A stretch of 64,000 bases of DNA. It comes from an uncultured Bryobacterales bacterium (GTDB lineage: Bacteria; Acidobacteriota; Terriglobia; Bryobacterales; UBA6623). Location: NCBI GenBank assembly GCA_964461235.1, contig CAYWUV010000019.1, positions 6,271-70,270 on the forward strand. The letters are read 5' to 3'. How positions within the stretch are numbered: the stretch's first letter is position 1; the number at the start of each line of letters is the position of its first letter. The notes beneath the pieces are model-generated. The model had not been told where the DNA came from. It saw only the letters and a program-made list of their open reading frames with translations, and searched no databases. Of this stretch, positions 1 through 64,000 are shown piece after piece. The position numbers were made by a program, and so were the translations under genes.

Positions 1-332
1 ACGGTGCTCCGTGAGCGGAAACAACGCCGTCAGCTGCACTGCCCAGAATGGACGGCTTGACATGGAACTGTGACTCCGGTTTGTCCGTGTTTCGGCGGCC
101 GTGGGATCACCTCGATAGTGAAGATTGCCCCGCTCTCGGTTGCGGGGGGTCCGATACCCTTTGAATGCAGCAGCCATGCACGAAACGGGTCCCGAGCAGT
201 CCGAACCACGAGTACGGGAGCAGTGGAACGGAGACCGGAGAGATGGCTTGCCTCGTGACGCTGCCCGGCGGTTGTCATTGGGCTCACGAGGGTTCCTACC
301 GGGTATGGAGCAGCGTCGCCGCGTCGGCAAAA

Positions 333-361
333 TTGACAGGTCAGCCCTCTCCTGCAATACT
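333..361 (+). promoter_or_regulatory. Putative sigma70-like promoter of tRNA-Asn
   Basis: TTGACA at 333-338, a 17-nt spacer, then AATACT at 356-361. The mature tRNA 5' end lies about 21 nt downstream. Confidence 0.4.
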
Positions 362-382
362 TGATGACACAGGCCTACTTGC

Positions 383-457
<75 letters not shown>

Positions 458-1406
458 GTGCTTCCGCGTAACTCTTGGAACTAAAACGACTTATCCCAAT
501 TCAGGTGCTTTCGTTACCACTTCTTCTACCACTCGCGCGAATTTCCTCCACTAGCTGATTCCAAAGCGGCAGCTGGGCTGCAGTTGCCCAGCGACCGAAT
601 CCCCCACCATCGCGGCGGCCTTTCTCACCGTCATCGCTTCCTCTCCCATGCCTAGCAGGCTGTGGTCGAGCCGCCGCAACACCAACACACGGTTGTTGCG
701 GGGAAAATTCCTCGGCGCAAAACGTTTTGTGGGGAAGCGCAACATGTTCTTGCCTCAAGCGCAACACCCGGATCCGTGCTAAGGCATTGACCGGCAGTAG
801 GTTAGCGATCCGGGCTGTACGTCCGGCAATCAGGCGGCGCAAGGACTGCCGTGCGGGAGCGACACCCCGAAAATGGCCCTCGCATGCGCAGCCGGTCCTT
901 TCGAGGAGGTCGCTCCCAGGACTTTTCCGTGCAGGAAGACGGGGCTGCCCCGAAGGGCCGCGGAGGCGTCCACCGCAGGCATTCCGACTGTCTTGCACCG
1001 CTCTTCGGGTGCGCGGCCCAAATCGATATCCGGTGGTTAGAGGTCGTTTCCTTTGGCAGCGACTCCCGCCATCTCGCTGCAAGACTTACTCATGGGACAT
1101 CAGGACCAAATCAACGAACGCACGGTGTACCCCGTGGCCGACCAAGTCCGGCGTGTGCAAGATCCCACTTCCTACTCCCAAATCAGCGTACCCTCGGATT
1201 CACAGTCTTGAAGCTCTATGCCGAAAAGCGTTCCACTTTCCCTGTCAACTTTAGGCCCAGCATGAGTGCAGGTTACGGTGAGAAACTCATCAACCTGTAT
1301 GCTCTCCAAGTCGGATGCATCGTCAAAATGAGCGTAGACTCCCTTATTCTTCGGCGCGGCCTGGGCGGGTCAGGACGTACCGCGGAATCCAGCCCAATCC
1401 CGCATA

Positions 1407-2464
1407 TTGGGGAATGGATGTTGTAGCCAAACCTGCCCCCTCGCCCCGCAGAACCCAGCGCCGAGGTCGCCATCCCGACAAGGCCCTTCCGGCCGCCTTC
1501 GTCCGTTCCGCCCCTACAGGAAGGCGCGCGAGCAGGCTCTCGCCAACCGCATGGCGGCCCCGTCTGGCGGCGCTCCCCTCGCAGGCAAGCGCCTTGTCCA
1601 GCGAGTGCCTACCTTCGCCGAGGCCGCCCAACGCGTGCTCGAACAGAATTGCGGCAGCTGGAGCGGGCGGTGGCACCCGCAGAACTGGATCCGAAGCATG
1701 GAACGGTATGCGTTCCCGCGCATCGGCAGCTGGCCCGTGCCCGAGGTCAACACGGCCGACGTACTGGAGATCCTGACGCCGATCTGGCACGTCAAGGCGG
1801 AAACGGCCCGCGCCGTCCGCCAGCGCATCCAGTCGGTGATCGAGTAGGCGATCGCGCTCGACGTGCGGAACGGCAATCCTTGCGATCGGGTGCTGCCGGT
1901 GCTCGGTCCGCAGAACGACATCGTGACGCACCGGCGGGCACTACACCACAGGGACGTGGCCGCTGCCATCAAGACGGTGCGTGCGGGGTCCGCGCAGCCC
2001 GCGGTCAAGCTGGCGTTCGAGTTCCTCGCGCTGACCGCGACCCGCTCGGGCGAGGCACCGGGCGCACAATGGGCCGAGATCGACACGACGGACCGCGTGT
2101 GGAGCCTGTCAGCGCTGCGGATGAAGGCGAAGCGCGAGCACCGGGTCCCGCTCTGCGGCCGGGTGCTGGAGATCCTCGACGCTGCGCGGGCGCTCAGCAA
2201 CGGCAACCCGCACGTGTTCCCTATGCGGAGCGGGAGCCGATATCGGCCTCGCCGCTGCTCAAGATGCTCAACGACCTTGAGATCGCCGCTGTTCCACATG
2301 GCTTCCGCTCGTCGTTCCGGGACTAGGCGGCGGAAATGACCGATCACCCGCGGGAGGTTATCGAGGCGGCGCTGGCCCATCTGGCCCAGAACAAGGTCGA
2401 GGCTGCCGACGCGCCGTCGGACCTGTGCGAGCGGCGACGGCTGATGGACGACTGGGCTACCTAA
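1407..2464 (+). pseudogene. Tyrosine recombinase (P4/actinobacterial-type integrase) pseudogene
   Basis: ORFs 1407-1847 and 1863-2339 share one frame and encode integrase core motifs (VPTFAEAAQRVLEQ, ADVLEILTPIWHVKAETARAVRQRIQSVIE, ALTATRSGEA, RMKAKREHRVPL). The catalytic C-terminus (AVPHGFRSSFRD, then EVIEAALAH...RRRLMDDWAT) continues in the frame of ORF 1649-2326 to a TAA at 2462-2464. The gene is broken by TAG at 1845-1847 and TAG at 2324-2326, both at positions that are Trp in this family, plus a frameshift near 2232. The arm-binding N-terminus is not recognisable. Confidence 0.85.
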
Positions 2465-2592
2465 CTAGGCGGGTGCGCTGGAAGGTGATCCCGGCCACAT
2501 ATGACGAAGCGGCATGGTCGGCTCATGGCGCGCCACATGGCGTTGCCAGCCATTACGGCGGAACCGTGAGCATCGAGCTCATCAGGTATGTG

Positions 2593-3288
2593 TTACGTGG
2601 CCGATCCCGCTGGCGCTTTACTGAGGCCATGGTCTACCTCGATCAAGAAGGCGTTCGCCAACCGGAGAATCTCGGTTGTGTAGCGGATCATCTCGGTCTT
2701 GCGACGAGGACGACGGTTTCGGTTGGTCTGGGCGAAGTCGACATCCATCTCGTGCACGATTTCGTTGCGCGCGCGGAAGATTCGCTCCAGCAGCCTTAAG
2801 TCGGTCGCGAGCACGGCCGATGGGATGTCAAAATACGACGCTACTCGTAGTACTTGGTCTTTGGACTGCAGGCTCTGCGAAACCAGGTCGTCAACAAGCG
2901 CGCTTACGAGAACGTCCCTCGGGTCACGGCTTGCGAGAACAGAGGAGAGAAACCTCGGATCGAGCGTGTCTTGTCTTGCAAGCCGTTTCGAAATGAACAC
3001 CTTGAGATTCTCCTCGGCTCCCTTCGCCCGATCGATCGTGAGGGGCAGGGCGTCGCGAACAAGCTGCTTGATCATCGAGTCGAGGCCGGCGCCCGCGAAC
3101 ACCAACATCGCTCGAAGCAAGTCCTGTTCTTCATCCGTTGGAGTTCCCTGAGCCTTGCGTGATTCCCTTGCTGCCTCGAAGATGTCGAGAAAAGAGGATG
3201 CCGCGTCGTGAGCACTGCACAGGATCGTGAATCCGTTTCGCGCGGCATCCCCTGCGGGCGCGCTCGGGTAGTGCCGGAATCGACTCAC
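2593..3288 (-). CDS. HEPN-like all-alpha protein (Rx4H motif RNEIVH)
   Basis: Intact 231-aa ORF. RNEIVH at aa 174-179 (nt 2752-2769) sits in a helix-rich C-terminal half, as in HEPN RNase families (RiboL-PSP / MAE_28990 / Abi-type). The GTG start overlaps the stop of the upstream ORF (GTGA at 3285-3288). The family assignment is from motif recognition only. Confidence 0.55.
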   Translation of the reverse strand: MSRFRHYPSAPAGDAARNGFTILCSAHDAASSFLDIFEAARESRKAQGTPTDEEQDLLRAMLVFAGAGLDSMIKQLVRDALPLTIDRAKGAEENLKVFISKRLARQDTLDPRFLSSVLASRDPRDVLVSALVDDLVSQSLQSKDQVLRVASYFDIPSAVLATDLRLLERIFRARNEIVHEMDVDFAQTNRNRRPRRKTEMIRYTTEILRLANAFLIEVDHGLSKAPAGSAT

Positions 3289-3608
3289 GATCCTCGGATT
3301 TCAAGCAGGTTGACATCCTCGGCGCCTAGCGGCGGCAAATCGTAGCCGGCATATCCCGGGTAGCCGGGGTAGCCGGGGTAGCCCGGGTAGCCCGGGTAGC
3401 CGGGGTAGCCACGGTATGGGTGAGCCGCGAGACGGTACAACCGCTTCTTCTTCACGATCGTACCCAGGTAATCGCCATTCCGGTCAACGACGTCGTCGTC
3501 GTTCCAGGGAAGCCAGCCAATCCAGTTTCCGTCACTGTCGTAAACGTACTTCCCCTTCCGAAAAGCGATCCAATTGCCTCGCGAGTCGAACAGGTGCCTC
3601 ACGACCAC
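3285..3608 (-). CDS. Small beta-hairpin-repeat protein ('4-fold beta-flower'-like) with (GYP)n tail
   Basis: 107-aa ORF with repeated G-x-W/Y-I-G hairpin units (SRGNWIAF, SDGNWIGWL, RNGDYLGTI), followed by RGYPGYPGYPGYPGYPGYPGYAGY. The GTG start is uncertain. Translationally coupled to the downstream HEPN-like ORF. Confidence 0.55.
   Translation of the reverse strand: MVVRHLFDSRGNWIAFRKGKYVYDSDGNWIGWLPWNDDDVVDRNGDYLGTIVKKKRLYRLAAHPYRGYPGYPGYPGYPGYPGYPGYAGYDLPPLGAEDVNLLEIRGS
3342..3422. repeat. 9-bp tandem repeat (GTAGCCSGG)n inside the CDS
   Basis: About nine head-to-tail 9-bp units. Six are near-perfect (3360-3413). On the minus strand they encode the GYP repeats. Confidence 0.9.
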
Positions 3609-3754
3609 GCGCTCATCATATCGCGCCCGGAGTGCCGGTCAAGGCACTGGCGGTTCAGCGGTTGAACCCGTGACCTCTACCCTGCCTCCGCCGATGCCGT
3701 CGCATCAGGTCCAGCGCCACCGTAACGTCGTGGCGAGCCTCTTGTAGTCCGCGG

Positions 3755-4958
3755 TCAAGCGCAACGCCTGCCCTGGGGCCACAGCCACGCGCGCAGGAGC
3801 ATGCCGCGAATCCGTCCGATCCAAGCCGCCGCATCGGCTTCGATGGTACGCAGCGCGCTGCTCGCGACGTCTCTCAAGCTCTCGCCAAACACCTTCAGCT
3901 CGCGCGGGGCGCCGTCGTCTCGATCTCCGCCCGCTCCGTCCCGAGCTTGGAGGTCAAGTCGCCCTGGTTCGAAGTCATGCTCGTACATCGCTCCTTCAGC
4001 CGCCACGGCTTCCCGGTCTCCCGGTCGAGGGCGGTGACGTAGGCCTTGCCTTGCCGCGGCACCTCGAGGTGGGCTTCCTCCAAGGCGGCGACGACGTCGG
4101 CGCGGCTCCGCACGGCGCCGTGCTCGACGCGCTGCGTCAGGTTGTCCCGGATCAACTCCCGCGGGTCGGCTTCGTGCTCCAGACCGGTCCGCAGCTTCGC
4201 CGACTCGATGTAGGCGCGGTGGCCGGGCTGCTGCACCCTAGCCCACTCCGGGTCGTCCGGCCGGCTACAGCCGTGCTCGTGGTTGAACGTGTCGCGTAAA
4301 GGGTCGATGGTCTCTTGCCAGCCGGGCGGTGCGACGTTCAGGCTCTTGTCGTCTCCAGGTCGCACGTGCTGTCAAGACGTGCACGTGGACGCCGCCGCCC
4401 ACGAGTAGCCATCCGCGTCGAGTGCTGTCCACAACGTTTTCTCGAACTCGTCGAGGACGGCTTCGATCTGCGCGTCGGTCGGTCCTCCGGGGACCACGCG
4501 ATCACGGCCGAGCGGTACCTGTGCTCGAACGCCAGCGAGTCGGCGACGGCCGCGACCTGTTCCGGATCGCCGCGAAGCACATCGACGCCGGTGCGCGGCT
4601 GCCCGGCCGCGTCCCGCTCGCCGAGCAGGTAGTCGGAGCCTTGGCCCGCTCAATGGGCAGGTGCCCGTGCAGTTCCGCGAGCAACGGGTCCCGCTTGTGA
4701 GCGTTCCGCACGATCCACGTCAGGTGGTCTCCACGGGCCCCGTCCCACGGGGAGTAGTAGGCGCTGCATGGTTTGCACGCCGCTGTGACCCAGCGGTACG
4801 CTGCCGTCCTTGATCGACACCTTGGCGAGCAGCAACTCGACGGCGAATGTTCCCCGATCCGTGGTGTACGAAAGCCCTGTACGCCCGCCTTCTCCGCGAT
4901 CCGGGCCAGCCGCAGGCGCCAGCTGGGAATCGGGGCTTACTGAAGGACCGAGGCCCAC
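3755..4958 (-). pseudogene. HUH relaxase/mobilisation protein pseudogene (multiple frameshifts)
   Basis: A collinear relaxase-like sequence is split over at least five minus-strand frames. In order: ...FAVELLLAKVSIKDGSVPLGHSGVQT / WIVRNAHKRDPLLAELHGHLPIERAKAP / GDPEQVAAVADSLAFEHRYRSAVIAWSPEDRPT / DAQIEAVLDEFEKTLWTALDADGYSWAAA / GGGVHVHVL (HUH motif, nt 4376-4390) / KSLNVAPPGWQETIDPLRDTFNHEHG...GKAYVTALDRETGKPWRLK / AMYEHDFEPGRLD. Confidence 0.7.
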
Positions 4959-5029
4959 GTCCGTTCACCTAGTGGACTTCATTCGACCATCCGGCATAAA
5001 ATTCCGGGTACAGCCGTAGGGTCAATCGC

Positions 5030-7231
5030 GTGATCCTATTCGTAATCGTCCTCAGTCTGCTCGGAGCCCTCGAGGCACCCGGTCAAGCCCGGATCGACTT
5101 CTTCGAGAAGAAGATCCGCCCGGTGCTGGCGGAGCACTGCTATCAGTGTCACTCGGCAGAGGCCGCCCGCACGGGAATCCTGATGGGAAAGCTGCAGCTC
5201 GACACCCGAGCGGGTGTCCAGCAGGGCGGATCCCGGGGCCCCGCAATCGTGCCGGGGAAACCCGATCAGTCCATGCTGATCGAAGCTCTCAAGTACGCCA
5301 ATCGCAACCTGCAGATGCCGCCCGGCGGCAAACTGCCCGACTCGGTTATTGCTGATTTCGTCCACTGGGTGGCCCTCGGAGCACCCGACCCGAGGGAGGC
5401 GAAGGCTGTCGATACGGCGGCCATGGACCTGCAATCAGGACGTCGCCACTGGGCATTCCGTCCCCTGCGTCCTGTCGAACCGCCTCTGGTATTGGCAGCA
5501 AGTCCAGATGAGGCCGCGTGGACGGACTCGCCGATTGATCGATTCGTCCTCGCCAAGCTGCGCGAGATGCAGTTTCTCCCTTCACGGGAGGCCGGTCGGC
5601 CCAGCCTGATTCGTCGCGCCTACTTTGATCTGATCGGTCTTCCGCCGACGCCTGACGAAGTCGAGGCGTTCGTTCGAGATTCCTCTGCGGCACCGTTTCG
5701 CCGGCTTGTCGACCGGTTGCTCGCCAGCCCGCACTACGGCGAACGGTGGGGACGGCACTGGTTGGATGCGGCTCGGTTTGGAGAGAGCCTTGGAGCACAC
5801 GAGCAGGACAACGCGATTCGAGAGCACGCGTACCGATACCGCGACGCCGTGATTCACGCTTTCAATGACGACCTGGCTTACGACGAGTTTGTCCGCTACC
5901 AAGTCGCCGGTGCCCCGAAGAGTTTCTCAGCCAGTCGGCAGGACTTGGGCATGTTCGTTCAGATTGGAACCAACCTGAGCAAGACCGACAACCCGAACGA
6001 TCGCAAGTTTCACCGCCTCGACGACATGGTATCGGCGACCGGCCAAGCGTTCCTTGCCCTGACGGTTGGGTGCGCGCGTTGCCACGACCACAAGATCGAC
6101 CCGATCACTGCCGAAGAGTATTACCAGTTGACGGCTGTGTTCTTCGACGAAGCCGAGGTCAAGCCAGACGCAGGCGGCAAGTACATCCCCCTAGAAGTGA
6201 CTACGCCCCATCTTCTGGCCGGCGGCAGTTGGGAGCGGCCCGTCAAGCCGGTCGAGCCGGGGTTCCTGCGCGTCTTGATGCGGGACGGTCGCAGCTCGAA
6301 GGATTGGCAGCCCCGTCCCGAGGTCACCACTCGCCACGAGGCGCAGGCTGGATCACCGGAGCTTCGGATGCTTGCGAACTGGCTCACCGACGTCGAGCAT
6401 GGAGCCGGTGCTCTGCTGGCCCGGGTGATCGTCAATCGTCTCTGGCAACATCATTTTGGGCGCGGCATCGTTAGCACCCCGAATGATTTCGGCAAACTCG
6501 GTAGCGAGCCCACGCACCCCGCTCTGCTGGATTGGCTCGCGTCCCAGCTCATCCAGGGAGGCTGGCGATTGAAACCGATCCACCGGCTGATCATGAACAC
6601 GGCCGTGTACAAGCAGACTGCCAGCACCAATTTGGCTCAGGCGCGGCAAGATGCTCACAACGAGTACCTGTGGCACCGCAGGCCCTTACGCATGGATGCT
6701 GAAATCATTCGCGATCACATTTTGAGTGTCTCCGGCTCATTGCGCACGAACCCTTACGGACCTAGCACACCCATTGGCAACCGCAAGGAGCCTTTCAAGG
6801 ACACGCCGGACACCTGGCGCCGGTCCGTCTATCTTATGTCGCCGCGCTTCCACCTCCATCCTGTCCTCAAGATCTTCGACCCTCCGGACAACACGCAGAG
6901 CATCGGCCTTCGTGACGTCAGCACGACACCGATCAGCACGGCGTTCATGCTGAATGCGCCATTCGTGTGGGAGCAAGCGGAACGCTTCGCACAACGGGTG
7001 CGGGACAGAGTCGGTGGCGATCCCAGCCTACAAATCGAGTCGGCATACCGGATTGCTCTCTCTCGGCCACCGACCGCGTATGAACGAGAGATCGGCCTGT
7101 CTTTCCTCGGTCAACAGCGCGCGAGCGCGGCGGAGGCACTCAAGGAGCCGGGTTCCTCGGATGCCCCAAGCCCGTTGGCGCAATACTGCCATGCCGTCAT
7201 GAGCCTTAACGAATTCATCTATGTTCACTGA
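5030..7231 (+). CDS. PSCyt1 / DUF1549 (PSCyt2) / DUF1553 (PSD) family protein
   Basis: Signal peptide, then FFEKKIRPVLAEHCYQCHS (CxxCH), DRFVLAKL...LIRRAYFDLIGLPPTPDEVEAFV...[29 protein letters not shown], and a C-terminal ...MSLNEFIYVH. GTG start. Confidence 0.9.
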   Translation: MILFVIVLSLLGALEAPGQARIDFFEKKIRPVLAEHCYQCHSAEAARTGILMGKLQLDTRAGVQQGGSRGPAIVPGKPDQSMLIEALKYANRNLQMPPGGKLPDSVIADFVHWVALGAPDPREAKAVDTAAMDLQSGRRHWAFRPLRPVEPPLVLAASPDEAAWTDSPIDRFVLAKLREMQFLPSREAGRPSLIRRAYFDLIGLPPTPDEVEAFVRDSSAAPFRRLVDRLLASPHYGERWGRHWLDAARFGESLGAHEQDNAIREHAYRYRDAVIHAFNDDLAYDEFVRYQVAGAPKSFSASRQDLGMFVQIGTNLSKTDNPNDRKFHRLDDMVSATGQAFLALTVGCARCHDHKIDPITAEEYYQLTAVFFDEAEVKPDAGGKYIPLEVTTPHLLAGGSWERPVKPVEPGFLRVLMRDGRSSKDWQPRPEVTTRHEAQAGSPELRMLANWLTDVEHGAGALLARVIVNRLWQHHFGRGIVSTPNDFGKLGSEPTHPALLDWLASQLIQGGWRLKPIHRLIMNTAVYKQTASTNLAQARQDAHNEYLWHRRPLRMDAEIIRDHILSVSGSLRTNPYGPSTPIGNRKEPFKDTPDTWRRSVYLMSPRFHLHPVLKIFDPPDNTQSIGLRDVSTTPISTAFMLNAPFVWEQAERFAQRVRDRVGGDPSLQIESAYRIALSRPPTAYEREIGLSFLGQQRASAAEALKEPGSSDAPSPLAQYCHAVMSLNEFIYVH

Positions 7232-7284
7232 CGCAGCCTACGGAACTTGACCCGTGGTTCGGGACCACCCTGGGCCCCTCACGA

Positions 7285-7490
7285 GACTCGGCTTGGGCGC
7301 GACCGCCTTGGCCAGTCTGTTCCCGGACTAGACGGCGAACCGCGCGGCAGCCGTGCCGGCGGTTGAACTCAGCGAGCCGTCCTAGCTGAGGCAACCACTC
7401 TTCGTCCCGAGTGCAAAAAACGTCATTTTCGTGTGCATGATCGGCCGCGCAAGTCAGCTTGAGACAGTCGATCACAAGCCGCTATTGACA
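7285..7490 (+). pseudogene. Fossil 5' fragment of a DUF1501 gene
   Basis: About 205 nt align without gaps to 7690-7895 of the intact DUF1501 gene 405 bp downstream (roughly 70% identity by eye). Conserved blocks include actcggcttgggcg, tggccagtctg, gtgccggcgg and gcgcaagtcagcttgaga..cgatcacaagccgct. In-frame TAG codons occur at 7329-7331 and 7383-7385. Confidence 0.7.
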
Positions 7491-7625
7491 GGTGGTGAAC
7501 AGCGGAGCCCCGGTGGGTGTCCTCTGTGCTCCGCACCAGAGCGGATGCCTCACGAGAAGAGGACAGTTACCTCCTCTCTCATGTACAATACCGCCACGCC
7601 CTCACGGGCCTGAGCGAGTTCTTCC

Positions 7626-9098
7626 ATGTCGATTGGCGCAGGCCATGGAATTCGACCGGTTGGCTGGGACCGCCGTGGGTTCTTCAAGGAACTCGGCTTG
7701 GGCGGCATCGCTCTGGCCAGTCTGCTCGCGGACCAGACGGCGAGTGGAGCGCCAACCGTGCCGGCGGCAGACCTTAGCGATCCGCTGGCGTCCCGGCGGC
7801 CCCACTTCGCTCCGAAGGCGAGGAGCGTCATCCTCCTGTTCATGGTCGGTGGCGCAAGTCAGCTTGAGACGTTCGATCACAAGCCGCTCTTGAAAAAGTA
7901 CGCCGGAGAATTGGCAAGAGACGTTTTCTCCAAGGAAGACCTCGAAAGCCTTAACCCGGAAAAGACGTATACCCACACGCGTATCGTTCCGCCGGTCTTT
8001 TCCTTTAAGCGCTATGGCCAGAGCGGCGCGTGGGTCAGCGAGATCTTCCCGAGGTTGACACAAGTCGTCGACGACATCGCGTTCATCAACGCGATGTACA
8101 CCGATTCGGCACTGCACTCCACCGGCCAGATCCTCATGCACACGGGATATTCCAGACAGGGCCACCCCAGTCTTGGCTCGTGGGTGACCTACGGACTGGG
8201 GACGGAGAACCGGAATATGCCGGGATTCGTGGTGATGACGGACGGCCGACCGTCGGGCGGGCGCGCGCTTCACGATGCCGGTTTCCTCCCGCGCATCCAC
8301 CAGGCCACCCTAGCGGACGTCAAGCCCGGCAATCCACCGGTGCCGCACATATCGGCGCCGCCGTTTCTCAGCCGGGACCAGCAGAGCAAGCAGCTGGATC
8401 TAGTGCGGAAGTTGAATTACCTCCATCGCGGGATGCACCGCACGCAGCCCGAGCTCGACGCGCGCATCGCTGCGTTTGAAACAGCGTTTCGCATGCAGAT
8501 GGAAGCGCCGGACCTCTTCGATATTCGTAATGAGCCCGACTCGGTGAGGGAGCTCTATGGAGACACCGACTTCGGGAGGAAGTGCCTCACGGCCAGACGG
8601 CTCGTGGAGAGCGGGGTCCGTTTCGTAGAGATTCTCGACGGCGCCCAGGGACGGCGATGGGACGCGCATGGAAACCGCGGCGGGCTCATTGACAACCACC
8701 GCATGAACGCGGCCCGCACCGACCAAGGCATCACGGCCCTCATCATGGATCTGAATTCACGTGGGTTGCTGGACGAGACCCTTGTGGTCTGGGCCACTGA
8801 GTTCGGTCGCACGCCAATGGAGGAGTCGCGTAAGGAGAAATCCCTCGGCCGCGGCCATCACCACTTCGGCTTTTCCATGTGGATGGCGGGCGGCGGCGTC
8901 AAGCCGGGGATAACCCACGGCGCCACAGACGAGCTCGGCATGCACGCCGTTACGGGCCGCGTCTCGCATCACGACCTTCATGCCACCATCCTCCACCTAC
9001 TGGGCCTGGATCACGAGCAGCTCACGTTCCGCCACAATAGCCGCGACTTCCGGCTGACCGACGTCTACGGCAATGTTGTCCACGAGCTGATTTCCTGA
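7626..9098 (+). CDS. DUF1501 protein (sulfatase/alkaline-phosphatase-like, Tat signal)
   Basis: Twin-arginine N-terminus (DRRGFFKELGLGGIALASLLA), LLFMVGGASQLETFDHKP, and WATEFGRTP...GRGHHHFGFSMWMAGGGVKPG, all typical of DUF1501. Confidence 0.9.
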   Translation: MSIGAGHGIRPVGWDRRGFFKELGLGGIALASLLADQTASGAPTVPAADLSDPLASRRPHFAPKARSVILLFMVGGASQLETFDHKPLLKKYAGELARDVFSKEDLESLNPEKTYTHTRIVPPVFSFKRYGQSGAWVSEIFPRLTQVVDDIAFINAMYTDSALHSTGQILMHTGYSRQGHPSLGSWVTYGLGTENRNMPGFVVMTDGRPSGGRALHDAGFLPRIHQATLADVKPGNPPVPHISAPPFLSRDQQSKQLDLVRKLNYLHRGMHRTQPELDARIAAFETAFRMQMEAPDLFDIRNEPDSVRELYGDTDFGRKCLTARRLVESGVRFVEILDGAQGRRWDAHGNRGGLIDNHRMNAARTDQGITALIMDLNSRGLLDETLVVWATEFGRTPMEESRKEKSLGRGHHHFGFSMWMAGGGVKPGITHGATDELGMHAVTGRVSHHDLHATILHLLGLDHEQLTFRHNSRDFRLTDVYGNVVHELIS

Positions 9099-9241
9099 TT
9101 GGGCACTGTCAATCTGATGCTGGCCACGCGACACCGGGCTGGCATCCCTTGCAGCTCGTTCTCCCATGGCGGACCCGAGCAATGCGCAACTCGACCTTCA
9201 TCCTTGCCCTAAGAACCTCTGGTCGGCGAGACGAGCAAACC

Positions 9242-10726
9242 ATGACCTACATCCGGAACTGGGCCCCTATGCTCCGTCTCGCGATGGTCATCTCCGTGGG
9301 AGCCGGGCTTCTGGCCGCCCAGAAGCCAAACTTCGTACTCGTCTTGGCGGACGATATGGGGTGGCGGGACTTGGGCAGCTACGGCAGCACCTACTACGAG
9401 ACGCCCCACATCGACCGCCTCGCCAACGAGGGCGTTCGCTTCACCGACGCGTACGCGGCGGGGAACTCCTGCTCGCCGACCCGCGCGAGCATCCTTACGG
9501 GCAGGTACCCGGCGTCAACGCACGTGACCGACTGGATTCCCGGCCGGACGCCGCCGGGTTCGAAGCTCGCCATTCCGAAATGGACGAACTACCTGCGTCA
9601 CGACGAAACGACGATTGCCGAGGCCCTCGCCGAGGCCGGTTACGTTTCAGCCTCGATCGGCAAGTGGCACTTAGGGAAAAAGGGCTGGTGGGCCGAGGAT
9701 CATGGTTTCCAGTTCAGCGTGGGCGGCAGCCACGCGGGTTCCCACAGCAATATGTTCCCCCCTTACTGGCCGGCCGAGAGAGTGGCCCGGCTCGGTTGGC
9801 GGCCGTTTCCCGACGAGCGCCCCGGCGAGTACCTGACCGACCGTATCACCCGCGAGGCCGAAGCCTTCCTCGACCGCCACGGAGACCGACCCTTCTTTCT
9901 CTACCTCTCGCACTACGCGGTTCACACACGGATCGAAGGAAGGCCGGAGGTCGTAGAGAAGTACCGCAGGAAACGGCCGAGCGGTTCGCAGAGGAATCCG
10001 GAATACGCGGCCATGGTCGAGGGACTGGACCAGAGCGTCGGAGCCGTCATCGCCAAGCTCGAGGAATTGGGGGTTGCGGAACGAACCGTCGTCATCTTCT
10101 TCTCCGACAACGGAGGCCTATCGAAGGACGGCCGAATTACATCGAACCTGCCGCTTCGAGGGGAGAAAAGCACGGCTTGGGAAGGCGGCGTACGCGTACC
10201 GCTGATCGTCAAATGGTCCGGTCAGCCGGAAGGCCTGGTCGTCGATGAGCCGGTGATCAGCGTTGACCTGTTCCCGACAATCCTAGACATCGCTGAGGTG
10301 GATGCACGGGCAAGAGTAGACGGCAAGAGCTTGACCCCGCTGCTCAAGGGCGACGGGGATTTCCATCGAGGACCGATCTATTGGCACTACCCGCATTACA
10401 ACGCACACACACCGATCGTTACCTGTACTCCGTACGGGGCCGTGCGGGTGGGGCCGTTCAAGCTGATTGAGTTCTACGAGGACGGGCACACCGAACTCTA
10501 CGACCTTCGCGAGGACATCGAGGAGACGAACGACCTCGCCGCGGCGATGCCGGACAAAGCTCGTGAGCTTCTGGCCAAACTGCAGTCCTGGCGCGAGTCG
10601 GTGGGAGCGCAGATGGCGACCATCAATCCGGGAGCCGACGCAGTTCGGTATCGCGAATACAAGGAAAAGAGGCAGTGGAAACCGGTCGGCGTCTACGAGC
10701 AGCAGACAGCGTTTCCTCGACCATGA
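9242..10726 (+). CDS. Cys-type sulfatase (arylsulfatase A family)
   Basis: Signal peptide, then NFVLVLADDMGWRDLGSYG and the CSPTR formylglycine motif. The ORF is open from 9149; ATG 9242 was chosen because it gives a normal signal peptide, but the start is uncertain (9149/9182/9242). Confidence 0.88.
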   Translation: MTYIRNWAPMLRLAMVISVGAGLLAAQKPNFVLVLADDMGWRDLGSYGSTYYETPHIDRLANEGVRFTDAYAAGNSCSPTRASILTGRYPASTHVTDWIPGRTPPGSKLAIPKWTNYLRHDETTIAEALAEAGYVSASIGKWHLGKKGWWAEDHGFQFSVGGSHAGSHSNMFPPYWPAERVARLGWRPFPDERPGEYLTDRITREAEAFLDRHGDRPFFLYLSHYAVHTRIEGRPEVVEKYRRKRPSGSQRNPEYAAMVEGLDQSVGAVIAKLEELGVAERTVVIFFSDNGGLSKDGRITSNLPLRGEKSTAWEGGVRVPLIVKWSGQPEGLVVDEPVISVDLFPTILDIAEVDARARVDGKSLTPLLKGDGDFHRGPIYWHYPHYNAHTPIVTCTPYGAVRVGPFKLIEFYEDGHTELYDLREDIEETNDLAAAMPDKARELLAKLQSWRESVGAQMATINPGADAVRYREYKEKRQWKPVGVYEQQTAFPRP

Positions 10727-11474
10727 TTCGCTCCCCGAAGACATGGGTACCGGATTGCCCCCTGAATCGAAGGCTGGCGATCCTGCCCACCCGATGGCTC
10801 GTTCGCAGGGAGATCCGAGAGAGAGCGGCGTGAACAAGATCTTGGAGGCTTCCCGGCTCGACGGGCACTGGCGATCAGCGTCACGCTCAGCGGCCTCTTC
10901 CTCGCCGATGTGGCAACGGGAGGCCCGGGTCGTGCCGTCGGCCGGTCGAACCAAGTCCGGAGCGCAGGCAAACTCGCTTCGAGCTCGCGTTCGAAGCGGA
11001 CCGAGCGGTTAACGAACGGGATAGGCTGTTCTGGCGCAAACGGTTTTGATGCGAGCCTTGAGGTGCTCGGTCGGGTCGTCGACCTCGGGCGGGCGCTCCG
11101 TCAAGGTGAAGGCAAACTCCTTGGATTCCGCGACGTGAACGACCCAAGAGGAGTCGCCTCCGCACTCGCGAAGCGGTTTCGGGCCCTTTATCCCGGCGGG
11201 TCCGCCGGACCAAGGTCGGGGCGCCAGTCGAACCTGGTCAGTCTGACTGATTCATGAACGGTAGGCTAATGGTGTTGGAAGGCACATTCACTCCTACGAT
11301 CTGTTCTTTCTACGTTGCGGCAATTCTGCCGCTGAAGGCACAACGGCGATTTCGTTCGACAGTCCCCCGTAGGACGGCGATTGGCTGCGAGAAACGCCTG
11401 AAGCGCCCCTTGTTCACGCCGATCCCGCTGTCTTGCGATCAGCTCCGACGGATCCGCCGGCACCAGAATGTTGC

Positions 11475-11503
11475 TTGACTACAGACGGTGATCGCCGTAG
11501 TCT
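11475..11503 (+). promoter_or_regulatory. Putative promoter of the DUF1501 four-gene block
   Basis: TTGACT at 11475-11480, a 17-nt spacer, then TAGTCT at 11498-11503. An AAGGGGG Shine-Dalgarno sequence precedes ATG 11538. Confidence 0.35.
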
Positions 11504-11537
11504 GGGTGCAAGCCCGCAACCCGTAAGGGGGTAGTGG

Positions 11538-12917
11538 ATGTTTCGTCTAGACGCCGATAAGACCGTGGAATTCTGCGACGGAACGCGCCGTCGCGACTTC
11601 TTGCACGTGGGTTCGCTGAGCCTGCTGGGACTCGGGATGCCCGAGTTCCTCCAGATGCAGGCCCAAGGGGCCGCCACGGACAACAGCAAGGACATCAACG
11701 TCATCATGCTGATGCTGGTGGGCGGTCCCTCTCAACTCGATACATTCGACATGAAACCGGAGGCCCCGATCGAGATCCGCGGGCCCTTCCAGCCCATCAA
11801 AACGAACGTTTCCGGCATCGAGATCAGCGAGAACTTTCCGCGCATGGCGCGACACGCTGACAAATACGCCCTGCTCCGAGGTTGCTATCACAACGCAGCT
11901 GCGGTGCACGCGATGGGGCACCAACTGTTCCAGACGGGCCGTCTGTCCTTGGGCGGCATGGAGCATCCGCACATCGGCTCGGTACTGGGGTATATCAAGG
12001 GCTCCAACGGCGACTTGCCGCCGCATGTCCTGCTTCCGAAAATCATTGGGCCGACTGGCGGAAACTTCAAGCCGGGGCAGAGCGCGGGGTATCTGGGCAA
12101 ACGCCATGACCCGTTTGTGCTCAACGCCGATCCGTCAGTGGCGGATTTTCAGGTGCCCGACATGCTGCCTCCGGACTACCTCTCGGCGTTGCGAGTCGAC
12201 CGGCGCAGGAACTGGCGGTCAATGATCGACAAGGCGGTCAGCAAGTTCGAGACTTCGCAAGACGCGCGCCTGCTGGATTCGACGTTCCACCAGGCGTACA
12301 CACTGATGACCTCCGAGAACGCGCGCAAGGCCTTCGATCTCCATCGCGAGAACGAGGGCACCCGCGACAAGTACGGCCGCAATCGGTTCGGCCAGAGCTG
12401 CTTGCTCGCCCGCCGCCTAGTGGAGTCCGGAGTGCGTTTCGTGACCGTCAACATGTTCGAGACGGTGTTCGACGAGATCACCTGGGACATCCACGGTTCG
12501 CCGCCGTTCAGTCCCATCAGCGGATACAGGGATCTGATGGGGCCCATGTTCGACAACGCGTTCACGTCGCTGCTCGAGGACTTGAGCGACCGGGCCATGC
12601 TCGACTCAACCATGGTCCTCGCACTAGGCGAATTCGGCCGGACGCCGAAGGTGAACCCGGCCGGCGGTCGGGACCATTGGCCGCAAGCATGGACAATTGT
12701 CGGCGCTGGGGGCGGAATCCAAGGTGGACAGGTGATCGGTTCGACCGACAAGATCGGCGGAGCGCCGAAGGATCGCCCGGTGCATCCATCGGAGATCGTG
12801 GCCACGATCTACCGCCAATTGGGGATTCCCCTGGAAACCGAGTTGCCCGCCGCCAACGGCAGACCGCTGCCGGTGGTGGATCGAGGCGTGGAGCCGATTC
12901 ACGAGCTGTTTTCGTAG
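11538..12917 (+). CDS. DUF1501 protein (Tat signal)
   Basis: TRRRDFLHVGSLSLLGLG, IMLMLVGGPSQLDTFDMKPEAP, and LGEFGRTPKVN..GGRDHWPQAW. Strong RBS. Confidence 0.9.
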   Translation: MFRLDADKTVEFCDGTRRRDFLHVGSLSLLGLGMPEFLQMQAQGAATDNSKDINVIMLMLVGGPSQLDTFDMKPEAPIEIRGPFQPIKTNVSGIEISENFPRMARHADKYALLRGCYHNAAAVHAMGHQLFQTGRLSLGGMEHPHIGSVLGYIKGSNGDLPPHVLLPKIIGPTGGNFKPGQSAGYLGKRHDPFVLNADPSVADFQVPDMLPPDYLSALRVDRRRNWRSMIDKAVSKFETSQDARLLDSTFHQAYTLMTSENARKAFDLHRENEGTRDKYGRNRFGQSCLLARRLVESGVRFVTVNMFETVFDEITWDIHGSPPFSPISGYRDLMGPMFDNAFTSLLEDLSDRAMLDSTMVLALGEFGRTPKVNPAGGRDHWPQAWTIVGAGGGIQGGQVIGSTDKIGGAPKDRPVHPSEIVATIYRQLGIPLETELPAANGRPLPVVDRGVEPIHELFS

Positions 12918-12989
12918 GCCTTCGGCCTAGTCGGCCACCGCCGACTGCTAAGCGATGACCGATCTGAGAGAGGAGGTGGATGCTTTCCG

Positions 12990-15449
12990 ATGGTGATTCC
13001 TCGTCTCGTATTGGCCTTCGCGGCCGTCTGCTGGGCAGTTCCGGGGCAGTCAGCGCAGGACATCAAGATCCTTCCTGCGTCTGTCGAGCTCCATGGTCCC
13101 GACGCACGCCAGCAGCTGCTGGCGCAGGTGACCACCGACGGCATACAAACGGATTGGACTTCGAACGCCAACTGGGTTTCGGAGAATCCCGAGATTGCCT
13201 CGGTCGACGCCGGCGGGCTGGTGCGGCCGGTGTCAGACGGCTCGGCAGTGATCCGCGTGGAGGCCGACGGCCTTAAGGCGAGCCTGACGCTGAACGTCAC
13301 GGGCGCTCGGGGCGATTCCTCGTGGGGCTTCCGGCAACATGTGATCCCCGTTCTAACGAAGAAGAGCTGCAACTCCGGTGCGTGCCACGGCGCGGCGGCA
13401 GGGAAGAACGGCCTGAAGCTCACCTTGCGCGGATACGACCCGGCGGCCGACTACAACGCTCTGACGCGCGAGGCTACCGCTCGCCGTGTCTCGCTGGCTG
13501 ACCCTGCTGCCAGCCTGTTCTTGCTGAAGCCGACCATGACGATTCCTCACGGGGGTGGCAAGAGGATCGCTGTTGACTCGCTCGAGTATCAAGTGCTCTC
13601 CGAGTGGGTCGCGGCGGGCGCCCCGGGTCCGAGAGAGGACGATCCCGTCGTGGTCGGGTTGGAAGTCTATCCCCGCGCAGCCATGCTCGTGCCGGATTCG
13701 AGACAACGGCTCGTAGTGCGCGCAAGATACTCCGACGGCCGCGTCGCTGACGTCAGCCGCTGGGCGAGATGCAGTTCCACGGACGCCGCCGTCGCAGAAG
13801 TCAGCGACGACGGCGTCGTGACGATGGTGGGCCGCGGGGAGGCTGCGATTACCGTGGCGTATGCGACGAGCGTGCTCTACGCACGCCTCACAGTTCCCCA
13901 CGACAACGAGATCAGCCAGGAAGAGTTCCACCGACTGGCGGTCAACAATTTCATTGACGAGCGGGTGCTGACAAAGCTGCGCAAGCTCCGCATCGCGCCT
14001 TCGGAGCCAGCCGACGACCCGACATTCCTGCGCCGGGCCTACCTCGACGCCGCGGGCATCCTGCCCACCGCCGAGGAAGTCGAGAACTTTCTCTCCGACA
14101 CCTCAACCGACAAGCGTCGCCAGTTGATCGACCGCTTGCTCGAACGCCCCGAATTTGCCGACTACTGGGCTTACAAGTGGTCCGACCTGCTTCTGGTCTC
14201 CACAAACCGCAACCACCTGAATCGCACGGCGCTGTGGGACTTCTACAACTGGATTCGTGACAGCGTTGCTGAAAACAAACCCTGGGACCGGTTCGCGCAG
14301 GATGTCTTTGCCTCGAGCGGCAGTAGTCGAGAGAACGGAGCGCTGAACTACTTCGTGCTCCACAAGGACACGATCGAACTGGCGGAAAACACGACACAGG
14401 CCTTCATGGGCCAGACGCTAACGTGTGCCCGTTGCCACAATCATCCACTTGAAAAGTGGACCCAGGTCCAGTACTACCGCTTCGCCAATCTGTTCACTCG
14501 TATTGGCATCAAGTCAGGCGACGAACCCGGGGATTCGATCATTTTCGAGAAGGACTTCGGCGACATTTCCCACCCGCGTACGGGATACCCCCTCCCGCCG
14601 ACTCCGCTGGACGGCGAGGAAATGGCGCTGGATTCCCAGGATGACCGAAAACTGCACCTGGCCGAATGGCTGACAAGCGAGGACAATCCATACTTCGCGC
14701 GCAACATTGTCAGCCGCGTCTGGGCCAGTTTCTTCACGCGAGGCTTGGTTGACCCACCGGACGACTTGCGCGCTACGAATCCGTCCTCGAACGAGGAATT
14801 GTTCGACGCGCTGGTCGAGGACTTTGTCGAGCACGGCTACGACGTGAAGCACTTGATCCGGCGGATCATGAATTCGGGCACCTACCAGCTCTCCTCGACG
14901 CCGAACGCATCGAACGAACGCGATGACAAGTACTACTCGAAGTACCAAGTCAAGCGACTGCCCGCAGAGGTGATACTGGACGCCATGTCATCGATTTCCG
15001 GGAAGGAATCGAGGTTTGAAGACTACCCCATTGGGATGCGGGCAATCCAGCTGCCGGACGTGCAGGTGGAATCGCAGTTCCTGGAATCGTTCGGACGGCC
15101 GTTGCGACTGGTGTGCGATGTCGAAGAGCGCTCGGACGACCCGAGCGTCGCCCAGGCCTTGCACGTGATCAACGGCGAGACGCTCAACGGAAAGCTACGG
15201 GCGGAAGAGAACAACATCGCATCGTTCTTGAAGCTCGGCCTGTCGGATCGGAAGATCGTGGAACACCTGTTTCTTTCGGCATTCAGCCGGTACCCCACGG
15301 AGTCGGAGGAGCAGAAAATCGTGGAGGAACTCAAGGAAGCACGCGGTGATCAGGGATCCGGGCGAGGCAGAGACCGCTCGAGACGAGAGTCTCTCGAAGA
15401 TTTGACCTGGGCATTGCTGACATCGAGGGAGTTCCTGTTCAACCACTAG
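12990..15449 (+). CDS. BIG2 + PSCyt3-like + DUF1549 + DUF1553 protein
   Basis: Signal peptide, then Ig-like BIG2 segments (ASVDAGGLVRPVSDGSAVIRVEA; AVAEVSDDGVVTMVGRGEAAITV). Also CNSGACHGAAAGKNGLKL, FIDERVLTKL...FLRRAYLDAAGILPTAEEVENFL...LLERPEFADYWAYKWSDLL, CARCHNHPLEKW, and a C-terminal ...LLTSREFLFNH. Confidence 0.9.
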   Translation: MVIPRLVLAFAAVCWAVPGQSAQDIKILPASVELHGPDARQQLLAQVTTDGIQTDWTSNANWVSENPEIASVDAGGLVRPVSDGSAVIRVEADGLKASLTLNVTGARGDSSWGFRQHVIPVLTKKSCNSGACHGAAAGKNGLKLTLRGYDPAADYNALTREATARRVSLADPAASLFLLKPTMTIPHGGGKRIAVDSLEYQVLSEWVAAGAPGPREDDPVVVGLEVYPRAAMLVPDSRQRLVVRARYSDGRVADVSRWARCSSTDAAVAEVSDDGVVTMVGRGEAAITVAYATSVLYARLTVPHDNEISQEEFHRLAVNNFIDERVLTKLRKLRIAPSEPADDPTFLRRAYLDAAGILPTAEEVENFLSDTSTDKRRQLIDRLLERPEFADYWAYKWSDLLLVSTNRNHLNRTALWDFYNWIRDSVAENKPWDRFAQDVFASSGSSRENGALNYFVLHKDTIELAENTTQAFMGQTLTCARCHNHPLEKWTQVQYYRFANLFTRIGIKSGDEPGDSIIFEKDFGDISHPRTGYPLPPTPLDGEEMALDSQDDRKLHLAEWLTSEDNPYFARNIVSRVWASFFTRGLVDPPDDLRATNPSSNEELFDALVEDFVEHGYDVKHLIRRIMNSGTYQLSSTPNASNERDDKYYSKYQVKRLPAEVILDAMSSISGKESRFEDYPIGMRAIQLPDVQVESQFLESFGRPLRLVCDVEERSDDPSVAQALHVINGETLNGKLRAEENNIASFLKLGLSDRKIVEHLFLSAFSRYPTESEEQKIVEELKEARGDQGSGRGRDRSRRESLEDLTWALLTSREFLFNH

Positions 15450-15495
15450 GCACCAAGTCCTCAGACCGAATCTCTGGAGGGAGCGTCGGCAAGCG

Positions 15496-16938
15496 ATGGC
15501 GAGACGAGAAAGGCACGAGGGATTTCGAAGTTGCAGACCCATGAGAGGCCTGCAAGGGCCGGTGCGGATCGGAGCCTGGATTGGAGCCCCTTCCGTTCCC
15601 CCACGGGCTGCAATGGCACTGCTGACCCTGTTTTTGCCCGGGGCAACTGCACCAGCGGCAGAACAGGGCTCACCTTCGTATACTGCCGACATTGCACCGA
15701 TTCTCACGCGCAACTGTGTCGCCTGCCATTCCGCTCACACCAAGATGGGCGGGCTGACTCTCGAAACGTTCGTCGGTCTCGAATCGGGCGGAGTACACGG
15801 CCCCTCGATTGTTCGCGGCAACAGCGCGGAAAGCCGGCTGTACCTGATGGTCGCCGGAAAGATGGAACCGAGAATGCCGTTGTCCGCCAGTCCCCTGGGC
15901 TCCGCCGACGTGGAAATGCTGCGGCGTTGGATCGACGCGGGCGCACCGGGTCCCAATCCAGGCGACGCACCCACTCGAGTCGAGCGCGGGCGCTTGCCGC
16001 GAATCGAGCCTGCCGTCGCAGTCAAGCCGCAGATCTTCGCTGTCGCCTACCACCCCGGTGGGCGCCTGCTTGCTGCGGGACGCCACGGCGGCGTCGCCCT
16101 GACCGATGCCTCGACGGGGGGAGCAGTCGTGTTCCTCGACGGACTCGCCGATGTCGCGCGCACGGTCGCGTTCTCGCCGGACGGGCGCTTCCTTGCAGCC
16201 GGTGGCGGGCATGCGCAGCAGGGCGGCGAGGTCAGGATCTGGCAAGTAGCGGATCATCGCCTGGAAGCAACGATCCGAGGTCACGGCGATACGATCCAAG
16301 CTCTGGCATTCTCGCCGGACGGCAAGATCCTGGCAACAGCGAGCTACGACAAGGACATCAAGCTGTGGGATGTTCGTTCCGGCCTTGAGCTGAGGACGCT
16401 GCGAGACCACATCGACGCCGTCTACGCACTTGCGTTCACCCCGGACGGGGATCGTCTGCTGTCGGGTTCGGCGGACCGGTCGGTCAAGATCTGGAACACG
16501 GAAACCGGAGAGCGCTTGTACACGCTGAGTGATCCCATCGACGGCGTCAACTCGATCTCGATCCATCCTTCGGGAACGCGAGTCACGGCAGGCGGCTACG
16601 ATCGGACGATTCGGGTCTGGGAACTGGGCGAAGACGATGGCAAGCTGCTCAATGTGCTGATCGCTCACCAGTCGCCGATCCTGCGAATTACCTATTCGCC
16701 CGACGGGAGAAAGATCGTCACCACGGCGGCAGACCGGACCATCAAGGTCTTCGACGCCGAGACCCTGGATGAACTGACGACCCTGGACGCGCAATCCGAT
16801 TGGGTGATGTCGCTGGACTACTCCCCGGATGGGCGTCATCTCGCGGCCGGCCGTTTCGACGGGTCGCTCAGCATTTACGACAGCGTCACCTACCGCGACC
16901 AACTGAGCATTAGTGAATCTGCGAGGGAACTGCCATGA
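15496..16938 (+). CDS. PSCyt1 (CxxCH) domain + WD40 beta-propeller protein
   Basis: IAPILTRNCVACHS...RLYLMVAGKMEPRMP...LRRWIDAGAP, followed by about seven WD40 repeats (e.g. TVAFSPDGRFLAAGG, ALAFSPDGKILATASYDKDIKLWD, GSADRSVKIWN). The start is ambiguous (15496/15541/15613). Confidence 0.87.
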   Translation: MARRERHEGFRSCRPMRGLQGPVRIGAWIGAPSVPPRAAMALLTLFLPGATAPAAEQGSPSYTADIAPILTRNCVACHSAHTKMGGLTLETFVGLESGGVHGPSIVRGNSAESRLYLMVAGKMEPRMPLSASPLGSADVEMLRRWIDAGAPGPNPGDAPTRVERGRLPRIEPAVAVKPQIFAVAYHPGGRLLAAGRHGGVALTDASTGGAVVFLDGLADVARTVAFSPDGRFLAAGGGHAQQGGEVRIWQVADHRLEATIRGHGDTIQALAFSPDGKILATASYDKDIKLWDVRSGLELRTLRDHIDAVYALAFTPDGDRLLSGSADRSVKIWNTETGERLYTLSDPIDGVNSISIHPSGTRVTAGGYDRTIRVWELGEDDGKLLNVLIAHQSPILRITYSPDGRKIVTTAADRTIKVFDAETLDELTTLDAQSDWVMSLDYSPDGRHLAAGRFDGSLSIYDSVTYRDQLSISESARELP

Positions 16939-19373
16939 ATCGACCAATCGCGACCGCTTCGATCTTTCTCTTGGCGGCCGGCATGGCCAGAGCCGAGCGC
17001 GCGGCTGACCACCCCACCGGCAGCCGGACGACCCCGCCGACCATCGAGTCGATAGAGCCTCGGGGCGTTTCGCTAGGCGGTACGCACACGCTGACTGTGG
17101 AGGGGTACAACTTGCGTGGCGCTTCCGCGGTGCAGTTCAGCGACCCATCGGTTCTTGGGCGCATCGTGGAAGTCACGAACATGCCGGATGTCCCGGAGAA
17201 GCCCAGACTGGGAGCAGCGGGTTTGGTCTCAACCGTCGACCTGGGGCCGCAGCCTCCCCGGTACCAGGTGCGGATTGACCTGACGGTTGATAGGGGAGCC
17301 GATATCGGGCCAGTGCGATTTCGCCTCGCAACGGATTTCGGCACCAGTCCCGCGGGCGAGATGCTGATCGAGCCCGAGTTCCAAGTCTATGCCGAGGACG
17401 GACCAGCGCGGGGGGGTGACACCGATGCGGACCATCCACGGACGGCTTCGCTGCCCGCGATCCTGTCGGGGGTAATTTCCGAACCGGGCGACACGGACTA
17501 TTTTTCAATCAACGTCGAGGCGGGCCAGGAGGTGGTCTTTGAGGAGAGCGGCATGAAGGTGGGCTCGAAGATCGAGCCGATCATCGATCTCCTATCCGCT
17601 GATCACACAGCTGTCCGCCTTGGCAGGCAAGAGCGAGACCGGCCCGGCCGAGCCTTCTCACACCGATTCGAGACGGCGGGGAGGTATTTCGTCCGCGTCA
17701 GCGACTACCAGAAGAATGGCAGCCAAGGCCATTTCTACCGCGTGAAGGTAGGTGACTACCCGGTGGTCGAATCGGCGTACCCCCTCGGCGTGCGGCGCGG
17801 CGAGACTTCGACAGTAGCCCTGAGGGGATTCAACCTGGGCGACGGAAAGTTCGAAGTCCGAGGCGAGCCCTCCTGGATGGATGCCCGGAGGGTCCTGGTT
17901 CGCCCCGAAACGGAAAACGGGCGCGCCTTCAACGCCGTCAAGCTGGCCTTGGGTGATCACCCGGAGGTGGCGGCGAGCGGCAGCAACACATCTGTGGGAA
18001 CGGCACAGCGAGTGGCTGCACCCGTGACCATCAACGGTCGCTTGACCGACCCCTCTCACTATTTCCGTTTCGAGGCGAAGAAGGACCAGTCGGTTCTCGT
18101 CGACGTGACAGCGGCTCAGGTGGGCTCGCGACTCGACTCAGTGATCGACGTCCTAGCGAGGGACGGCGAGCCGATTGAGTCCGCCACGGTCCGTGCCGTT
18201 GCCGTGACCTACACCGACCTGTTCGACCACACGTCCGAGCAAGCCGAGATTCGATTGCAGCTCTCGAATGACTTCGACGCGGGCGACTACCTGATGCTCG
18301 GAAGCGAGGTGATGCTCGTGACCCGGATGCCGCGGCAGCCGGATGAAGGCATCGCTCTCGAATCGTTCCCGCCGATCATTCCCGGACGGCCGACCGGTGG
18401 CGCTGTCCGACTCTCCTCGTTCGGCACGAGCCCGCAAGCACATGCCAAGGGCACTCCGATGTACAAGGTCCAAATCCATTCCCCTGGAGCGCAGTTTCCT
18501 CCGAACGGCTTGCCGGTGGTGCGGCTCCACTACCGCAACGACGACGGGCCGTTCCCCCACGGCAAGGACTCCTTCCTGGAGTTCAAGGCCCCGGCAGACG
18601 GCGAATACCTGGTCCGTATCCGCGACACCCATGGCCGTAGCGGGGAAGACTACGGCTATCGGTTGGCGTTGCGTCCACGGCGGGAGGACTTTCAGCTGAC
18701 GGCGGATCCTCGCACGCCGAACATTCCCCAGGGCGAACGGATCCCTCTGCGGGTGACGGCCCTGCGCGAGGACGGGTTCGACGGTGCGATTCACATTTCC
18801 GTAGAGGACTTGCCTACTGGAGTTCACGCCCAAGACACAGTCATACCGTCGGGACAGATGGTCGCGACCGTGATGCTGCGTGCCGATTCCGACGCCAGGA
18901 TCGGCGAGGCGGTCCCACTGAAGATTCGCGGTACGGCGGAGGTCGGCGGGAAAACAGTCTCCAAGCAAGCCAACCAAGGTGACCGACTGCAGTTCATTGC
19001 CGTCACCGCCCCCGCCGACATTCTCATCACGACAGACAAACGCGAAGTCGTGCTCGAACCTGGCCAGGATGCCAGGATCACCGTCTTGGTGACTCGCAAG
19101 AACGGGTTCGGGGGTCGAGTCCCGGTGGAGGTTCTCAATCTGCCACCTCACACCGATACACCCGAGGTCGGGCTGAACCGCATCATGATCACAGAGGAGC
19201 AAGATTCGAGGACGTTCTCGATTCGGGCGCTGGCAGGCGCGAAGCCCCTCGAGCAGTTGATCTACGTCGCCGGCATAGTAGAGACTCGTTCCCCGCAACC
19301 GACCTCATTCACAGCCGAGCCGATAGTTCTGAGAATCGTCGCCAAACCGGGAGGCGCGGCGGGTGGCGAATAG
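16935..19373 (+). CDS. Secreted IPT/TIG + multiple PPC (pre-peptidase C-terminal)-like domain protein
   Basis: Signal peptide. An IPT-like segment (PTIESIEPRGVSLGGTHTLTVEGYNL), then repeated PPC-type modules (GDTDYFSINVEAGQEVVFE, SHYFRFEAKKDQSVLVDV, FKAPADGEYLVRIRD). Its ATG overlaps the upstream stop codon (ATGA). Confidence 0.8.
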   Translation: MNRPIATASIFLLAAGMARAERAADHPTGSRTTPPTIESIEPRGVSLGGTHTLTVEGYNLRGASAVQFSDPSVLGRIVEVTNMPDVPEKPRLGAAGLVSTVDLGPQPPRYQVRIDLTVDRGADIGPVRFRLATDFGTSPAGEMLIEPEFQVYAEDGPARGGDTDADHPRTASLPAILSGVISEPGDTDYFSINVEAGQEVVFEESGMKVGSKIEPIIDLLSADHTAVRLGRQERDRPGRAFSHRFETAGRYFVRVSDYQKNGSQGHFYRVKVGDYPVVESAYPLGVRRGETSTVALRGFNLGDGKFEVRGEPSWMDARRVLVRPETENGRAFNAVKLALGDHPEVAASGSNTSVGTAQRVAAPVTINGRLTDPSHYFRFEAKKDQSVLVDVTAAQVGSRLDSVIDVLARDGEPIESATVRAVAVTYTDLFDHTSEQAEIRLQLSNDFDAGDYLMLGSEVMLVTRMPRQPDEGIALESFPPIIPGRPTGGAVRLSSFGTSPQAHAKGTPMYKVQIHSPGAQFPPNGLPVVRLHYRNDDGPFPHGKDSFLEFKAPADGEYLVRIRDTHGRSGEDYGYRLALRPRREDFQLTADPRTPNIPQGERIPLRVTALREDGFDGAIHISVEDLPTGVHAQDTVIPSGQMVATVMLRADSDARIGEAVPLKIRGTAEVGGKTVSKQANQGDRLQFIAVTAPADILITTDKREVVLEPGQDARITVLVTRKNGFGGRVPVEVLNLPPHTDTPEVGLNRIMITEEQDSRTFSIRALAGAKPLEQLIYVAGIVETRSPQPTSFTAEPIVLRIVAKPGGAAGGE

Positions 19374-19693
19374 CCTGGGCACGGTACTCGATCGCCCGAC
19401 TGCGCCCGGGCCAGGCGCTGCGGTCTCGACCCAAGCGGATTTTTCTTGCCGGCGAGGGTGCCTCCGGTTCCTTTGGTCCGGCGTTCTGGTCTGGCAGGGG
19501 ATCCGGTAACCCGGTCGCCGATTTGCCATGCGGGAGACTCTGTCCCGTAGGCGACGGTCCTCCTGCAGAAGCCAAATGCCAAGAGAGCCGGTTCGGCAAA
19601 CGAACCGTTCGGTCCAGACCCAGGGGATTTCCCCGACTTGCCGCCGAACTGCATGGCTGGCGACGAATGTCCTACGCAACCCTGCTGGAAACC

Positions 19694-20851
19694 CTACGAC
19701 CCCCCTGCCATGAGGTTCTCGAAGATGTGAGCCTGGTCGCGACAGCCTACGGCGAGGTCGAGATCCCCGTCCCCATCGATGTCCCCCAGCACCGCTTCGT
19801 GGGCCGGGCCGGTCGTCTTCGCGGACCACGCGGGTTCGGACGAGAGCTGTCCCCCGTCATTCCGATACAGGTAAATGCTGCCACCGTCAGCGTAGTCGGC
19901 GGCGATCATGTCATCGTCACCGTCGCCGTCCACGTCGCCGAACTCAAGACCGTGGAAGGCGGTTTCAGTCGGACTGCTCCACAGGACTTCCGGCGTGCCA
20001 CCGTCGTCCGGGACGGCTAGCTGCACGCTTCGTCCGACCTGATTCCGCCAGGGCCCCTTGGCGCAGAACAACTCCGGTACGGCGTCGCCATCGAGGTCGC
20101 GCCAATATAGCCGCTGGGTCCAACGGCTTTCGAGGTCTTCGAAGATCGTCGTCCCGTCATCGAATTGCCCGTCAGAATTCCGAAACACGACAATTGCGCC
20201 TTCTTGGTAAGCCGCGAGGATGTCCAGGTCCCGATCTCCGTCAAAATCAGCGAATATCGCGCTCTCCGAATACTCTTCCCTGCCGAGTTTGCGCGACACC
20301 TGGGGAGATGGCGTCCCGGACTCGTTCTCGAACACGGCGACACCGTTGATCGGCTCGCCCGCGGCCATCACCATGTCAAGATCGCCATCCTGATCGAAGT
20401 CTCCGAAGTCAATCTGATTCGCATTTGCAATCAGCCCTGTTTCCCAGTCAGGGAGCACTCCGAATTCACCGGACCGGTTCAAGTAGAGCGTGCAATAGCT
20501 CTCGTGAGTGCCCGCCAAGTCGGCCCAGCCATCATGGTTGAAGTCCAGCACGTCGATGTGATCGCAATCCGTGGTTTTCGAGGACTCCCAGAACGGTTCG
20601 AGAGCGATTGCGCCATTGTCGTTCCGGTACGCCACCCAGCGTCGAGGATCCGGGGCGCTGGTCACGAAGTCGGGATCGCCGTCGCGGTCGATATCGATGA
20701 ATCGAGCGATGCCATCGCCGCCCGAGGTGGCCGTGCCGCTGCTCCAGATCGGCTGGCTCGAGAAGGGGGCGTGCCCTTGGTCAGCCTCGGAACAGGCTGC
20801 GTGGAGCAGAAGCACAGCTGCCGCGATCGGGACGGAATTACTCGGAATCAT
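19694..20851 (-). CDS. FG-GAP/VCBS repeat (integrin-alpha-like beta-propeller) protein
   Basis: Signal peptide plus seven Ca-binding-type repeats (DIDRDGDPDF, DFNHDGWADL, GDFDQDGDLDMV, ADFDGDRDLDIL, RDLDGDAVPEL, GDVDGDGDDDMI, GDIDGDGDLDLAV). Confidence 0.85.
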   Translation of the reverse strand: MIPSNSVPIAAAVLLLHAACSEADQGHAPFSSQPIWSSGTATSGGDGIARFIDIDRDGDPDFVTSAPDPRRWVAYRNDNGAIALEPFWESSKTTDCDHIDVLDFNHDGWADLAGTHESYCTLYLNRSGEFGVLPDWETGLIANANQIDFGDFDQDGDLDMVMAAGEPINGVAVFENESGTPSPQVSRKLGREEYSESAIFADFDGDRDLDILAAYQEGAIVVFRNSDGQFDDGTTIFEDLESRWTQRLYWRDLDGDAVPELFCAKGPWRNQVGRSVQLAVPDDGGTPEVLWSSPTETAFHGLEFGDVDGDGDDDMIAADYADGGSIYLYRNDGGQLSSEPAWSAKTTGPAHEAVLGDIDGDGDLDLAVGCRDQAHIFENLMAGGS

Positions 20852-21212
20852 GCTGGATCTCCCTGGCTGGCGACGGACCTACGGCGCTCCGACGTCGGCA
20901 AGCACCCTTCCGGGCTCTCTGCCGCAGGTCGACCACGATTGTAGTTCGCGTCGGGGCGAGGATCGAGGCAGTTCGAGTCTGGCCGAGGGAAACGGAATGG
21001 TGGAGCGCAAGCGATCCGTTGCGTCTCGTGGGAATCGGCATGCCGGTTCAGCGGGAACCTGTTCATTCATTACGGAAACGACCGCAAATGCGGCACCGCA
21101 CCCGTCAGGACCGAGCGAGACCACGGTATCTTTCTCGTGGCCCTGCGTAACGCAGCAAGCGGAATGAGCGCGGTAATTCTTCGGTTCGGACAGGCGGTAG
21201 TCCGACAAGGGA

Positions 21213-22309
21213 TCAACTCGGACCCACTGCGGCTACGTTCAACTCGATCCCGAGGCCTGGCCTCTCCGTCAGTTCCATGATTCCGTCCTTGGGCAGCACG
21301 TGGTCGCCGTAGAGGTCAGCGACTTCGTCGAGCGGACGGAGAACTCCGCCGAGAACTCGTGCGGCCGCACCGCGTACTCGACCGTTGAATAGACGTGCCG
21401 CGAGGCCATCGAGTTGATCCCCGCCTGAGGACTATGGGGCATGACAGGCTTGTTGAGCGTCGTCGCCATGTCGTAGATGCGCTTCACCTCTGAGATGCCG
21501 CCGGCGTTGAGAATATCCGGCTGCAGGATGTCGGGGTCGCCGAGCAGAACCAGGTTGTGGAAATGCCAACGGTAGGCGTCCTGCTCGCCGGCGGGAACGG
21601 CGACATCAAGGGCGTCGGCGACTTGCTTCAGCCCGGGCAGGTCGTAGTTGGGAATCGGCTCTTCAAAGTGATTGATGCCGAGCGCCTCAAAGCGCCGTCC
21701 CCGTTGGATAGCCGTCGAGACCGAGTAGCCGTTGTTGGCGTCGAATCCGAGGTGGATTTTCGGCGCGAGAGATTCGCGCACCAGCCGATACATTTCGAAG
21801 CCCTTGTCCGGGTTGGCGTCCTGACGCCAGCCGCGCCAGTCCATCCGGATCTTGAAGGCGCGAAAACCCGAGTCCCAGCCGGCCTTCACCTGAGAGAGCA
21901 TCTCCGTCGTATCCATTCGCCAGCCGGAGCCGGTACTCCAATAGAGCGGAATCGTCGTGCGGGCCGCCCCGCCAACCAGCCTGAAGACCGGGAGCCCGGT
22001 CTCTTTGCCCATGAGGTCCCACAGGGCAACATCGATGACACCGACGACGTAGCCGGGAACGCTGTGGAGGACTTCGCCGCTGCCAAGCGCGAGCGTGTTT
22101 CAGTGGCGGTCGATCTCGAGCGGATTCTCGCCGACGAGAGCGGGTTTGATGATCGCTTCGAGGTAGGCGCGAAAGACCGCCTCGCGTTCCGGAATGATCC
22201 GATTCGGACCCGGCGCTTCGGCCCATCCTTCGACGCCGGCGTCCATCTGGATACGCAGCAGGTTCTTGCGAGTCTTGAGCGGCGTAAGCGTGATGCCAGT
22301 AATCTTCAC
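21213..22309 (-). pseudogene. Enolase-superfamily (mandelate racemase/sugar-acid dehydratase-like) pseudogene
   Basis: ORFs 22100-22309 and 21269-22012 are in the same frame, separated by an in-frame TGA (22100-22102) at a position expected to be Trp (IDRH*NTL). The C-terminus (PLDEVADLYGDHVLPKDGIMELTERPGLGIELN) continues in another frame to 21213, so there is a frameshift near 21335-21350. Confidence 0.8.
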
Positions 22310-22628
22310 GGTTGGGTCGAGAGCTTCTCTGAAGTTGGTCGTCCACCTCGGAGCAACCGGGGTCAGCCGAGTGTAGCGTGGCGGCAGACGGTCAGATCCC
22401 GCGACTCGGCCAGCGCAGAGTTAGAGGCCGGACGGGGGTCAAGCTCGTCGGATTGCCGTCGGCCAAGGTTGGTCTTGAGCCGGGGGGCGCGACGGCCTAC
22501 GGGGAACCGTGCTTGAGTGGCACCTCGCACGAGGCGCTCAACCCTAGTACAGGCGGGTGGGGATCGCTTGGCCACGGACCGTTTACCAGCTACGATGGAC
22601 CTCGGACCTGCGGCACAGGGGGGAATCC

Positions 22629-23105
22629 ATGGCACGATTCGCAGTTAGCGTGAACGGAAAAGGGCTGTCCACGGAGTCGCCCCCGGATCGCTCCTTGCTC
22701 GACGTCCTCCGGGAGGACTTCGGTCTCACTGGCACGAAATACGGTTGCGGCGAGGGCGAGTGCAGGGCCTGTACGGTCTTGATCGACAATCTGCCGAGGG
22801 CTTCCTGCCTCACACCGGTCTCGAGCGTGGAAGGTAAGAGCGTCACGACCATCGAGGGTCTCGCCTCGGACGGCCAACTCACGAAAGTGCAGCAGGCCTT
22901 CATCGACTCGGATGCGGCGCAATGCGGATTCTGTACGGCCGGAATGATCATCGAGGCTACTGCCCTGCTGGACAGGAATCCGAACCCGAGCAGATCGGAG
23001 ATTCTCGATTCGATCAATCCGCACTTATGCCGTTGTTGCGGCTATCGCAACATCCTGGCGTCGGTGGAGACGGCCGCCCGGGCCCGGGAGGGGACCAATG
23101 CCTGA
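22629..23105 (+). CDS. (2Fe-2S)-binding small subunit of a molybdopterin oxidoreductase (IorA/CoxS-like)
   Basis: GCGEGECRACTV and CGFCTAGMI...CRCCGY cluster motifs. ATG at 22629 is preceded by GGGGGGA. Confidence 0.9.
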   Translation: MARFAVSVNGKGLSTESPPDRSLLDVLREDFGLTGTKYGCGEGECRACTVLIDNLPRASCLTPVSSVEGKSVTTIEGLASDGQLTKVQQAFIDSDAAQCGFCTAGMIIEATALLDRNPNPSRSEILDSINPHLCRCCGYRNILASVETAARAREGTNA

Positions 23106-25227
23106 GCGATTCCGCGAAGACCTGTTCGAACCCGATCGCAAGGAACTCGCGGAGGGTCCAGCGTACCGTTTCGAGTTGGACCGCCGCGAGTGGGCCGCTG
23201 TTGTCGGCACCGGCCTGCTCGTAACGGCCGCGGGCAGGGTTGTGTTCAGCCCCGGCGTCGCAGCCGCCGAGATTCCGCCTTCCACACGACTGCACCTCGG
23301 CGAGAACGGGTCGATCATCGTCCTGACGGGCAAGGTCGAGGTCGGACAGGGCTCTCGAACGGAGATCCTCCAGGCGGCGGCCGAAGAACTCCGCGTCGCC
23401 CCCGAAGCACTGGAGGTGATGCTGGCCGATACCGCGGTAACCCCGGACGACGGTTCGACTGCCGGGAGCCGAACGACGCCATCGACCGTACCAGTGGTCC
23501 GCCGGGCGTGCGCCGCAGCTCGCGAGATGCTCGTGCGCACCGCAGCAGAGGCGTGGAATGTTGGGGCGAGTCAGCTGGACGTTGAGGACGGAGCGATCGC
23601 CCACGCGGGAAAACGGCTGGCCTACGCTGACTTGGCACGATCGAATCGGTTGACGTCTACCGACGACGTGAGCGTGCCCAGGGGAGTTCCGCTCACGGAA
23701 GTCGACCACTGGACGGTGTTGGGCCGAACCCTCCTGAAGACCAAGGCCCGCGAGATAGTCACCGGCGCTCATCGCTACCCATCCGACATCGTGCGCCCGA
23801 ACATGCTGTACGGGGCCGTTTTGCGGCCGCCTTCGTACGGCGCACAGCTCGAAGGTGTCGATCTCGGACCCGCCAAGGAAATGGGCGCGGTGGCAGTTCG
23901 CGACGGCGAATTCGTCGGCTGCGCCGCCGAGACGTCCTACGCAGCGCGGAAGGCGATCGAGGCGATCGGCAAGTCCGCGAAATGGCGGTCTGCGGCGCAT
24001 CCCTCCAGCGAACGTCTCGGTGCCTACTTGAAGGAACGTGCGCGGACCAGCGGCGGGGGACGTCGCGGCCCGCGCCAACGCGAGAGCGGCGACGTCGATG
24101 CCGCGCTGGCGGCTTCCAGGAACCTCGCGGCTTCCTATGAGATCCCCTACGTCCAACACGCGCCGATGGAGCCGCGTGCGTCCGTAGCCGAATGGGATGA
24201 ACGCCGGCTCACCGTCTGGATCGGCACACAGCGGCCGTTCGGCGTTCGCGAGCAGTTGATGGAGGCTTTCCGCCTGACGGCCCAGCAGGCACGTGTGATC
24301 GTGCCCGACACCGGCGGCGGATTCGGCGGCAAGCATACAGGCGAGGTCGCCATCGAAGCTGCACGATTGGCCAAGGCGGCCGGAAAGCCGGTTTCGTTGC
24401 GCTGGACCCGGTCGGAGGAGTTTGCCTGGGCCTACTTCCGGCCCGCTGCCGCCTTCGAGACTCGGGCCGCTCTCGATGGCGAGAAGATCGTCGCCTGGGA
24501 CTTCACCGCCTACAACCCGGGAACAGCGGGAATCGGGACGCCCTATGCCATCCCGAACGTCCGCACGCGGTATTTCCCCTGCGACTCTCCTCTCCGCGAA
24601 GGCTCCTACAGGGGCATCGGAGCGACCGGCAACAACTTCGCTCGCGAGGTCTTCATGGACGAGCTTGCCGACGCTGCGGGACTCGATCCGCTTGAGTTCC
24701 GGCTTGCCAATTCGAACGACGAGCGGTTGTCGGGCGTTCTTCGGGCAGCGGCCGATCGGTTCGGCTGGACACCCGGCCAATCGCCTGGAGAGGATCGTGG
24801 GACAGGTATCGCCGCGGGTTTCGAGAAAGGCTCCTATATCGCCATCTGTGCGCAGGTCCGTGTCGAGGGGAATACCGTCGAGGTTGAGCGACTAGTTTCA
24901 GCGTTCGAGTGCGGAGCGATCCTGAATCCCCGCAATCTGCAGGCCCAGGTCGAAGGCTGCGTCATTCAAGGTCTCGGCGCAGCCCTGAGTGAAGAGATCC
25001 GCTTCGCTAACGGAAAGCTGCTGAACGGCTCGTTCTCGCAATACTCGGTACCGCGCTTCCGAGACGTACCGCCGACGGAAACGGTCTTGCTGGATCGGCC
25101 CGATATCGAATCGGCCGGTGCCGGCGAGACTCCGATCATCGCCGTTGCGCCGGCCTTGGCGAATGCGGCGTTCGTCGCGACGGGTCAGCGAATGCGGTCC
25201 CTCCCGCTACGTCCGCGTAGGGCTTGA
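23098..25227 (+). CDS. Molybdopterin-binding large subunit (xanthine dehydrogenase/aldehyde oxidase family, IorB-like)
   Basis: 709 aa. Tat-like N-terminus (RREWAAVVGTGLLVTAAG). Family blocks include GKVEVGQGSRT, IPYVQHAPMEPRA, GGGFGGK, YRGIGATGNNFAREVFMDELA and GAGETPIIAVAPALANA. Overlaps the small-subunit gene by 8 nt. Confidence 0.9.
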   Translation: MPERFREDLFEPDRKELAEGPAYRFELDRREWAAVVGTGLLVTAAGRVVFSPGVAAAEIPPSTRLHLGENGSIIVLTGKVEVGQGSRTEILQAAAEELRVAPEALEVMLADTAVTPDDGSTAGSRTTPSTVPVVRRACAAAREMLVRTAAEAWNVGASQLDVEDGAIAHAGKRLAYADLARSNRLTSTDDVSVPRGVPLTEVDHWTVLGRTLLKTKAREIVTGAHRYPSDIVRPNMLYGAVLRPPSYGAQLEGVDLGPAKEMGAVAVRDGEFVGCAAETSYAARKAIEAIGKSAKWRSAAHPSSERLGAYLKERARTSGGGRRGPRQRESGDVDAALAASRNLAASYEIPYVQHAPMEPRASVAEWDERRLTVWIGTQRPFGVREQLMEAFRLTAQQARVIVPDTGGGFGGKHTGEVAIEAARLAKAAGKPVSLRWTRSEEFAWAYFRPAAAFETRAALDGEKIVAWDFTAYNPGTAGIGTPYAIPNVRTRYFPCDSPLREGSYRGIGATGNNFAREVFMDELADAAGLDPLEFRLANSNDERLSGVLRAAADRFGWTPGQSPGEDRGTGIAAGFEKGSYIAICAQVRVEGNTVEVERLVSAFECGAILNPRNLQAQVEGCVIQGLGAALSEEIRFANGKLLNGSFSQYSVPRFRDVPPTETVLLDRPDIESAGAGETPIIAVAPALANAAFVATGQRMRSLPLRPRRA

Positions 25228-25492
25228 AAGTCCGCAGTCCGGTTTGCCTCCGGCTCCCCGGGGCTTTCAGAACGTCACGTCTTGTTACGACGCACGGGAC
25301 TCGGTGCGATTGCGCTGGTTCCGGAGCTTCGTGGACGCACACCGGCAGCGCAGCGGGGCCGTTTCGGACTGTGTGACTTCCGGCCCGCCACAGTTGAGGA
25401 TCGTTGAGCCCCGGACTGTTCCCGGGCGCGCTCCCGGTCGAATCCCGACCAGCCTCTCCGGGACCGCGCTACTGCTAGCATGGGCCGAAACC

Positions 25493-26881
25493 ATGCGAAT
25501 CCCCAGTCTGAGCAGGCGTCGTTTCTTCTTGCACCTGCCGCAGTCCCTGCTGGTCGCCTCGCTCCTGGCAACAACAGGCCTCGCACAACCCAAGCCGAAT
25601 TTCGTGTTCATTCTGACGGACGACCACGGCTGGAGTCAGTTGTCGTTCGCCATGGATCCGGAGGTTGGACAGGCCGGTTCCGAGTTTCTGGAGACGCCCA
25701 ACATGGCGCGCCTCGCCGAGCAAGGGATGCGCTTCGCGAGCGGCTATTCGCCGGCGCCGCTTTGCACGCCCACGCGTCGCAGCATCTTTTGCGGGATGAC
25801 TCCGGCGCGCCAGCGCGGCACTGAGTTCGCTTCCGAATTCGAATGGGAAGGCCGCTTGACCCTTCCCCAGGCCCTCAAGCAGGCCGACAGCAACTATCGC
25901 ACGGCGCACTTCGGGAAGTTCGGCTCCCAAATGGGTGCCAGCCCGGAACAAGTCGGGTTCGACGAAAGCGACGGTTGGACCACCAACAGGACCGGCGGCA
26001 TGCCGACTCCCATGGAAGAGCGCGGGCGCAGCATAACGAAACAGGACCCCAAGCTGGCCTTCGCGTTGACCGAGCGAGCGATCGACTTTGCAAAGCGACA
26101 GGTCGCCGACCAGCGGCCATTCTATGTGCAACTCAGCCATTACGCAGCGCACCTGCAGGTCCAAACCCGACCGGGATCGCTCACGAGATTCGAGGAAAAG
26201 GGACGCCCGGATCGCGCGGTGACGCACGCGTTCAGCGGAATGCTCTATGACCTGGATGAGTCGGTCGGCGGGATCCTCGATGTGCTCCAGGAGTTGGGCG
26301 TCGCCGAGCACACCTACGTGATTCTGATGGCGGACAACGGCGGCCGGGGAACGATTCCCGGGGCACAGGACTCGCTAGCACCTCCAAATCGCCCGCTCAA
26401 CGGTGCCAAGCATTCCCTGCTCGAGGGCGGGATCCGCGTGCCGTTCCTTGTCAGCGGGCCGGGAGTCAAGCCGAATTCGATCTCGCGCGTGCCGGTCACG
26501 GGATATGATCTGCTGCCTACTCTGTATGACTTGGCGGGCGGGACCAAGCCGCTGCCGCCAGAAGTGGATGGGGGCAGCTTTCGAACCGTGTTGGAGCACG
26601 GCGGGCTCGGCCAAGTCGAGCGCGCCTTCGAGGGTCTCGTGTTTCACCGCCCCAAGCACGGAAGGGACCCCGCTTCGGCGATTCGCGTGGGAGACTACAA
26701 GCTGTTGCTTCGGTATCCGACTGGCACGCGCTCGCGGACGAGGCTGCTCTTCGATCTGGCTGCGGATCCGCTTGAGAAACTCGACCTGAGCAAGGAACGC
26801 GCGGAGAAAGCGGAGGAGCTGGAGCGGATGTTATTGGGATACCTGAAGTCGGTAGGAGCAGAGGAGCCTTCGCGCAGGTAA
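25493..26881 (+). CDS. Cys-type sulfatase (Tat-like signal)
   Basis: MRIPSLSRRRFFLHL... signal, then NFVFILTDDHGWSQL and the CTPTR formylglycine motif. The upstream part of ORF 25118 overlaps the previous gene and is unlikely to be coding. Confidence 0.88.
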   Translation: MRIPSLSRRRFFLHLPQSLLVASLLATTGLAQPKPNFVFILTDDHGWSQLSFAMDPEVGQAGSEFLETPNMARLAEQGMRFASGYSPAPLCTPTRRSIFCGMTPARQRGTEFASEFEWEGRLTLPQALKQADSNYRTAHFGKFGSQMGASPEQVGFDESDGWTTNRTGGMPTPMEERGRSITKQDPKLAFALTERAIDFAKRQVADQRPFYVQLSHYAAHLQVQTRPGSLTRFEEKGRPDRAVTHAFSGMLYDLDESVGGILDVLQELGVAEHTYVILMADNGGRGTIPGAQDSLAPPNRPLNGAKHSLLEGGIRVPFLVSGPGVKPNSISRVPVTGYDLLPTLYDLAGGTKPLPPEVDGGSFRTVLEHGGLGQVERAFEGLVFHRPKHGRDPASAIRVGDYKLLLRYPTGTRSRTRLLFDLAADPLEKLDLSKERAEKAEELERMLLGYLKSVGAEEPSRR

Positions 26882-27396
26882 GAGGCGAGACGGTCGCACG
26901 GTCGTCATCCTGACACGGCCTTAATGGGGATTGCATCGCCTCGTGGCGAGACGCGGGCGAATTTGGTACCCGATTCGGGGCCTCGCCCGAGTCGGAGGAG
27001 TAACAGCAGCTGGAGCCGTCGAGCGGGCGGGGCTCCTGGCAACGGAACGCCCGCCGGGGCGCTGGGACCGGAGTGGGGCTGCCGTGCGCCTGCTCGCACC
27101 CGGATGGCAGCCCGGACCACGATAGGGGCAGGGGCGGTCCAGGCGAAGACGAACCAGAACTTTGTTCCCGGAGTACCTTTGCAGCAGACGGGTCTTGCGA
27201 TTCCGTCAGCCAGCAGTGGGGGGATCCATCAAGAACCACTACTGGAGACGGGTCCCGCGGTGTCCGAGGAGCAGCGTCACGGGCTGCCACGCTGGTTGCA
27301 CCATCGGAAGACGGCGCAGGAGGGGCTGGTGGGGCAGGCTCGCGTTTCCGGCCCTAAGAATCGCGCGAACAATCAGCGCCGAGGAGGGAAATCAAC

Positions 27397-27999
27397 ATGA
27401 GGGAAGATCTCGCTTACGTCAGGCTGCTCGTTTTTTCGGCCAGCGTTTGTCTGGGAAGCCCAGTGACGGCGAACGCGAACGAAATCGATCCTAGGGAGCA
27501 GGCAGCCCCCAGCGAGGTTATCGCTGTAGCCGACATCAAGAGTTGCGGCGACATCCGGTATTCGGTGGGCGTCGCCTATCTCCGCGAGAGAGCCTCTCTC
27601 GAAGGGGTGAAGGAAGTGGACGTCATGGTAAGGGTCTGGAGCGGCCTCCCGGCGGGCAGCCACGCCGTGCATCTTCACGAAACCGCAGAATGCCATCCCT
27701 GCTCGGCGGCAGGCGGCCACTTCGATCCGGGACCAAACAGCAACTCCAACCCGGACGGAAACCATCCATTCCACGCGGGCGATCTGATCAACCTCAACGT
27801 CAACGATAAGGGCCGCGGTCTGCTCGCGACAGTCACTAGCAGGGTGAGCCTGTCCGACGGGCCGCTGTCGTTGTTCGATGCGGATGGCTGTGCGTTCATC
27901 ATCCATGTCCAACCCGACTCCTATTGCCCCGAGGGAGTGGTGTCGGGCTGTGCTGGGGGTGCCCGTGCCGCTTGCGGCGTCATCGTACGCCAGCCGTAG
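27397..27999 (+). CDS. sodC: Cu/Zn superoxide dismutase family protein
   Basis: Signal peptide, then HAVHLHE...AGGHFDP...HPFHAGDLINL...DADGCAFIIH...GCAGGARAACGVI. A GGAGGG RBS lies 9 nt upstream. Confidence 0.85.
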   Translation: MREDLAYVRLLVFSASVCLGSPVTANANEIDPREQAAPSEVIAVADIKSCGDIRYSVGVAYLRERASLEGVKEVDVMVRVWSGLPAGSHAVHLHETAECHPCSAAGGHFDPGPNSNSNPDGNHPFHAGDLINLNVNDKGRGLLATVTSRVSLSDGPLSLFDADGCAFIIHVQPDSYCPEGVVSGCAGGARAACGVIVRQP

Positions 28000-28568
28000 C
28001 TCGCCGGCACACTTGCCAGCAGGGGCCGGCCGAAGTCGGTTCCGAGAGTATCCAGTCCCGGCCCCGCGATGGGAACGCCTACCTCGTCAGCAGATCCAAG
28101 GGAGTGCCGGGTAGCCTGCGCCTCATCTGATTTCATTACGAACCGCCGGAAGCGATCCTCTCCTTGGCGGCCGAGGTTGCATGAGGTCGAGATCGTTGCA
28201 GTGGCCTCCTGGGGGCCTGGCCGAGGAGTTGCCTCTGCTCCCAGACTCGTTGCGGTGTGGCCCGAGGGACACGACCATTTGCGGCGTGCTCGAGGTCGCT
28301 GGAGTCTCCGGATTCGTGGTGCCAATCGCCCGCGGCTACCGCCGGTCGAGGGCCTGTCGAGGAGACGCAACGTTCAATAGCATCTGTCGGACAAGGAGCG
28401 AGCCTCCGAGCCGGCAGTCAAGCGCATGCATCAGTTCACCAACATGCCTTCGAGTCCGGTCGAGGCCCCAATTAGGCCCTTTCGGCTGCACCTGGGTTGA
28501 GTGGGTGATGCCGTTGCTAGAGCCCTCCGGCTCTGACTGCTTGGCAACAACGCGACGGTTGTATCGTT

Positions 28569-30041
28569 TCAAGATGCCGCCTGATTCATCAATTCGATGA
28601 CTCTCGACGGCGTCGGCGCAATCCTCTGTGTTGCCAGGCTGACAACGATCATGATCCCGCTTGAGCTCAGAAGGCCAGCCAGCATGGCGTGGACGCCGGT
28701 TGCTGCTTCCAGGCCAGCCAGCTGCCATAGAAAGGCTGTCCCCGCACCTGCCAGCATCGAAGCGAGCGCCCCAGGGGTGTTGGCTCGCCGCCACCACACT
28801 GCGCAGACGTACGCGGGCAGGAAGGCGCTCCCCAGCACGGAAGTGACAAAGACCACGATCCCGAAGACGGTCGGAGGTTGGATGAGTGCGACGAGGTAGC
28901 CGACTACGCCAATCGCCAGCACCAGCAGGCGAGACACCCAGACCATCTGGCGTTCGGAAGCATTCGGGTTGATGAAGCGCTCGTAGAGATCTCGCGCCGC
29001 GATCGATCCTGTCTGCAAGAGCAGCGAGTCCGCGGTCGACATGATCGCAGCCATGATGGCGGCCATGACGATCCCTGTGGCCGCGGCTGGAAGGAGCTTC
29101 TGGGCGACCTGGAAGATCGCCAGCTCCGGGTCGGTGAGTCCGGGAACAATAACGATCGCCAAGATCCCCAGCAGGTAGGGAGCTGGAACGAACAGCAAGT
29201 TCCAACCGGTCGCATAGGCGCCCGCCAGTCGCGCTGTCGCCGGTCGCCGCATCGCCATGTGGCGGGCCACTACGTGGGGCCACCCCATGTAGCCGATGGA
29301 GAAGATGAGCACCGCGCCCAAAGCCATGCCGAATTGGCCTTGGTAGCCGAGATCCCGGCCCCAGACCGAAAGCAGGGAAGGATCCAGGCTGGCGACAGTC
29401 CGGTTGGCGGCGGACAGGCCGCCAGCCTCGATCAGCGCGGCGATGAGGATCCATAGGACGCCGACAAGCATGACAATGCTCTGAAAGAAATCGGTATAGG
29501 CCACCGCCAGATAGCCGCCCAGAAACGTATAGGCGAGGATGACGCCCACAGCCACCATGAGGGCCAGGGAATAGGGAATCCCGGTTACCAAAGCCATCCC
29601 TTTGCCGCCGGCAATGAACTGCGCCAGAACGTAGGAACCAAGCAGGAACACCGTCAGGCCGCCCGCGAATAGCCGGATGGCCGGCGAAGGATATCGCTTC
29701 TCGAGGTACTCGATCGGCGTGAGCGATGCAGTGAGTTGTGAGAGCTTGCGCATCCGCCGGCCGATTGCGGAAAAGTTGACGACGCCACCGCCTATGTCTC
29801 CGGCTGCGTACCAGAGCGCCCAATAGCCTTCTGTATAGGCGAGAGCGCCGGCACCGAGAAACATGAAGCCACTCATCGAGGTGGTCTGCAACGTCAGCGC
29901 GGTGACAAGCGGACCCAGCTTGCGTCCGCCCAGCAGATAGCCCTCGAGATTGGTGCCGGCTCCCTTGCGGGTTGCCCAGAAGCCAACACCCAATACGATC
30001 CCGTAATAGAGAACGAGGGAGGTAACGATCGTTGGGTTCAC
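28569..30041 (-). CDS. Sodium:solute symporter (SSS family)
   Basis: Multi-TM protein with GYLLGGRKLGPLVTALTLQTTSMSGFMFLGAGALAY. The likely GTG start at 30041 overlaps the stop of the upstream small ORF (GTGA). Confidence 0.9.
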   Translation of the reverse strand: MNPTIVTSLVLYYGIVLGVGFWATRKGAGTNLEGYLLGGRKLGPLVTALTLQTTSMSGFMFLGAGALAYTEGYWALWYAAGDIGGGVVNFSAIGRRMRKLSQLTASLTPIEYLEKRYPSPAIRLFAGGLTVFLLGSYVLAQFIAGGKGMALVTGIPYSLALMVAVGVILAYTFLGGYLAVAYTDFFQSIVMLVGVLWILIAALIEAGGLSAANRTVASLDPSLLSVWGRDLGYQGQFGMALGAVLIFSIGYMGWPHVVARHMAMRRPATARLAGAYATGWNLLFVPAPYLLGILAIVIVPGLTDPELAIFQVAQKLLPAAATGIVMAAIMAAIMSTADSLLLQTGSIAARDLYERFINPNASERQMVWVSRLLVLAIGVVGYLVALIQPPTVFGIVVFVTSVLGSAFLPAYVCAVWWRRANTPGALASMLAGAGTAFLWQLAGLEAATGVHAMLAGLLSSSGIMIVVSLATQRIAPTPSRVIELMNQAAS

Positions 30042-30172
30042 GGACCGTCCTCTGGTCCGTCCGTCTCCTGACTCCACTTTCGCGTCGCCAGAAGAAAGAT
30101 CACGGTGTAGGCCACCCAGAAGAGGGGGAAGCCGAGAAGCAGAAGGGCGGTCCCCAGGGGAAGCTCAAACAT
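30038..30172 (-). CDS. 44-aa single-TM protein, possible symporter accessory subunit
   Basis: Not in the ORF track because it is shorter than 60 aa. ATG at 30172; product MFELPLGTALLLLGFPLFWVAYTVIFLLATRKWSQETDGPEDGP. Its TGA overlaps the symporter GTG. Small membrane ORFs upstream of SSS genes are a known arrangement (YhdT/DUF3311-type). Confidence 0.5.
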   Translation of the reverse strand: MFELPLGTALLLLGFPLFWVAYTVIFLLATRKWSQETDGPEDGP

Positions 30173-30225
30173 CGCTTCGAATCAGGTCCGAACCGGCTTG
30201 GCGGGTCGGTTCCCTGCTAGCGCCG

Positions 30226-31485
30226 TCATTGGGCCATGGCGGAGCGATCGACCTCTTCGCCGTTCAGGTAGATGCTCGCGATTTGGCGTGTATTGGTGAT
30301 GTCGTCTAGCAGATTCGCAGCAAGCACCAGGAAGTCCGCTCGCTTTCCGACCTCGATAGTACCGCCGTCGGCGAGCCCCAGCAGACCCGCGGAGTTTCGG
30401 GTGGCGGCGACGATGACCTGGGCCGGCGTCATTCCCGCGGCCACCATGTCTTCCATCTCAACATGCGGCGCCCATGGCGTATTTCCGTCGGTCCCCAGCG
30501 CGATGGTGACGCCTTCGGCGCTCAGTCTCGCGAGGTTTCTCGCCTGAATCCCAAAGGTCGCTTGCGCATCGGGGTCATCGACGGCCGCTGCTTGCAACTC
30601 ATCCAATTCGTCGGACGCAAGGGAGCCGCCTAGCCAGCTCAGGTCCGTCGCCACTCCGCGATTGGGTAGGTTGGGAACCAACACGACGCCAGGACGCTCC
30701 TTGAACAGTTCGACCACCTCGTCGTCGACATCCGTGTCTCGCACTCCGTGGGCAAAAGCGTCGATCCCTGCGCGCAAGAGCCCCTTTGTGTCCTCGAGGG
30801 CAAAAATGTGGGCCGTGACGGGAATGCCGTGCTCGTGGGCCTCTTCGATGATTGCCCCGTATAGCTCGGGCGAGAGCTTCGTGAACTGTCCGCCGCGATC
30901 ATCGACCCAGATCTTGAGGATGTCGACCTCTCTGGCCGCCTCCTCCCGGACGGCCTCGCGGGCTTCGTCCTCGGTAGTCACCCAGTGGGGAATCTCCGTG
31001 CGCCCGGGTTCGGGCGAAGTGATTCCCACGCCGGCTGAGCGAAACCGCGCCGCACCGGGAATCTCTTCCTGTCGGATCGACAGGTCGCGCGTATCCCGCC
31101 CAAGGCTCATCGCGGCGCTCACCCCGTACCGTGCCCTGGCCCGCAGGTCTTCTACAAGGGCGTCGCGGTCCTGATTGAGATGAGTGTGAGTGTCGATGAC
31201 GGTAGGCATTACTGTCATCCCGGCCAGATCCACGTGTTTCGCGCCAGCTGGTGCCTCTAGCTCCGCGGAAGGGCCGACTTGGACGAACCGGCCACCATCG
31301 ACGACGAAGGCGGCATTCTCGACGGGGTCGCTGCCATCTCCAACGATCAGCCGCGCGCCCTCGAACACGACAGCACTGGTCGCCGGTGCCGGAGGTGACT
31401 CGCATCCGGAACCAGCAAGCAGGCTCACCAACAGAAACAGGCTCGTTACGCCCATAAACCGGGTTCTCGACCTCATCTCTTGCAT
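30226..31485 (-). CDS. Amidohydrolase family protein (secreted/lipoprotein-like)
   Basis: The signal peptide ends in ...LLAGSGC. Then MPTVIDTHTHLN (HxH metal motif), ...HIFALED..., and ...GKRADFLVLAANLLDDI. ATG 31485 is preceded by GGAGGGAGA. Confidence 0.87.
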   Translation of the reverse strand: MQEMRSRTRFMGVTSLFLLVSLLAGSGCESPPAPATSAVVFEGARLIVGDGSDPVENAAFVVDGGRFVQVGPSAELEAPAGAKHVDLAGMTVMPTVIDTHTHLNQDRDALVEDLRARARYGVSAAMSLGRDTRDLSIRQEEIPGAARFRSAGVGITSPEPGRTEIPHWVTTEDEAREAVREEAAREVDILKIWVDDRGGQFTKLSPELYGAIIEEAHEHGIPVTAHIFALEDTKGLLRAGIDAFAHGVRDTDVDDEVVELFKERPGVVLVPNLPNRGVATDLSWLGGSLASDELDELQAAAVDDPDAQATFGIQARNLARLSAEGVTIALGTDGNTPWAPHVEMEDMVAAGMTPAQVIVAATRNSAGLLGLADGGTIEVGKRADFLVLAANLLDDITNTRQIASIYLNGEEVDRSAMAQ

Positions 31486-31504
31486 CTCGTCTCCCTCCAT
31501 CGAT

Positions 31505-33229
31505 TCAAACCTTGGAATGAACCGGCTCTCCCCCCACGAAGGTCCGCACAACCTCGATTCCTTTGATGCGGTCCGGTTCAACCTCATGCGGGTCTTCGGC
31601 CAAGACCACGAAGTCCGCCAACTTGCCGGCCCCGATCGATCCCTTCTCGTTTTCTTCGAACGATGCGTACGCTCCGTTGACCGTGCAGACCCGCAAGGCC
31701 TCGTCAACGCTGATGCGCTGGTTGGGGCCCCACTCGCGGCCTTGGAAGTCCTTGCGAGTTACCATGCTCTGGATTGCCATCATCGGCTCGTACGGCCCCG
31801 GAGTATAGTCAGAAGCGCCGGCAACAGGGATGTCATAGTCGAGAAACGAACGGTGCGCGAACATCGAGCGCATCTTCTCCTCGCCATAGTCGACCCACTT
31901 GTTGCCGTGGTAGTGAACGTAAGTGTAGAACGGCGTCGGAATCACGCCTAGGTCCTTGATACGCCGGAGCAGGACCGGGTTGACCAGTGAGCAGTGCTCG
32001 ATTCGATTGCGGGGGTCGCGTCTCGAGGACCGTTGCTGAATGCTCTCGTAGGCGTTCAGAACCATGTCGATAGTCACGTCGCCGTTGGCGTGAACGCCTA
32101 TCTGGAAGCCATGGCGGTCCGCGTCTTCCACGGCCTCGTGGATCTCTTCTTGCGACATGGTCAGTATCCCGTAGTCGTTTGGACGGTCCTCGAACGGAGT
32201 GCTCATCCGCATAGTGCGCTCCGACGCCGAGCCGTCGGCGACATACTTGACAGCCCCGATACGCAGGCGGTCGTCACCAAAACCGGTTGAGATGCCGGCT
32301 TCCTTGAGGCCGCGGAACAGTCCGCTGCCGCCGGACGGAAACAGATACATGCGGAAACGGAGGTCTCCAGCAGCGTAGGCGTCTTGGTAAGCGATCAAGG
32401 CCTGTGTTCCGCCACCGGTCTGGTGCACGGAGGTAAGCCCGGCCGCCGTCATCAGTTCGGAAATCAGCTTCACTCCGGCTTGACGTTGCTCTCGCGTGCT
32501 GTCCGAGGGAATCAGCCTTCGGAGTCGGGCTCTCGCGTGCTCGGCAACGAGTCCCGTCAGCTCGCCGTCTCCGCGATAGAATCTGCCACCGCGTGGATCG
32601 GGGGTCTGCGCGGTGATTCCGGCCAGTCGGAACGCCCGGCTGTTGTAGACCGCTGTATGGCCTCCGCGGTGGCGAACCTCGACGGGGTGGTCCGGGGCGA
32701 TCTCGTCGAGGTCCTGGCGGTTGATCGGGCGCCCCTCGTCGAGCTTCGTGTCGTCGTACTTGAACCCGACCACCCACTCTCCCGGTGGCGTGACCGTGAC
32801 TCGCTCGCGTAGCGCCGCCTGAATCGCCTTGATGCTTCGGAGGTCGACGTTCACCAGGAGAAGCTCGTCGACGCCAGCCCCAGAAGGGTGAGAGTGAGCA
32901 TCGATGAACCCCGGCGTGACGGTCATCCCCTCGGCGTCGATCAGGGTGGTATCGGAGCCCGACAAGCCACGGATATCTTCATTCCGCCCAACCGCGGCGA
33001 ATCGCGATCCCTTGACGGCGAACGCTTCGGCGCGAGGTCGGGTCTCGTCGACCGTGAAGACGCGCGCATTGTGCACCACAAGGTCGGGCGCGGCAGCGGC
33101 CCCGTCCATCGACTCGAGTGAGTTCCGAGCGCATCCCTGACTGGAAACAGCGCCCACCCATCCGGCGGCTTGGAGTAGTTCTCTCCGCGTGTGACCGAGA
33201 CGCGGCATCCTTGCCAAAGGCCCGGGCAT
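31505..33229 (-). CDS. Amidohydrolase_3 family metal-dependent hydrolase (Tat signal)
   Basis: TRRELLQAAGWVGAVS, then GFIDAHSHP, ...VHANGD..., ...IEHCSL..., and GSIGAGKLADFVVL. The start is ambiguous (33289/33229/33208). Confidence 0.87.
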   Translation of the reverse strand: MPGPLARMPRLGHTRRELLQAAGWVGAVSSQGCARNSLESMDGAAAAPDLVVHNARVFTVDETRPRAEAFAVKGSRFAAVGRNEDIRGLSGSDTTLIDAEGMTVTPGFIDAHSHPSGAGVDELLLVNVDLRSIKAIQAALRERVTVTPPGEWVVGFKYDDTKLDEGRPINRQDLDEIAPDHPVEVRHRGGHTAVYNSRAFRLAGITAQTPDPRGGRFYRGDGELTGLVAEHARARLRRLIPSDSTREQRQAGVKLISELMTAAGLTSVHQTGGGTQALIAYQDAYAAGDLRFRMYLFPSGGSGLFRGLKEAGISTGFGDDRLRIGAVKYVADGSASERTMRMSTPFEDRPNDYGILTMSQEEIHEAVEDADRHGFQIGVHANGDVTIDMVLNAYESIQQRSSRRDPRNRIEHCSLVNPVLLRRIKDLGVIPTPFYTYVHYHGNKWVDYGEEKMRSMFAHRSFLDYDIPVAGASDYTPGPYEPMMAIQSMVTRKDFQGREWGPNQRISVDEALRVCTVNGAYASFEENEKGSIGAGKLADFVVLAEDPHEVEPDRIKGIEVVRTFVGGEPVHSKV

Positions 33230-33351
33230 TCGATCGAGAAGCCGGACCTGAAGCGATCCGCAGTTCCCGTCCCAGTACTCTGCCCGCACTGAGTATACGC
33301 TCGCTCCACGCCCTCGAACAATCGACTGCTCGGAGCGGAGAGCCGCTCGGA

Positions 33352-33426
33352 CCCGAGCAGGCCACCTCTGTCGGTGAGAAGCCCGAGCAGGCCACCTCTG
33401 TCGGTGAGAAGCCCGAGCACGCCACC
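33352..33426. repeat. 30-bp intergenic tandem repeat, 2.5 copies
   Basis: CCCGAGCAGGCCACCTCTGTCGGTGAGAAG occurs at 33352-33381 and is repeated exactly at 33382-33411. A partial third copy (CCCGAGCACGCCACC) follows at 33412-33426. Confidence 0.88.
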
Positions 33427-33566
33427 GCGGCTAGCAAGCCTGGGGGCATTGGCTGGCCGAGGAATTGGGTGCCGCGCGATGAGCGGGCCGACTGTCATCC
33501 CGACCCCGACGGATGCCGAGTATCGAATTGGACTCCCGCGGGCTGCCGCCAAGCCCTCTGCCGGTC

Positions 33567-36002
33567 TCAGTCGGGCCAGTTGTTGAATTGGCGAACTGGC
33601 GTCCTGCTGAAGAAGACCCGGCCGCAGAAGTCGAACAGCGCCAGCCAATCCTCCTTCAGCTGTCCGTGCCCTCCCGGACGCCAATGAACGGCTTGATTCT
33701 CGGGCACGCCCAATAACTCGAAGACCGTCTGGGCGGCCTCGAACGTCTTGCGCGTACCGACACGATTCGCCAGCCCGTCGTGAGCCCCCTGGGTGTTCAG
33801 CAACGGTCGGGGTGCGATCAGTGCCTTGGCCGTGTGGCTGCCGAAGGGCAGCCGGTCTTCGTGACCAATGAACTCTCCCAGACGCGACGTAAACCAGTGA
33901 GGATGCAGCGAGGTCATGTCCTCGATGTCCTGGCGCCGGCCTTCCGGCGTGAAGAAGCGCCAGCTTCCCGTGCCCCCCGAACCCGACGCCGAAGGCGCGC
34001 TGACGGCGATCCGCTCGTCGTATATGGCGGCGCACAGGGCGGTCTTGCCTCCTCGACTGTGGCCAGTTCCCACGATTCGCTCGGTGTCTACCCAGTCTTG
34101 CTTCGCGAGATAGTCGATCAGCGGCTGATAGAACCACGCCCAAGCCGCGATCGTCCCCCAGTCGTACTCGGGCTCGGGGTACAGGGGAAACACTCCGCTC
34201 AGGCGATTGTCGACGCGGTCCGCCGCCACATCCTCGCGATTGAACTTGACCACGGCGTAACCACGTTCGACCGCCTCCTGGAAGACCCAGCCGTCGAGCT
34301 GGCCGCGGCCCTCCTCGCGGTATTGCCTCTGTTTCCGAAGATCTTCGATCTCGGCCAGGTCGAGAGTGAAGGGGTCGTTCTTCACAATCACCGGAACGCG
34401 GCCCGTACGGGCCGGACGCACTATGCCGACCCGCACGCTGACTGAGTGCCCGTTGCGGGTCAGCTTGAGTCGGAATCGTTCCCGCCAGGCTTTTCCTTCT
34501 TGCGCGGACCGCCGGTCAAAGTCGACAATCTCAACCTCATCAGGCTTGGGAGGCATCCGCCCGTACTGGTAGTAGGCCATCATCTCCTTCAAGCGACTGC
34601 GCCCCTCGATCCAACGTTCGGCGGAGCCGTCGGCGGCGAGCTCGACAAGCCCCTGGTTTCGGCGGAGCGCGGCCGGCGGGAGAAATGGTTCGACCCACGC
34701 CCCGTTCAGCATCACGCGGGAGACACTTCGCAACGCGGAGATGTCTGAGATCGGGTCTCCGTTCACCAAGACCAGGTCCGCCACCTTGCCCGCCTCTACG
34801 GTCCCGAGTCGATCCTGGGCCCCGAAGAAACGCGCGGCTACGCCTGTTGCCGTGGACAGGGCGTCGGCAGGCGACAGACCCGCGTCAACCAGTAACTCCA
34901 GCTCGCGCCAGATCGCCTCGGGGGTAGGACCGTGCGAGGACGCAACGATCGGCACGCCGGCGCGCGCCGCGATCGCAGTGAACTGCTTCATCTTGGCGAA
35001 GCCAGCGAGCTTTTCTTCGGTGACGCCCTCGTTCCCCGGCTGAACCTCGAAAGGTCGCAGTGTGGGCGTCAGGAATACGCCGTGCTCGAGCATCAGCCGG
35101 ATCAACGTGTCAACCTTCGGGTTGTCGTCGAATCCGAGCCGGCTCCACAGCCAGTAGCGGCCGTCTCGCCGGAACGCGTTGTCGGCACGCACGCCTCGCT
35201 CGAACTCCACCGCGTCGGCTTCGTCCGCCAAGGCCGTGCCCAGCGATGTCACGTGCTCGATGCCATCGAGGCCGGCGCGGATGGCAGCATCGGCGCGCAC
35301 CAACTCAAGATGCGCTGTCACCGGAATTCCCAGATTGTCCGCTTCTTCGCAGACGACTCGAATCAGTTCCAGCGGAAGCCGGAAGTAAACCTTGATCGCC
35401 GAGGCTCCGTCAGCGTGAAGCTTCCGGACAAGCCCGCGAGCCTCCGACGTTGTTCGGAGATTGACGGCGTTTCGCGGATACGCGTGCGGCTCCTGGTCAA
35501 AGTGGGGCCCCGTCAGGAACGCCCTTGGCATGGGTCTCGCCGGATCAAGTAGCTGCTCGTAGGCCGGGATCGGTCGGCCGGGATCCCGGAACGAGGTGAA
35601 TCCCGCAGTCAGCAAACCTGTCACCCGTTCGGGACGGCTGGTGTGAAAATGCGCGTCCAGCATGCCCGGCAGCAGGAATTGCCCCGACGCGTCAATGCGG
35701 TCCGCCTCGGCGGGGATTCCCACGTCGCGCCGCTCACCCACAGCGGCGATGGCCCCCGCCGTTACGACCACCGTGGAATCGGGAAGTGGACGCCCGCCCT
35801 GGCCGTCGAGCAGGGTCGCACCTACGATGGCAACCACGTCGGACGCATCCGTCTGCGCCGGGGGATTCACTTCCCGCAGTCCGGACCAAGTCGGGTCGGC
35901 CGCAGCCGCGAACTGCAGTGCCAGCAGGGATCCAAGGACGAGCCGCAAGACGTCAGTATACGCGTACAGATGGGGGCCTGAAATCCCCTCCAAGAGGGGC
36001 AA
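33567..36002 (-). CDS. Fusion protein: N-terminal amidohydrolase + C-terminal CE15-like (glucuronoyl esterase-type) alpha/beta hydrolase
   Basis: aa 1-440: signal peptide, GMLDAHFH, GIEHVTSL, and GKVADLVLVNGDPISDI. aa ~450-811: ...GTGHSRGGKTALCAAIYDERIAV... (compare the CE15 motif G-C-S-R-x-G-K), HPHWF, LPFGSHTAKALIAPRPLL, and WRPGGHG. Non-ATG start (TTG), exact position uncertain. Confidence 0.82.
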   Translation of the reverse strand: MPLLEGISGPHLYAYTDVLRLVLGSLLALQFAAAADPTWSGLREVNPPAQTDASDVVAIVGATLLDGQGGRPLPDSTVVVTAGAIAAVGERRDVGIPAEADRIDASGQFLLPGMLDAHFHTSRPERVTGLLTAGFTSFRDPGRPIPAYEQLLDPARPMPRAFLTGPHFDQEPHAYPRNAVNLRTTSEARGLVRKLHADGASAIKVYFRLPLELIRVVCEEADNLGIPVTAHLELVRADAAIRAGLDGIEHVTSLGTALADEADAVEFERGVRADNAFRRDGRYWLWSRLGFDDNPKVDTLIRLMLEHGVFLTPTLRPFEVQPGNEGVTEEKLAGFAKMKQFTAIAARAGVPIVASSHGPTPEAIWRELELLVDAGLSPADALSTATGVAARFFGAQDRLGTVEAGKVADLVLVNGDPISDISALRSVSRVMLNGAWVEPFLPPAALRRNQGLVELAADGSAERWIEGRSRLKEMMAYYQYGRMPPKPDEVEIVDFDRRSAQEGKAWRERFRLKLTRNGHSVSVRVGIVRPARTGRVPVIVKNDPFTLDLAEIEDLRKQRQYREEGRGQLDGWVFQEAVERGYAVVKFNREDVAADRVDNRLSGVFPLYPEPEYDWGTIAAWAWFYQPLIDYLAKQDWVDTERIVGTGHSRGGKTALCAAIYDERIAVSAPSASGSGGTGSWRFFTPEGRRQDIEDMTSLHPHWFTSRLGEFIGHEDRLPFGSHTAKALIAPRPLLNTQGAHDGLANRVGTRKTFEAAQTVFELLGVPENQAVHWRPGGHGQLKEDWLALFDFCGRVFFSRTPVRQFNNWPD

Positions 36003-36537
36003 GCGACACCTGGCGATCGGTCGAAATCGATCCTGACCTCAGGTTTGCGAACAACGGCCGAGGATGCCGGATTCGGAGCAGCAGGGCCCGATCAAGTGCG
36101 AATCGTGGATTCTGCGGAGCGGACGCGTTCGCGAATGCACGCGGCCAAATGGGCGGTACCCACAGCCGGACACCACGATCGGTGAATAGAGGGTGCAGCC
36201 CAGCACCACCCGTACGCCGCCTCGCATGACAATATCCGTGGACACTATGCGACAGGAACGTCACACTGTCTGAAACGGGAAACCGACGAGTGACGGCGAT
36301 AGGCACGACGGTCGCCTGCAGGATTGCTTCCCGATTCTTCGAGCAGGGAATCTCACGTTAGGGCACAGTACCGGATGGGACCGGCCGTTCAAGGCCGAAT
36401 CGCACGCCGCCACTACCGCTGTCAGGTCGAGGGCATCCGGCAAGGCGGTCACCCTGAAAGCCTCCGCGCGGGCATCCGCGTTCCCGTTTGCCGGGCAAAC
36501 CGTGTACCAGCCGGCGCAAGCTTGGGTGGCTGTAGGT

Positions 36538-38437
<1,900 letters not shown>

Positions 38438-38445
<8 letters not shown>

Positions 38446-40516
38446 GTCGTGCTGCTTTCTGAGAAGGCAATCGGAGCCGGTTCATGGTCCGCAAGACTTT
38501 CAGGACAGACGGGTCCGACTGAATGCCCTCCAAGCCCAGCCGCCCCCGGCGCGTCCAGTTCGGGCGTTCGACGCTGGTGCCGGGAGTGTTCTGCGGCTGG
38601 GTCTCCCCCCAAAGGTCTTCTAACGTCACAATGACACAATCGGCTTCAGAGGCCGAGAGGTTCTCGAGGCACGAGCGCAGGGCGGCCTGCTCGGCACCTC
38701 CGTTTGGATCCCGGGATTCGCCCGAACCGCAATGGGCGATCAGCGCTTCCCGGAGTTCGTCGCGCCGATTGCGGGCCTCGGCCGCATGCTCCTCGTCGAG
38801 GAGTCCCAGCCCTTCCTGGTCGTCAATGTCCGTGCCCGACCAGAATGCAGAGAACATTGCGGTATCGTGCGTGTTCACCGAGGCAACCGACCCTGAAGGA
38901 GGCACGATGATCGGAGGCTCTCGGTCGCTGCGAAACTCAAACTGGGCGACATACGTCCTCCTCACGCCTCGCTCGGCCATGCAGTGCCGGACATAGGCCG
39001 GAACGGTGCCGAGGTCCTCGCCGACCACTGCTGTTCCGCGACGAGTAGACTCGAGGCAGACGATCGCGTAGAGTTCCTCCGCCGGATACCGGACGTAAGC
39101 TCCCTCGTCCCCGTCGCAACCCTTCGGAATCCAGTACATCCGGTGCAGTCCCATCAGGTGGTCGATGCGCAACACCCCGGCATATTGCAAATGGTGGCGC
39201 AGCGAGGCGATGAAGTACTCGTGGCCGGACTCTCTGGCCTGGCGAGGGTTTATGGGCGCGAAGCCCCAGTCCTGGCCCTTGCTGAAGAACCGGTCGGGAG
39301 GTGCGCCGCCCGTGGCGTTGGCAGCAAACACTGCCGGGTGCCGGAAACTGTCGAACCCATGCGGGTGAGTTCCGAGCGGCAGATCCAGGTACAGGCCCGG
39401 ACCGCGCCTGGTGGCCTCTTTCGAGAGGTCCGCGATCTGTCCGTTTGCGAGCCACTGGGCGTATGAGTGGTAGAGGCACGCAGGATCGCCAATATCAAAC
39501 GCAACCGCCCCAGGCCCGCCCTTCTCGAGGCCAGCTCGGAACGAGGCATACGCCCGCAACTCTGGATTTGCATCGACGAATTCCAGGAGGCGCGCGCGCC
39601 GCCCGGACTCCAGGCGGGTGGCCGCCAGTTCCAGGGCGGTGCGTTTGCAGCGCATCAGGTGCCGGAAGTCGACGTGAGGCCCGCCGGTCCGCTCCTCGAT
39701 GCCGCCCAGTTGCGGCGCCCACTCGGGCACCCGGCGCAGGTCCAAGTAGAACTCGTTCCAAAACTGTCGGCTGACCGGTGTGTAGGGACTTGGTGCGAAG
39801 GGCTCGTCGAGAAACGAAGCCAGTAGGGGCAGCGTGCTGACGAGTCCGCCCCCGAGATCCTGGACCCATTGAATCAGGGCTCCCAGCTCCCGAAACGTGC
39901 CCGCAGATGGAGAGCCGTTCGAGTGCAGGGCATAGAGCGGCATGAACACACCCCACGTCCGGGCGAGGCTGGGGCACCGCAGCGGAGCTCTGATCAGGAG
40001 TGTCTCCGCATCCTGGCCGCCGACGCGGAGCCCTAGCCGGTGGTAGCCCACCGGCAACGACCTCGCTACCGGGAACTGCAGGGCGGCGTAGCGAACGGTC
40101 CCGACTGTGACGAGCCTCCTGATGCGGAGGGAAGCAACGGGTACTGACCATTCGCTCAGCTCGCCGGCTTCCGTCCGGAGGGTTGCGTGGACCCGCACCG
40201 AAGAACGGGACTCCGGGAGACGGACCAGGCACTCCGCGGGCCTGCTTCCCCACGAGACAGTCACTGGCTCGACCAGACGCCCCCAACGCCCGCATTGGGC
40301 TGCCCGTATCGCGCCCTTGACGTCGTCCGAGCCATCTATCTCGGCGCCAAGGTCCTTAAGTACGGCTCGTAAGGCCTCATCATTCGGGCGGCGCTCCTGG
40401 CGGAAGCCGTCCCGATAGGCTGAGAGGACCCCATAGATGCGGGCCAGCCGTTCCAGGTCCGGCCGCATCATTCGAAAGGCGCGACCCATCGTGGCCAATC
40501 CAGCACCTTGGCCCAA
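38438..40516 (-). CDS. malQ: 4-alpha-glucanotransferase (GH77, long form)
   Basis: GH77 blocks: [23 protein letters not shown]...[33 protein letters not shown], and NTHDT. Overlaps the glgB start by 8 nt. Confidence 0.9.
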
Positions 40517-40517
40517 G

Positions 40518-42644
40518 TCATCGATCCTGCTCTACCGAAATGGGGGCCATCCGGTGGCCGGGTGCCGCTCGCAGCAGGGCAAGGCTGTGCCCCGATACGC
40601 GGTAGCTCTCCCCGGCGGCTTCGGCTCGACCGAAACGTGCTGACTTGGTGTCGAACTGGACCGTCCAGTCCCATTTCGGCAGGGTGAACCGTTTCTCGTG
40701 CGCGGAGCCGTTGAACAGAATCAGCCATGCAGGCTGGTACGTCGAGGCCAGCATCATCCCCATCCACCGCAAGCTTTTGTCGGACCAGTCCGACAGCGAC
40801 ATCTCGCTCCCGTCAGTCCGTAGCCAGACGACATCCTTGAGCCCTGTGGACGGGTCGGCAATACCGTCAAAGAACGATGTCCTGCGGAAAACGGGAACCG
40901 AGACCCGCAATCGAATCAGTGCCCGCGTGAAGGCCAGCATCGGGTCCTTTTCGGAAAGCGTCCAATCGATCCAGGACGTCTCGTTGTCCTGGCAGTACGC
41001 GTTGCTGTTACCGCGCTGGGTGCGGCCGAATTCGTCTCCCGCCACGATCATCGGCACGCCCTGCGAGAGTAGCAGTGTCGCCATCAGATTCCGTCGCTGG
41101 CGGTCCCTCAGGGCAAGGACCGCTGGATCGTCCGTACTCCCTTCCGCGCCGCAATTCCAGCTGTGGTTCTCGTGCTCGCCATCCGCTCCGCCTTCACCGT
41201 TCTCGAGATTCCGCTTGCGAATGTAGGTGACCAAGTCCGACAGAGTGAATCCGTCGTGGGATGTCACGAAGTTGACGCTTGCCTGCGGGGACCTGCACCG
41301 ATGCCCGAAGATGTCACTGCTACCCGCGACCCGCGTGGCCAGCCACGGCGTCAGCCCGGCGTCGCCGCGCCAGAACCGACGGGTGTCGGTCCGGAATGCG
41401 CGGTTCCATTCGGCCCAGCCGTCCGGGAAGTTCCCGAGTTGATCCCCATCGGGGCTGCCCAGGTCCCACGGCTCAGCGATCAGCTTGACGACACGAAGGA
41501 CCGGGTCCTGCCCGATGGCAGTGAGCAGGGGCGCGAAACGGTCGAAGCGCTCCCGCACGCGGCCGAGGGATACTGCCAGGTCGAAACGGAATCCGTCCAC
41601 GCCCATCTCTTCGACCCAATACCGGAGACTGTCCAGCACGAGCCGGATAACGGCCGGGTGGTATGTATTCAACGTGTTGCCGCAACCCGTGTAGTTGACG
41701 TACTTGCGCTTGTCCCTAGGGTCAAGCCGGTAGTACGAGCTGTTGTCGATGCCACGGAACGAAAGGGTTGGTCCAGGATGGCCGCCCTCTCCCGTGTGGT
41801 TGAACACGACGTCCAGGATGACCTCGATGCCACACTGATGGAAGCGGCGCACCATTTCCCGAAACTCATCGACCGCACCCGCACCCGGCGCCGACGAATA
41901 CGAGGGCTCCGGAGCGAAGTACGCCAAGGGTTGGTAGCCCCAGTAATTCGTCAGGCCTTTCTTCTCGAGCCAGTGATCGTCCACGTGATGCTGCACTGGC
42001 AGGAGTTCGACCGCGGTCACTCCGAGTCCGACTAGGTAGTCGAGAACCGGCTGCGACGCCAGACCGGCGTAGGTTCCCCGCTGTTCGGGTGGGACCTGCG
42101 GATGGAGTTGGGTGAATCCGCGGACATGGAGTTCGTAGATGACGGAATCGCACCAAGGCGTTCGAGGGCGGTTCGCATTGCGGGAGGTTGCTGGTGAGTC
42201 AATGACGATGCCGAGCGGAGAGCAGGCCCCGCTGTCGGTAAGGCTCCGGGCCTGGTTGAGGGCCGACGGGTCCGGGTAGCTTGCAGCGAGGTAGGAGTAG
42301 ACGGGGGGCCCCCACGAAGGCCAGCGAGCTACAGCACGCGCGTACGGGTCAAGCAAGACCTTGCAGGGATCGAATCTGTGGCCATGAGGCGGATTCCATG
42401 GGCCCGTTACCCTGTAGCCGTAATGCTGCCCGGCTGTCACACCTTCGACATGTCCGTGGAAGATCCCTCCCGTGCGACCGGGCAGTTCCACCGCAGCGCT
42501 TGGAAGGGCGTCCTCGGCGGAATCGAACAGGCAAACCTCAACGGCTTCTGCGTGCTCGGAGAACACGGCAAAATTCGTGCCCTTGGGATGGACGGTTGCG
42601 CCGAGAGGGTCTGAAGCGCCGCAGGATACAGATCTACTCATCAA
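40518..42644 (-). CDS. glgX: Glycogen debranching enzyme (GH13_11)
   Basis: PLGATVHPKGTNFAVFSEHA, YELHVRGFT, NYWGYQP, EVILDVVFNHT, GVDGFRFDLA, LIAEPWD, and NFVTSHDGFTL. Its stop codon is 1 nt from the malQ start. Confidence 0.93.
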   Translation of the reverse strand: MMSRSVSCGASDPLGATVHPKGTNFAVFSEHAEAVEVCLFDSAEDALPSAAVELPGRTGGIFHGHVEGVTAGQHYGYRVTGPWNPPHGHRFDPCKVLLDPYARAVARWPSWGPPVYSYLAASYPDPSALNQARSLTDSGACSPLGIVIDSPATSRNANRPRTPWCDSVIYELHVRGFTQLHPQVPPEQRGTYAGLASQPVLDYLVGLGVTAVELLPVQHHVDDHWLEKKGLTNYWGYQPLAYFAPEPSYSSAPGAGAVDEFREMVRRFHQCGIEVILDVVFNHTGEGGHPGPTLSFRGIDNSSYYRLDPRDKRKYVNYTGCGNTLNTYHPAVIRLVLDSLRYWVEEMGVDGFRFDLAVSLGRVRERFDRFAPLLTAIGQDPVLRVVKLIAEPWDLGSPDGDQLGNFPDGWAEWNRAFRTDTRRFWRGDAGLTPWLATRVAGSSDIFGHRCRSPQASVNFVTSHDGFTLSDLVTYIRKRNLENGEGGADGEHENHSWNCGAEGSTDDPAVLALRDRQRRNLMATLLLSQGVPMIVAGDEFGRTQRGNSNAYCQDNETSWIDWTLSEKDPMLAFTRALIRLRVSVPVFRRTSFFDGIADPSTGLKDVVWLRTDGSEMSLSDWSDKSLRWMGMMLASTYQPAWLILFNGSAHEKRFTLPKWDWTVQFDTKSARFGRAEAAGESYRVSGHSLALLRAAPGHRMAPISVEQDR

Positions 42645-42973
42645 CGGCCAGGGCCAAACTTGGAATCCTACAATACTCCGCCCCGTACGCGCTCATGCCG
42701 AGCGTCCGGAAGTGAGCCCACCGACACCGGACCGGCACGGCAAGACCTGAATTGACCGTCCCGAGGAGCATGTTTATGATGGGGGTAACGGTCGCGCTTT
42801 CGGCGGCTCGGGTGGCGCTTATTGGTTCCGCGGACGGAAGGCCTTCCACCCGGAGTGTAGGTGCCGTTACGACTGGGCTTCGTCACCCTTGAGCTGGCTG
42901 GTCACCTCAACGCACCCCGTAACGGTCGGCTATTCCCCGTTCGATTCCCAGAGGCCCGAGGAGCGTATTGGAA

Positions 42974-44776
42974 ATGCAGCAATTCACTGTCGACGGAGGA
43001 TCGCCCCTTCATGTCGTCCATATCGCACGGGAATGCTCGGGTGTGGCCTCCGAGGGGGGCGTCGGAGACGTAGTCCTCCAACTGTCCGCTGCGAGCGTGC
43101 GCGAGGGCATCCGAACTACCATCATCCTCCCGCACTACGGAGACTTCAGCCAAGAGCGTTTCGCGGCTATCGCGGAGCGGATGAAGCTTATGCTCCGCCT
43201 CTACCGGCATGAATCGCATCTGCCGAAGTCCTGGTCCTTCGAAGTGCCGATGGGTTACACTCACCATCCCAACCGAACCGAATCGGTCACGCTGAAGTCC
43301 GTAGAGTTTCGCGGGGCAACCAAGCTGGCGGTTGTGTTCGTGATGGCCGACCGCTTTCTGGGTAAGGAGAGACCATATTCCTATACGGCCGCCGAGGCCG
43401 AGGCAGTCCTGGAAGCCGGCCCGAACGACAGCCGCGTATGCGGGGCCGAACTCCCGCCTCGGAACTTCCACGTCGAGGAAGGCACGGGCCATTTCGACTA
43501 CTTCGCAATGAATGTCCTGCTCCAGAAGGCCGCGCTGCAGTGGCTGGAGCGGAATCACGAGTCCGGCGTTGCGGTCCACTGCCACGACGCCCATACGGCG
43601 ATGCTGCCGATGATCGCCAAACTGCGCGAGCCCGAGTCCTCCTGTGCCGGATATCGTTACGTCGTCACGGCGCACAACTGCGGAGCGGCATACCGCCAGC
43701 GGTGCTCGGATCTTGAGTACGTTTCCGCCGTGAGCGGCGTACCCGGCTCGGCGATCGAGCAGTGCGTGATCGACGGCGAGTTCGACCCGTTCGCGGCGGC
43801 GGCCCTCTACGCGGATCACCTGACCACCGTTAGCGACGGCTACGCCTGGGAAGTCCAGGGAGCGTGGCTCGAAGCGTCGGGCGGCGACTCAGACCTGCGC
43901 GGCTTTTCGGAGTTCCTCGCTCGCAACTCCGTCCCCATCAAGGGGATCGTGAACGGTATAGCGGCCGACCTGAAGGGGCCGGAGGCGATCCGGCCCGATC
44001 TGGGCAAGGGAGTCCGGAACGTCGGGGACTTCGCTTGGAAGCCGGCGTTCCGGAAGCGGTTCGTCCAGCGCATCTCTCGGCGCGACATGATGCCTCGATG
44101 GGGCATTCGCAGTGGGGACCGCCATGGGAATCTGAAGGCCTTGCCGGCAAACGGCTGCCTGTTCTCGTTCGTGGGTCGCTGGACGTACCAGAAGGGAGTC
44201 GGAATCATCGTGCGAGCGGCCCAGGAGGTCCTGGCCAATCGTCCGGATGCAGGCCTCTGCGTGCTGGGCTCGGGCAACCAGCCATTCGTGTTCACGGGGC
44301 TGCTGAACCTCGTCGAGGAGTTCCCGGGGCGTGTGGTTGTCGTCAAGGGCTTCAGCGATTCGCTCGCCGCCAGCATCTATGCGGCTGGGGACTTCTTTTT
44401 GGCTCCCTCACGGTTCGAGCCCTGCGGGTTGATCGACATGATCGCCCAACTCAATGGGAACCTACCCATCGTCAACCAGGTCGGAGGGCTCGCCAAGGTA
44501 ATCGACGGAGTCACTGGAATCGGCTATTTCGCGACCAACGATCGGAACAACCTGAGGGGGCTCGTGCAGTCCATGCACCGTGCGATCGATCTGCTTGGCG
44601 ACCCGAGCCAGCACGCCCGGATGCAGTTCGCCGCGAACGAACACGTCCGTGCCAAGTATGCTTGGAAATCCGTCCTGGCCCGGTACGCGCCGCTCTACGG
44701 TTTCGCAGTGAGGCCCAAGAGAGGGGCTGCGAGACTGGCGTCGGGACGCCTGGTCTCTCGGGCCAAGAAACCGTGA
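42974..44776 (+). CDS. glgA: GT5 glycogen/starch synthase-like protein, long form with atypical N-terminal motif
   Basis: C-terminal GT-B blocks are present (GRWTYQKGV, LGSGN, FLAPSRFEPCGLIDMIAQLNGNLPIVNQVGGLAKVIDGVTG). The N-terminal nucleotide-sugar loop reads ASEGGVGDV instead of the canonical A-K-T/V-G-G-L-A-D-V. ATG 42974 follows a GAGGAG. Confidence 0.8.
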   Translation: MQQFTVDGGSPLHVVHIARECSGVASEGGVGDVVLQLSAASVREGIRTTIILPHYGDFSQERFAAIAERMKLMLRLYRHESHLPKSWSFEVPMGYTHHPNRTESVTLKSVEFRGATKLAVVFVMADRFLGKERPYSYTAAEAEAVLEAGPNDSRVCGAELPPRNFHVEEGTGHFDYFAMNVLLQKAALQWLERNHESGVAVHCHDAHTAMLPMIAKLREPESSCAGYRYVVTAHNCGAAYRQRCSDLEYVSAVSGVPGSAIEQCVIDGEFDPFAAAALYADHLTTVSDGYAWEVQGAWLEASGGDSDLRGFSEFLARNSVPIKGIVNGIAADLKGPEAIRPDLGKGVRNVGDFAWKPAFRKRFVQRISRRDMMPRWGIRSGDRHGNLKALPANGCLFSFVGRWTYQKGVGIIVRAAQEVLANRPDAGLCVLGSGNQPFVFTGLLNLVEEFPGRVVVVKGFSDSLAASIYAAGDFFLAPSRFEPCGLIDMIAQLNGNLPIVNQVGGLAKVIDGVTGIGYFATNDRNNLRGLVQSMHRAIDLLGDPSQHARMQFAANEHVRAKYAWKSVLARYAPLYGFAVRPKRGAARLASGRLVSRAKKP

Positions 44777-44780
44777 ATTC

Positions 44781-46601
44781 ATGACCGACAGGATTACCCC
44801 CCCTCTCGACAAGCCAGCTCGCCGGAGGAAGCCGGTCAACACCGAGAGCGGCCGGATCCTAACTGCTGCGGAACACAGCGGAGCCGTCGATACGGACATA
44901 CGATCGGCCAGGATCGCGTACTTCTCGATGGAGATCGGACTGGCGTCCGCGATCCCCACCTATTCGGGCGGCTTGGGGGTGCTGGCAGGGGACACGCTTC
45001 GCTCGGCAGCCGATCTAGGACTGGACATGATCGGAGTGACCCTGCTCTATCGCAGGGGCTATTTTCGCCAGCGGATCAGTGTTGGCGGCGATCAGATCGA
45101 ATACCCGGCGGAATGGTCTCCTGAGGACTTTCTGGACCGTCTGCCGACTACTGCCTCGGTGACGATTGAGAGCCGCAAGGTCCGGATCGCATGCTGGAGC
45201 TATCGAGTCCGGGGAGCCGGGGGCCACGAGGTCCCGGTCTACCTGCTGGACAGCGATCTGCCGGAAAACACCGAAGGGGACCGAGCCCTGACGCATTACC
45301 TCTACGGAGGCGACGAACGCTACCGCCTGTGCCAGGAGGCAATTCTCGGCATAGCAGGACAGCGGATCCTTCATAGGCTGGGACATGACGCGATCGCAAC
45401 CTACCACATGAACGAAGGCCACTCGTCCCTGCTCGGTCTGTCGCTTCTGGAAAACAGGCTGAAGGCGCGCAACGGCAAGCGGGCCACCAAGATCGACCTC
45501 GCTGTGGTGCGTGCGCAATGCGTATTCACGACCCATACACCCGTGCCTGCCGGGCACGACCGCTTTCACATCAGCTTGGTGGAGCGCGTCCTCGGTCGCG
45601 AGAGAACCGGGCTGCTGTCGTCGAATCAGCTCCTCGACGGCAACCAGCTGAACATGACGAAGCTCGCGCTCGAGTGCTCGCGCTACGTCAACGGCGTGGC
45701 AAGGATCCACCAGAAGGTCTCCCAGGAGATGTTCCCTGAGCACCCGATTCACGGGGTGACCAACGGTGTCCACGCCGCCACGTGGACCGCACCTTCGATC
45801 CAGAAGGTATTCGACCGGCTCATTCCCGAGTGGCGGCGGGACAATGCCTATCTGCGGCATGCGAGCGACATTCCGCTCGGGGAACTGTCCGACGCTCACC
45901 GCGAATCCAAGCGAAGGCTTGTCGATGTGGTGAAGGCACAAACCGGAGAAACCCTCGAGGAGTCAGTCTTTACTGTGGGTTTCGCGCGGCGAGCCACTCC
46001 GTACAAGCGAGGCCACCTGCTCTTCCGGAACCTTGACCGGCTGCGCTGGATTGCTCGGAACGTGGGTCCGTTCCAGCTCGTCTTCGGCGGCAAGGCACAC
46101 CCCCGCGACGATGGGGGCAAGCACATGATCCTCGTGGTGCACGAAGCGGCCAAGGCGCTCAGAGGCATCGTGAAGTGCGTCTATCTCGAAAACTACGAAA
46201 TGGACCTCGGGTTGGTTCTCACTAGCGGGACCGATCTATGGCTCAATTCCCCCGAGAAAACGCGCGAGGCTTCCGGCACTAGCGGCATGAAGGCCGCTCT
46301 TAACGGCGTCCCGAGCCTGAGTGTGCTGGACGGGTGGTGGCTGGAAGGCCACGTGGAGGGAGTGACCGGCTGGTCAGCAGCGACCTATCGCGGTGCGCCG
46401 GACGACGAGTCGAGCGTTGCTCATGCCCTCTACGACAAGCTTGAGCGCGTCATCCTGCCCCTCTTCTACGAACGGTCCAAGTCGTACACGCAGGTGAGGC
46501 GTTCCGCAATCGCCCTGAACGGCTCGCACTTCAATACCCAGCGTATGGTTGCGCAATACGCATCGAGCGCCTACGCCACCAGGATCCGGAGAGTACAGTA
46601 G
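44781..46601 (+). CDS. glgP: Alpha-glucan family phosphorylase (GT35)
   Basis: AYFSMEIGL...YSGGLGVLAGD, HMNEGHS, FTTHTPVPAGHD, and EASGTSGMKAALNGVPSLSVLDGWW. Confidence 0.9.
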   Translation: MTDRITPPLDKPARRRKPVNTESGRILTAAEHSGAVDTDIRSARIAYFSMEIGLASAIPTYSGGLGVLAGDTLRSAADLGLDMIGVTLLYRRGYFRQRISVGGDQIEYPAEWSPEDFLDRLPTTASVTIESRKVRIACWSYRVRGAGGHEVPVYLLDSDLPENTEGDRALTHYLYGGDERYRLCQEAILGIAGQRILHRLGHDAIATYHMNEGHSSLLGLSLLENRLKARNGKRATKIDLAVVRAQCVFTTHTPVPAGHDRFHISLVERVLGRERTGLLSSNQLLDGNQLNMTKLALECSRYVNGVARIHQKVSQEMFPEHPIHGVTNGVHAATWTAPSIQKVFDRLIPEWRRDNAYLRHASDIPLGELSDAHRESKRRLVDVVKAQTGETLEESVFTVGFARRATPYKRGHLLFRNLDRLRWIARNVGPFQLVFGGKAHPRDDGGKHMILVVHEAAKALRGIVKCVYLENYEMDLGLVLTSGTDLWLNSPEKTREASGTSGMKAALNGVPSLSVLDGWWLEGHVEGVTGWSAATYRGAPDDESSVAHALYDKLERVILPLFYERSKSYTQVRRSAIALNGSHFNTQRMVAQYASSAYATRIRRVQ

Positions 46602-46967
46602 GCTGGCCCACCGGGATCTCGAAAGAGGGCAAAATGCTGCGGGAGCACTCCCCCTGGACGACGCGGCCCCGTGTAACGGAGTCGCTCGCAAGCAGCGTGC
46701 CCGGATTCGTCACAGGGCTGGTTTCTGGTCGCGACCGACCGGATCACGTTTTCGTGTTTAGCCCACGAACCGCCGAAAGTTGGACCGGCAGGCGCGTCGC
46801 AGTCCGGGAAGGCCAACACCGAGCCACGCCCAATCGCGGACTGCCGCCCGCAACCTCTGCGAGACGCAGACTTGGAGCCAGGAAAGCCCCTTCACTGCGG
46901 CCCGAATCAGCCTCTCTCGTTGCGATGAACTCCACTCGGACGAGAGACCAGTGCATGACGATCCGCC

Positions 46968-48812
46968 CTATTGCGCCTCCGGCTCGCGGAAATGCAGAAC
47001 TTGGTCCGCCCGTACGTCAGAGACAGTCTGAGTCTTGCCCGACGGCCATCGCACCTGGACCGACTCGACGGCGGCTTCGCCCGCAAGGCCGAAATGAATC
47101 GGCCCGGCACCGCTAGAGGCATATCCCACGCTGCCGGTGGCAAGGTTGTACTGCGTCCTCTGCTCAGTCCGTACACGAACCACCGCGCCAATTCCGTCCC
47201 TACTCGAAACCGAGCCTTCCAGCTCCACGGCGAGCCAATGATTCTCATTGGGACTGTCATTGATCCAGACTTGAGCGGGCGCTCCGAGCGCGGTCACGAC
47301 GAGATCCAATTTGCCGTCACCGTTGAGGTCGCCGGGTGCCGCCCCGCGGTGACGCCGCGGGGGCACGGAGGTGAAGCCGGCTTCCACGGTCATCGCTGCG
47401 AACGTGCCGTCGCCAGAGTTCCGGAAGACGCTGTTCGGCTGGCTGATCTGCACCGAGGGATTCACGGGATGGGACTGGACATCCCCCCTCGAAAAGAAGA
47501 GGTCCTTGAAGCCATCGTTGTCGAAATCGGGAATGATGGCCGCGTAGCCCGCCATGTCGCGGGTCTGCGTGGCCAGCTGGCTCGGCCGGCTGATGTCGAT
47601 GAAGTATCCGCCCTGGGTGTTCTGCATTAGCGGAAACGTCTCACCCGGAAGCGCAGCGTAGACCACATCTGCAAACCCATCTCCATCAACGTCCCGAGCA
47701 TCCAGTCCCATGCCGGACACGTCACGCCCGTGCTCCGGCAGAGCAATGGTCGCCTCGAAGGCAACCTCCTCAAACCCTCCTCTATCGGTCCCCCTGAATA
47801 GAAAGGTCGGCAGCTTGTCGTTCGTCACGAACACGTCCAGCGTGCCGTCGCTGTCAAAGTCGGCAACAGCAGCCCCCATGCCCTTGCCCACGTGCGAGCG
47901 GATTCCGGTGAGATGCGAGACATCGCGGAACCGCCCGTTGCCTTCATTGCGGTAGAGACGGTTGGGAGTCCCCCTGTAGTACTTCGGGTGACAGTAGTCC
48001 CGAACACCCGTTTCGTCGCACACGGAATCGACGCCCGGCCTCCATTCGAGGTAGTTCACCACGAACAAATCGAGGAGTCCGTCGTTGTCGTAGTCGAACC
48101 ATGCACCGGTAATGGCCCACAAGGCACCGTGCACGGGGTCGGATGCGGTGATCCCTGAAGCATCCGTAATGTCGGCGAACCGTCCCCTTCCCTCGTTCCG
48201 GTACAAGGAGACGTGATGCAGGCCGGCTACGAATAGGTCCTGATCGCCGTCATTGTCGAAGTCCGCGGCAGCTGCACCCAATGCGAAGCGCTCCCCGAAG
48301 AGCCCCGACTGTTCTGTCACGACGGTAAACCTGCCGCTTCCGTCGTTTTGGAACAGGCGATTGCCGAACCCGCCTGAACGCCGGGAATCCGAACAGATGC
48401 ACTGCGGCAGGACGCAGGTGGCAGGGTCGGGCCGGGGACGGGGAAGGCAACGATCCATCCGGAGCGTGCAAGCGCGGCAGATGTTCCGCCCAGCAGCAAG
48501 CTCCGGGGCGACGGGTGGCCCTGGTAGTCCTCGGTCACCACGTCGATCACAGAGGTCCGCTCCGTGCCGTGACTCCAGGGTGCGCCCTCCAACAGCGGGG
48601 TCCCCGCCGCCTGGCCCTGCGCTTTCAGCCGCAGCACCTCGCACCGCGGCCCTTGCCGCGGACGCCCCGCGTCCGGACCGGACTCGCGCGACCGCGAGGA
48701 CGGGCAACCAATATCCTGAGCTCGTGTCTGGCGACTCCCAGACTTCCATCGATCCCCCGGTGCGGAAGGGCGCTCCGTCCCGATGCATCTTAGACTCGAA
48801 CCTCAATGCCAC
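46968..48812 (-). CDS. CRTAC1/ASPIC-UnbV family FG-GAP repeat protein (5' end doubtful)
   Basis: FG-GAP repeats run from aa ~150 (NRLFQNDGSGRF, ADFDNDGDQDLF, FDYDNDGLLDLF, ADFDSDGTLDVF, ...). The C-terminal UnbV_ASPIC domain is present (NHWLAVELEG..SRDGIGAVVRV...VRWPSGKTQ). The first ~150 codons show no signal peptide and no similarity to the paralog; see the finding on the frame switch. Confidence 0.75.
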   Translation of the reverse strand: MALRFESKMHRDGAPFRTGGSMEVWESPDTSSGYWLPVLAVARVRSGRGASAARAAVRGAAAESAGPGGGDPAVGGRTLESRHGADLCDRRGDRGLPGPPVAPELAAGRNICRACTLRMDRCLPRPRPDPATCVLPQCICSDSRRSGGFGNRLFQNDGSGRFTVVTEQSGLFGERFALGAAAADFDNDGDQDLFVAGLHHVSLYRNEGRGRFADITDASGITASDPVHGALWAITGAWFDYDNDGLLDLFVVNYLEWRPGVDSVCDETGVRDYCHPKYYRGTPNRLYRNEGNGRFRDVSHLTGIRSHVGKGMGAAVADFDSDGTLDVFVTNDKLPTFLFRGTDRGGFEEVAFEATIALPEHGRDVSGMGLDARDVDGDGFADVVYAALPGETFPLMQNTQGGYFIDISRPSQLATQTRDMAGYAAIIPDFDNDGFKDLFFSRGDVQSHPVNPSVQISQPNSVFRNSGDGTFAAMTVEAGFTSVPPRRHRGAAPGDLNGDGKLDLVVTALGAPAQVWINDSPNENHWLAVELEGSVSSRDGIGAVVRVRTEQRTQYNLATGSVGYASSGAGPIHFGLAGEAAVESVQVRWPSGKTQTVSDVRADQVLHFREPEAQ

Positions 48813-48897
48813 ACCCGACCGCGAAGAGCACCGATTGGATAGGCCCTGAGCTATGTTCGATGGTTCTCTCGAAACGCGGGGCCACGGCCAGCCAGCG

Positions 48898-50712
48898 ATG
48901 TACGGTCAGCTAAGGGACCGGTTGACTCGATATTCTGAGGGGGCGGTGAACAGGAGCGGATCTGGATTGTCGGCATTGCTTCTGCTGCTGGGCGGAGTAC
49001 TAACGTCGGGCACGCCGCTGTACGGCCAAGGTTCGGCGACCAGCGGTGCGGCGGCTCAGCCGAAGAGACCGCTGCCGGAGGGTGTCGCGCTGCCACAGAT
49101 CGAATACCGCGACATCGCGGCCGAAGCCGGCCTCTCGGGAGTGGCTGTTTCCGGGTCATCGACCGAGAAGAGCTACATCGTCGAATCGACGGGAACGGGT
49201 GTCGCGGTCATCGATTACGACCGGGATGGCTTGTTGGATATCTTGCTGATCAGCGCGGACCACTTCGAAGACGAAGACCCGGAACCGCGGCATTACCTAT
49301 ATCGGAATCTCGGAGGGCTGCGCTTCGAGGATGTCACACATGAGGCAGGCATTGAACATACCGGATGGGCACAAGGGGCATGCGCGGGCGACATCGACAA
49401 CGACGGATTCGACGACATTGTCATCCCGCACTGGGGCCAGAACAGGCTCTTCCGCAACCAGGGGAACGGAAAGTTCCGGGACGAGACCGCCGAGCGCGGG
49501 CTGACAGAGCCTGTCCGGAGATGGGGCACGGGCTGTGCCTTCCTGGATTTCGACCGGGACGGCGATCTGGACCTGTTCATTGCGAACTACCTTCGGTTCG
49601 ACCCCGAGAAGACGCCGAGGCCGGGCGAGGGAGCCGAGTGCCGCTGGAAGGGCATGCCGGTGCTTTGCGGCCCCCGCGGCTTACCGGGCGAGTCGATGTC
49701 GCTGTACGAAAACGACGGCGATGGGGTGTTTGCCGACATTTCCGCGAAGGCCGGCGTCGAGACCGACAAGCTCTACTACGGCTTCACCCCTCTGACCGGG
49801 GACTTCGACAACGACGGTTGGACGGACGTGTACGTGTCATGCGATTCCACCGCCAGCCTGTTCTTCCACAACAAGGGCGACGGCACGTTCGAGGAGATCG
49901 GAGTGATCTCGGGCACGGCCTACAACATGGACGGGCAAGAGCAAGCAGGCATGGGAGTGACAGCAGGCGATTTCGACCTCGACGGGGATCTCGACATTTT
50001 CAAGACCAACTTCTCGAACGACACCCACACGCTGTACCTGAACGAGGGCATGCAGATGTTCATCGACGAGACGGTCACCACCGGACTCGCTGTCAACACC
50101 CAGTACCTCGGATGGGGAACGGCCTTTCTGGACATCGACCAAGACGGGCTCAAGGATCTCTTCGTCGCCAACGGGCACGTGTACCCGGGAGTGGACCAGG
50201 CTGGGGTCGGAGAGACCTTTCGCCAGCGCAGGCTGGTCTATTGGAACTACGGCCGGGGCAGGTTCCACGACCTGAGCGACATCGCCGGGCCGGGCGTCGC
50301 CGCCCAGCATTCCTCTCGCGGGCTTGCGGCAGCGGACCTCGATAACGACGGGACCCTCGAGATCGTGACGGTCAACATGCACGAAGGTCCTTCCCTTCTG
50401 AAGCAATTCGCGCCTGTCGGCAATGCCTTGCTTGTGGATGCGAGGCTGGCTTCCGGGCGGGCAGCGATCGGGTCCCGGATTCGAGTCGAGACCGCCCAAG
50501 GTCTGCAGATCGGCGAAGTCAGGAGTGGAGGCTTTCACATCTCCCAAGGCGACATGCGGGTCCATTTCGGGCTCGGCCAGGCGGAAGAGGCCTCCGTCTC
50601 GGTCACCTGGCCGGACGGCTCCGAAGAGACGATCGACGATGTCGAAGTCAACAGCCGCGTCACTATCCTTCCCGGAGAAGGACTCGTCGAATCAGTTGCT
50701 TTCGGATCCTGA
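48898..50712 (+). CDS. CRTAC1/ASPIC-UnbV family FG-GAP repeat protein
   Basis: Signal peptide (LSALLLLLGGVLTSGTPLYGQ), FG-GAP repeats (IDYDRDGLLDIL, GDIDNDGFDDIV, LDFDRDGDLDLF, GDFDNDGWTDVY, GDFDLDGDLDIF, LDIDQDGLKDLF, ADLDNDGTLEIV) and the UnbV_ASPIC C-terminus. The ORF is open from 48853; ATG 48898 is preferred. Confidence 0.85.
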   Translation: MYGQLRDRLTRYSEGAVNRSGSGLSALLLLLGGVLTSGTPLYGQGSATSGAAAQPKRPLPEGVALPQIEYRDIAAEAGLSGVAVSGSSTEKSYIVESTGTGVAVIDYDRDGLLDILLISADHFEDEDPEPRHYLYRNLGGLRFEDVTHEAGIEHTGWAQGACAGDIDNDGFDDIVIPHWGQNRLFRNQGNGKFRDETAERGLTEPVRRWGTGCAFLDFDRDGDLDLFIANYLRFDPEKTPRPGEGAECRWKGMPVLCGPRGLPGESMSLYENDGDGVFADISAKAGVETDKLYYGFTPLTGDFDNDGWTDVYVSCDSTASLFFHNKGDGTFEEIGVISGTAYNMDGQEQAGMGVTAGDFDLDGDLDIFKTNFSNDTHTLYLNEGMQMFIDETVTTGLAVNTQYLGWGTAFLDIDQDGLKDLFVANGHVYPGVDQAGVGETFRQRRLVYWNYGRGRFHDLSDIAGPGVAAQHSSRGLAAADLDNDGTLEIVTVNMHEGPSLLKQFAPVGNALLVDARLASGRAAIGSRIRVETAQGLQIGEVRSGGFHISQGDMRVHFGLGQAEEASVSVTWPDGSEETIDDVEVNSRVTILPGEGLVESVAFGS

Positions 50713-51060
50713 GCCGAAGATGGCTCCGGCCCGAAGAATCGCGTCATCCCCGGGGCGACGACGCCCAGAAACCCCGCTTCCATCTCCATATGCAGAATCG
50801 AATGCTCCGAGGCAGGCCGCAGGAAGAGGGGCCAGTTCCCGAATCCAGGCATCCACCTCGATTGGCTTGACCGCGAAAGCTGGGGAGATCACGAACGGGT
50901 CATGCCAAGATCTCGGTGCATTACTCTCAAGCGCAGCACGCAACCTCGACGAGATTCGGCGTGACTCCGGAATACGCGTAATTCGACACGCACTGGGTAT
51001 TGTCCAGCCCAGCGCCTGAGCGCTACTGCCGATCGAGATTCGCGTCGTCCTGCTCTGTCT

Positions 51061-54000
51061 TCAGAACATGAACTTCAGGCCGAACTGAATCTGCCTCTCC
51101 ATACTTCGGGTGCCGAACACACGGCCGAAGTTGCGGTTGTTAAAGTTCGCGATGGGAAGGCCCCAAGTCGGGCTGTTCGTTGAATTGAAGAACTCCGTCC
51201 GGAACTCTAGCACCTTGCTCTCGGAGATAGGGAACCTTCGGAAGAGCGACAGGTCCAGGTTCGCGAATCCGTCGCCCCGAAGCGAATGGCGACCTAGGTT
51301 CCCGAAGGTGAATCGGTCGGGCACAGCGAAAGCGCCCCGGTTGAACCATTCGGCAGGGGTCGGACTGCTCAGCTGGTGGTCGCCGACAACGTTGAGTCGC
51401 GCATAGAAGGAGCCGCCCCCGCCTCCCGATGGTCGGCCTACGTTTCCGGTGTTGGCGATGTCCCCGCTAACGCCGAGGTGGTACGGGAGGCCCGACGTGA
51501 ATTGGGCAATGCCGTTGAACTGCCAGTTCCCGACGATCTGATCGAGAAAGGCGTTCCCGCTGGAATACCTCGCCCCCACTCCGAACGGCAACCGGTAGAC
51601 CCAGCTCAGGTTGAGAATGTGCGGAAGGTCGTAGCCCGAGACACTGCGGTCATTGTTGAAGTTGTAGGGATCTTGAGTGGCGCAGCCTTCCACTCCGAAG
51701 AAGCCTGAGCACGCGGTATCGATGGATTTTGACCAGGTGTAAGAGACCAAGTACGACAATCCGTTGGTGAAGCCTCGATCTAGCCGGAACTGGAAGGCAT
51801 GGTAGTTGCTACGACCCCAGCTGCGGTCAAAGAAGGTCGGCGCTATGTAAGGGAAAGGGGCTCGTTCGCGCGGGTTGCCCGGCCCGGGAGTCGTAGCGAC
51901 GTTGTAGTAGCCGCCAAGGTTGTTCCGGGATGTGGCCGACCCGACGTAGTTCGCCTCCACGACGGTGCTCGAGGAAAGCTGGTGCTGGATTCCGAAGTTC
52001 CACTGCTGGGAGTATGAGTTCTTGAAGTGGGGGTCCGCGAACCAGAGCACCTGGTTGAACGGAGTCGGGGCCGGAAAGACCGCGCCCGTTCCGAGGTCGA
52101 AGGGGTCCTGCGCGGTTCGCGTCGGAACCGTTTGGCCGGCCCCGGGATTGTTCAGGTTGTTGGCGAGGAGTTGCTCAACGCTCGGCCAGCTGCCTTCGAA
52201 GTTCTGCGCTATCTGGCTGAATCCCGCCCAGTTGTCGAAGTAGATGCCGTAAGAGACGCGGAGGGCACTGTTCGCGGCCAGCCGGTAGGCAATGCCCAGG
52301 CGCGGCTGGTAGTTATCGAACACGTTGTGGTAGATCTTGCCTCGTGGATCGACGACAACGTTTTCCTGGCTCTCCAACCCCCCGGGAACGCACGGTGCGT
52401 GGCCTCGTTCTTCGCATGACGGAACGTGCCGCTTCAGGATGTATCGCCCGTTGAGGAGGTCCATGTCCCCGACCTCGTCGTTGTTGTCCTTGGCGCTCCC
52501 GTAGACGGGAATCAAGGTGTAGTCGAACCGGAAGCCCCAGTTGAACGTGAGCTTGTCCGTGACACGCCATGTGTCTTGGAAGTAGAAACCGTTTACCCAA
52601 CCGCCGTGCAACGATTCGAAGGCGTTTCGTCTCCCGGCGTTGTTAGGCACCCCGATGAGAAACGACGCAAGAGCATTTCCAGTGCCCGGTCTGAGTGGAT
52701 TCGCGGTCTGCTGAGCCGCAAAGGCAACGCTCGCGTTCTGGCGTGGCCCGCCGCTGGAGTTCCCCATGCTGTTGAACTCCGCCCCCATCTTGAATGTGTG
52801 GTTCCGGAATATCTTCGAGAAGCTGCCCTTCCATTGATGCAAATCCGAGAACGTGATCGCCGTCCGCTGTGTTGTTCCGCTAAGGAAACCGGGTATGTTG
52901 AGCCCGGGAATGAAGCACTCCTCCACTCCGTCGCCGTTCTTGAAGCCACAGGCGAAGTTGGGTGAGAACCCGATTTGGGTCAGCGCAGCCTGCGGCTGCT
53001 CGCTGGGCGGTGCCGCCTCAAACTGAAAAAGGCGGGTGTAGTCAGAGAAGCTGCGGCCGAACTGGAGTTGGAGGACCGCCGTGGGCCCAATGGTTTGGAC
53101 ATAGTTCACGCCGTAGTTCGTCGAGTCGAGATCCTCTGTCCGAAGGAGCCCTTCGTACCCTGCAGACGCACTGACCGGATGGATTGTCTGATTGAACCGG
53201 AACATCAGGGACTTGTTCGATGCGAGTTGGTGGTCGACCTTGATCGTCCATTCATCCTGGTCATTGATCCGCGGCGTGTTGTCCCTGTTGTTCGTCCCGG
53301 GAACGCCTGTGGACTCAGCTGCGGGAAAGAATTGCTGGGCGTAGGCCAGCATGCCGGGATCCAATCCGCTCTGGGGCACTACGTTGTTCGGATACTGATC
53401 GCGAATGTACTGTCCTGGATTGTCGGGGTCTTCGCGCGTCGTGAACGGGTTGAAGATATCCACGCCGAGGTCGCTGAGATCTCCTCGGAGGTTCGCATCC
53501 GTGGGAACGCGAAGCAGCCTCTCTGAATCCCTCGTGCTGCGGAAGCCTTGATACGAACCGAAGAAGAATGTCTTGTTCTTCACGATGGGGCCTCCAAGCG
53601 TGGCTCCGAACTGGTTCTGGCGAAAGGGAGTAACGTTACGGAGGAACGGGTTTCTTGCGTCCAACGCATCATTGCGCAGGAATTCCCAGAAGGTGCCGTG
53701 GAGTTCGTTCGTCCCCGACTTGGTCACGACGTTGACAACGCCGCCGACGCCGCCACCGAACTCGGCTTGATCATTGTGAGACTGAACCTTGAATTCCTGG
53801 ATCGCGTCTACGATCGGTGCCACGGCATATGTATTCACATGGGATCCGATGTTGTTGATCCCATCCAATGTGAAGACATTGGACCGGTTGATCTGGCCGT
53901 TGATGGAGGGAAAGCTGAAAGAGCCCACGGGATTGGCGCCGAATCCCCCCCTGTTCTGAGCCACGCTAACGGGGCTTACACCCGGCGTCAACGTGATGAG

Positions 54001-54492
54001 CTGCGTGAAGTTCCGTCCATTCAACGGCAAATCGACGACCTCCTGATCGCCGATGACCGTGCCTAACTCGGATGTGGAACTCTCGATCTGCGCCCCCACG
54101 GCTTCGACCGTGATCGTCTCGGTCGTCGCGCCGACGGCCAACGTGAAGTCATACGTAGCGGTCTGGTTCACCTCGAGGCTCACCTCGTCGTTGCGCGCCG
54201 TGCTGAAGCCTTCCTTCACGACATCGATCGTATAAGGGCCGGGCGGGATGTAGAGGATGACGTAGTTTCCAACCGTGTTGGAAAGAGTCCTCCTCTCGAC
54301 ACCCGTGTCGATATTTGTCAGGACGATTTCCGCTTCGGGAATCACAGCGCCGGTTGCGTCCGCGATGGTCCCATTGATAGTGGCCGTGGAAGTCTGGCCC
54401 ACAGCCACTACGGGCAGGATCAGGACGAGACCCCCAAGGGCGATTCGCGTGAGAGAAGACGCGAACCTGCGTCTATCCTGCAATCGGGTCAT
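51061..54492 (-). CDS. TonB-dependent outer-membrane receptor with N-terminal CarboxypepD_reg domain
   Basis: Signal peptide, then a CarboxypepD_reg domain (INGTIADATGAVIPEAEIVLTNIDTG...GNYVILYIPPGPYTI), a plug (LPLNGRNFTQLITLTPGV), a long beta-barrel and a terminal ...QFGLKFMF. ATG 54492 is preceded by GGGAGGTG. Confidence 0.92.
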   Translation of the reverse strand: MTRLQDRRRFASSLTRIALGGLVLILPVVAVGQTSTATINGTIADATGAVIPEAEIVLTNIDTGVERRTLSNTVGNYVILYIPPGPYTIDVVKEGFSTARNDEVSLEVNQTATYDFTLAVGATTETITVEAVGAQIESSTSELGTVIGDQEVVDLPLNGRNFTQLITLTPGVSPVSVAQNRGGFGANPVGSFSFPSINGQINRSNVFTLDGINNIGSHVNTYAVAPIVDAIQEFKVQSHNDQAEFGGGVGGVVNVVTKSGTNELHGTFWEFLRNDALDARNPFLRNVTPFRQNQFGATLGGPIVKNKTFFFGSYQGFRSTRDSERLLRVPTDANLRGDLSDLGVDIFNPFTTREDPDNPGQYIRDQYPNNVVPQSGLDPGMLAYAQQFFPAAESTGVPGTNNRDNTPRINDQDEWTIKVDHQLASNKSLMFRFNQTIHPVSASAGYEGLLRTEDLDSTNYGVNYVQTIGPTAVLQLQFGRSFSDYTRLFQFEAAPPSEQPQAALTQIGFSPNFACGFKNGDGVEECFIPGLNIPGFLSGTTQRTAITFSDLHQWKGSFSKIFRNHTFKMGAEFNSMGNSSGGPRQNASVAFAAQQTANPLRPGTGNALASFLIGVPNNAGRRNAFESLHGGWVNGFYFQDTWRVTDKLTFNWGFRFDYTLIPVYGSAKDNNDEVGDMDLLNGRYILKRHVPSCEERGHAPCVPGGLESQENVVVDPRGKIYHNVFDNYQPRLGIAYRLAANSALRVSYGIYFDNWAGFSQIAQNFEGSWPSVEQLLANNLNNPGAGQTVPTRTAQDPFDLGTGAVFPAPTPFNQVLWFADPHFKNSYSQQWNFGIQHQLSSSTVVEANYVGSATSRNNLGGYYNVATTPGPGNPRERAPFPYIAPTFFDRSWGRSNYHAFQFRLDRGFTNGLSYLVSYTWSKSIDTACSGFFGVEGCATQDPYNFNNDRSVSGYDLPHILNLSWVYRLPFGVGARYSSGNAFLDQIVGNWQFNGIAQFTSGLPYHLGVSGDIANTGNVGRPSGGGGGSFYARLNVVGDHQLSSPTPAEWFNRGAFAVPDRFTFGNLGRHSLRGDGFANLDLSLFRRFPISESKVLEFRTEFFNSTNSPTWGLPIANFNNRNFGRVFGTRSMERQIQFGLKFMF

Positions 54493-54534
54493 GCACACCT
54501 CCCGCACACCCGATCCGATCACCTTCTGCGACCG

Positions 54535-54563
54535 AGTCTAGGTCAGCGATTGATCCTTGTCAA
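54535..54563 (-). promoter_or_regulatory. Putative promoter of the TonB-dependent receptor gene
   Basis: Read on the minus strand: TTGACA (54563-54558), a 17-nt spacer, then TAGACT (54540-54535). This lies in the only clearly AT-richer intergenic stretch of the area. Confidence 0.4.
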
Positions 54564-54777
54564 CGGTTTTTTCTTACAGATCGAAATGCGGAAATCCGCC
54601 TAGAATGACCCATAAGTGACTGCACCTAAGTCTTTTAGGGCGACAATGCGGATTCTTGCAACAAAGATCACTGAATACACTTGAGAGCATCCGCCTTGGT
54701 AGAACACGAATACACCACCGACGAGCCGCTGGCATGACACCGAGCAGGTTGGTCCCAGAGCAAGAGGCTGAAGCCTC

Positions 54778-56604
54778 CTACGGTGGAGTCGGCAGCGTTC
54801 GCACCTGGCGAAGCAGGGCTCGCATGAAGTCGTCTTCCGGGAACAGCTCGACGAATTCGTGAATCGTCTCGGACGCAGCTCGATAGCGTTTCAGGTTGAT
54901 GTACCGCAGGGCCAGCGTTTTCCGCAGGCGAGGATTGAACGGCCATGATGCGACGCCATCCACAAGGACGCCCACCGATTCCTCCTCCCGCCCGTCCTGC
55001 GCCAGCAATTCGGCGAGATCTTCGAAGGTCGATGCTGCCTGCGAACCGGCTTCGACGGCTTCGGTCAAGTACTCGATCGCCTCTGCGGAGCGTCCCTCTA
55101 ACTTCGCTTTGCGGCCAAGGGAGGCGAGCACGAGCGGATCATCCCCGTAGGCCTCGGCCGCCTCTGCGAGAAGGTTCAAGTAGCGATCCGACAGGCCGGG
55201 TGCCTTCGCGAGCAGCTCGCCGTACACTTGGAACCGAACCAGTAACGGCAGCGATTCGGCACCCTGGTCCGGTGGGCGATTGACGTGGACAAGGTCTGGC
55301 AGGTCCGGTGTCGTCTGCTGGAACGCCGCGTCGGGGTAAGGCTGCCCGGGCGCCTTCACTATGCGGTGGTTCGTCAGAGAGGAGTGGGAGATCTCGGCAA
55401 GATCGCGCTTTGGCATGTGGCATTCTGCGCAATCATTCCTCGGGCGGGCAGCTACAGGGAGTCCGCATGAGGAATCTTCGTGGCATCCCAGGCACCGGGA
55501 CCGGTAGTACGATGAGCGCTCTCCGGCACGAGGCTGGTTGTGGACCTCGTGGCACGAAAAGCAACTCAGTCCTCCCGCGCTAGACCGGTAACAGAGGCTG
55601 AGTGCCATGGAAGCATGGTGTTCCAGCAGGTCAGACTCTCGCGGATTGTCACGATCCGCTGGCAGCTTGATGATCGCAACCGTTTCGTTGAGCCATTCGC
55701 CGGGACGGAAGTCAAAGTGGCCACGGCCCGGCTGCAGCACTCGGGCGTCACCGCCCTGATGGCAATTCATGCAGATGTTCTCGCCCAGTCTGGGGGGCAG
55801 CTTGGCCGGATTGACGATCGGGTCGGCCGACGCGTCGCCGCCCGCTAGCCTGAAGTCGACGTGCCGGCCAGCCGGACCGTGGCAGTTCTCGCAGCCGATT
55901 GCAACCTCGGCGAACGGGGGATCCTCGTACAGTCCCTCACTCGTGCCCTTGGGAAGAGGGCGGCCGGAGTGGCACTGCAGGCACGCCGCGTGGATCGTGC
56001 GGTTGAAGCCGTAGTCTTCCCCGGGCTTCGCGAATTCGTAGCCGGGGGACAGCCCCCACGCGTTCCGGCGCTGGAAATAGGAAATCGGTGCCTGGACGAG
56101 ATGGTTGCCTCTGCGAACCAGGAAACTGAATCCGTTCACGCCCGACCCGATGACGTAGGCGAGCCTTTGCTCGTTGTTGAACGGCGGCTTGTCCGTTGCG
56201 CTGGCCTCGGACTCGCTCTGGTAAAAGCCGTCAGGCCGTTCCTCGACGACAAACTTCCGGTTGAGCCGCTCGCTGACGACCGGCTCGGCGCCGCTCACGA
56301 CCTGACGTATCGATTCCGAGACCGGTGCCATCGACAAGCCCATGGCGGAGGCCACGAAGCTCTCGTGGATCTCCGCGTGGCACCCGGAACAGGCACTAGA
56401 CCCAACGTACCGGTGCTCCGTTCCCGGGGGACGGCCTGTCCGCCGATCCTGCCCCGTCGCCAGCCACTGGCCTGCGGCGAGCACCACTAGGCTGCACCCC
56501 CAAGCCGTACGTGCAAGAGGACTCGTGACGCGCCGGAACCAACAAGAGCCGGGCTGACTCCTCAGAAGGGAGGAATTCCTTGCCATCTTCGCGCCCAGTC
56601 CCAT
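54778..56604 (-). CDS. Heptaheme c-type cytochrome fused to C-terminal TPR repeats
   Basis: Seven CxxCH motifs (CSGCH, CLQCH, CENCH, CMNCH, CFSCH, CLGCH, CAECH), followed by a helical TPR-like C-terminal third. Start at 56604 or 56586. Confidence 0.85.
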   Translation of the reverse strand: MGLGAKMARNSSLLRSQPGSCWFRRVTSPLARTAWGCSLVVLAAGQWLATGQDRRTGRPPGTEHRYVGSSACSGCHAEIHESFVASAMGLSMAPVSESIRQVVSGAEPVVSERLNRKFVVEERPDGFYQSESEASATDKPPFNNEQRLAYVIGSGVNGFSFLVRRGNHLVQAPISYFQRRNAWGLSPGYEFAKPGEDYGFNRTIHAACLQCHSGRPLPKGTSEGLYEDPPFAEVAIGCENCHGPAGRHVDFRLAGGDASADPIVNPAKLPPRLGENICMNCHQGGDARVLQPGRGHFDFRPGEWLNETVAIIKLPADRDNPRESDLLEHHASMALSLCYRSSAGGLSCFSCHEVHNQPRAGERSSYYRSRCLGCHEDSSCGLPVAARPRNDCAECHMPKRDLAEISHSSLTNHRIVKAPGQPYPDAAFQQTTPDLPDLVHVNRPPDQGAESLPLLVRFQVYGELLAKAPGLSDRYLNLLAEAAEAYGDDPLVLASLGRKAKLEGRSAEAIEYLTEAVEAGSQAASTFEDLAELLAQDGREEESVGVLVDGVASWPFNPRLRKTLALRYINLKRYRAASETIHEFVELFPEDDFMRALLRQVRTLPTPP

Positions 56605-56776
56605 TTCCCAGCCACGATCTCTCTCCGGAACGCATCAGCCGCGGATACCGTGGTAAGTCGATTCACAGCTTACACCGCGTTCCATGCCAGCACCGTCGTG
56701 CCGGACCCGATATCGGAACCAAGAATTCCCTCGAGCCACGAAGGCCGCAACGTACACTAGACGCAAGAGGAATCAA

Positions 56777-59700
56777 GTGCGGGTCACGTTTGGTTTGGCG
56801 ATTGGACTCTCGGTTTCTGCAATTCAGGCGGAGCCAGCTATCACAGGTGCTTCCTCGATCGACTTCCAACGGGACGTACGCCCTGTCCTGGCGGACAATT
56901 GCTTCGCGTGCCACGGTCCCGACGGGAATGCACGTCAAGCTGACCTGCGATTGGATACGAGGGACGGGGCGTTCGCGGATCGCGGGGGATACAGGGTCAT
57001 CGTGCCTGGAAGCGCGGCGGAGAGCCGCCTGTACGAGCGAATGAGTCACTCCCAGGAAATCGCCCGCATGCCGCCACCCAATGCGGAGCGTTTTCCATCA
57101 CCGGAGCAGATCGAAACGATCCGGCTATGGATCGAACAGGGTGCCGAGTGGAGTTCTCACTGGGCATACGAAGCCCCCGTGCGTCCGGACATTCCGGAGG
57201 TCCGGGCAGCGCAGTCGATCGTCAACGAAGTCGATGCATTCGTCCTGGCACGGCTCGAGCAGGAAGGCCTCAGCCTGTCTCCCGAGGCTGACCGGAGAAC
57301 GCTGTTGAGGAGGCTGAGCCTGGACCTGACAGGACTTCCCCCTGACCCCGCTGATGTGGCCCGATTCCTTTCCGACACCAGCCCGGAAGCCTACGGAAAG
57401 CAGGTTGATCGTTTGCTGAATTCCCCGCATTTCGGCGAACGCATGGCGATGCTCTGGCTTGACCTGGCACGCTACGCTGACACGCACGGATTCCACATCG
57501 ACGGTCGGCGAGACATGTGGCAATGGCGCGACTGGGTAATCGGAGCCTTCAACGAAAACAAGCCCTTTGACGAGTTCACGATCGAGCAGGTCGCTGGCGA
57601 CCTTCTCCCGGAACCAACGCTGGACCAGAAGATCGCGACGGGCTTCAACCGCAATCACATGATCAACCACGAAGGCGGGGCCATCCCGGCCGAGTACCAC
57701 ACCGAGTATGTGGTTGACCGAATCGAGACTGTTTCGACGGTCTGGATGGCAATGACGATGGGCTGCGCCCGCTGTCACGACCACAAGTACGACCCGATCA
57801 CGCAGAGGGAGTTCTACGAGTTCTACGCCTTCTTCAACTCGGTGGACGAGCTGGGGCTGGATGGAGTCAACGGAAATGCGGTTCCGATGCTCGAGCTGCC
57901 GGACCCCGACCAAGAGGCCAGCCTCGCCGAACTGAACGACGCGATCCGGTCAGTCCAGGCGGACCTTCCGGACAGACGCGTGCAGAAGCAGATCGACGAT
58001 TGGGAGCGCACTGCGCTTGCCACGATTCCGCGGGCAAGCCGCGAGGGTCTCGAGGCCCATTACGAAATGGAGGGCGGGTTCGCGGATTCCTCCGGAAACT
58101 ACCGTCATGGACGCATCATGCGGGGCGAGCCGCTATTCGGAAGTCTGAAGGCGGGGAATGGTGCAAGATTCGATGTGGACACCCACATAGCTTTCCCAGC
58201 CACGAGCTCCATCGATCTTTCCAAGTCCTTCACCGTGGCGTTTTGGATGCTGCCGTCCGGTCTGGTCGAAAAGAGCGTCCTTCACAAGATGGTGGGGCCG
58301 GCGGAGCAACGCGGGCTGGCCCTGACGCTCAGCAGGCCCGTATCGATCCCGGACACTCTGCGCCGGGAATACGACCTGACGATCCAGCTGTCATCGAGCT
58401 CCGATGCGGCGATCGTCGTCAGGACGAAGGCACCGTTGCGGGACGCCAGGGGCGAGGACAAGACCTACCACGTCGCTGTCTCGTACGACGGGTCTGGGCG
58501 AGCGGAGGGTTTGCGGTTGCATCTGAACAGCAATCCCGTCGAGTTAGCAGTCCTAGCGAACGACCTTGCGGGAAGTCCGGCCAATGACGCGCCGTTTGAG
58601 ATCGGAGCAGGCCGATTCGGCAACCGGTTCACTGGAACGCTGGACGACCTCCGGATCTATTCACGCGTAGTTGAAGCGGCAGACATCGGTGTGCTCCACA
58701 TTCACGAGCCAATCAGGGCCGTGCTTGGCGAGCCGTACATCGACTGTCGGAGCGTTCTCGTCGAAGCGCCGAAGCCTCCTGCCGATGACATCTACTCGCC
58801 CAAGCCGGAAACGGACGTGACGCGCTGCCGGAACCGGACGAGCAGGCTGAAGACCTACTTCCTGACCCACGCAGCACCTGAGACGGACCGGCTTCTCTAC
58901 AAGCGTCTAGTGGACCTCCGGGGCCAGAGAGCCCGGCTCGAGGATTCCGTACCAAACGTTATGGTGATGCAAGAACTCCCGCAGCCGCGCGACACGTTCA
59001 TGCTGGCGCGGGGGGACTACAGGAACCGCACCGAAAAGGTCTCGCCAGCTACTCCCGAGTGGCTCTCTGTGTTTCCGGAATCGGCTCCCCGAAACCGCCT
59101 CGGACTGGCCCGCTGGCTCGTCAGCCCGGACCACCCTCTCACGGCCCGGGTAGCGGTGAACCATTACTGGCAGATGTACTTCGGCGAGGGCTTGGTGAGG
59201 ACGGCGGAAGACTTCGGCCTGCAGGGCGAATTGCCGAGCCACCCGGAACTGCTGGACTGGCTCGCTCGCGAGTTCGTCGAGAGCGGCTGGGACATCAAGG
59301 CACTCCAGAAGAAGATCGTCATGTCGGCAACCTACCGTCAGCGTTCCGCGAACACGCCGGAATTGATGGCGAGGGATCCAGAGAACCGGCTGCTGGCACG
59401 AGGCCCGCGATACCGACTGCTGGCGGAGGTGGTTCGCGACAACGCGTTGGCGGCGTCCGGTCTGCTTGACGTTCGGGTCGGAGGAGCGAGCGTATTCCCT
59501 TACCAACCGGAGGGTCTTTGGAGAGAAATGGCCTACGGAGACATGTTCACGGCCCAGGTGTACCGCCAGGGAACGGGCAAAGACCTGTACCGCCGGAGTA
59601 TGTACACGTTCTGGAAGAGAACGATTCCGCCCCCTTCGCTGGCGGTCTTTGACGCGCCCGACAGGGAGAAGTGCATCGCGCGTCGCTCCCGCACGAACAC

Positions 59701-60046
59701 CCCACTCCAGGCGCTGGTGCTCCTGAACGACCCGACGTATGTCGAAGCGTCGCGCGCACTCGCCGAGCGCATGATCCGGTCTGGCGGACCGGAGCCTGCG
59801 GACAAGATCCGGTTCGCTTACGAGACGACCCTGGCCCGGCCACCCAGCGAGGCCGAGACCCGGCTGCTCGGAGGCCTTGCCGGGGAGCAGGCTGAGAAAT
59901 TCCGGGCCGAGCCTGACTTGGCGGGCGAGTTGATGGGAATCGGAGAGTCCCCTGTCGGCAAGGGGCTTCCGCCCCCGGAACTTGCTGCCTGGACCATCGT
60001 GGCCAGCAGCATTCTCAACCTCGACGAGACCATCAGCAAGGAGTGA
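56777..60046 (+). CDS. PSCyt1 + DUF1549 + LamG-like + DUF1553 protein
   Basis: [29 protein letters not shown]...[23 protein letters not shown]...[29 protein letters not shown], a central LamG/ConA-like insert (...[15 protein letters not shown]) and the DUF1553 C-terminus. GTG 56777 follows AAGAGGA; the ORF is open from 56684. Confidence 0.9.
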
Positions 60047-60053
60047 CACCACC

Positions 60054-61517
60054 ATGGGACCTGTGCTCGAGCGAGCTCTGCTCACCACCAGACGCCAGTT
60101 CTTCGGCCGCACTGCGATAGGCGTCGGGCCGCTGGCCTTGGTGCACCTCCTCGGCGCAGAGGGCTTCGTCTCAGATCCGGAGAACGCTGGCAATTCCGGC
60201 GGGCTGCCGGGACTCCCCCACTTTCCTAGCAAGGCGAAGCGGGTTATCTACATGTTCCAGTCCGGAGCGCCGTCACAGATCGACCTCTACGACCACAAGC
60301 CGATGCTCCGTAAGTTCCACGGGCAGGACTTGCCGGACACAGTCCGGCGGGGACAGCGAATCACCGGGATGACGGCCGGTCAGGATCGGCTCCCTGTAGC
60401 AGCCTCGGCGTTCCGGTTCCAGAAGCAGGGGCAGTCCGGGACCGAACTCAGCGAACTGCTGCCTCACACCGGGAAGGTCGTCGACGACATCGCCTTGGTG
60501 AAGACCGTCCATACCGATGCCATCAACCATGATCCGGCGATCACTTTCATCCAGAGCGGGTTCCAGCAGCCCGGACGGCCTTCCATGGGATCGTGGGTGA
60601 GCTACGGCCTGGGAAGCGAAAACAGGGACCTCCCGGGGTTCGTGGTGCTGATTTCCCAAGGCAGCAACCTGAACCAGTCACAGCCGTTGTTTTCCCGTCT
60701 CTGGGGTTCGGGGTTCTTGCCATCGCGTTTCCAAGGCGTCAAGTTCCGCTCCAGCGGGGACCCTGTTCTGTACCTTTCGAACCCGAATGGCATCGATTCC
60801 TCCACCCGACGCAGCATGCTTGACGTGGTCGCGGAGATCAACCGGCTTCGTTCCCAGGAGTTCGGTGACCCCGAGATCGAGACTCGTATTACCCAATACG
60901 AAATGGCATACCGCATGCAGTCGTCCGTCCCAGAACTAATGGACCTCTCCGATGAACCCGATTCAGTTTTCGAGCGCTACGGGCCGGACGCGCGCATTCC
61001 GGGTACCTACGCGGCCAACTGCCTGCTGGCCCGGCGCCTCGCCGAGCGCGACGTCCGTTTCGTTCAGCTGTTCCATCGAGGGTGGGACCAGCATCAAGAC
61101 CTGCCTCGCGACATCGCTCTTCAGGCGCGCGACACGGACCAGCCCTCGGCGGCGTTGGTTCAGGACCTGAAGGAGCGGGGGATGCTGGACTCGACCCTGG
61201 TCATCTGGGGAGGGGAGTTCGGACGCACGGTCTATTGCCAAGGCAAGCTCAGCGAGACTAATTACGGCCGTGACCATCATCCTCGTTGCTTCAGCATGTG
61301 GCTGGCCGGAGGCGGCATCAAGCCCGGCATCTCGTACGGGCAGACGGACGACTACTGCTACAACGTGGTCGAGGATCCGGTCCACGTCTACGACCTACAG
61401 GCAACGGCTCTGCACTGCATGGGAATCGACCACAAACGGCTGACATTCAAGTACCAAGGCAGGCACTTCCGCCTGACAGACGTGCACGGCGAAGTAGTAG
61501 ACGGATTGCTTTCTTAG
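60054..61517 (+). CDS. DUF1501 protein (Tat signal)
   Basis: [37 protein letters not shown], and WGGEFGRT...[21 protein letters not shown]. An AAGGAG RBS is present. Confidence 0.9.
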
Positions 61518-61722
61518 TTCCGGCAATATCGGTGCAAGACAAGGGCAGCCGGCTACGCGACCTTCTCGATGGCATTGGGTGCCACTCGAGCGAGTTTCTC
61601 GTGTGGCCTCGGAACGGCGCGCCAGTGGTATCCTCGGCTTCTCTCTGAGGGAGCCATGTTGACCGAGGATCGGCCATCTCTCTCGATCGGTTGCGGATAA
61701 GAGTGACAACGTGCGAAACGGA

Positions 61723-63162
61723 ATGAACCGACGACTATTCCTAGCCTCAGCAGGAGGATCACTGGCATTTGCGGGTTGCGGCAAACGCGAAAGCGCCCCT
61801 GCCTCGGAACAGAGCTTTGAGCCGAACTGGGAATCAATCCGGACCCACAAGGTGCCAGCGTGGTTTCACGACGCGAAGCTAGGGATCTTTGTTCATTGGG
61901 GACTCTACTCCGTACCCGCATGGGCCACTCCGGTCGGAGAGCTCGGTTCTGTTGACTGGGACACTTGGTTCACGAACAATCCGTATGCCGAATGGTACCT
62001 GAACTCGTTGCGGATCGACGGGTCGCCCACGCAGCGGCATCACCGCGAAACGTATGGCGGAGACTTCGAGTACATGGACTTCGTGCCCCAGTTCAATGAG
62101 GCCGTCGAGTCCTGGGATCCGTCCATGATGTCATCGCTGTTTGCCGAAGCCGGGGCGCAGTACGTCGTGCTGACGACCAAGCATCACGACGGATTCACGC
62201 TTTGGCCGAGCGCGGTCGAGAATCCGCACCTGCCTCCGGATCGCCGCTCAAGCTCGCGCGATATCGTCGGTGACCTCACTGCAGCCGTCAGAGACGACGG
62301 AATGCGCATGGGCTATTACTATTCGGGCGGGCTCGACTGGAGCTTCAACACCGAGCCCGTCAACGAGTTCCCTGAGGTGTTCCAGACGATCATCCACACG
62401 CAGGAGTACGCGGACTACGCCGACGCTCATTGGCGAGAACTGATCCGAAGGTACGACCCGGTCATTCTCTGGAATGACATCGGCTACCCGGAGCAAGGCG
62501 ACCTAGCCCGGATCGTGGCGGACTTCTACAACGCCAAACCGGACGGCTTGATCAACAACCGCTTCGAGATCGGCAAGGGGGGTGCCCCGCAGCGGCACCA
62601 CGACTTCCAGACGCCCGAGTACGCCAAGATGGATGAAATCACCGACTACAAGTGGGAGACGTGCAGGGGGCTTGGCTTCTCGTTCGGCTACAACCGGGTC
62701 GAAACGGAGGAGCACACGATCGGGGAAGGCGAGCTGATTCACTTGCTCGCCGACATCGTCAGCAAAAACGGAAACCTGCTACTCAACGCAGGTCCGATGG
62801 CGGACGGCACGATCCCGGAGATCCAGGCCAGCCGCCTCCGTACTCTGGGCTCCTGGCTCAGGAAGAACGGGGAGGCCATTTACGGAACTAGGCCTTGGGA
62901 GCGGGCGACTGGAGAGACTACGGACGGAGTCCCCGTACGCTTCACCTCAAAGGACGGTGCGGTCTACGCGATTGTCCTAGGGCAACCGACGTCGAAGGAG
63001 CTCGTTCTAGATCTCGGCGTGCCTGGAAGGAATGCCGAGGTCACCGTCGTGGGGGACAGTGCCGGACCGAATGCAACCTATACCGATGGCAGGCTTGCGG
63101 TTGCATTTGAAAGTCCGTTGCCCAAGGGGCACGCGCACTCTCTGCGAATCAAGATCACGTGA
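61723..63162 (+). CDS. Alpha-L-fucosidase (GH29), lipoprotein-type signal
   Basis: MNRRLFLASAGGSLAFAGC lipobox, then AWFHDAKLGIFVHWGLYSVPAW, YVVLTTKHHDGFTLWPS, and ILWNDIGYP. The ORF is open from GTG 61711. Confidence 0.9.
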   Translation: MNRRLFLASAGGSLAFAGCGKRESAPASEQSFEPNWESIRTHKVPAWFHDAKLGIFVHWGLYSVPAWATPVGELGSVDWDTWFTNNPYAEWYLNSLRIDGSPTQRHHRETYGGDFEYMDFVPQFNEAVESWDPSMMSSLFAEAGAQYVVLTTKHHDGFTLWPSAVENPHLPPDRRSSSRDIVGDLTAAVRDDGMRMGYYYSGGLDWSFNTEPVNEFPEVFQTIIHTQEYADYADAHWRELIRRYDPVILWNDIGYPEQGDLARIVADFYNAKPDGLINNRFEIGKGGAPQRHHDFQTPEYAKMDEITDYKWETCRGLGFSFGYNRVETEEHTIGEGELIHLLADIVSKNGNLLLNAGPMADGTIPEIQASRLRTLGSWLRKNGEAIYGTRPWERATGETTDGVPVRFTSKDGAVYAIVLGQPTSKELVLDLGVPGRNAEVTVVGDSAGPNATYTDGRLAVAFESPLPKGHAHSLRIKIT

Positions 63163-63295
63163 TTCCCTGGCGGTCCACTCCAATTCCCCGGGGGCAACTC
63201 AGGCACCACTCCTGGCTTGGGGAAGGCTCCCGAATCTTCTGCTCAAGTGACAGGTCCTCGAAAGCTCAGCCTTTCCGTCTCGGCCTCAAGTCAAC

Positions 63296-64000
63296 CTATT
63301 GCTCGGGATCTCCGAGGTCCAATCGGATGATGGTGTCAATCGGATCGCGATCGGGCTCCTGAACGCCAATCCGCAGGTCCGCTCCGATGGTCACAATCGA
63401 GACCTCGCCGTTCCCGGTCATGAGACTGGCGTCTCGAATAGCGACAGTCGAAACGGGCAGAACCAAGTCACCGTCCGGCCATGAAGTTACGTGTAGGTAC
63501 GCGGTGCTCCCCACCTGAGTGCTTCCGCCCCAATCGCCTGGCTTCCAAGGGCCGCCACGCGTTCCGTAGATCGTCTGTCCGTAGGTAACCAACCAATCGC
63601 CCACTTCCATCAGCCGACCGACGTGTTCAGGATCGAAGGAGCCGTCTGGACGAGCACCGGTACTGATGAGGAGGTTCCCATCTCCGACGGCCGTGCTGAC
63701 AAGGAGCCTTATGATTTCCGCTTTCGACTTGACCTCTCCCGGTGACCACGCCCAATGCGGACCCAGTGAGATACAACTCTCCCAAGGGCGGTCGTCCTGG
63801 AACATACCCAAGCGTTGTTCCGGAGTGTCAAAGTCCCCCGGCAGGCTGGCCCGGTTGTTGATAAGAATCCCGGGCTGCAGACGACGCACGTTGCGCTCGA
63901 TCGATTCCGCGTCCCACATGTCCGCGTGGTACATCCCTCCCCACCAAAGCGCATCCCACCACAAGACGTCGATCTTGCCGTAGCCTGTCATGAGTTCTAT
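63296..64000 (-). CDS. Alpha-L-fucosidase (GH29), C-terminal part; 5' end beyond the window
   Basis: GKIDVLWWD..., ...DFDTPEQ..., PWESC...WAWS, and LLISTGARPDGSF..., followed by a C-terminal beta-sandwich. The reading frame stays open to position 64000. Confidence 0.85.
   Translation of the reverse strand: MELMTGYGKIDVLWWDALWWGGMYHADMWDAESIERNVRRLQPGILINNRASLPGDFDTPEQRLGMFQDDRPWESCISLGPHWAWSPGEVKSKAEIIRLLVSTAVGDGNLLISTGARPDGSFDPEHVGRLMEVGDWLVTYGQTIYGTRGGPWKPGDWGGSTQVGSTAYLHVTSWPDGDLVLPVSTVAIRDASLMTGNGEVSIVTIGADLRIGVQEPDRDPIDTIIRLDLGDPEQ

Follow-up and report, generated by a model that had tools for sequence, protein, structure and literature searches.

Few effectors of toxin-antitoxin, abortive-infection and CRISPR-associated systems are as common as HEPN RNases, and the ways in which these are controlled, such as AMPylation by an MNT partner, RnlB or cyclic oligoadenylates, have proved informative. 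In the HepT/MntA (type VII toxin-antitoxin) and RnlA/RnlB modules, which move between genomes, have a patchy distribution and are associated with phage defence, a small partner gene adjoins that of the HEPN RNase. In canonical type II toxin-antitoxin systems, a small first gene overlaps the start of the second and both are served by their own promoter; most type II antitoxins have a DNA-binding domain. Founding members of the Ribo L-PSP-HEPN family (PF18735) either carry a fused endoribonuclease L-PSP domain or share an operon with ParB; Anantharaman et al. (2013, PMC3710099) count the family among the Rx4H-positive ones and relate it to AbiD/AbiF. The 4-fold beta-flower fold (PF21784) was first described in 2023 and belongs to the Tubby/scramblase clan (Durairaj et al. 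2023, PMC10584680). One of its members, Cernunnos, a single-gene integron cassette of V. cholerae, has reported anti-phage activity (Darracq et al. 2024, bioRxiv 10.1101/2024.07.02.601686) and was recovered again in a second screen (10.64898/2026.03.17.712381), which makes outdated the remark, in an earlier note on this DNA, that such proteins have no known function.

Here we describe a cassette from a 64,000-nucleotide stretch of an uncultured Bryobacterales bacterium (hereafter the window, meaning the whole stretch analysed). The cassette pairs a predicted HEPN RNase with a beta-flower protein, recurs in many phyla and represents a so far undescribed module, most likely a toxin-antitoxin or anti-phage system. 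Neither protein matched any family of PADLOC-DB v2 at E ≤ 10, and our literature searches found no paper describing the pair, in agreement with the earlier note, which knew of no characterised system with this pairing. The pair forms a discrete block of ~1.06 kb on the minus strand (2583..3646), comprising its own -35/-10 promoter, a leaderless layout and two genes. Its edges are the limits of nucleotide homology to 12 other genomes, as defined by blastn and boundary alignments: identity to L001-L009, L013 and L022 amounts to 75-86% and is confined to ~2563-3660, and the flanks are unrelated. The sigma-70-type promoter (TTGACC, 16-nt spacer, TATGAT; 3615..3642, minus strand) matches the consensus at 10 of 12 positions and is the sole promoter-like site in 2400-3800, where shuffled sequences yield 0.2 sites. 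The start codon of the first gene lies 6 nt past the -10 box. Both boxes and the 6-nt spacing are shared by nine other cassettes of the close clade, and TATAGT or TATACT followed by 6 nt and ATG is found in L010, L023 and L106.

The two open reading frames, 3285-3608 (107 aa) and 2593-3288 (231 aa), both on the minus strand, are intact, as the earlier note had read them, and are joined by a GTGA overlap (3285..3288, minus strand) of the HEPN start codon GTG with the beta-flower stop codon TGA, pointing to translational coupling. Of 15 homologous loci, 13 retain this 4-nt NTGA overlap. Adjacent, co-transcribed small genes with coupled translation are a feature of type II toxin-antitoxin systems; the locus shares it, with one conserved promoter for both genes and the overlap, and resembles these systems also in being bicistronic with the small gene first. 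The cassette matched no RNA family in an Rfam search, and thus displays no sign of an RNA antitoxin.

The upstream gene (3285..3608) encodes a 4-fold beta-flower protein, a family that had been suggested from resemblance only and is now borne out by an above-cutoff Pfam match (PF21784, E=7.9e-8, 33.1 bits against a gathering cutoff of 25). Most of its 380 homologues carry a precomputed PF21784 assignment. The AlphaFold2 model (pLDDT 88) predicts eight short strands by DSSP, and the sequence contains three [DNEQ]xxG hairpin-tip motifs (DSRG, DSDG and DRNG), both as in PF21784 beta-flowers. Many beta-flowers enclose a C-terminal hydrophobic helix; here, by contrast, the protein ends in a (Gly-Tyr-Pro)7 tail, encoded by a 9-bp tandem repeat of 7.7 copies (3342..3410, minus strand; family D1 in our repeat search, also found by TRF) and conserved at the protein level across the family. 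The window copy keeps all 9 invariant residues of the family. A Foldseek search of the model against PDB gave no significant match, and a PDB sequence-profile search returned only a collagen match to the tail, which is noise. Unlike in canonical type II systems, the upstream protein has no recognisable DNA-binding domain: Pfam and NCBIfam searches revealed no HTH, RHH or AbrB domain, only the Bflower domain and low-complexity, collagen-like sequence.

The downstream gene (2593..3288) encodes an all-alpha protein of the RiboL-PSP-HEPN-like family, a predicted RNase effector with 623 homologues and 913 clusters at 50% identity. A shorter gene call of 171 aa (P0010) is an artefact, because the N-terminal 60 aa are conserved. 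The earlier note had proposed a HEPN protein from an Rx4H motif. This motif, R174-N-E-I-V-H179 (RNEIVH, 2752..2769, minus strand), is located where the note had placed it, its residues R174, N175 and H179 do not vary among 95 sequences, and 78 of these 95 family members match HEPN_RiboL-PSP (PF18735; best E=2.4e-10), with one member each matched by HEPN_MAE_28990 and HEPN_Apea. On the other hand, the window protein alone is sub-threshold (E=0.0022, 18.3 bits against a curated cutoff of 28.4 bits). The predicted membership, carried by the family profile matches and the invariant motif, thus appears largely right, and since the window protein scores below the Pfam cutoff, the family may be a sister subfamily to PF18735. 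Besides the profile match in most members and the invariant Rx4H motif, it resembles Ribo L-PSP-HEPN proteins in being stand-alone, all-alpha and ~225 aa long, but neither the L-PSP domain nor ParB accompanies it, and the partner is instead a beta-flower. The AlphaFold2 model is all-alpha and confident (pLDDT 93.1, pTM 0.90), but the structural check proposed in the earlier note, a HEPN four-helix core, gave no support: Foldseek searches of PDB and BFVD returned no HEPN and no significant match (none with E<0.8). The PDB sequence-profile search produced noise (a bromodomain and a weak Csm6 HEPN match, E=0.75), and NCBIfam matched neither this protein nor the beta-flower protein. Just past the Rx4H motif lies a conserved basic loop, N189-R-N-R-R-P-R-R-K197 (2698..2724, minus strand), with R195 invariant, N189, R190, R192 and R193 at least 90% conserved, and a lower pLDDT of ~68; this loop is predicted to bind RNA. 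The window copy keeps all 22 invariant residues of the family. The module differs from HepT/MntA and RnlA/RnlB, since the beta-flower partner is not an MNT nucleotidyltransferase, does not resemble RnlB and has no enzymatic domain, and the HEPN clade is different. Indeed, Pfam and NCBIfam searches detected no nucleotidyltransferase domain in either protein, unlike the MNT partner that AMPylates HEPN in HepT/MntA. The small partner gene adjoining a HEPN gene and the mobile, patchy, defence-linked character are common to all three, and the partner-first order is that of HepT/MntA.

The recurrence of the pair, which the earlier note had proposed to survey, is clear from the neighbourhoods of the homologues. 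Of the 24 HEPN-seeded genome loci with a full-length HEPN gene and upstream DNA, 22 carry a beta-flower gene immediately upstream of it, HEPN lies directly downstream in 37/59 beta-flower-seeded metagenome loci, and the two genes are translationally coupled in most homologous loci. Full-length HEPN genes without an upstream beta-flower gene all belong to distant relatives, with 35-44% identity (L025, L027 and L044). The two genes are co-inherited. With dN/dS values of 0.11-0.23 for the two genes (0.11-0.22 for the beta-flower gene) against nine close relatives, both are under purifying selection; together with the homologues and the retention of all invariant residues, these values indicate that both are real genes. 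Their losses are not symmetrical. Nonsense or frameshift lesions disrupt HEPN beside an intact beta-flower gene in four loci (L004, L009, L019 and L061), most of HEPN is gone from one tandem copy in L021, and 24 loci carry the beta-flower gene without HEPN, an asymmetry that is indirectly toxin-like and parallels canonical type II systems, in which the toxin gene decays more often than its partner. In L052/L053, a frameshift lies within the GYP repeat while HEPN is intact. Unless caused by misassembly, this frameshift is hard to reconcile with a need for the tail in toxin neutralisation.

We lean towards the hypothesis that this locus represents a conflict module of the toxin-antitoxin/abortive-infection type, compact and horizontally mobile, with two genes: a HEPN effector and a beta-flower regulator. 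Its own promoter would drive a bicistronic, probably leaderless mRNA, the first cistron of which would yield the beta-flower protein with its Tyr/Pro-rich (GYP)7 tail, and the NTGA overlap would couple translation of this protein to that of the HEPN-family protein. The invariant R-N-x3-H motif and the adjacent Arg-rich loop are predicted to form an RNase site, making the HEPN protein a putative growth-arresting effector. The beta-flower protein would then be the putative cognate regulator, holding the RNase inactive in normal cells, perhaps by direct binding, and may sense a trigger such as phage infection. We conclude, however, that the small protein is not merely an antitoxin, given the solo beta-flower/GYP genes described below and the anti-phage activity of Cernunnos. 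A broader claim is more tentative: the beta-flower/GYP protein could be a new class of regulator or sensor for a HEPN RNase, and the 1.06-kb block of leaderless promoter and two genes a minimal cassette for defence or addiction, widespread but so far overlooked, which would comprise at least 750 clusters (50% identity) from many bacterial phyla, possibly also from archaea, and move between genomes.

Could the beta-flower/GYP protein be instead an autonomous defence protein, as is Cernunnos, with HEPN as a further, optional effector or as a separate defence gene that hitch-hikes, rather than a restrained toxin? We regard this as unlikely, although several observations speak for it. Conserved stand-alone genes exist, in contrast to canonical type II antitoxins: Vibrio solo beta-flower/GYP genes, 58-69% identical to the paired ones, are bona fide integron cassettes, one of which, in Vibrio metschnikovii (63% identical), lies between VCR-type repeats in an array. 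Other solo genes are found in L118/L119 and in actinobacterial loci. Moreover, the beta-flower gene is followed by different partners in L054 (phrog_27609) and L112 (phrog_31894), and is kept in the loci where HEPN is lost or broken. Such a protein might even act on membranes, by analogy with the Tubby/scramblase clan to which the fold is assigned (PMC10584680), but neither a signal peptide nor a lipobox was detected in it by eye. Against an autonomous role, the 4-nt coupling and the near-obligate beta-flower gene upstream of close-family HEPN genes point to a stoichiometric partnership. The likeness to Cernunnos is one of protein family, and Cernunnos is a single gene, whereas the beta-flower gene here is translationally coupled to HEPN. 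Furthermore, Cernunnos is probably from a different PF21784 subfamily, because no V. cholerae protein is represented among the 120 top-ranking relatives of the solo homologue from Vibrio. The Vibrio cassette DNA had no match in E. coli genomes, and inspection by eye revealed nothing like attC at the ends of the cassette in the window or the close clade.

The conflict module that we favour would have entered the window as cargo of an integrative or mobilisable element at tRNA-Asn, and stayed intact while the integrase and relaxase of its host decayed. The presumed integration site is a tRNA-Asn (GTT) gene (383..457, plus strand; ARAGORN and Rfam), and no att direct repeat or second copy of its 3' end was found within the window. 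The tyrosine integrase pseudogene (1346..2464, plus strand) is fragmented, with Phage_int_M and Phage_integrase in separate frames, and its repaired translation matches both Pfam domains. The two nonsense codons and the frameshift counted in the earlier note are present (in-frame stops at 1845-1847 and 2324-2326, frameshift near 2225-2240), and its list can be extended by a deletion of 133 bp, seen in comparison with the homologous element L024, and, presumably, by an Asp at the expected position of the catalytic Tyr. The MbeA-like relaxase pseudogene (3700..4640, minus strand) runs through three frames and had to be stitched with at least four frame changes, consistent with the four or more frameshifts noted previously; the stitched translation matches the NCBIfam MbeA relaxase model NF047848 (E=1.5e-17), and no Pfam family was matched by the remnant.

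The earlier note had taken survival of the cassette inside a dead element as the mark of an addiction or defence module. This does not hold as a general rule, since L024 has lost its beta-flower gene along with the N-terminal half of HEPN through deletion, and HEPN carries lesions in the four loci cited above. These losses, together with the fact that the cassette is an independent unit found at unrelated sites, would suit the hypothesis that the window copy is intact without selection, either as a passenger still unhit or as a newcomer to the island after the mobility genes had died; in L004, both the -35 region and HEPN codon 42 are lost, demonstrating that cassette decay does occur. We nevertheless consider this hypothesis improbable. 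L024 has an identical integrase-HEPN junction, indicating that the common ancestor of the two elements carried the cassette, and comparable integrase lesions are lineage-specific (TAG in the window as opposed to TGG in L024, and the 133-bp deletion in the window only). Each of the neighbouring pseudogenes, ~1 kb long, bears at least four lesions and the cassette none in 1.06 kb, which at ~4 disabling lesions per kb has an estimated Poisson probability of ~0.02. Finally, all 31 invariant residues are retained, and near-identical copies (99%) occur in four metagenome runs.

The cassette is not specific to the island of the window, and elsewhere is mostly solitary. Hosts of the pair include Acidobacteriota, Latescibacterota, Spirochaetia, Dehalococcoidia, Actinomycetota, Gemmatimonadetes and Gammaproteobacteria, and the source names of HEPN homologues further include Nitrospira and a Hodarchaeota archaeon. 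This distribution is patchy and at odds with phylogeny, with nucleotide identities of 82-86% between cassettes of different orders or phyla whose flanks are unrelated. The enrichment in defence islands or mobile elements raised in the earlier note stands in part. In L033/L034, the pair lies inside a type I restriction-modification operon (hsdM-hsdS-AbiJ_NTD4-pair-hsdR) beside NACHT and HicB genes, L044 adjoins a restriction-endonuclease-like and L027 a VapC-like sequence (both by eye), and some neighbour genes match PADLOC models (type IIG R-M, DarG, PDC-S35 and PDC-S68), much as some copies of Ribo L-PSP-HEPN lie in R-M or defence neighbourhoods. Most loci, however, lie between housekeeping genes (seryl- or cysteinyl-tRNA synthetase, threonine synthase, LysR regulators), and few in defence islands. 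Canonical type II systems, too, are found singly between housekeeping genes and are carried by mobile elements. In phage and plasmid collections the pair is nearly absent, with no close relatives and only distant actinobacterial plasmid matches; one viral contig retains it, with a HEPN only 34% identical to the window protein. These housekeeping flanks, and the RNA processing known for some HEPN proteins (PMC3710099), might suggest a role in housekeeping RNA metabolism, for instance as an enzyme of RNA processing and its accessory subunit, but the patchy distribution, the high identity across orders and phyla between unrelated flanks, the frequent pseudogenisation, the occurrence of copies within an R-M operon, on an integrative element and in a viral contig, and the lack of any conserved neighbour across loci make this very improbable. 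We reject a polymorphic-toxin/immunity pair on two grounds: secretion and trafficking domains are lacking, and the small gene stands before the nuclease gene, not after it.

We know of no mechanism yet for the beta-flower fold, and the conserved, coupled beta-flower-HEPN pair thus offers a concrete, testable hypothesis for both proteins; if true, the regulator or sensor reading would provide the first mechanistic role for this fold. The cassette, very small (1.06 kb) and self-contained, is easy to clone and assay, and its sharp boundaries at unrelated genomic sites raise the question of how minimal modules move.

Apparent beta-flower-HEPN fusions ('Rosetta stone' proteins) were dismissed, the longer proteins P0282 and P0283 being mis-called ORFs with the GYP repeat read in another frame. 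At 0.593, the GC content of the cassette is lower than in the remnants of the integrase (0.685) and relaxase (0.688) and in the window as a whole (0.627), confirming the impression that the stretch is less GC-rich than its surroundings (0.59 against 0.69 in the flanks). Lastly, the beta-flower start codon is GTG in the window copy as opposed to ATG in the 11 related cassettes listed, which, in a leaderless layout, may lower expression of the first cistron.

Sequence analysis bore out the earlier note's description of an intact two-gene cassette lying in a decayed element. Both genes are on the reverse strand: the beta-flower ORF (3285-3608, 107 aa) precedes the HEPN-family ORF (2593-3288, 231 aa), the TGA stop of the former overlapping the GTG start of the latter (GTGA, 3285-3288), and the RNEIVH motif is encoded at 2752-2769. 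The flanking mobility genes are broken, as claimed. A tRNA-Asn gene occupies 383-457. The tyrosine integrase remnant runs in two frames, interrupted by in-frame stops (1845-1847 and 2324-2326) and by a frameshift near 2230; once repaired, its translation is recognised by the Phage_int_M and Phage_integrase models. The relaxase translation, stitched over three frames, matches the NCBIfam MbeA model (E=1.5e-17), with no match in Pfam. The cassette is also less GC-rich (0.593) than the two pseudogenes (0.685 and 0.688) and the window (0.627). Between the tRNA-Asn and the integrase remnant, ~0.9 kb (458-1345) contains only overlapping high-GC ORFs, none with a Pfam match.

Together the two genes make up a discrete unit that is widespread. 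When window positions 1-6000 were compared by blastn with 28 loci from GTDB species genomes, 11 genomes displayed 75-86% nucleotide identity limited to ~2583-3646, with unrelated flanks. The upstream edge of this block is a conserved promoter (TTGAC[CTG], 16 nt, TATGAT) followed after 6 nt by the start codon, a leaderless layout, and the downstream edge lies ~15-25 nt past the HEPN stop. Three loci from more distant clades (L010, L023, L106) share this arrangement (TATAGT/TATACT, 6 nt, ATG); other distant cassettes have a normal leader and a Shine-Dalgarno sequence. The first-cistron start codon (3606-3608) is GTG in the window and ATG in the 11 related cassettes compared; placed 6 nt past the -10 box in a leaderless layout, GTG may lower translation of this cistron. 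ACTTG occurs at both ends of the 1.06-kb block, in the window (2583-2600 and 3637-3646) as in the homologous loci L001-L013 and L022. The left end, ..gACTTGACC, is the -35 box, and the right end, ..ACATACTTG, comes immediately past the HEPN stop. No recombinase lies near these ends, and by eye they show no attC-like element; the motif could be the core of a crossover, a relic of tandem arrays, or coincidental.

A survey of homologues' neighbourhoods, as the earlier note had proposed, revealed that the pair recurs. In 22 of the 24 HEPN-seeded genome loci with a full-length HEPN gene and upstream sequence, the gene immediately before HEPN encodes a beta-flower protein; in 37/59 beta-flower-seeded metagenome loci with sufficient sequence downstream, HEPN follows the beta-flower gene within 200 nt. 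Most loci examined (13/15) retain the 4-nt NTGA overlap. Both genes are under purifying selection, with dN/dS values of 0.11-0.23 against the window copy and medians of 0.17 and 0.16 (36 close pairs). An exhaustive HMMER search with the HEPN protein yielded 913 clusters (50% identity), 754 of them at E<=1e-10; stand-alone proteins of 220-250 aa account for nearly all. Hosts belong to Acidobacteriota, Latescibacterota, Spirochaetia, Dehalococcoidia, Actinomycetota, Gemmatimonadetes and Gammaproteobacteria and, going by source names, also include Nitrospira and a Hodarchaeota archaeon. Phage and plasmid collections are essentially devoid of the pair; one viral contig carries it, with a HEPN only 34% identical to that of the window.

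The small protein belongs to the beta-flower family, as had been proposed from its resemblance, matching Pfam Bflower (PF21784) with 33.1 bits against a curated cutoff of 25. Its AlphaFold model (98-sequence alignment, pLDDT 88) displays eight short strands, and its sequence contains three [DNEQ]xxG hairpin-tip motifs, a semiconserved motif noted by those who described the fold (PMC10584680). The (Gly-Tyr-Pro)7 tail (residues 61-95), encoded by a 9-bp tandem repeat (3342-3410), is kept at the protein level across the family and is modelled with a pLDDT of 85-90, without secondary structure. At two loci (L057:2341-3468 and L058:1661-2668), the beta-flower/GYP domain forms the C-terminus of longer ORFs (375 and 335 aa) whose N-terminal region bears repeated 'EEVELVAELLA.IGG.W' segments; they may be fusions or ORFs called too long in high-GC DNA.

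The claim that the large protein is a HEPN RNase held in part. HEPN_RiboL-PSP (PF18735) matches the window protein under its cutoff (E=0.0022), but matches 78/95 family members (best E=2.4e-10), for which the only other recurrent matches are HEPN-clan families. R174, N175 and H179 of the Rx4H motif are invariant in the 95 sequences, as is a set of N-terminal residues, showing that the protein is truly 231 aa long and that the 171-aa gene call P0010 (2593-3108) is a caller artefact. Indeed, residues 1-60 are strongly conserved, as is an Arg-rich loop (189-197) directly after the motif. Many homologues are likewise called at 171 aa, from the internal Met61, as the true start codon, GTG, overlaps the upstream stop; database entries P0282 and P0283 are instead extended upstream by out-of-frame reading of the GYP repeat. 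The AlphaFold model is all-alpha and confident (pLDDT 93.1, pTM 0.90). Despite this, Foldseek, which the earlier note had suggested for confirming the HEPN fold, gave no significant match in PDB or BFVD, and a PDB sequence-profile search returned only a weak Csm6 match; the protein is therefore a putative HEPN by its profile matches and motif, not by a demonstrated fold. The Ribo L-PSP-HEPN family is Rx4H-positive, distantly related to AbiD/AbiF, and reported either as fusions with endoRNase L-PSP or as an operon partner of ParB (Anantharaman et al., PMC3710099), whereas the window protein has neither this fusion nor a ParB operon.

The two genes differ in which of them breaks or stands alone. 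With duplicates kept in the counts, both are intact in 66 loci, and four loci combine a broken HEPN with an intact beta-flower gene, through a nonsense mutation at codon 42 with loss of the -35 region (L004), a nonsense mutation at the invariant Gln (L019), a deletion with frameshift (L009) or a frameshift (L061). A Candidatus Thiosymbion ectosymbiont carries two tandem copies (L021:4034-4602 and 5667-6657), the first with an intact beta-flower gene and a HEPN reduced to a 60-aa fragment. In 24 loci, Vibrio metschnikovii integron cassettes (see below) among them, the beta-flower gene has no HEPN partner. Conversely, full-length HEPNs without an upstream beta-flower gene are all distant (35-44% identity; L025, L027, L044). 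The pattern has two exceptions: L055, with an N-terminal variant, and L052:100-500 and L053 (Ga0315278, Ga0315294), where the beta-flower gene is frameshifted within its 9-bp GYP repeat, perhaps by slippage or misassembly, upstream of an intact HEPN. This asymmetry is as expected if HEPN is costly and dependent on the small protein, the latter being harmless alone. Elsewhere, the beta-flower/GYP gene is followed by non-HEPN proteins of 412 aa (L054:3333-4571; phrog_27609, E=2e-58) and 232 aa (L112:1231-1929; phrog_31894, E=7e-27), both families of unknown function.

The best-supported reading, which we consider fairly probable, is a toxin-antitoxin or abortive-infection module with a HEPN effector and a beta-flower regulator. 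The data document each step from anatomy to module; we infer RNase activity, toxicity, neutralisation and any phage trigger. The HEPN protein would be an RNase effector kept inactive by the co-translated beta-flower protein, which may also sense the trigger. Speculatively, the Tyr-rich tail could touch the Arg-rich loop that adjoins the active site, although solo homologues retain the GYP tail.

The main rival, which we regard as rather unlikely, holds that the beta-flower protein is itself the defence protein and HEPN an optional add-on. Cernunnos, a single-gene PF21784 cassette, was reported as a defence protein (10.1101/2024.07.02.601686) and recovered again in a second study (10.64898/2026.03.17.712381). 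In Vibrio metschnikovii, a solo beta-flower/GYP gene (L040:10001-10321, L041:5597-5917; protein 63% identical, tail kept) is a bona fide integron cassette between VCR-type attC repeats, with no HEPN following, in a large array that also includes ParE/Phd and GNAT cassettes. No V. cholerae protein was found among the 120 best relatives of this Vibrio homologue.

Chance survival, or late arrival of the cassette in the island, is decidedly improbable. Over its 1.06 kb, the window cassette is free of lesions and retains all 31 invariant residues, each flanking pseudogene (~1 kb) carries four lesions or more, and the Poisson probability of a lesion-free cassette under equal decay is ~0.02 by our own estimate, favouring selection. 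The claim that the cassette is kept while the element decays thus stands for the window, but not for a homologous decayed element in Vicinamibacterales OZ220728 (L024:5683-7408). This copy matches window 1346-2038, 2402-2919 and 3785-3922, with 2919-3785 (beta-flower gene, promoter and N-terminal half of HEPN) replaced by ~200 unrelated bp, showing that retention is not universal. Its integrase lacks 365 bp and keeps an N-terminal segment absent from the window copy, which has lost 133 bp of the N-terminal domain and reads TAG where L024 has TGG; the comparable lesions are lineage-specific. The integrase-HEPN junction common to both copies indicates that the cassette was element cargo before they diverged.

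In line with the earlier note, no characterised system pairing the two families came to light: neither protein has a model in PADLOC-DB v2, and we found no published account of the pairing in the literature on beta-flower, GYP repeat, RiboL-PSP and HEPN toxin-antitoxin proteins. HEPN-based two-gene conflict modules are already known, predicted HEPN modules are numerous, and nothing in this pair is so far mechanistically surprising; the beta-flower partner is new. The cassette makes a sound candidate, easy to test, through which the beta-flower fold could gain a function.

Most genes next to the pair have housekeeping functions, with LysR regulators, seryl-tRNA synthetase and ABC transporters as examples. 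A housekeeping RNA role for the pair is highly improbable. Its solitary sites between housekeeping genes, and its occasional presence in defence islands, are typical of toxin-antitoxin-like modules. A few of 117 neighbour ORFs (21 loci) match PADLOC models (type IIG R-M, DarG, PDC-S35, PDC-S68). At L033/L034, the pair lies within a type I R-M operon (hsdM, hsdS, AbiJ_NTD4 protein, pair, hsdR) adjoining NACHT, HicB and DUF4258 genes. By eye, two of the distant HEPNs without a beta-flower gene adjoin restriction-endonuclease-like (L044) and VapC-like (L027) sequences.

What the first reader, a model, noticed from the sequence alone, without database searches (positions are those of the whole stretch)
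11475..19373. Tight four-gene block: DUF1501, BIG2-DUF1549/1553, CxxCH-WD40 propeller and PPC/IPT protein
The four same-strand genes are separated by 72 bp, 46 bp and a 4-bp overlap (ATGA at 16935-16938), behind one plausible promoter (TTGACT-17-TAGTCT). All four proteins have export signals.

The block combines four kinds of part:
- a hydrolase-like DUF1501;
- two proteins with PSCyt-type CxxCH motifs, one of them fused to a seven-bladed WD40 scaffold;
- Ig-like BIG2 domains;
- an 812-aa protein built from IPT and three PPC modules, which are usually substrate- or surface-binding.

This looks like a dedicated envelope multiprotein machine of unknown function. It is the most elaborate version of the PSCyt/PSD-DUF1501 theme in the window and a good candidate for an undescribed system.
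Basis: partly seen in the sequence, partly recalled or inferred. Interest (0 to 1): 0.68.

Follow-up and report, generated by a model that had tools for sequence, protein, structure and literature searches.

The report
Conserved four-gene exported DUF1501/PSCyt operon
Four tightly packed genes for exported proteins (a sulfatase/phosphatase-like enzyme, a partner with haem-type motifs, a haem-plus-propeller protein and a large binding protein) are kept in the same order in at least three bacterial phyla, but the module was already described in 2012 and its function is still unknown.

Summary
Four + strand genes (11538-12917, 12990-15449, 15496-16938, 16935-19373) are separated by 72 bp, 46 bp and a 4-bp ATGA overlap, and carry the stated domains.

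The block is a real conserved unit:
- In 63 Bryobacterales-type loci with enough upstream DNA, 62 keep gene 3 next to gene 4, and 53 keep all four genes in order.
- Orthologous sets in the same order occur in Hydrogenedentota and Planctomycetota. Identity to the window proteins is 58-62% (gene 1), 47-49% (gene 2), 40-43% (gene 3) and 31-34% (gene 4).
- In those phyla genes 3 and 4 are fused into one protein. 72 of the 150 best representative relatives of gene 4 are such fusions.

It is not undescribed. Kamneva et al. 2012 (PMC3542564) reported exactly this four-gene cluster in PVC bacteria, with function unknown.

My best reading is an exported complex. A Tat-exported alkaline-phosphatase-superfamily enzyme pairs with its PSCyt2/PSD1 partner. 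A WD40/beta-sandwich platform (genes 3+4) and c-type haem are accessories. The chemistry is inferred, not shown.

Verdict: new member of a known kind, moderate interest.

The parts
11475..11503 (+). Candidate sigma-70-type promoter: -35 TTGACT (11475-11480), 17-nt spacer, -10 TAGTCT (11498-11503). An AAGGGGG ribosome-binding site follows at 11525-11531.
   Evidence: Sequence read. The site is below the consensus-scan threshold. TTGAC[TG]-17-TAnnCT and the GGGG site are conserved in 8 of the 14 aligned upstream sequences (the window and 13 close relatives) while the flanks diverge.
11538..12917 (+). Gene 1: Tat-exported DUF1501 protein (459 aa), an alkaline-phosphatase-superfamily enzyme candidate. 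Tat motif RRRDFL at 11586-11603. Conserved motifs: GGPSQLDTFD (11721-11750), WDIHG (12483-12497), GEFGRTP (12627-12647), GGRDHW (12663-12680).
   Evidence: Pfam DUF1501 E=3e-100. Invariant residues are shared with paralogues. hhalign against sulfatases gives 93.6% probability, E=2e-7, over the C-terminal 94 columns. There are weak LtaS/sulfatase hits in PDB. No C/S-x-P-x-R motif is present.
12990..15449 (+). Gene 2: exported 819-aa protein. Layout: signal peptide; Big_2 (13062-13298); PSCyt1-like domain with CNSGACH (13368-13388) and PHGGG (13545-13559); second Big_2 (13632-13889); PSCyt2/DUF1549 (13953-14504, CARCHNH at 14424-14444); PSD1/DUF1553 (14649-15326).
   Evidence: Pfam. Both Big_2 domains match a teneurin-like PDB chain. 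The PSCyt1-like region gives BLASTP E=5e-7 against the gene 3 N-terminus. CN[SQG]G[ASP]CH and CARCH are present in all 63 orthologous ORFs that reach that part of the protein and across phyla. A His 54-55 residues after the motif is conserved.
15496..16938 (+). Gene 3: exported PSCyt1 c-type cytochrome domain (about 15679-15945; CVACH at 15715-15729; distal Met in RMPL at 15871-15882) fused to a seven-repeat WD40 propeller (about 16018-16905). Start codon uncertain (15496, 15541 or 15613).
   Evidence: Pfam. 60 of 60 CxxCH-bearing orthologues and 46 of 46 fused relatives have MP within 75 residues after the haem His; in the 60 orthologues the distance is 46-51. 19 of 78 orthologues lack the cytochrome domain.
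16935..19373 (+). Gene 4: exported 812-aa all-beta protein, overlapping gene 3 by ATGA. It has about 7-8 beta-sandwich domains (an IPT-like first domain and PPC-like domains around aa 165-275, 360-465 and 505-582). A conserved mature N-terminal motif DHPTGSRTTPPTI lies at 17007-17045.
   Evidence: AF2 model pLDDT 81, pTM 0.75. Foldseek returns only generic Ig/macroglobulin-domain (MG) chains and the ColG PPC tandem 5iku. Pfam PPC 30.5 bits. More than 197 homologues exist, all named 'hypothetical'. The N-terminal motif is absent from all 72 fused relatives.

Best explanation
This is the Acidobacteriota (Bryobacterales-type) copy of a single, orthologous, cross-phylum operon. It is the 'complex' four-gene form of the PSCyt/PSD-DUF1501 theme first noted in PVC bacteria.

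Shown here:
- The four genes form a conserved, tightly coupled unit.
- Genes 3 and 4 are one functional unit, and are literally one protein in other phyla.
- Gene 1 keeps the residues that are invariant across DUF1501 paralogues.
- Gene 2 keeps two invariant Cys/His motifs.
- The gene 3 cytochrome domain has the full His/Met signature of a class I c-type cytochrome, but is dispensable in some lineages.

Inferred:
- All four products are exported. Gene 1 goes folded through Tat and the others through Sec. They then assemble in the periplasm.
- Gene 1 is the catalytic subunit, a metal-dependent ester hydrolase or transferase of the alkaline-phosphatase superfamily. It is not a formylglycine sulfatase.
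- Gene 2 is its obligate partner, as in the many two-gene PSD/DUF1501 pairs. It probably carries covalently bound haem or another Cys/His-bound cofactor.
- The WD40 propeller plus the PPC/Ig array (genes 3+4) is a platform that captures or positions a macromolecular substrate.
- The gene 3 haem is an accessory redox link rather than the core of the chemistry.
- The enzyme is about 60% identical across phyla and the flanking genes are not conserved. I therefore expect a conserved, general substrate rather than a niche-specific glycan.
For: - Synteny: of 63 loci with at least 5.7 kb upstream of gene 4, 62 have gene 3, 58 have gene 2 and 53 have all three in order, 49 of them contiguous. Junction medians are -4, +1 and -4 bp.
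- Cross-phylum conservation: 6 of 7 sampled loci from Hydrogenedentota, Planctomycetota or unnamed metagenome assemblies have DUF1501, then Big2/PSCyt2/PSD1, then the fused gene.
- Orthology: identities to the window are 58-62%, 47-49%, 40-43% and 31-34%. The window's own paralogues reach only 31-33% (DUF1501) and 26-28% (PSCyt2/PSD1).
- Fusion: 72 of the 150 best representatives of the gene 4 family carry an N-terminal gene 3-like part.
- Enzyme fold: hhalign of DUF1501 against sulfatases gives 93.6% probability, with GEFG aligned to the SDNG metal-ligand strand. There are weak LtaS/sulfatase PDB hits.
- Motifs: the haem signature of gene 3 is complete wherever the domain is present, with MP in 60 of 60 and 46 of 46. 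The Cx4CH and CARCH motifs of gene 2 are invariant.
- Export: a conserved Tat motif and Sec signals are present.
- Promoter: a footprint is conserved among close relatives.
- Prior description of the same cluster: PMC3542564.
Against: - There is no experimental datum on transcription, assembly, haem content or activity.
- The N-terminal half of DUF1501, where the nucleophile should lie, did not align to sulfatases. The chemistry is therefore open.
- The PSCyt2/PSD1 model was poor (pLDDT 64) and matched nothing in PDB. Its role as 'partner' rests only on gene pairing.
- The invariant Cys/His motifs in gene 2 may mean that redox chemistry is central, not accessory.
- In about 10 of 63 loci genes 1-2 are absent or separated from genes 3-4. 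The two halves can therefore be unlinked.
- Window neighbours (sulfatases) and the sugar isomerase/epimerase genes downstream of gene 4 in 25 related loci hint at carbohydrate metabolism, against a 'general substrate'.
Confidence: 0.6

Rival explanations
1. It is a substrate-specific accessory of polysaccharide degradation. The module would bind and de-esterify (desulfate or dephosphorylate) one class of glycan in the periplasm, like a specialised member of the sulfatase/glycosidase gene neighbourhoods.
For: - The window has sulfatases at 9149-10726 and 25118-26881, an alpha-L-fucosidase at 61711-63162, and two other PSD/DUF1501 pairs.
- He et al. 2017 (PMC5615132) report PSCyt genes next to sulfatases and carbohydrate-binding inserts.
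- In 25 related loci, gene 4 is followed on the same strand by a 404-aa unknown protein, and 23 loci carry a D-psicose-3-epimerase-like gene about 1.2 kb past the end of gene 4.
- Sulfatase or MR_MLE genes lie near the module in L083, L084 and L087.
Against: - Flanking genes are not conserved between clades.
- About 60% identity of the enzyme across phyla, and one locus per assembly among the 80 retrieved, is unusual for niche-specific glycan genes.
- Genes 2-4 show no recognised carbohydrate-binding module.
- No SusC/SusD-type or TonB-receptor gene is consistently adjacent.
Confidence: 0.2
2. It is primarily a periplasmic electron-transfer or redox enzyme module, as Kamneva et al. proposed. 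The haems of genes 2 and 3 would form a relay to or from a Tat-exported cofactor enzyme (gene 1), and redox chemistry on the substrate would be the point of the system.
For: - Cx4CH plus a conserved His, and CARCHNH, are invariant in gene 2 across phyla.
- Gene 3 has a complete class I cytochrome c signature.
- Some fused relatives carry two or three CxxCH motifs and a cbb3-type cytochrome c domain.
- One relative (P0139) joins a gene 4-like part to a DUF2231 membrane domain and PSCyt1.
- Tat export is typical of cofactor-containing enzymes.
- The proposal is made in PMC3542564.
Against: - Gene 1 belongs to a hydrolase/transferase superfamily with no known redox members (and established knowledge of the alkaline-phosphatase superfamily).
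- The gene 3 cytochrome domain is missing in 19 of 78 Bryobacterales orthologues and in about 26 of 72 fused relatives.
- PSCyt2 did not resemble any cytochrome in sequence or in the (poor) model.
- Haem binding has never been shown for any PSCyt domain, as far as the searched literature goes.
Confidence: 0.15
3. It is a module tied to intracellular membrane compartments. Kamneva et al. reported a correlation of 0.852 between this cluster and intracellular membranes in PVC species.
For: The correlation reported in PMC3542564.
Against: Orthologous modules occur in at least 80 genome assemblies, mostly labelled Bryobacterales or Acidobacteriota (244 species genomes encode a relative of gene 4), and in Hydrogenedentota. 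Such compartments are not a known trait of these groups (my own knowledge). The correlation may simply reflect phylogeny, as the authors themselves concede.
Confidence: 0.03
4. The adjacency is fortuitous: a DUF1501/PSD pair happens to sit next to unrelated WD40 and PPC genes.
For: DUF1501/PSD pairs are abundant in such genomes, with three in this window alone.
Against: The same orthologues recur in the same order in 53 of 63 informative loci and in other phyla. Genes 3 and 4 are fused in 72 of 150 representatives.
Confidence: 0.01

Closest known systems
Four-gene DUF1501 cluster of PVC bacteria (Kamneva et al. 2012, Genome Biol Evol 4:1375, PMC3542564)
   Same: It has the same four protein types: DUF1501 with a Tat signal; a signal-peptide protein with weak PPC hits and otherwise unassigned regions; PSCyt1/Big_2/PSCyt2/PSD1; and PSCyt1/WD40. 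Its function is also unknown.
   Different: - It was described from Planctomycetes, Verrucomicrobia and Lentisphaerae, whereas this copy is in Acidobacteriota.
- The PSCyt1 part of gene 2 here is below the Pfam threshold and has Cx4CH instead of CxxCH.
- The gene 3-gene 4 fusions, the cytochrome-less gene 3 variants and the cross-phylum identity values found here are not mentioned in the passages of the paper that I read.
Two-gene PSCyt1-PSCyt2-PSD1 + DUF1501 pairs (Studholme et al. 2004 families; two examples in this window at 5030-9098 and 56684-61517)
   Same: The same two core families sit adjacent on one strand, with a Tat signal on DUF1501.
   Different: - The gene order is reversed: the pairs run PSD then DUF1501, the module runs DUF1501 then PSD.
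- The pairs are multi-copy and divergent, with only 31-33% (DUF1501) and 26-28% (PSCyt2/PSD1) identity to the module's proteins.
- The pairs have no WD40 or PPC partner.
- The pairs often carry Laminin_G_3 or other inserts instead of Big_2.
Alkaline-phosphatase superfamily enzymes: type I sulfatases, LtaS, Tat-exported phospholipase C/acid phosphatase (PlcH/AcpA type)
   Same: Gene 1 shares the C-terminal core, including the metal-ligand strand (GEFG aligned to SDNG or GDHYG). Some members of the superfamily are also exported by Tat.
   Different: - Gene 1 has no C/S-x-P-x-R formylglycine motif.
- The nucleophile region is not alignable.
- There is no solved structure or assayed member of DUF1501.
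- None of the known enzymes has an obligate PSCyt/PSD-type partner.
Cytochrome c fused to a beta-propeller in periplasmic enzymes (cd1 nitrite reductase, quinohaemoprotein alcohol dehydrogenases)
   Same: A monohaem class I-type cytochrome c domain is joined to a beta-propeller in an exported protein.
   Different: In those enzymes the propeller is eight-bladed and holds the catalytic cofactor (haem d1, PQQ). Here it is a canonical seven-repeat WD40 scaffold with no cofactor signature, and the cytochrome domain is dispensable in some lineages.
PPC / collagen-binding domains of clostridial collagenase ColG (PDB 5iku)
   Same: The tandem PPC-type beta-sandwich fold is matched by the gene 4 model (Foldseek E=4e-9).
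   Different: Sequence identity is only 10% and the TM-score is low (0.34 on the target). Gene 4 has no protease domain and has five or more extra Ig-like domains.

Membership tests
Kamneva four-gene DUF1501/PSCyt module | DUF1501 protein, often with a twin-arginine signal | tested here: met
   Pfam DUF1501 E=3e-100. RRRDFL at aa 17-22, conserved.
Kamneva four-gene DUF1501/PSCyt module | Signal-peptide protein with weak PPC hits and otherwise unassigned regions | tested here: met
   Gene 4: PPC 30.5 bits and nothing else. Sec signal present.
Kamneva four-gene DUF1501/PSCyt module | PSCyt1/Big_2/PSCyt2/PSD1 protein | tested here: met
   Big_2, PSCyt2 and PSD1 are found by Pfam. The PSCyt1-like part is found only by BLASTP against gene 3 (E=5e-7) and has Cx4CH.
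Kamneva four-gene DUF1501/PSCyt module | PSCyt1/WD40 protein in the same cluster | tested here: met
   Gene 3: PSCyt1 E=3.9e-9 and WD40 E=5e-60.
Alkaline-phosphatase superfamily (gene 1) | Conserved alpha/beta core with the metal-ligand strand preceding the C-terminal subdomain | tested here: met
   hhalign against sulfatases: 93.6% probability, E=2e-7, 94 columns. LtaS hit E=0.0045.
Alkaline-phosphatase superfamily (gene 1) | N-terminal metal-binding Asp and nucleophile (Ser/Thr/formylglycine) aligned to known members | tested here: inconclusive
   The N-terminal half did not align. S65 and D71 are conserved (S65 invariant, D71 nearly so) and are only candidates.
Type I (formylglycine) sulfatase (gene 1) | C/S-x-P-x-R motif | tested here: not met
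   Absent from gene 1 and from the paralogue. Present (CSPTR) in the window's true sulfatase.
Class I c-type cytochrome (gene 3 N-terminus) | CxxCH plus a distal Met about 50 residues downstream | tested here: met
   CVACH at aa 74-78 and Met127 in RMPL. MP is present in 60 of 60 orthologues and 46 of 46 fused relatives.
Class I c-type cytochrome (gene 3 N-terminus) | Covalently bound haem | not testable with these tools
   Needs expression and haem staining or mass spectrometry.
c-type cytochrome (gene 2 PSCyt2 domain) | Cytochrome c fold around CxxCH | tested here: inconclusive
   CARCHNH is invariant. However, the profile finds no PDB cytochrome, and the model is poor with no fold match.
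WD40 seven-bladed propeller (gene 3) | Seven WD-type repeats | tested here: met
   Pfam WD40 and many propeller families over aa 175-470. Seven repeats counted in the translation.
Polysaccharide utilisation locus (SusC/SusD type) | Adjacent TonB-dependent transporter and SusD-like binder | tested here: not met
   None next to the block in the window. An outer-membrane barrel family appears in only 12 of 80 loci, at variable positions.
Known anti-phage defence systems | Match to PADLOC models | tested here: not met
   Only a generic WD40 match for gene 3.

The most novel reading that the evidence does not exclude
The module is a new kind of periplasmic enzyme complex. An alkaline-phosphatase-superfamily catalytic subunit would be gated or driven by covalently bound haems on its PSCyt/PSD partner. 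A WD40-PPC receptor would dock through the conserved N-terminal HPTGxRTTPP peptide of gene 4, which is absent when the two proteins are fused, and would deliver a conserved envelope or polymer substrate. As the single-copy, cross-phylum form, it would be the ancestral or core version of the very large PSCyt/PSD-DUF1501 families, and so the key to their function.
Probability: 0.15. Interest if true: 0.75.

Novelty: new member of a known kind. Interest (0 to 1): 0.42.

Why it matters
The PSCyt, PSD and DUF1501 families are present in tens of copies per genome. For example, each of the PSCyt2 and PSD1 domains occurs 41 times in Rhodopirellula baltica (PMC2754498). They occur in Planctomycetota, Verrucomicrobiota and Acidobacteriota, which are abundant soil and water heterotrophs. 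No function has been assigned since the families were defined in 2004.

The four-gene form appears to be a single orthologous set. It is conserved at about 60% identity (enzyme) across at least three phyla, and gene fusions tie two of its parts together. That makes it a cleaner target for genetics and biochemistry than the many divergent two-gene pairs.

For this particular window, the result is mainly a correct annotation: a known but uncharacterised module, now also documented in Bryobacterales-type Acidobacteriota.

Tried and rejected
1. Sequence searches of genes 1, 2 and 4 against PDB found nothing useful, except Big_2 matches to a teneurin-like protein. Profile searches gave only weak LtaS/sulfatase hits for gene 1 and nothing for PSCyt2/PSD1.
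2. Foldseek of the good gene 4 model returned only generic chains of Ig/macroglobulin-type domains (TM 0.10-0.16) and the ColG PPC tandem. No functional analogue emerged.
3. The AF2 model of the PSCyt2/PSD1 half was poor (pLDDT 64) and had no fold match (best E=2.6).
4. NCBIfam gave no family for genes 1 and 2, and only sub-threshold hits for genes 3 and 4. PADLOC gave nothing relevant. Rfam found only a tRNA in the window.
5. I looked for extra conserved genes around the block. None is shared by all clades. The genes inserted between genes 2 and 3 in a few loci are unrelated (MacB-type permease, AAA ATPase, peptidase A4).
6. The consensus scan found no promoter upstream and no convincing terminator (3 found against 6.3 expected). 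The promoter is supported only by conservation.
7. Literature searches for DUF1501, DUF1549, DUF1553, PSCyt and the Pfam accessions found no functional study. The prokaryotic WD40 survey only notes DUF1501 as a frequent neighbour in Planctomycetes.
8. The cluster look-up gave no organism names for relatives on long contigs, so I could not name a cultured host.
9. Chance adjacency and a defence-system reading were considered and rejected (see the rival explanations).

Full report
**Observation.**
The region holds four + strand ORFs: 11538-12917 (459 aa), 12990-15449 (819 aa), 15496-16938 (480 aa) and 16935-19373 (812 aa). The gaps are 72 and 46 bp. The last junction is an ATGA overlap (ctgccATGAatcg). 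GC content is like the rest of the window.

Pfam confirms the domains:
- Gene 1: DUF1501.
- Gene 2: Big_2, PSCyt2/DUF1549 and PSD1/DUF1553.
- Gene 3: PSCyt1 plus a WD40 propeller.
- Gene 4: only a weak PPC hit.

Gene 2 in fact has two Big_2 domains, at aa 25-103 and 215-300. Between them lies a PSCyt1-like domain that Pfam misses. It aligns to the gene 3 cytochrome domain (BLASTP E=5e-7). It carries CNSGACH (Cx4CH) instead of CxxCH.

The window also holds two ordinary PSCyt1-PSCyt2-PSD1 + DUF1501 pairs, at 5030-9098 and 56684-61517. They sit next to a sulfatase and an alpha-L-fucosidase.

**Is the block a unit?**
Gene 4 has more than 197 homologues of 770-834 aa, all called 'hypothetical' and mostly from Bryobacteraceae/Solibacterales MAGs. 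A scan of one genome per species found relatives in 244 genomes. I kept the best 80 loci with 10-kb flanks and searched them with the window's proteins.
- Of 63 loci with at least 5.7 kb upstream of gene 4, 62 have gene 3 directly upstream.
- 58 have gene 2.
- 53 have genes 1, 2 and 3 in the window's order and strand. 49 of these are contiguous and 4 have an insertion.
- The inserted genes are unrelated.
- Junctions, measured from the longest possible ORF starts, have medians of -4, +1 and -4 bp.
- Identity to the window falls in the order gene 1 (71-94%), gene 2 (56-88%), gene 3 (44-84%), gene 4 (43-84%).

The flanks are not conserved. The one exception is a subclade in which a 404-aa unknown protein follows gene 4, usually with a D-psicose-3-epimerase-like gene after it.

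However, TTGAC[TG]-17 nt-TAnnCT and the GGGG ribosome-binding site are conserved in 8 of the 14 aligned upstream sequences (the window and 13 close relatives), while the surrounding sequence has diverged.

**Beyond Acidobacteriota.**
A profile of gene 4 was run against 1.84 billion representative proteins. It found 16,016 clusters at E<=0.001 and 3,489 at E<=1e-30.

Of the best 150, 72 are longer proteins with a gene 4-like C-terminal part. Their N-terminal part matches my gene 3 profile. Pfam confirms PSCyt1 plus WD40 there in five of the six I checked; the sixth (P0129) has WD40 but no PSCyt1 hit. Genes 3 and 4 are therefore one polypeptide in many lineages. This is classical fusion evidence that they work together.

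The fused forms come from Hydrogenedentota, Pirellulales and Isosphaera. In 6 of 7 fused-gene neighbourhoods sampled, the order is DUF1501, then a 789-823-aa Big2/PSCyt2/PSD1 protein, then the fused gene, sometimes with one or two small genes between. This is the window's order.

Identity of these proteins to the window's is 58-62% (gene 1), 47-49% (gene 2), 40-43% (gene 3) and 31-34% (gene 4). The window's own paralogues reach only 31-33% (DUF1501) and 26-28% (PSCyt2/PSD1). This is one orthologous module spread over at least three phyla.

**Prior description.**
Kamneva et al. 2012 (PMC3542564) analysed DUF1501 neighbourhoods in PVC genomes. [quoted passage not shown] These were DUF1501, sometimes with a twin-arginine signal; a protein with weak PPC support and a signal peptide; PSCyt1/Big_2/PSCyt2/PSD1; and PSCyt1/WD40. 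They suggested membrane-targeted electron transport and a link to intracellular membranes. The function was left open.

He et al. 2017 (PMC5615132) noted PSCyt genes near sulfatases. I found no functional study. The system is therefore not undescribed. What is added here:
- its presence in Bryobacterales-type Acidobacteriota and in Hydrogenedentota;
- the gene 3-gene 4 fusions;
- the cytochrome-less variants;
- the degree of cross-phylum conservation.

**What the parts say.**

*Gene 1.* It keeps every residue that is invariant across DUF1501 paralogues (S65, D317, H319, E365, R368, H380 and others). A profile-profile comparison with sulfatases gives 93.6% probability over the C-terminal 94 columns. 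GEFG aligns to the sulfatases' SDNG metal-ligand strand. PDB profile hits to LtaS and S1 sulfatases fall on the same segment. There is no formylglycine motif, whereas the window's true sulfatase has CSPTR. The N-terminal nucleophile region did not align. Gene 1 is thus a probably active alkaline-phosphatase-superfamily enzyme of unknown specificity, exported folded through Tat.

*Gene 2.* CN[SQG]G[ASP]CH and CARCH are present in all 63 orthologous ORFs that reach that part of the protein, and across phyla. A His 54-55 residues after the Cx4CH is conserved. The helical PSCyt2/PSD1 half has no relative in PDB by sequence. Its AF2 model was poor (pLDDT 64) and matched nothing.

*Gene 3.* Wherever the cytochrome domain is present, it has one CxxCH and an MP motif within 75 residues after the haem His. 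This holds for 60 of 60 orthologues, where the distance is 46-51 residues, and for 46 of 46 fusions. That is the His/Met signature of class I cytochromes c (established knowledge). However, 19 of 78 Bryobacterales orthologues and about 26 of 72 fusions are WD40-only.

*Gene 4.* It models well (pLDDT 81, pTM 0.75) as 7-8 beta-sandwich domains. Only generic Ig/macroglobulin-domain chains and the ColG PPC tandem come up as structural matches. Split gene 4 proteins carry a conserved motif, [DE]HPTGxRTTPPTI, right after the signal peptide. It is absent from all 72 fusions. I therefore suspect it docks gene 4 onto the propeller. This is inference only.

**Mechanism.**
My best-supported reading (confidence 0.6 for the whole, much lower for the chemistry) is an exported complex.
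- The Tat-exported enzyme (gene 1) works with its PSCyt2/PSD1 partner (gene 2), as in the many two-gene pairs.
- The propeller plus PPC/Ig array (genes 3+4) captures or positions a macromolecular substrate.
- The gene 3 haem is accessory, since it is often lost. The Cys/His motifs of gene 2 are essential.
- High cross-phylum conservation and unconserved flanks argue for a general rather than niche substrate.

The rivals are as follows:
- A glycan-specific accessory, favoured by sulfatase neighbours and by the downstream sugar isomerase/epimerase genes in a subclade.
- A true redox machine, favoured by the invariant motifs and multi-haem variants.
- The compartment hypothesis, weakened by the module's presence in Acidobacteriota.
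- Chance adjacency, which is refuted.

**Verdict.**
The block is a real, conserved, probably co-assembling module. It is a new member, in another phylum, of a kind described in 2012, and its function remains unknown. Interest is moderate. It is a clean entry point into very large families of unknown function, but nothing here is categorically new.

Noticed in passing
window 5030-10726: A canonical PSCyt1-PSCyt2-PSD1 gene (5030-7231) is followed by DUF1501 (7626-9098) and a type I sulfatase with CSPTR (9149-10726). The order is PSD then DUF1501, the reverse of the four-gene block.
   Followed up: partly
window 56684-63162: A third pair: a 1120-aa PSCyt1-PSCyt2-Laminin_G_3-PSD1 protein (56684-60046) and DUF1501 (59982-61517), followed by an alpha-L-fucosidase (61711-63162).
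   Followed up: partly
window 10727-11537: An 811-bp stretch between the sulfatase and gene 1 has no convincing ORF and no Rfam match. No gene is called there in the identical metagenome contig L001 either.
   Followed up: partly
L019-L076 (25 loci), e.g. L031:5023-7052: In a Bryobacteraceae subclade, gene 4 is followed within 400 nt on the same strand by a 404-aa protein with no Pfam, NCBIfam or PDB match. In 23 loci a D-psicose-3-epimerase-like TIM-barrel gene lies about 1.2 kb past the end of gene 4. Neither has a homologue in the window.
   Followed up: partly
window 17007-17045 (gene 4 aa 25-37): The motif [DE]HPTGxRTTPPTI at the mature N-terminus is conserved in split gene 4 proteins, has low pLDDT, and is absent from all 72 gene 3-gene 4 fusion proteins. 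It may be a docking peptide for the WD40 propeller.
   Followed up: partly
L019, L021, L023-L025, L030, L037, L039-L042, L046, L052, L054, L062, L064, L069, L071, L073: 19 of 78 gene 3 orthologues are WD40-only (281-436 aa as longest ORFs, no CxxCH). The adjacent gene 2 keeps both Cys/His motifs.
   Followed up: yes
protein P0139 (representative library): A 1268-aa relative has the gene 4-like part at its N-terminus, followed by a DUF2231 membrane domain and a C-terminal PSCyt1 domain. This hints at a membrane-anchored redox link. Its genomic context could not be looked up.
   Followed up: no
L082:15194-15973 and L088:10369-11127: A PhyH-family (Fe/2-oxoglutarate oxygenase) gene lies downstream of the fused gene in two unrelated loci. 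AhpC/Redoxin-domain genes lie nearby in L088 and L089. There are too few cases to judge.
   Followed up: no
window 36538-46601: A glycogen metabolism cluster: branching enzyme, 4-alpha-glucanotransferase, an isoamylase-like gene, a starch-synthase-type glycosyltransferase and a phosphorylase.
   Followed up: no
window 51061-56604 (- strand): A 1153-aa CarboxypepD_reg plus outer-membrane beta-barrel protein lies next to a 608-aa protein with multihaem cytochrome motifs (Paired_CXXCH, cytochrome c7) and a TPR repeat. This shows that the organism matures c-type cytochromes.
   Followed up: no
window 19694-20851 (-), 46968-48812 (-), 48853-50712 (+): Three FG-GAP/VCBS-repeat proteins, two of them with ASPIC/UnbV domains. 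The first lies directly downstream of the block on the opposite strand and is kept only in the closest relative, L006.
   Followed up: no
window 383-457: tRNA-Asn (GTT), the only RNA gene found in the window.
   Followed up: yes
window 15496-15633: The start of gene 3 is ambiguous. The longest ORF adds about 40 residues, rich in Arg and Pro, before the hydrophobic signal-like segment. ATG codons at 15541 and 15613 are alternatives. With 15613 the gene 2-gene 3 gap would be 163 bp, not 46 bp.
   Followed up: partly
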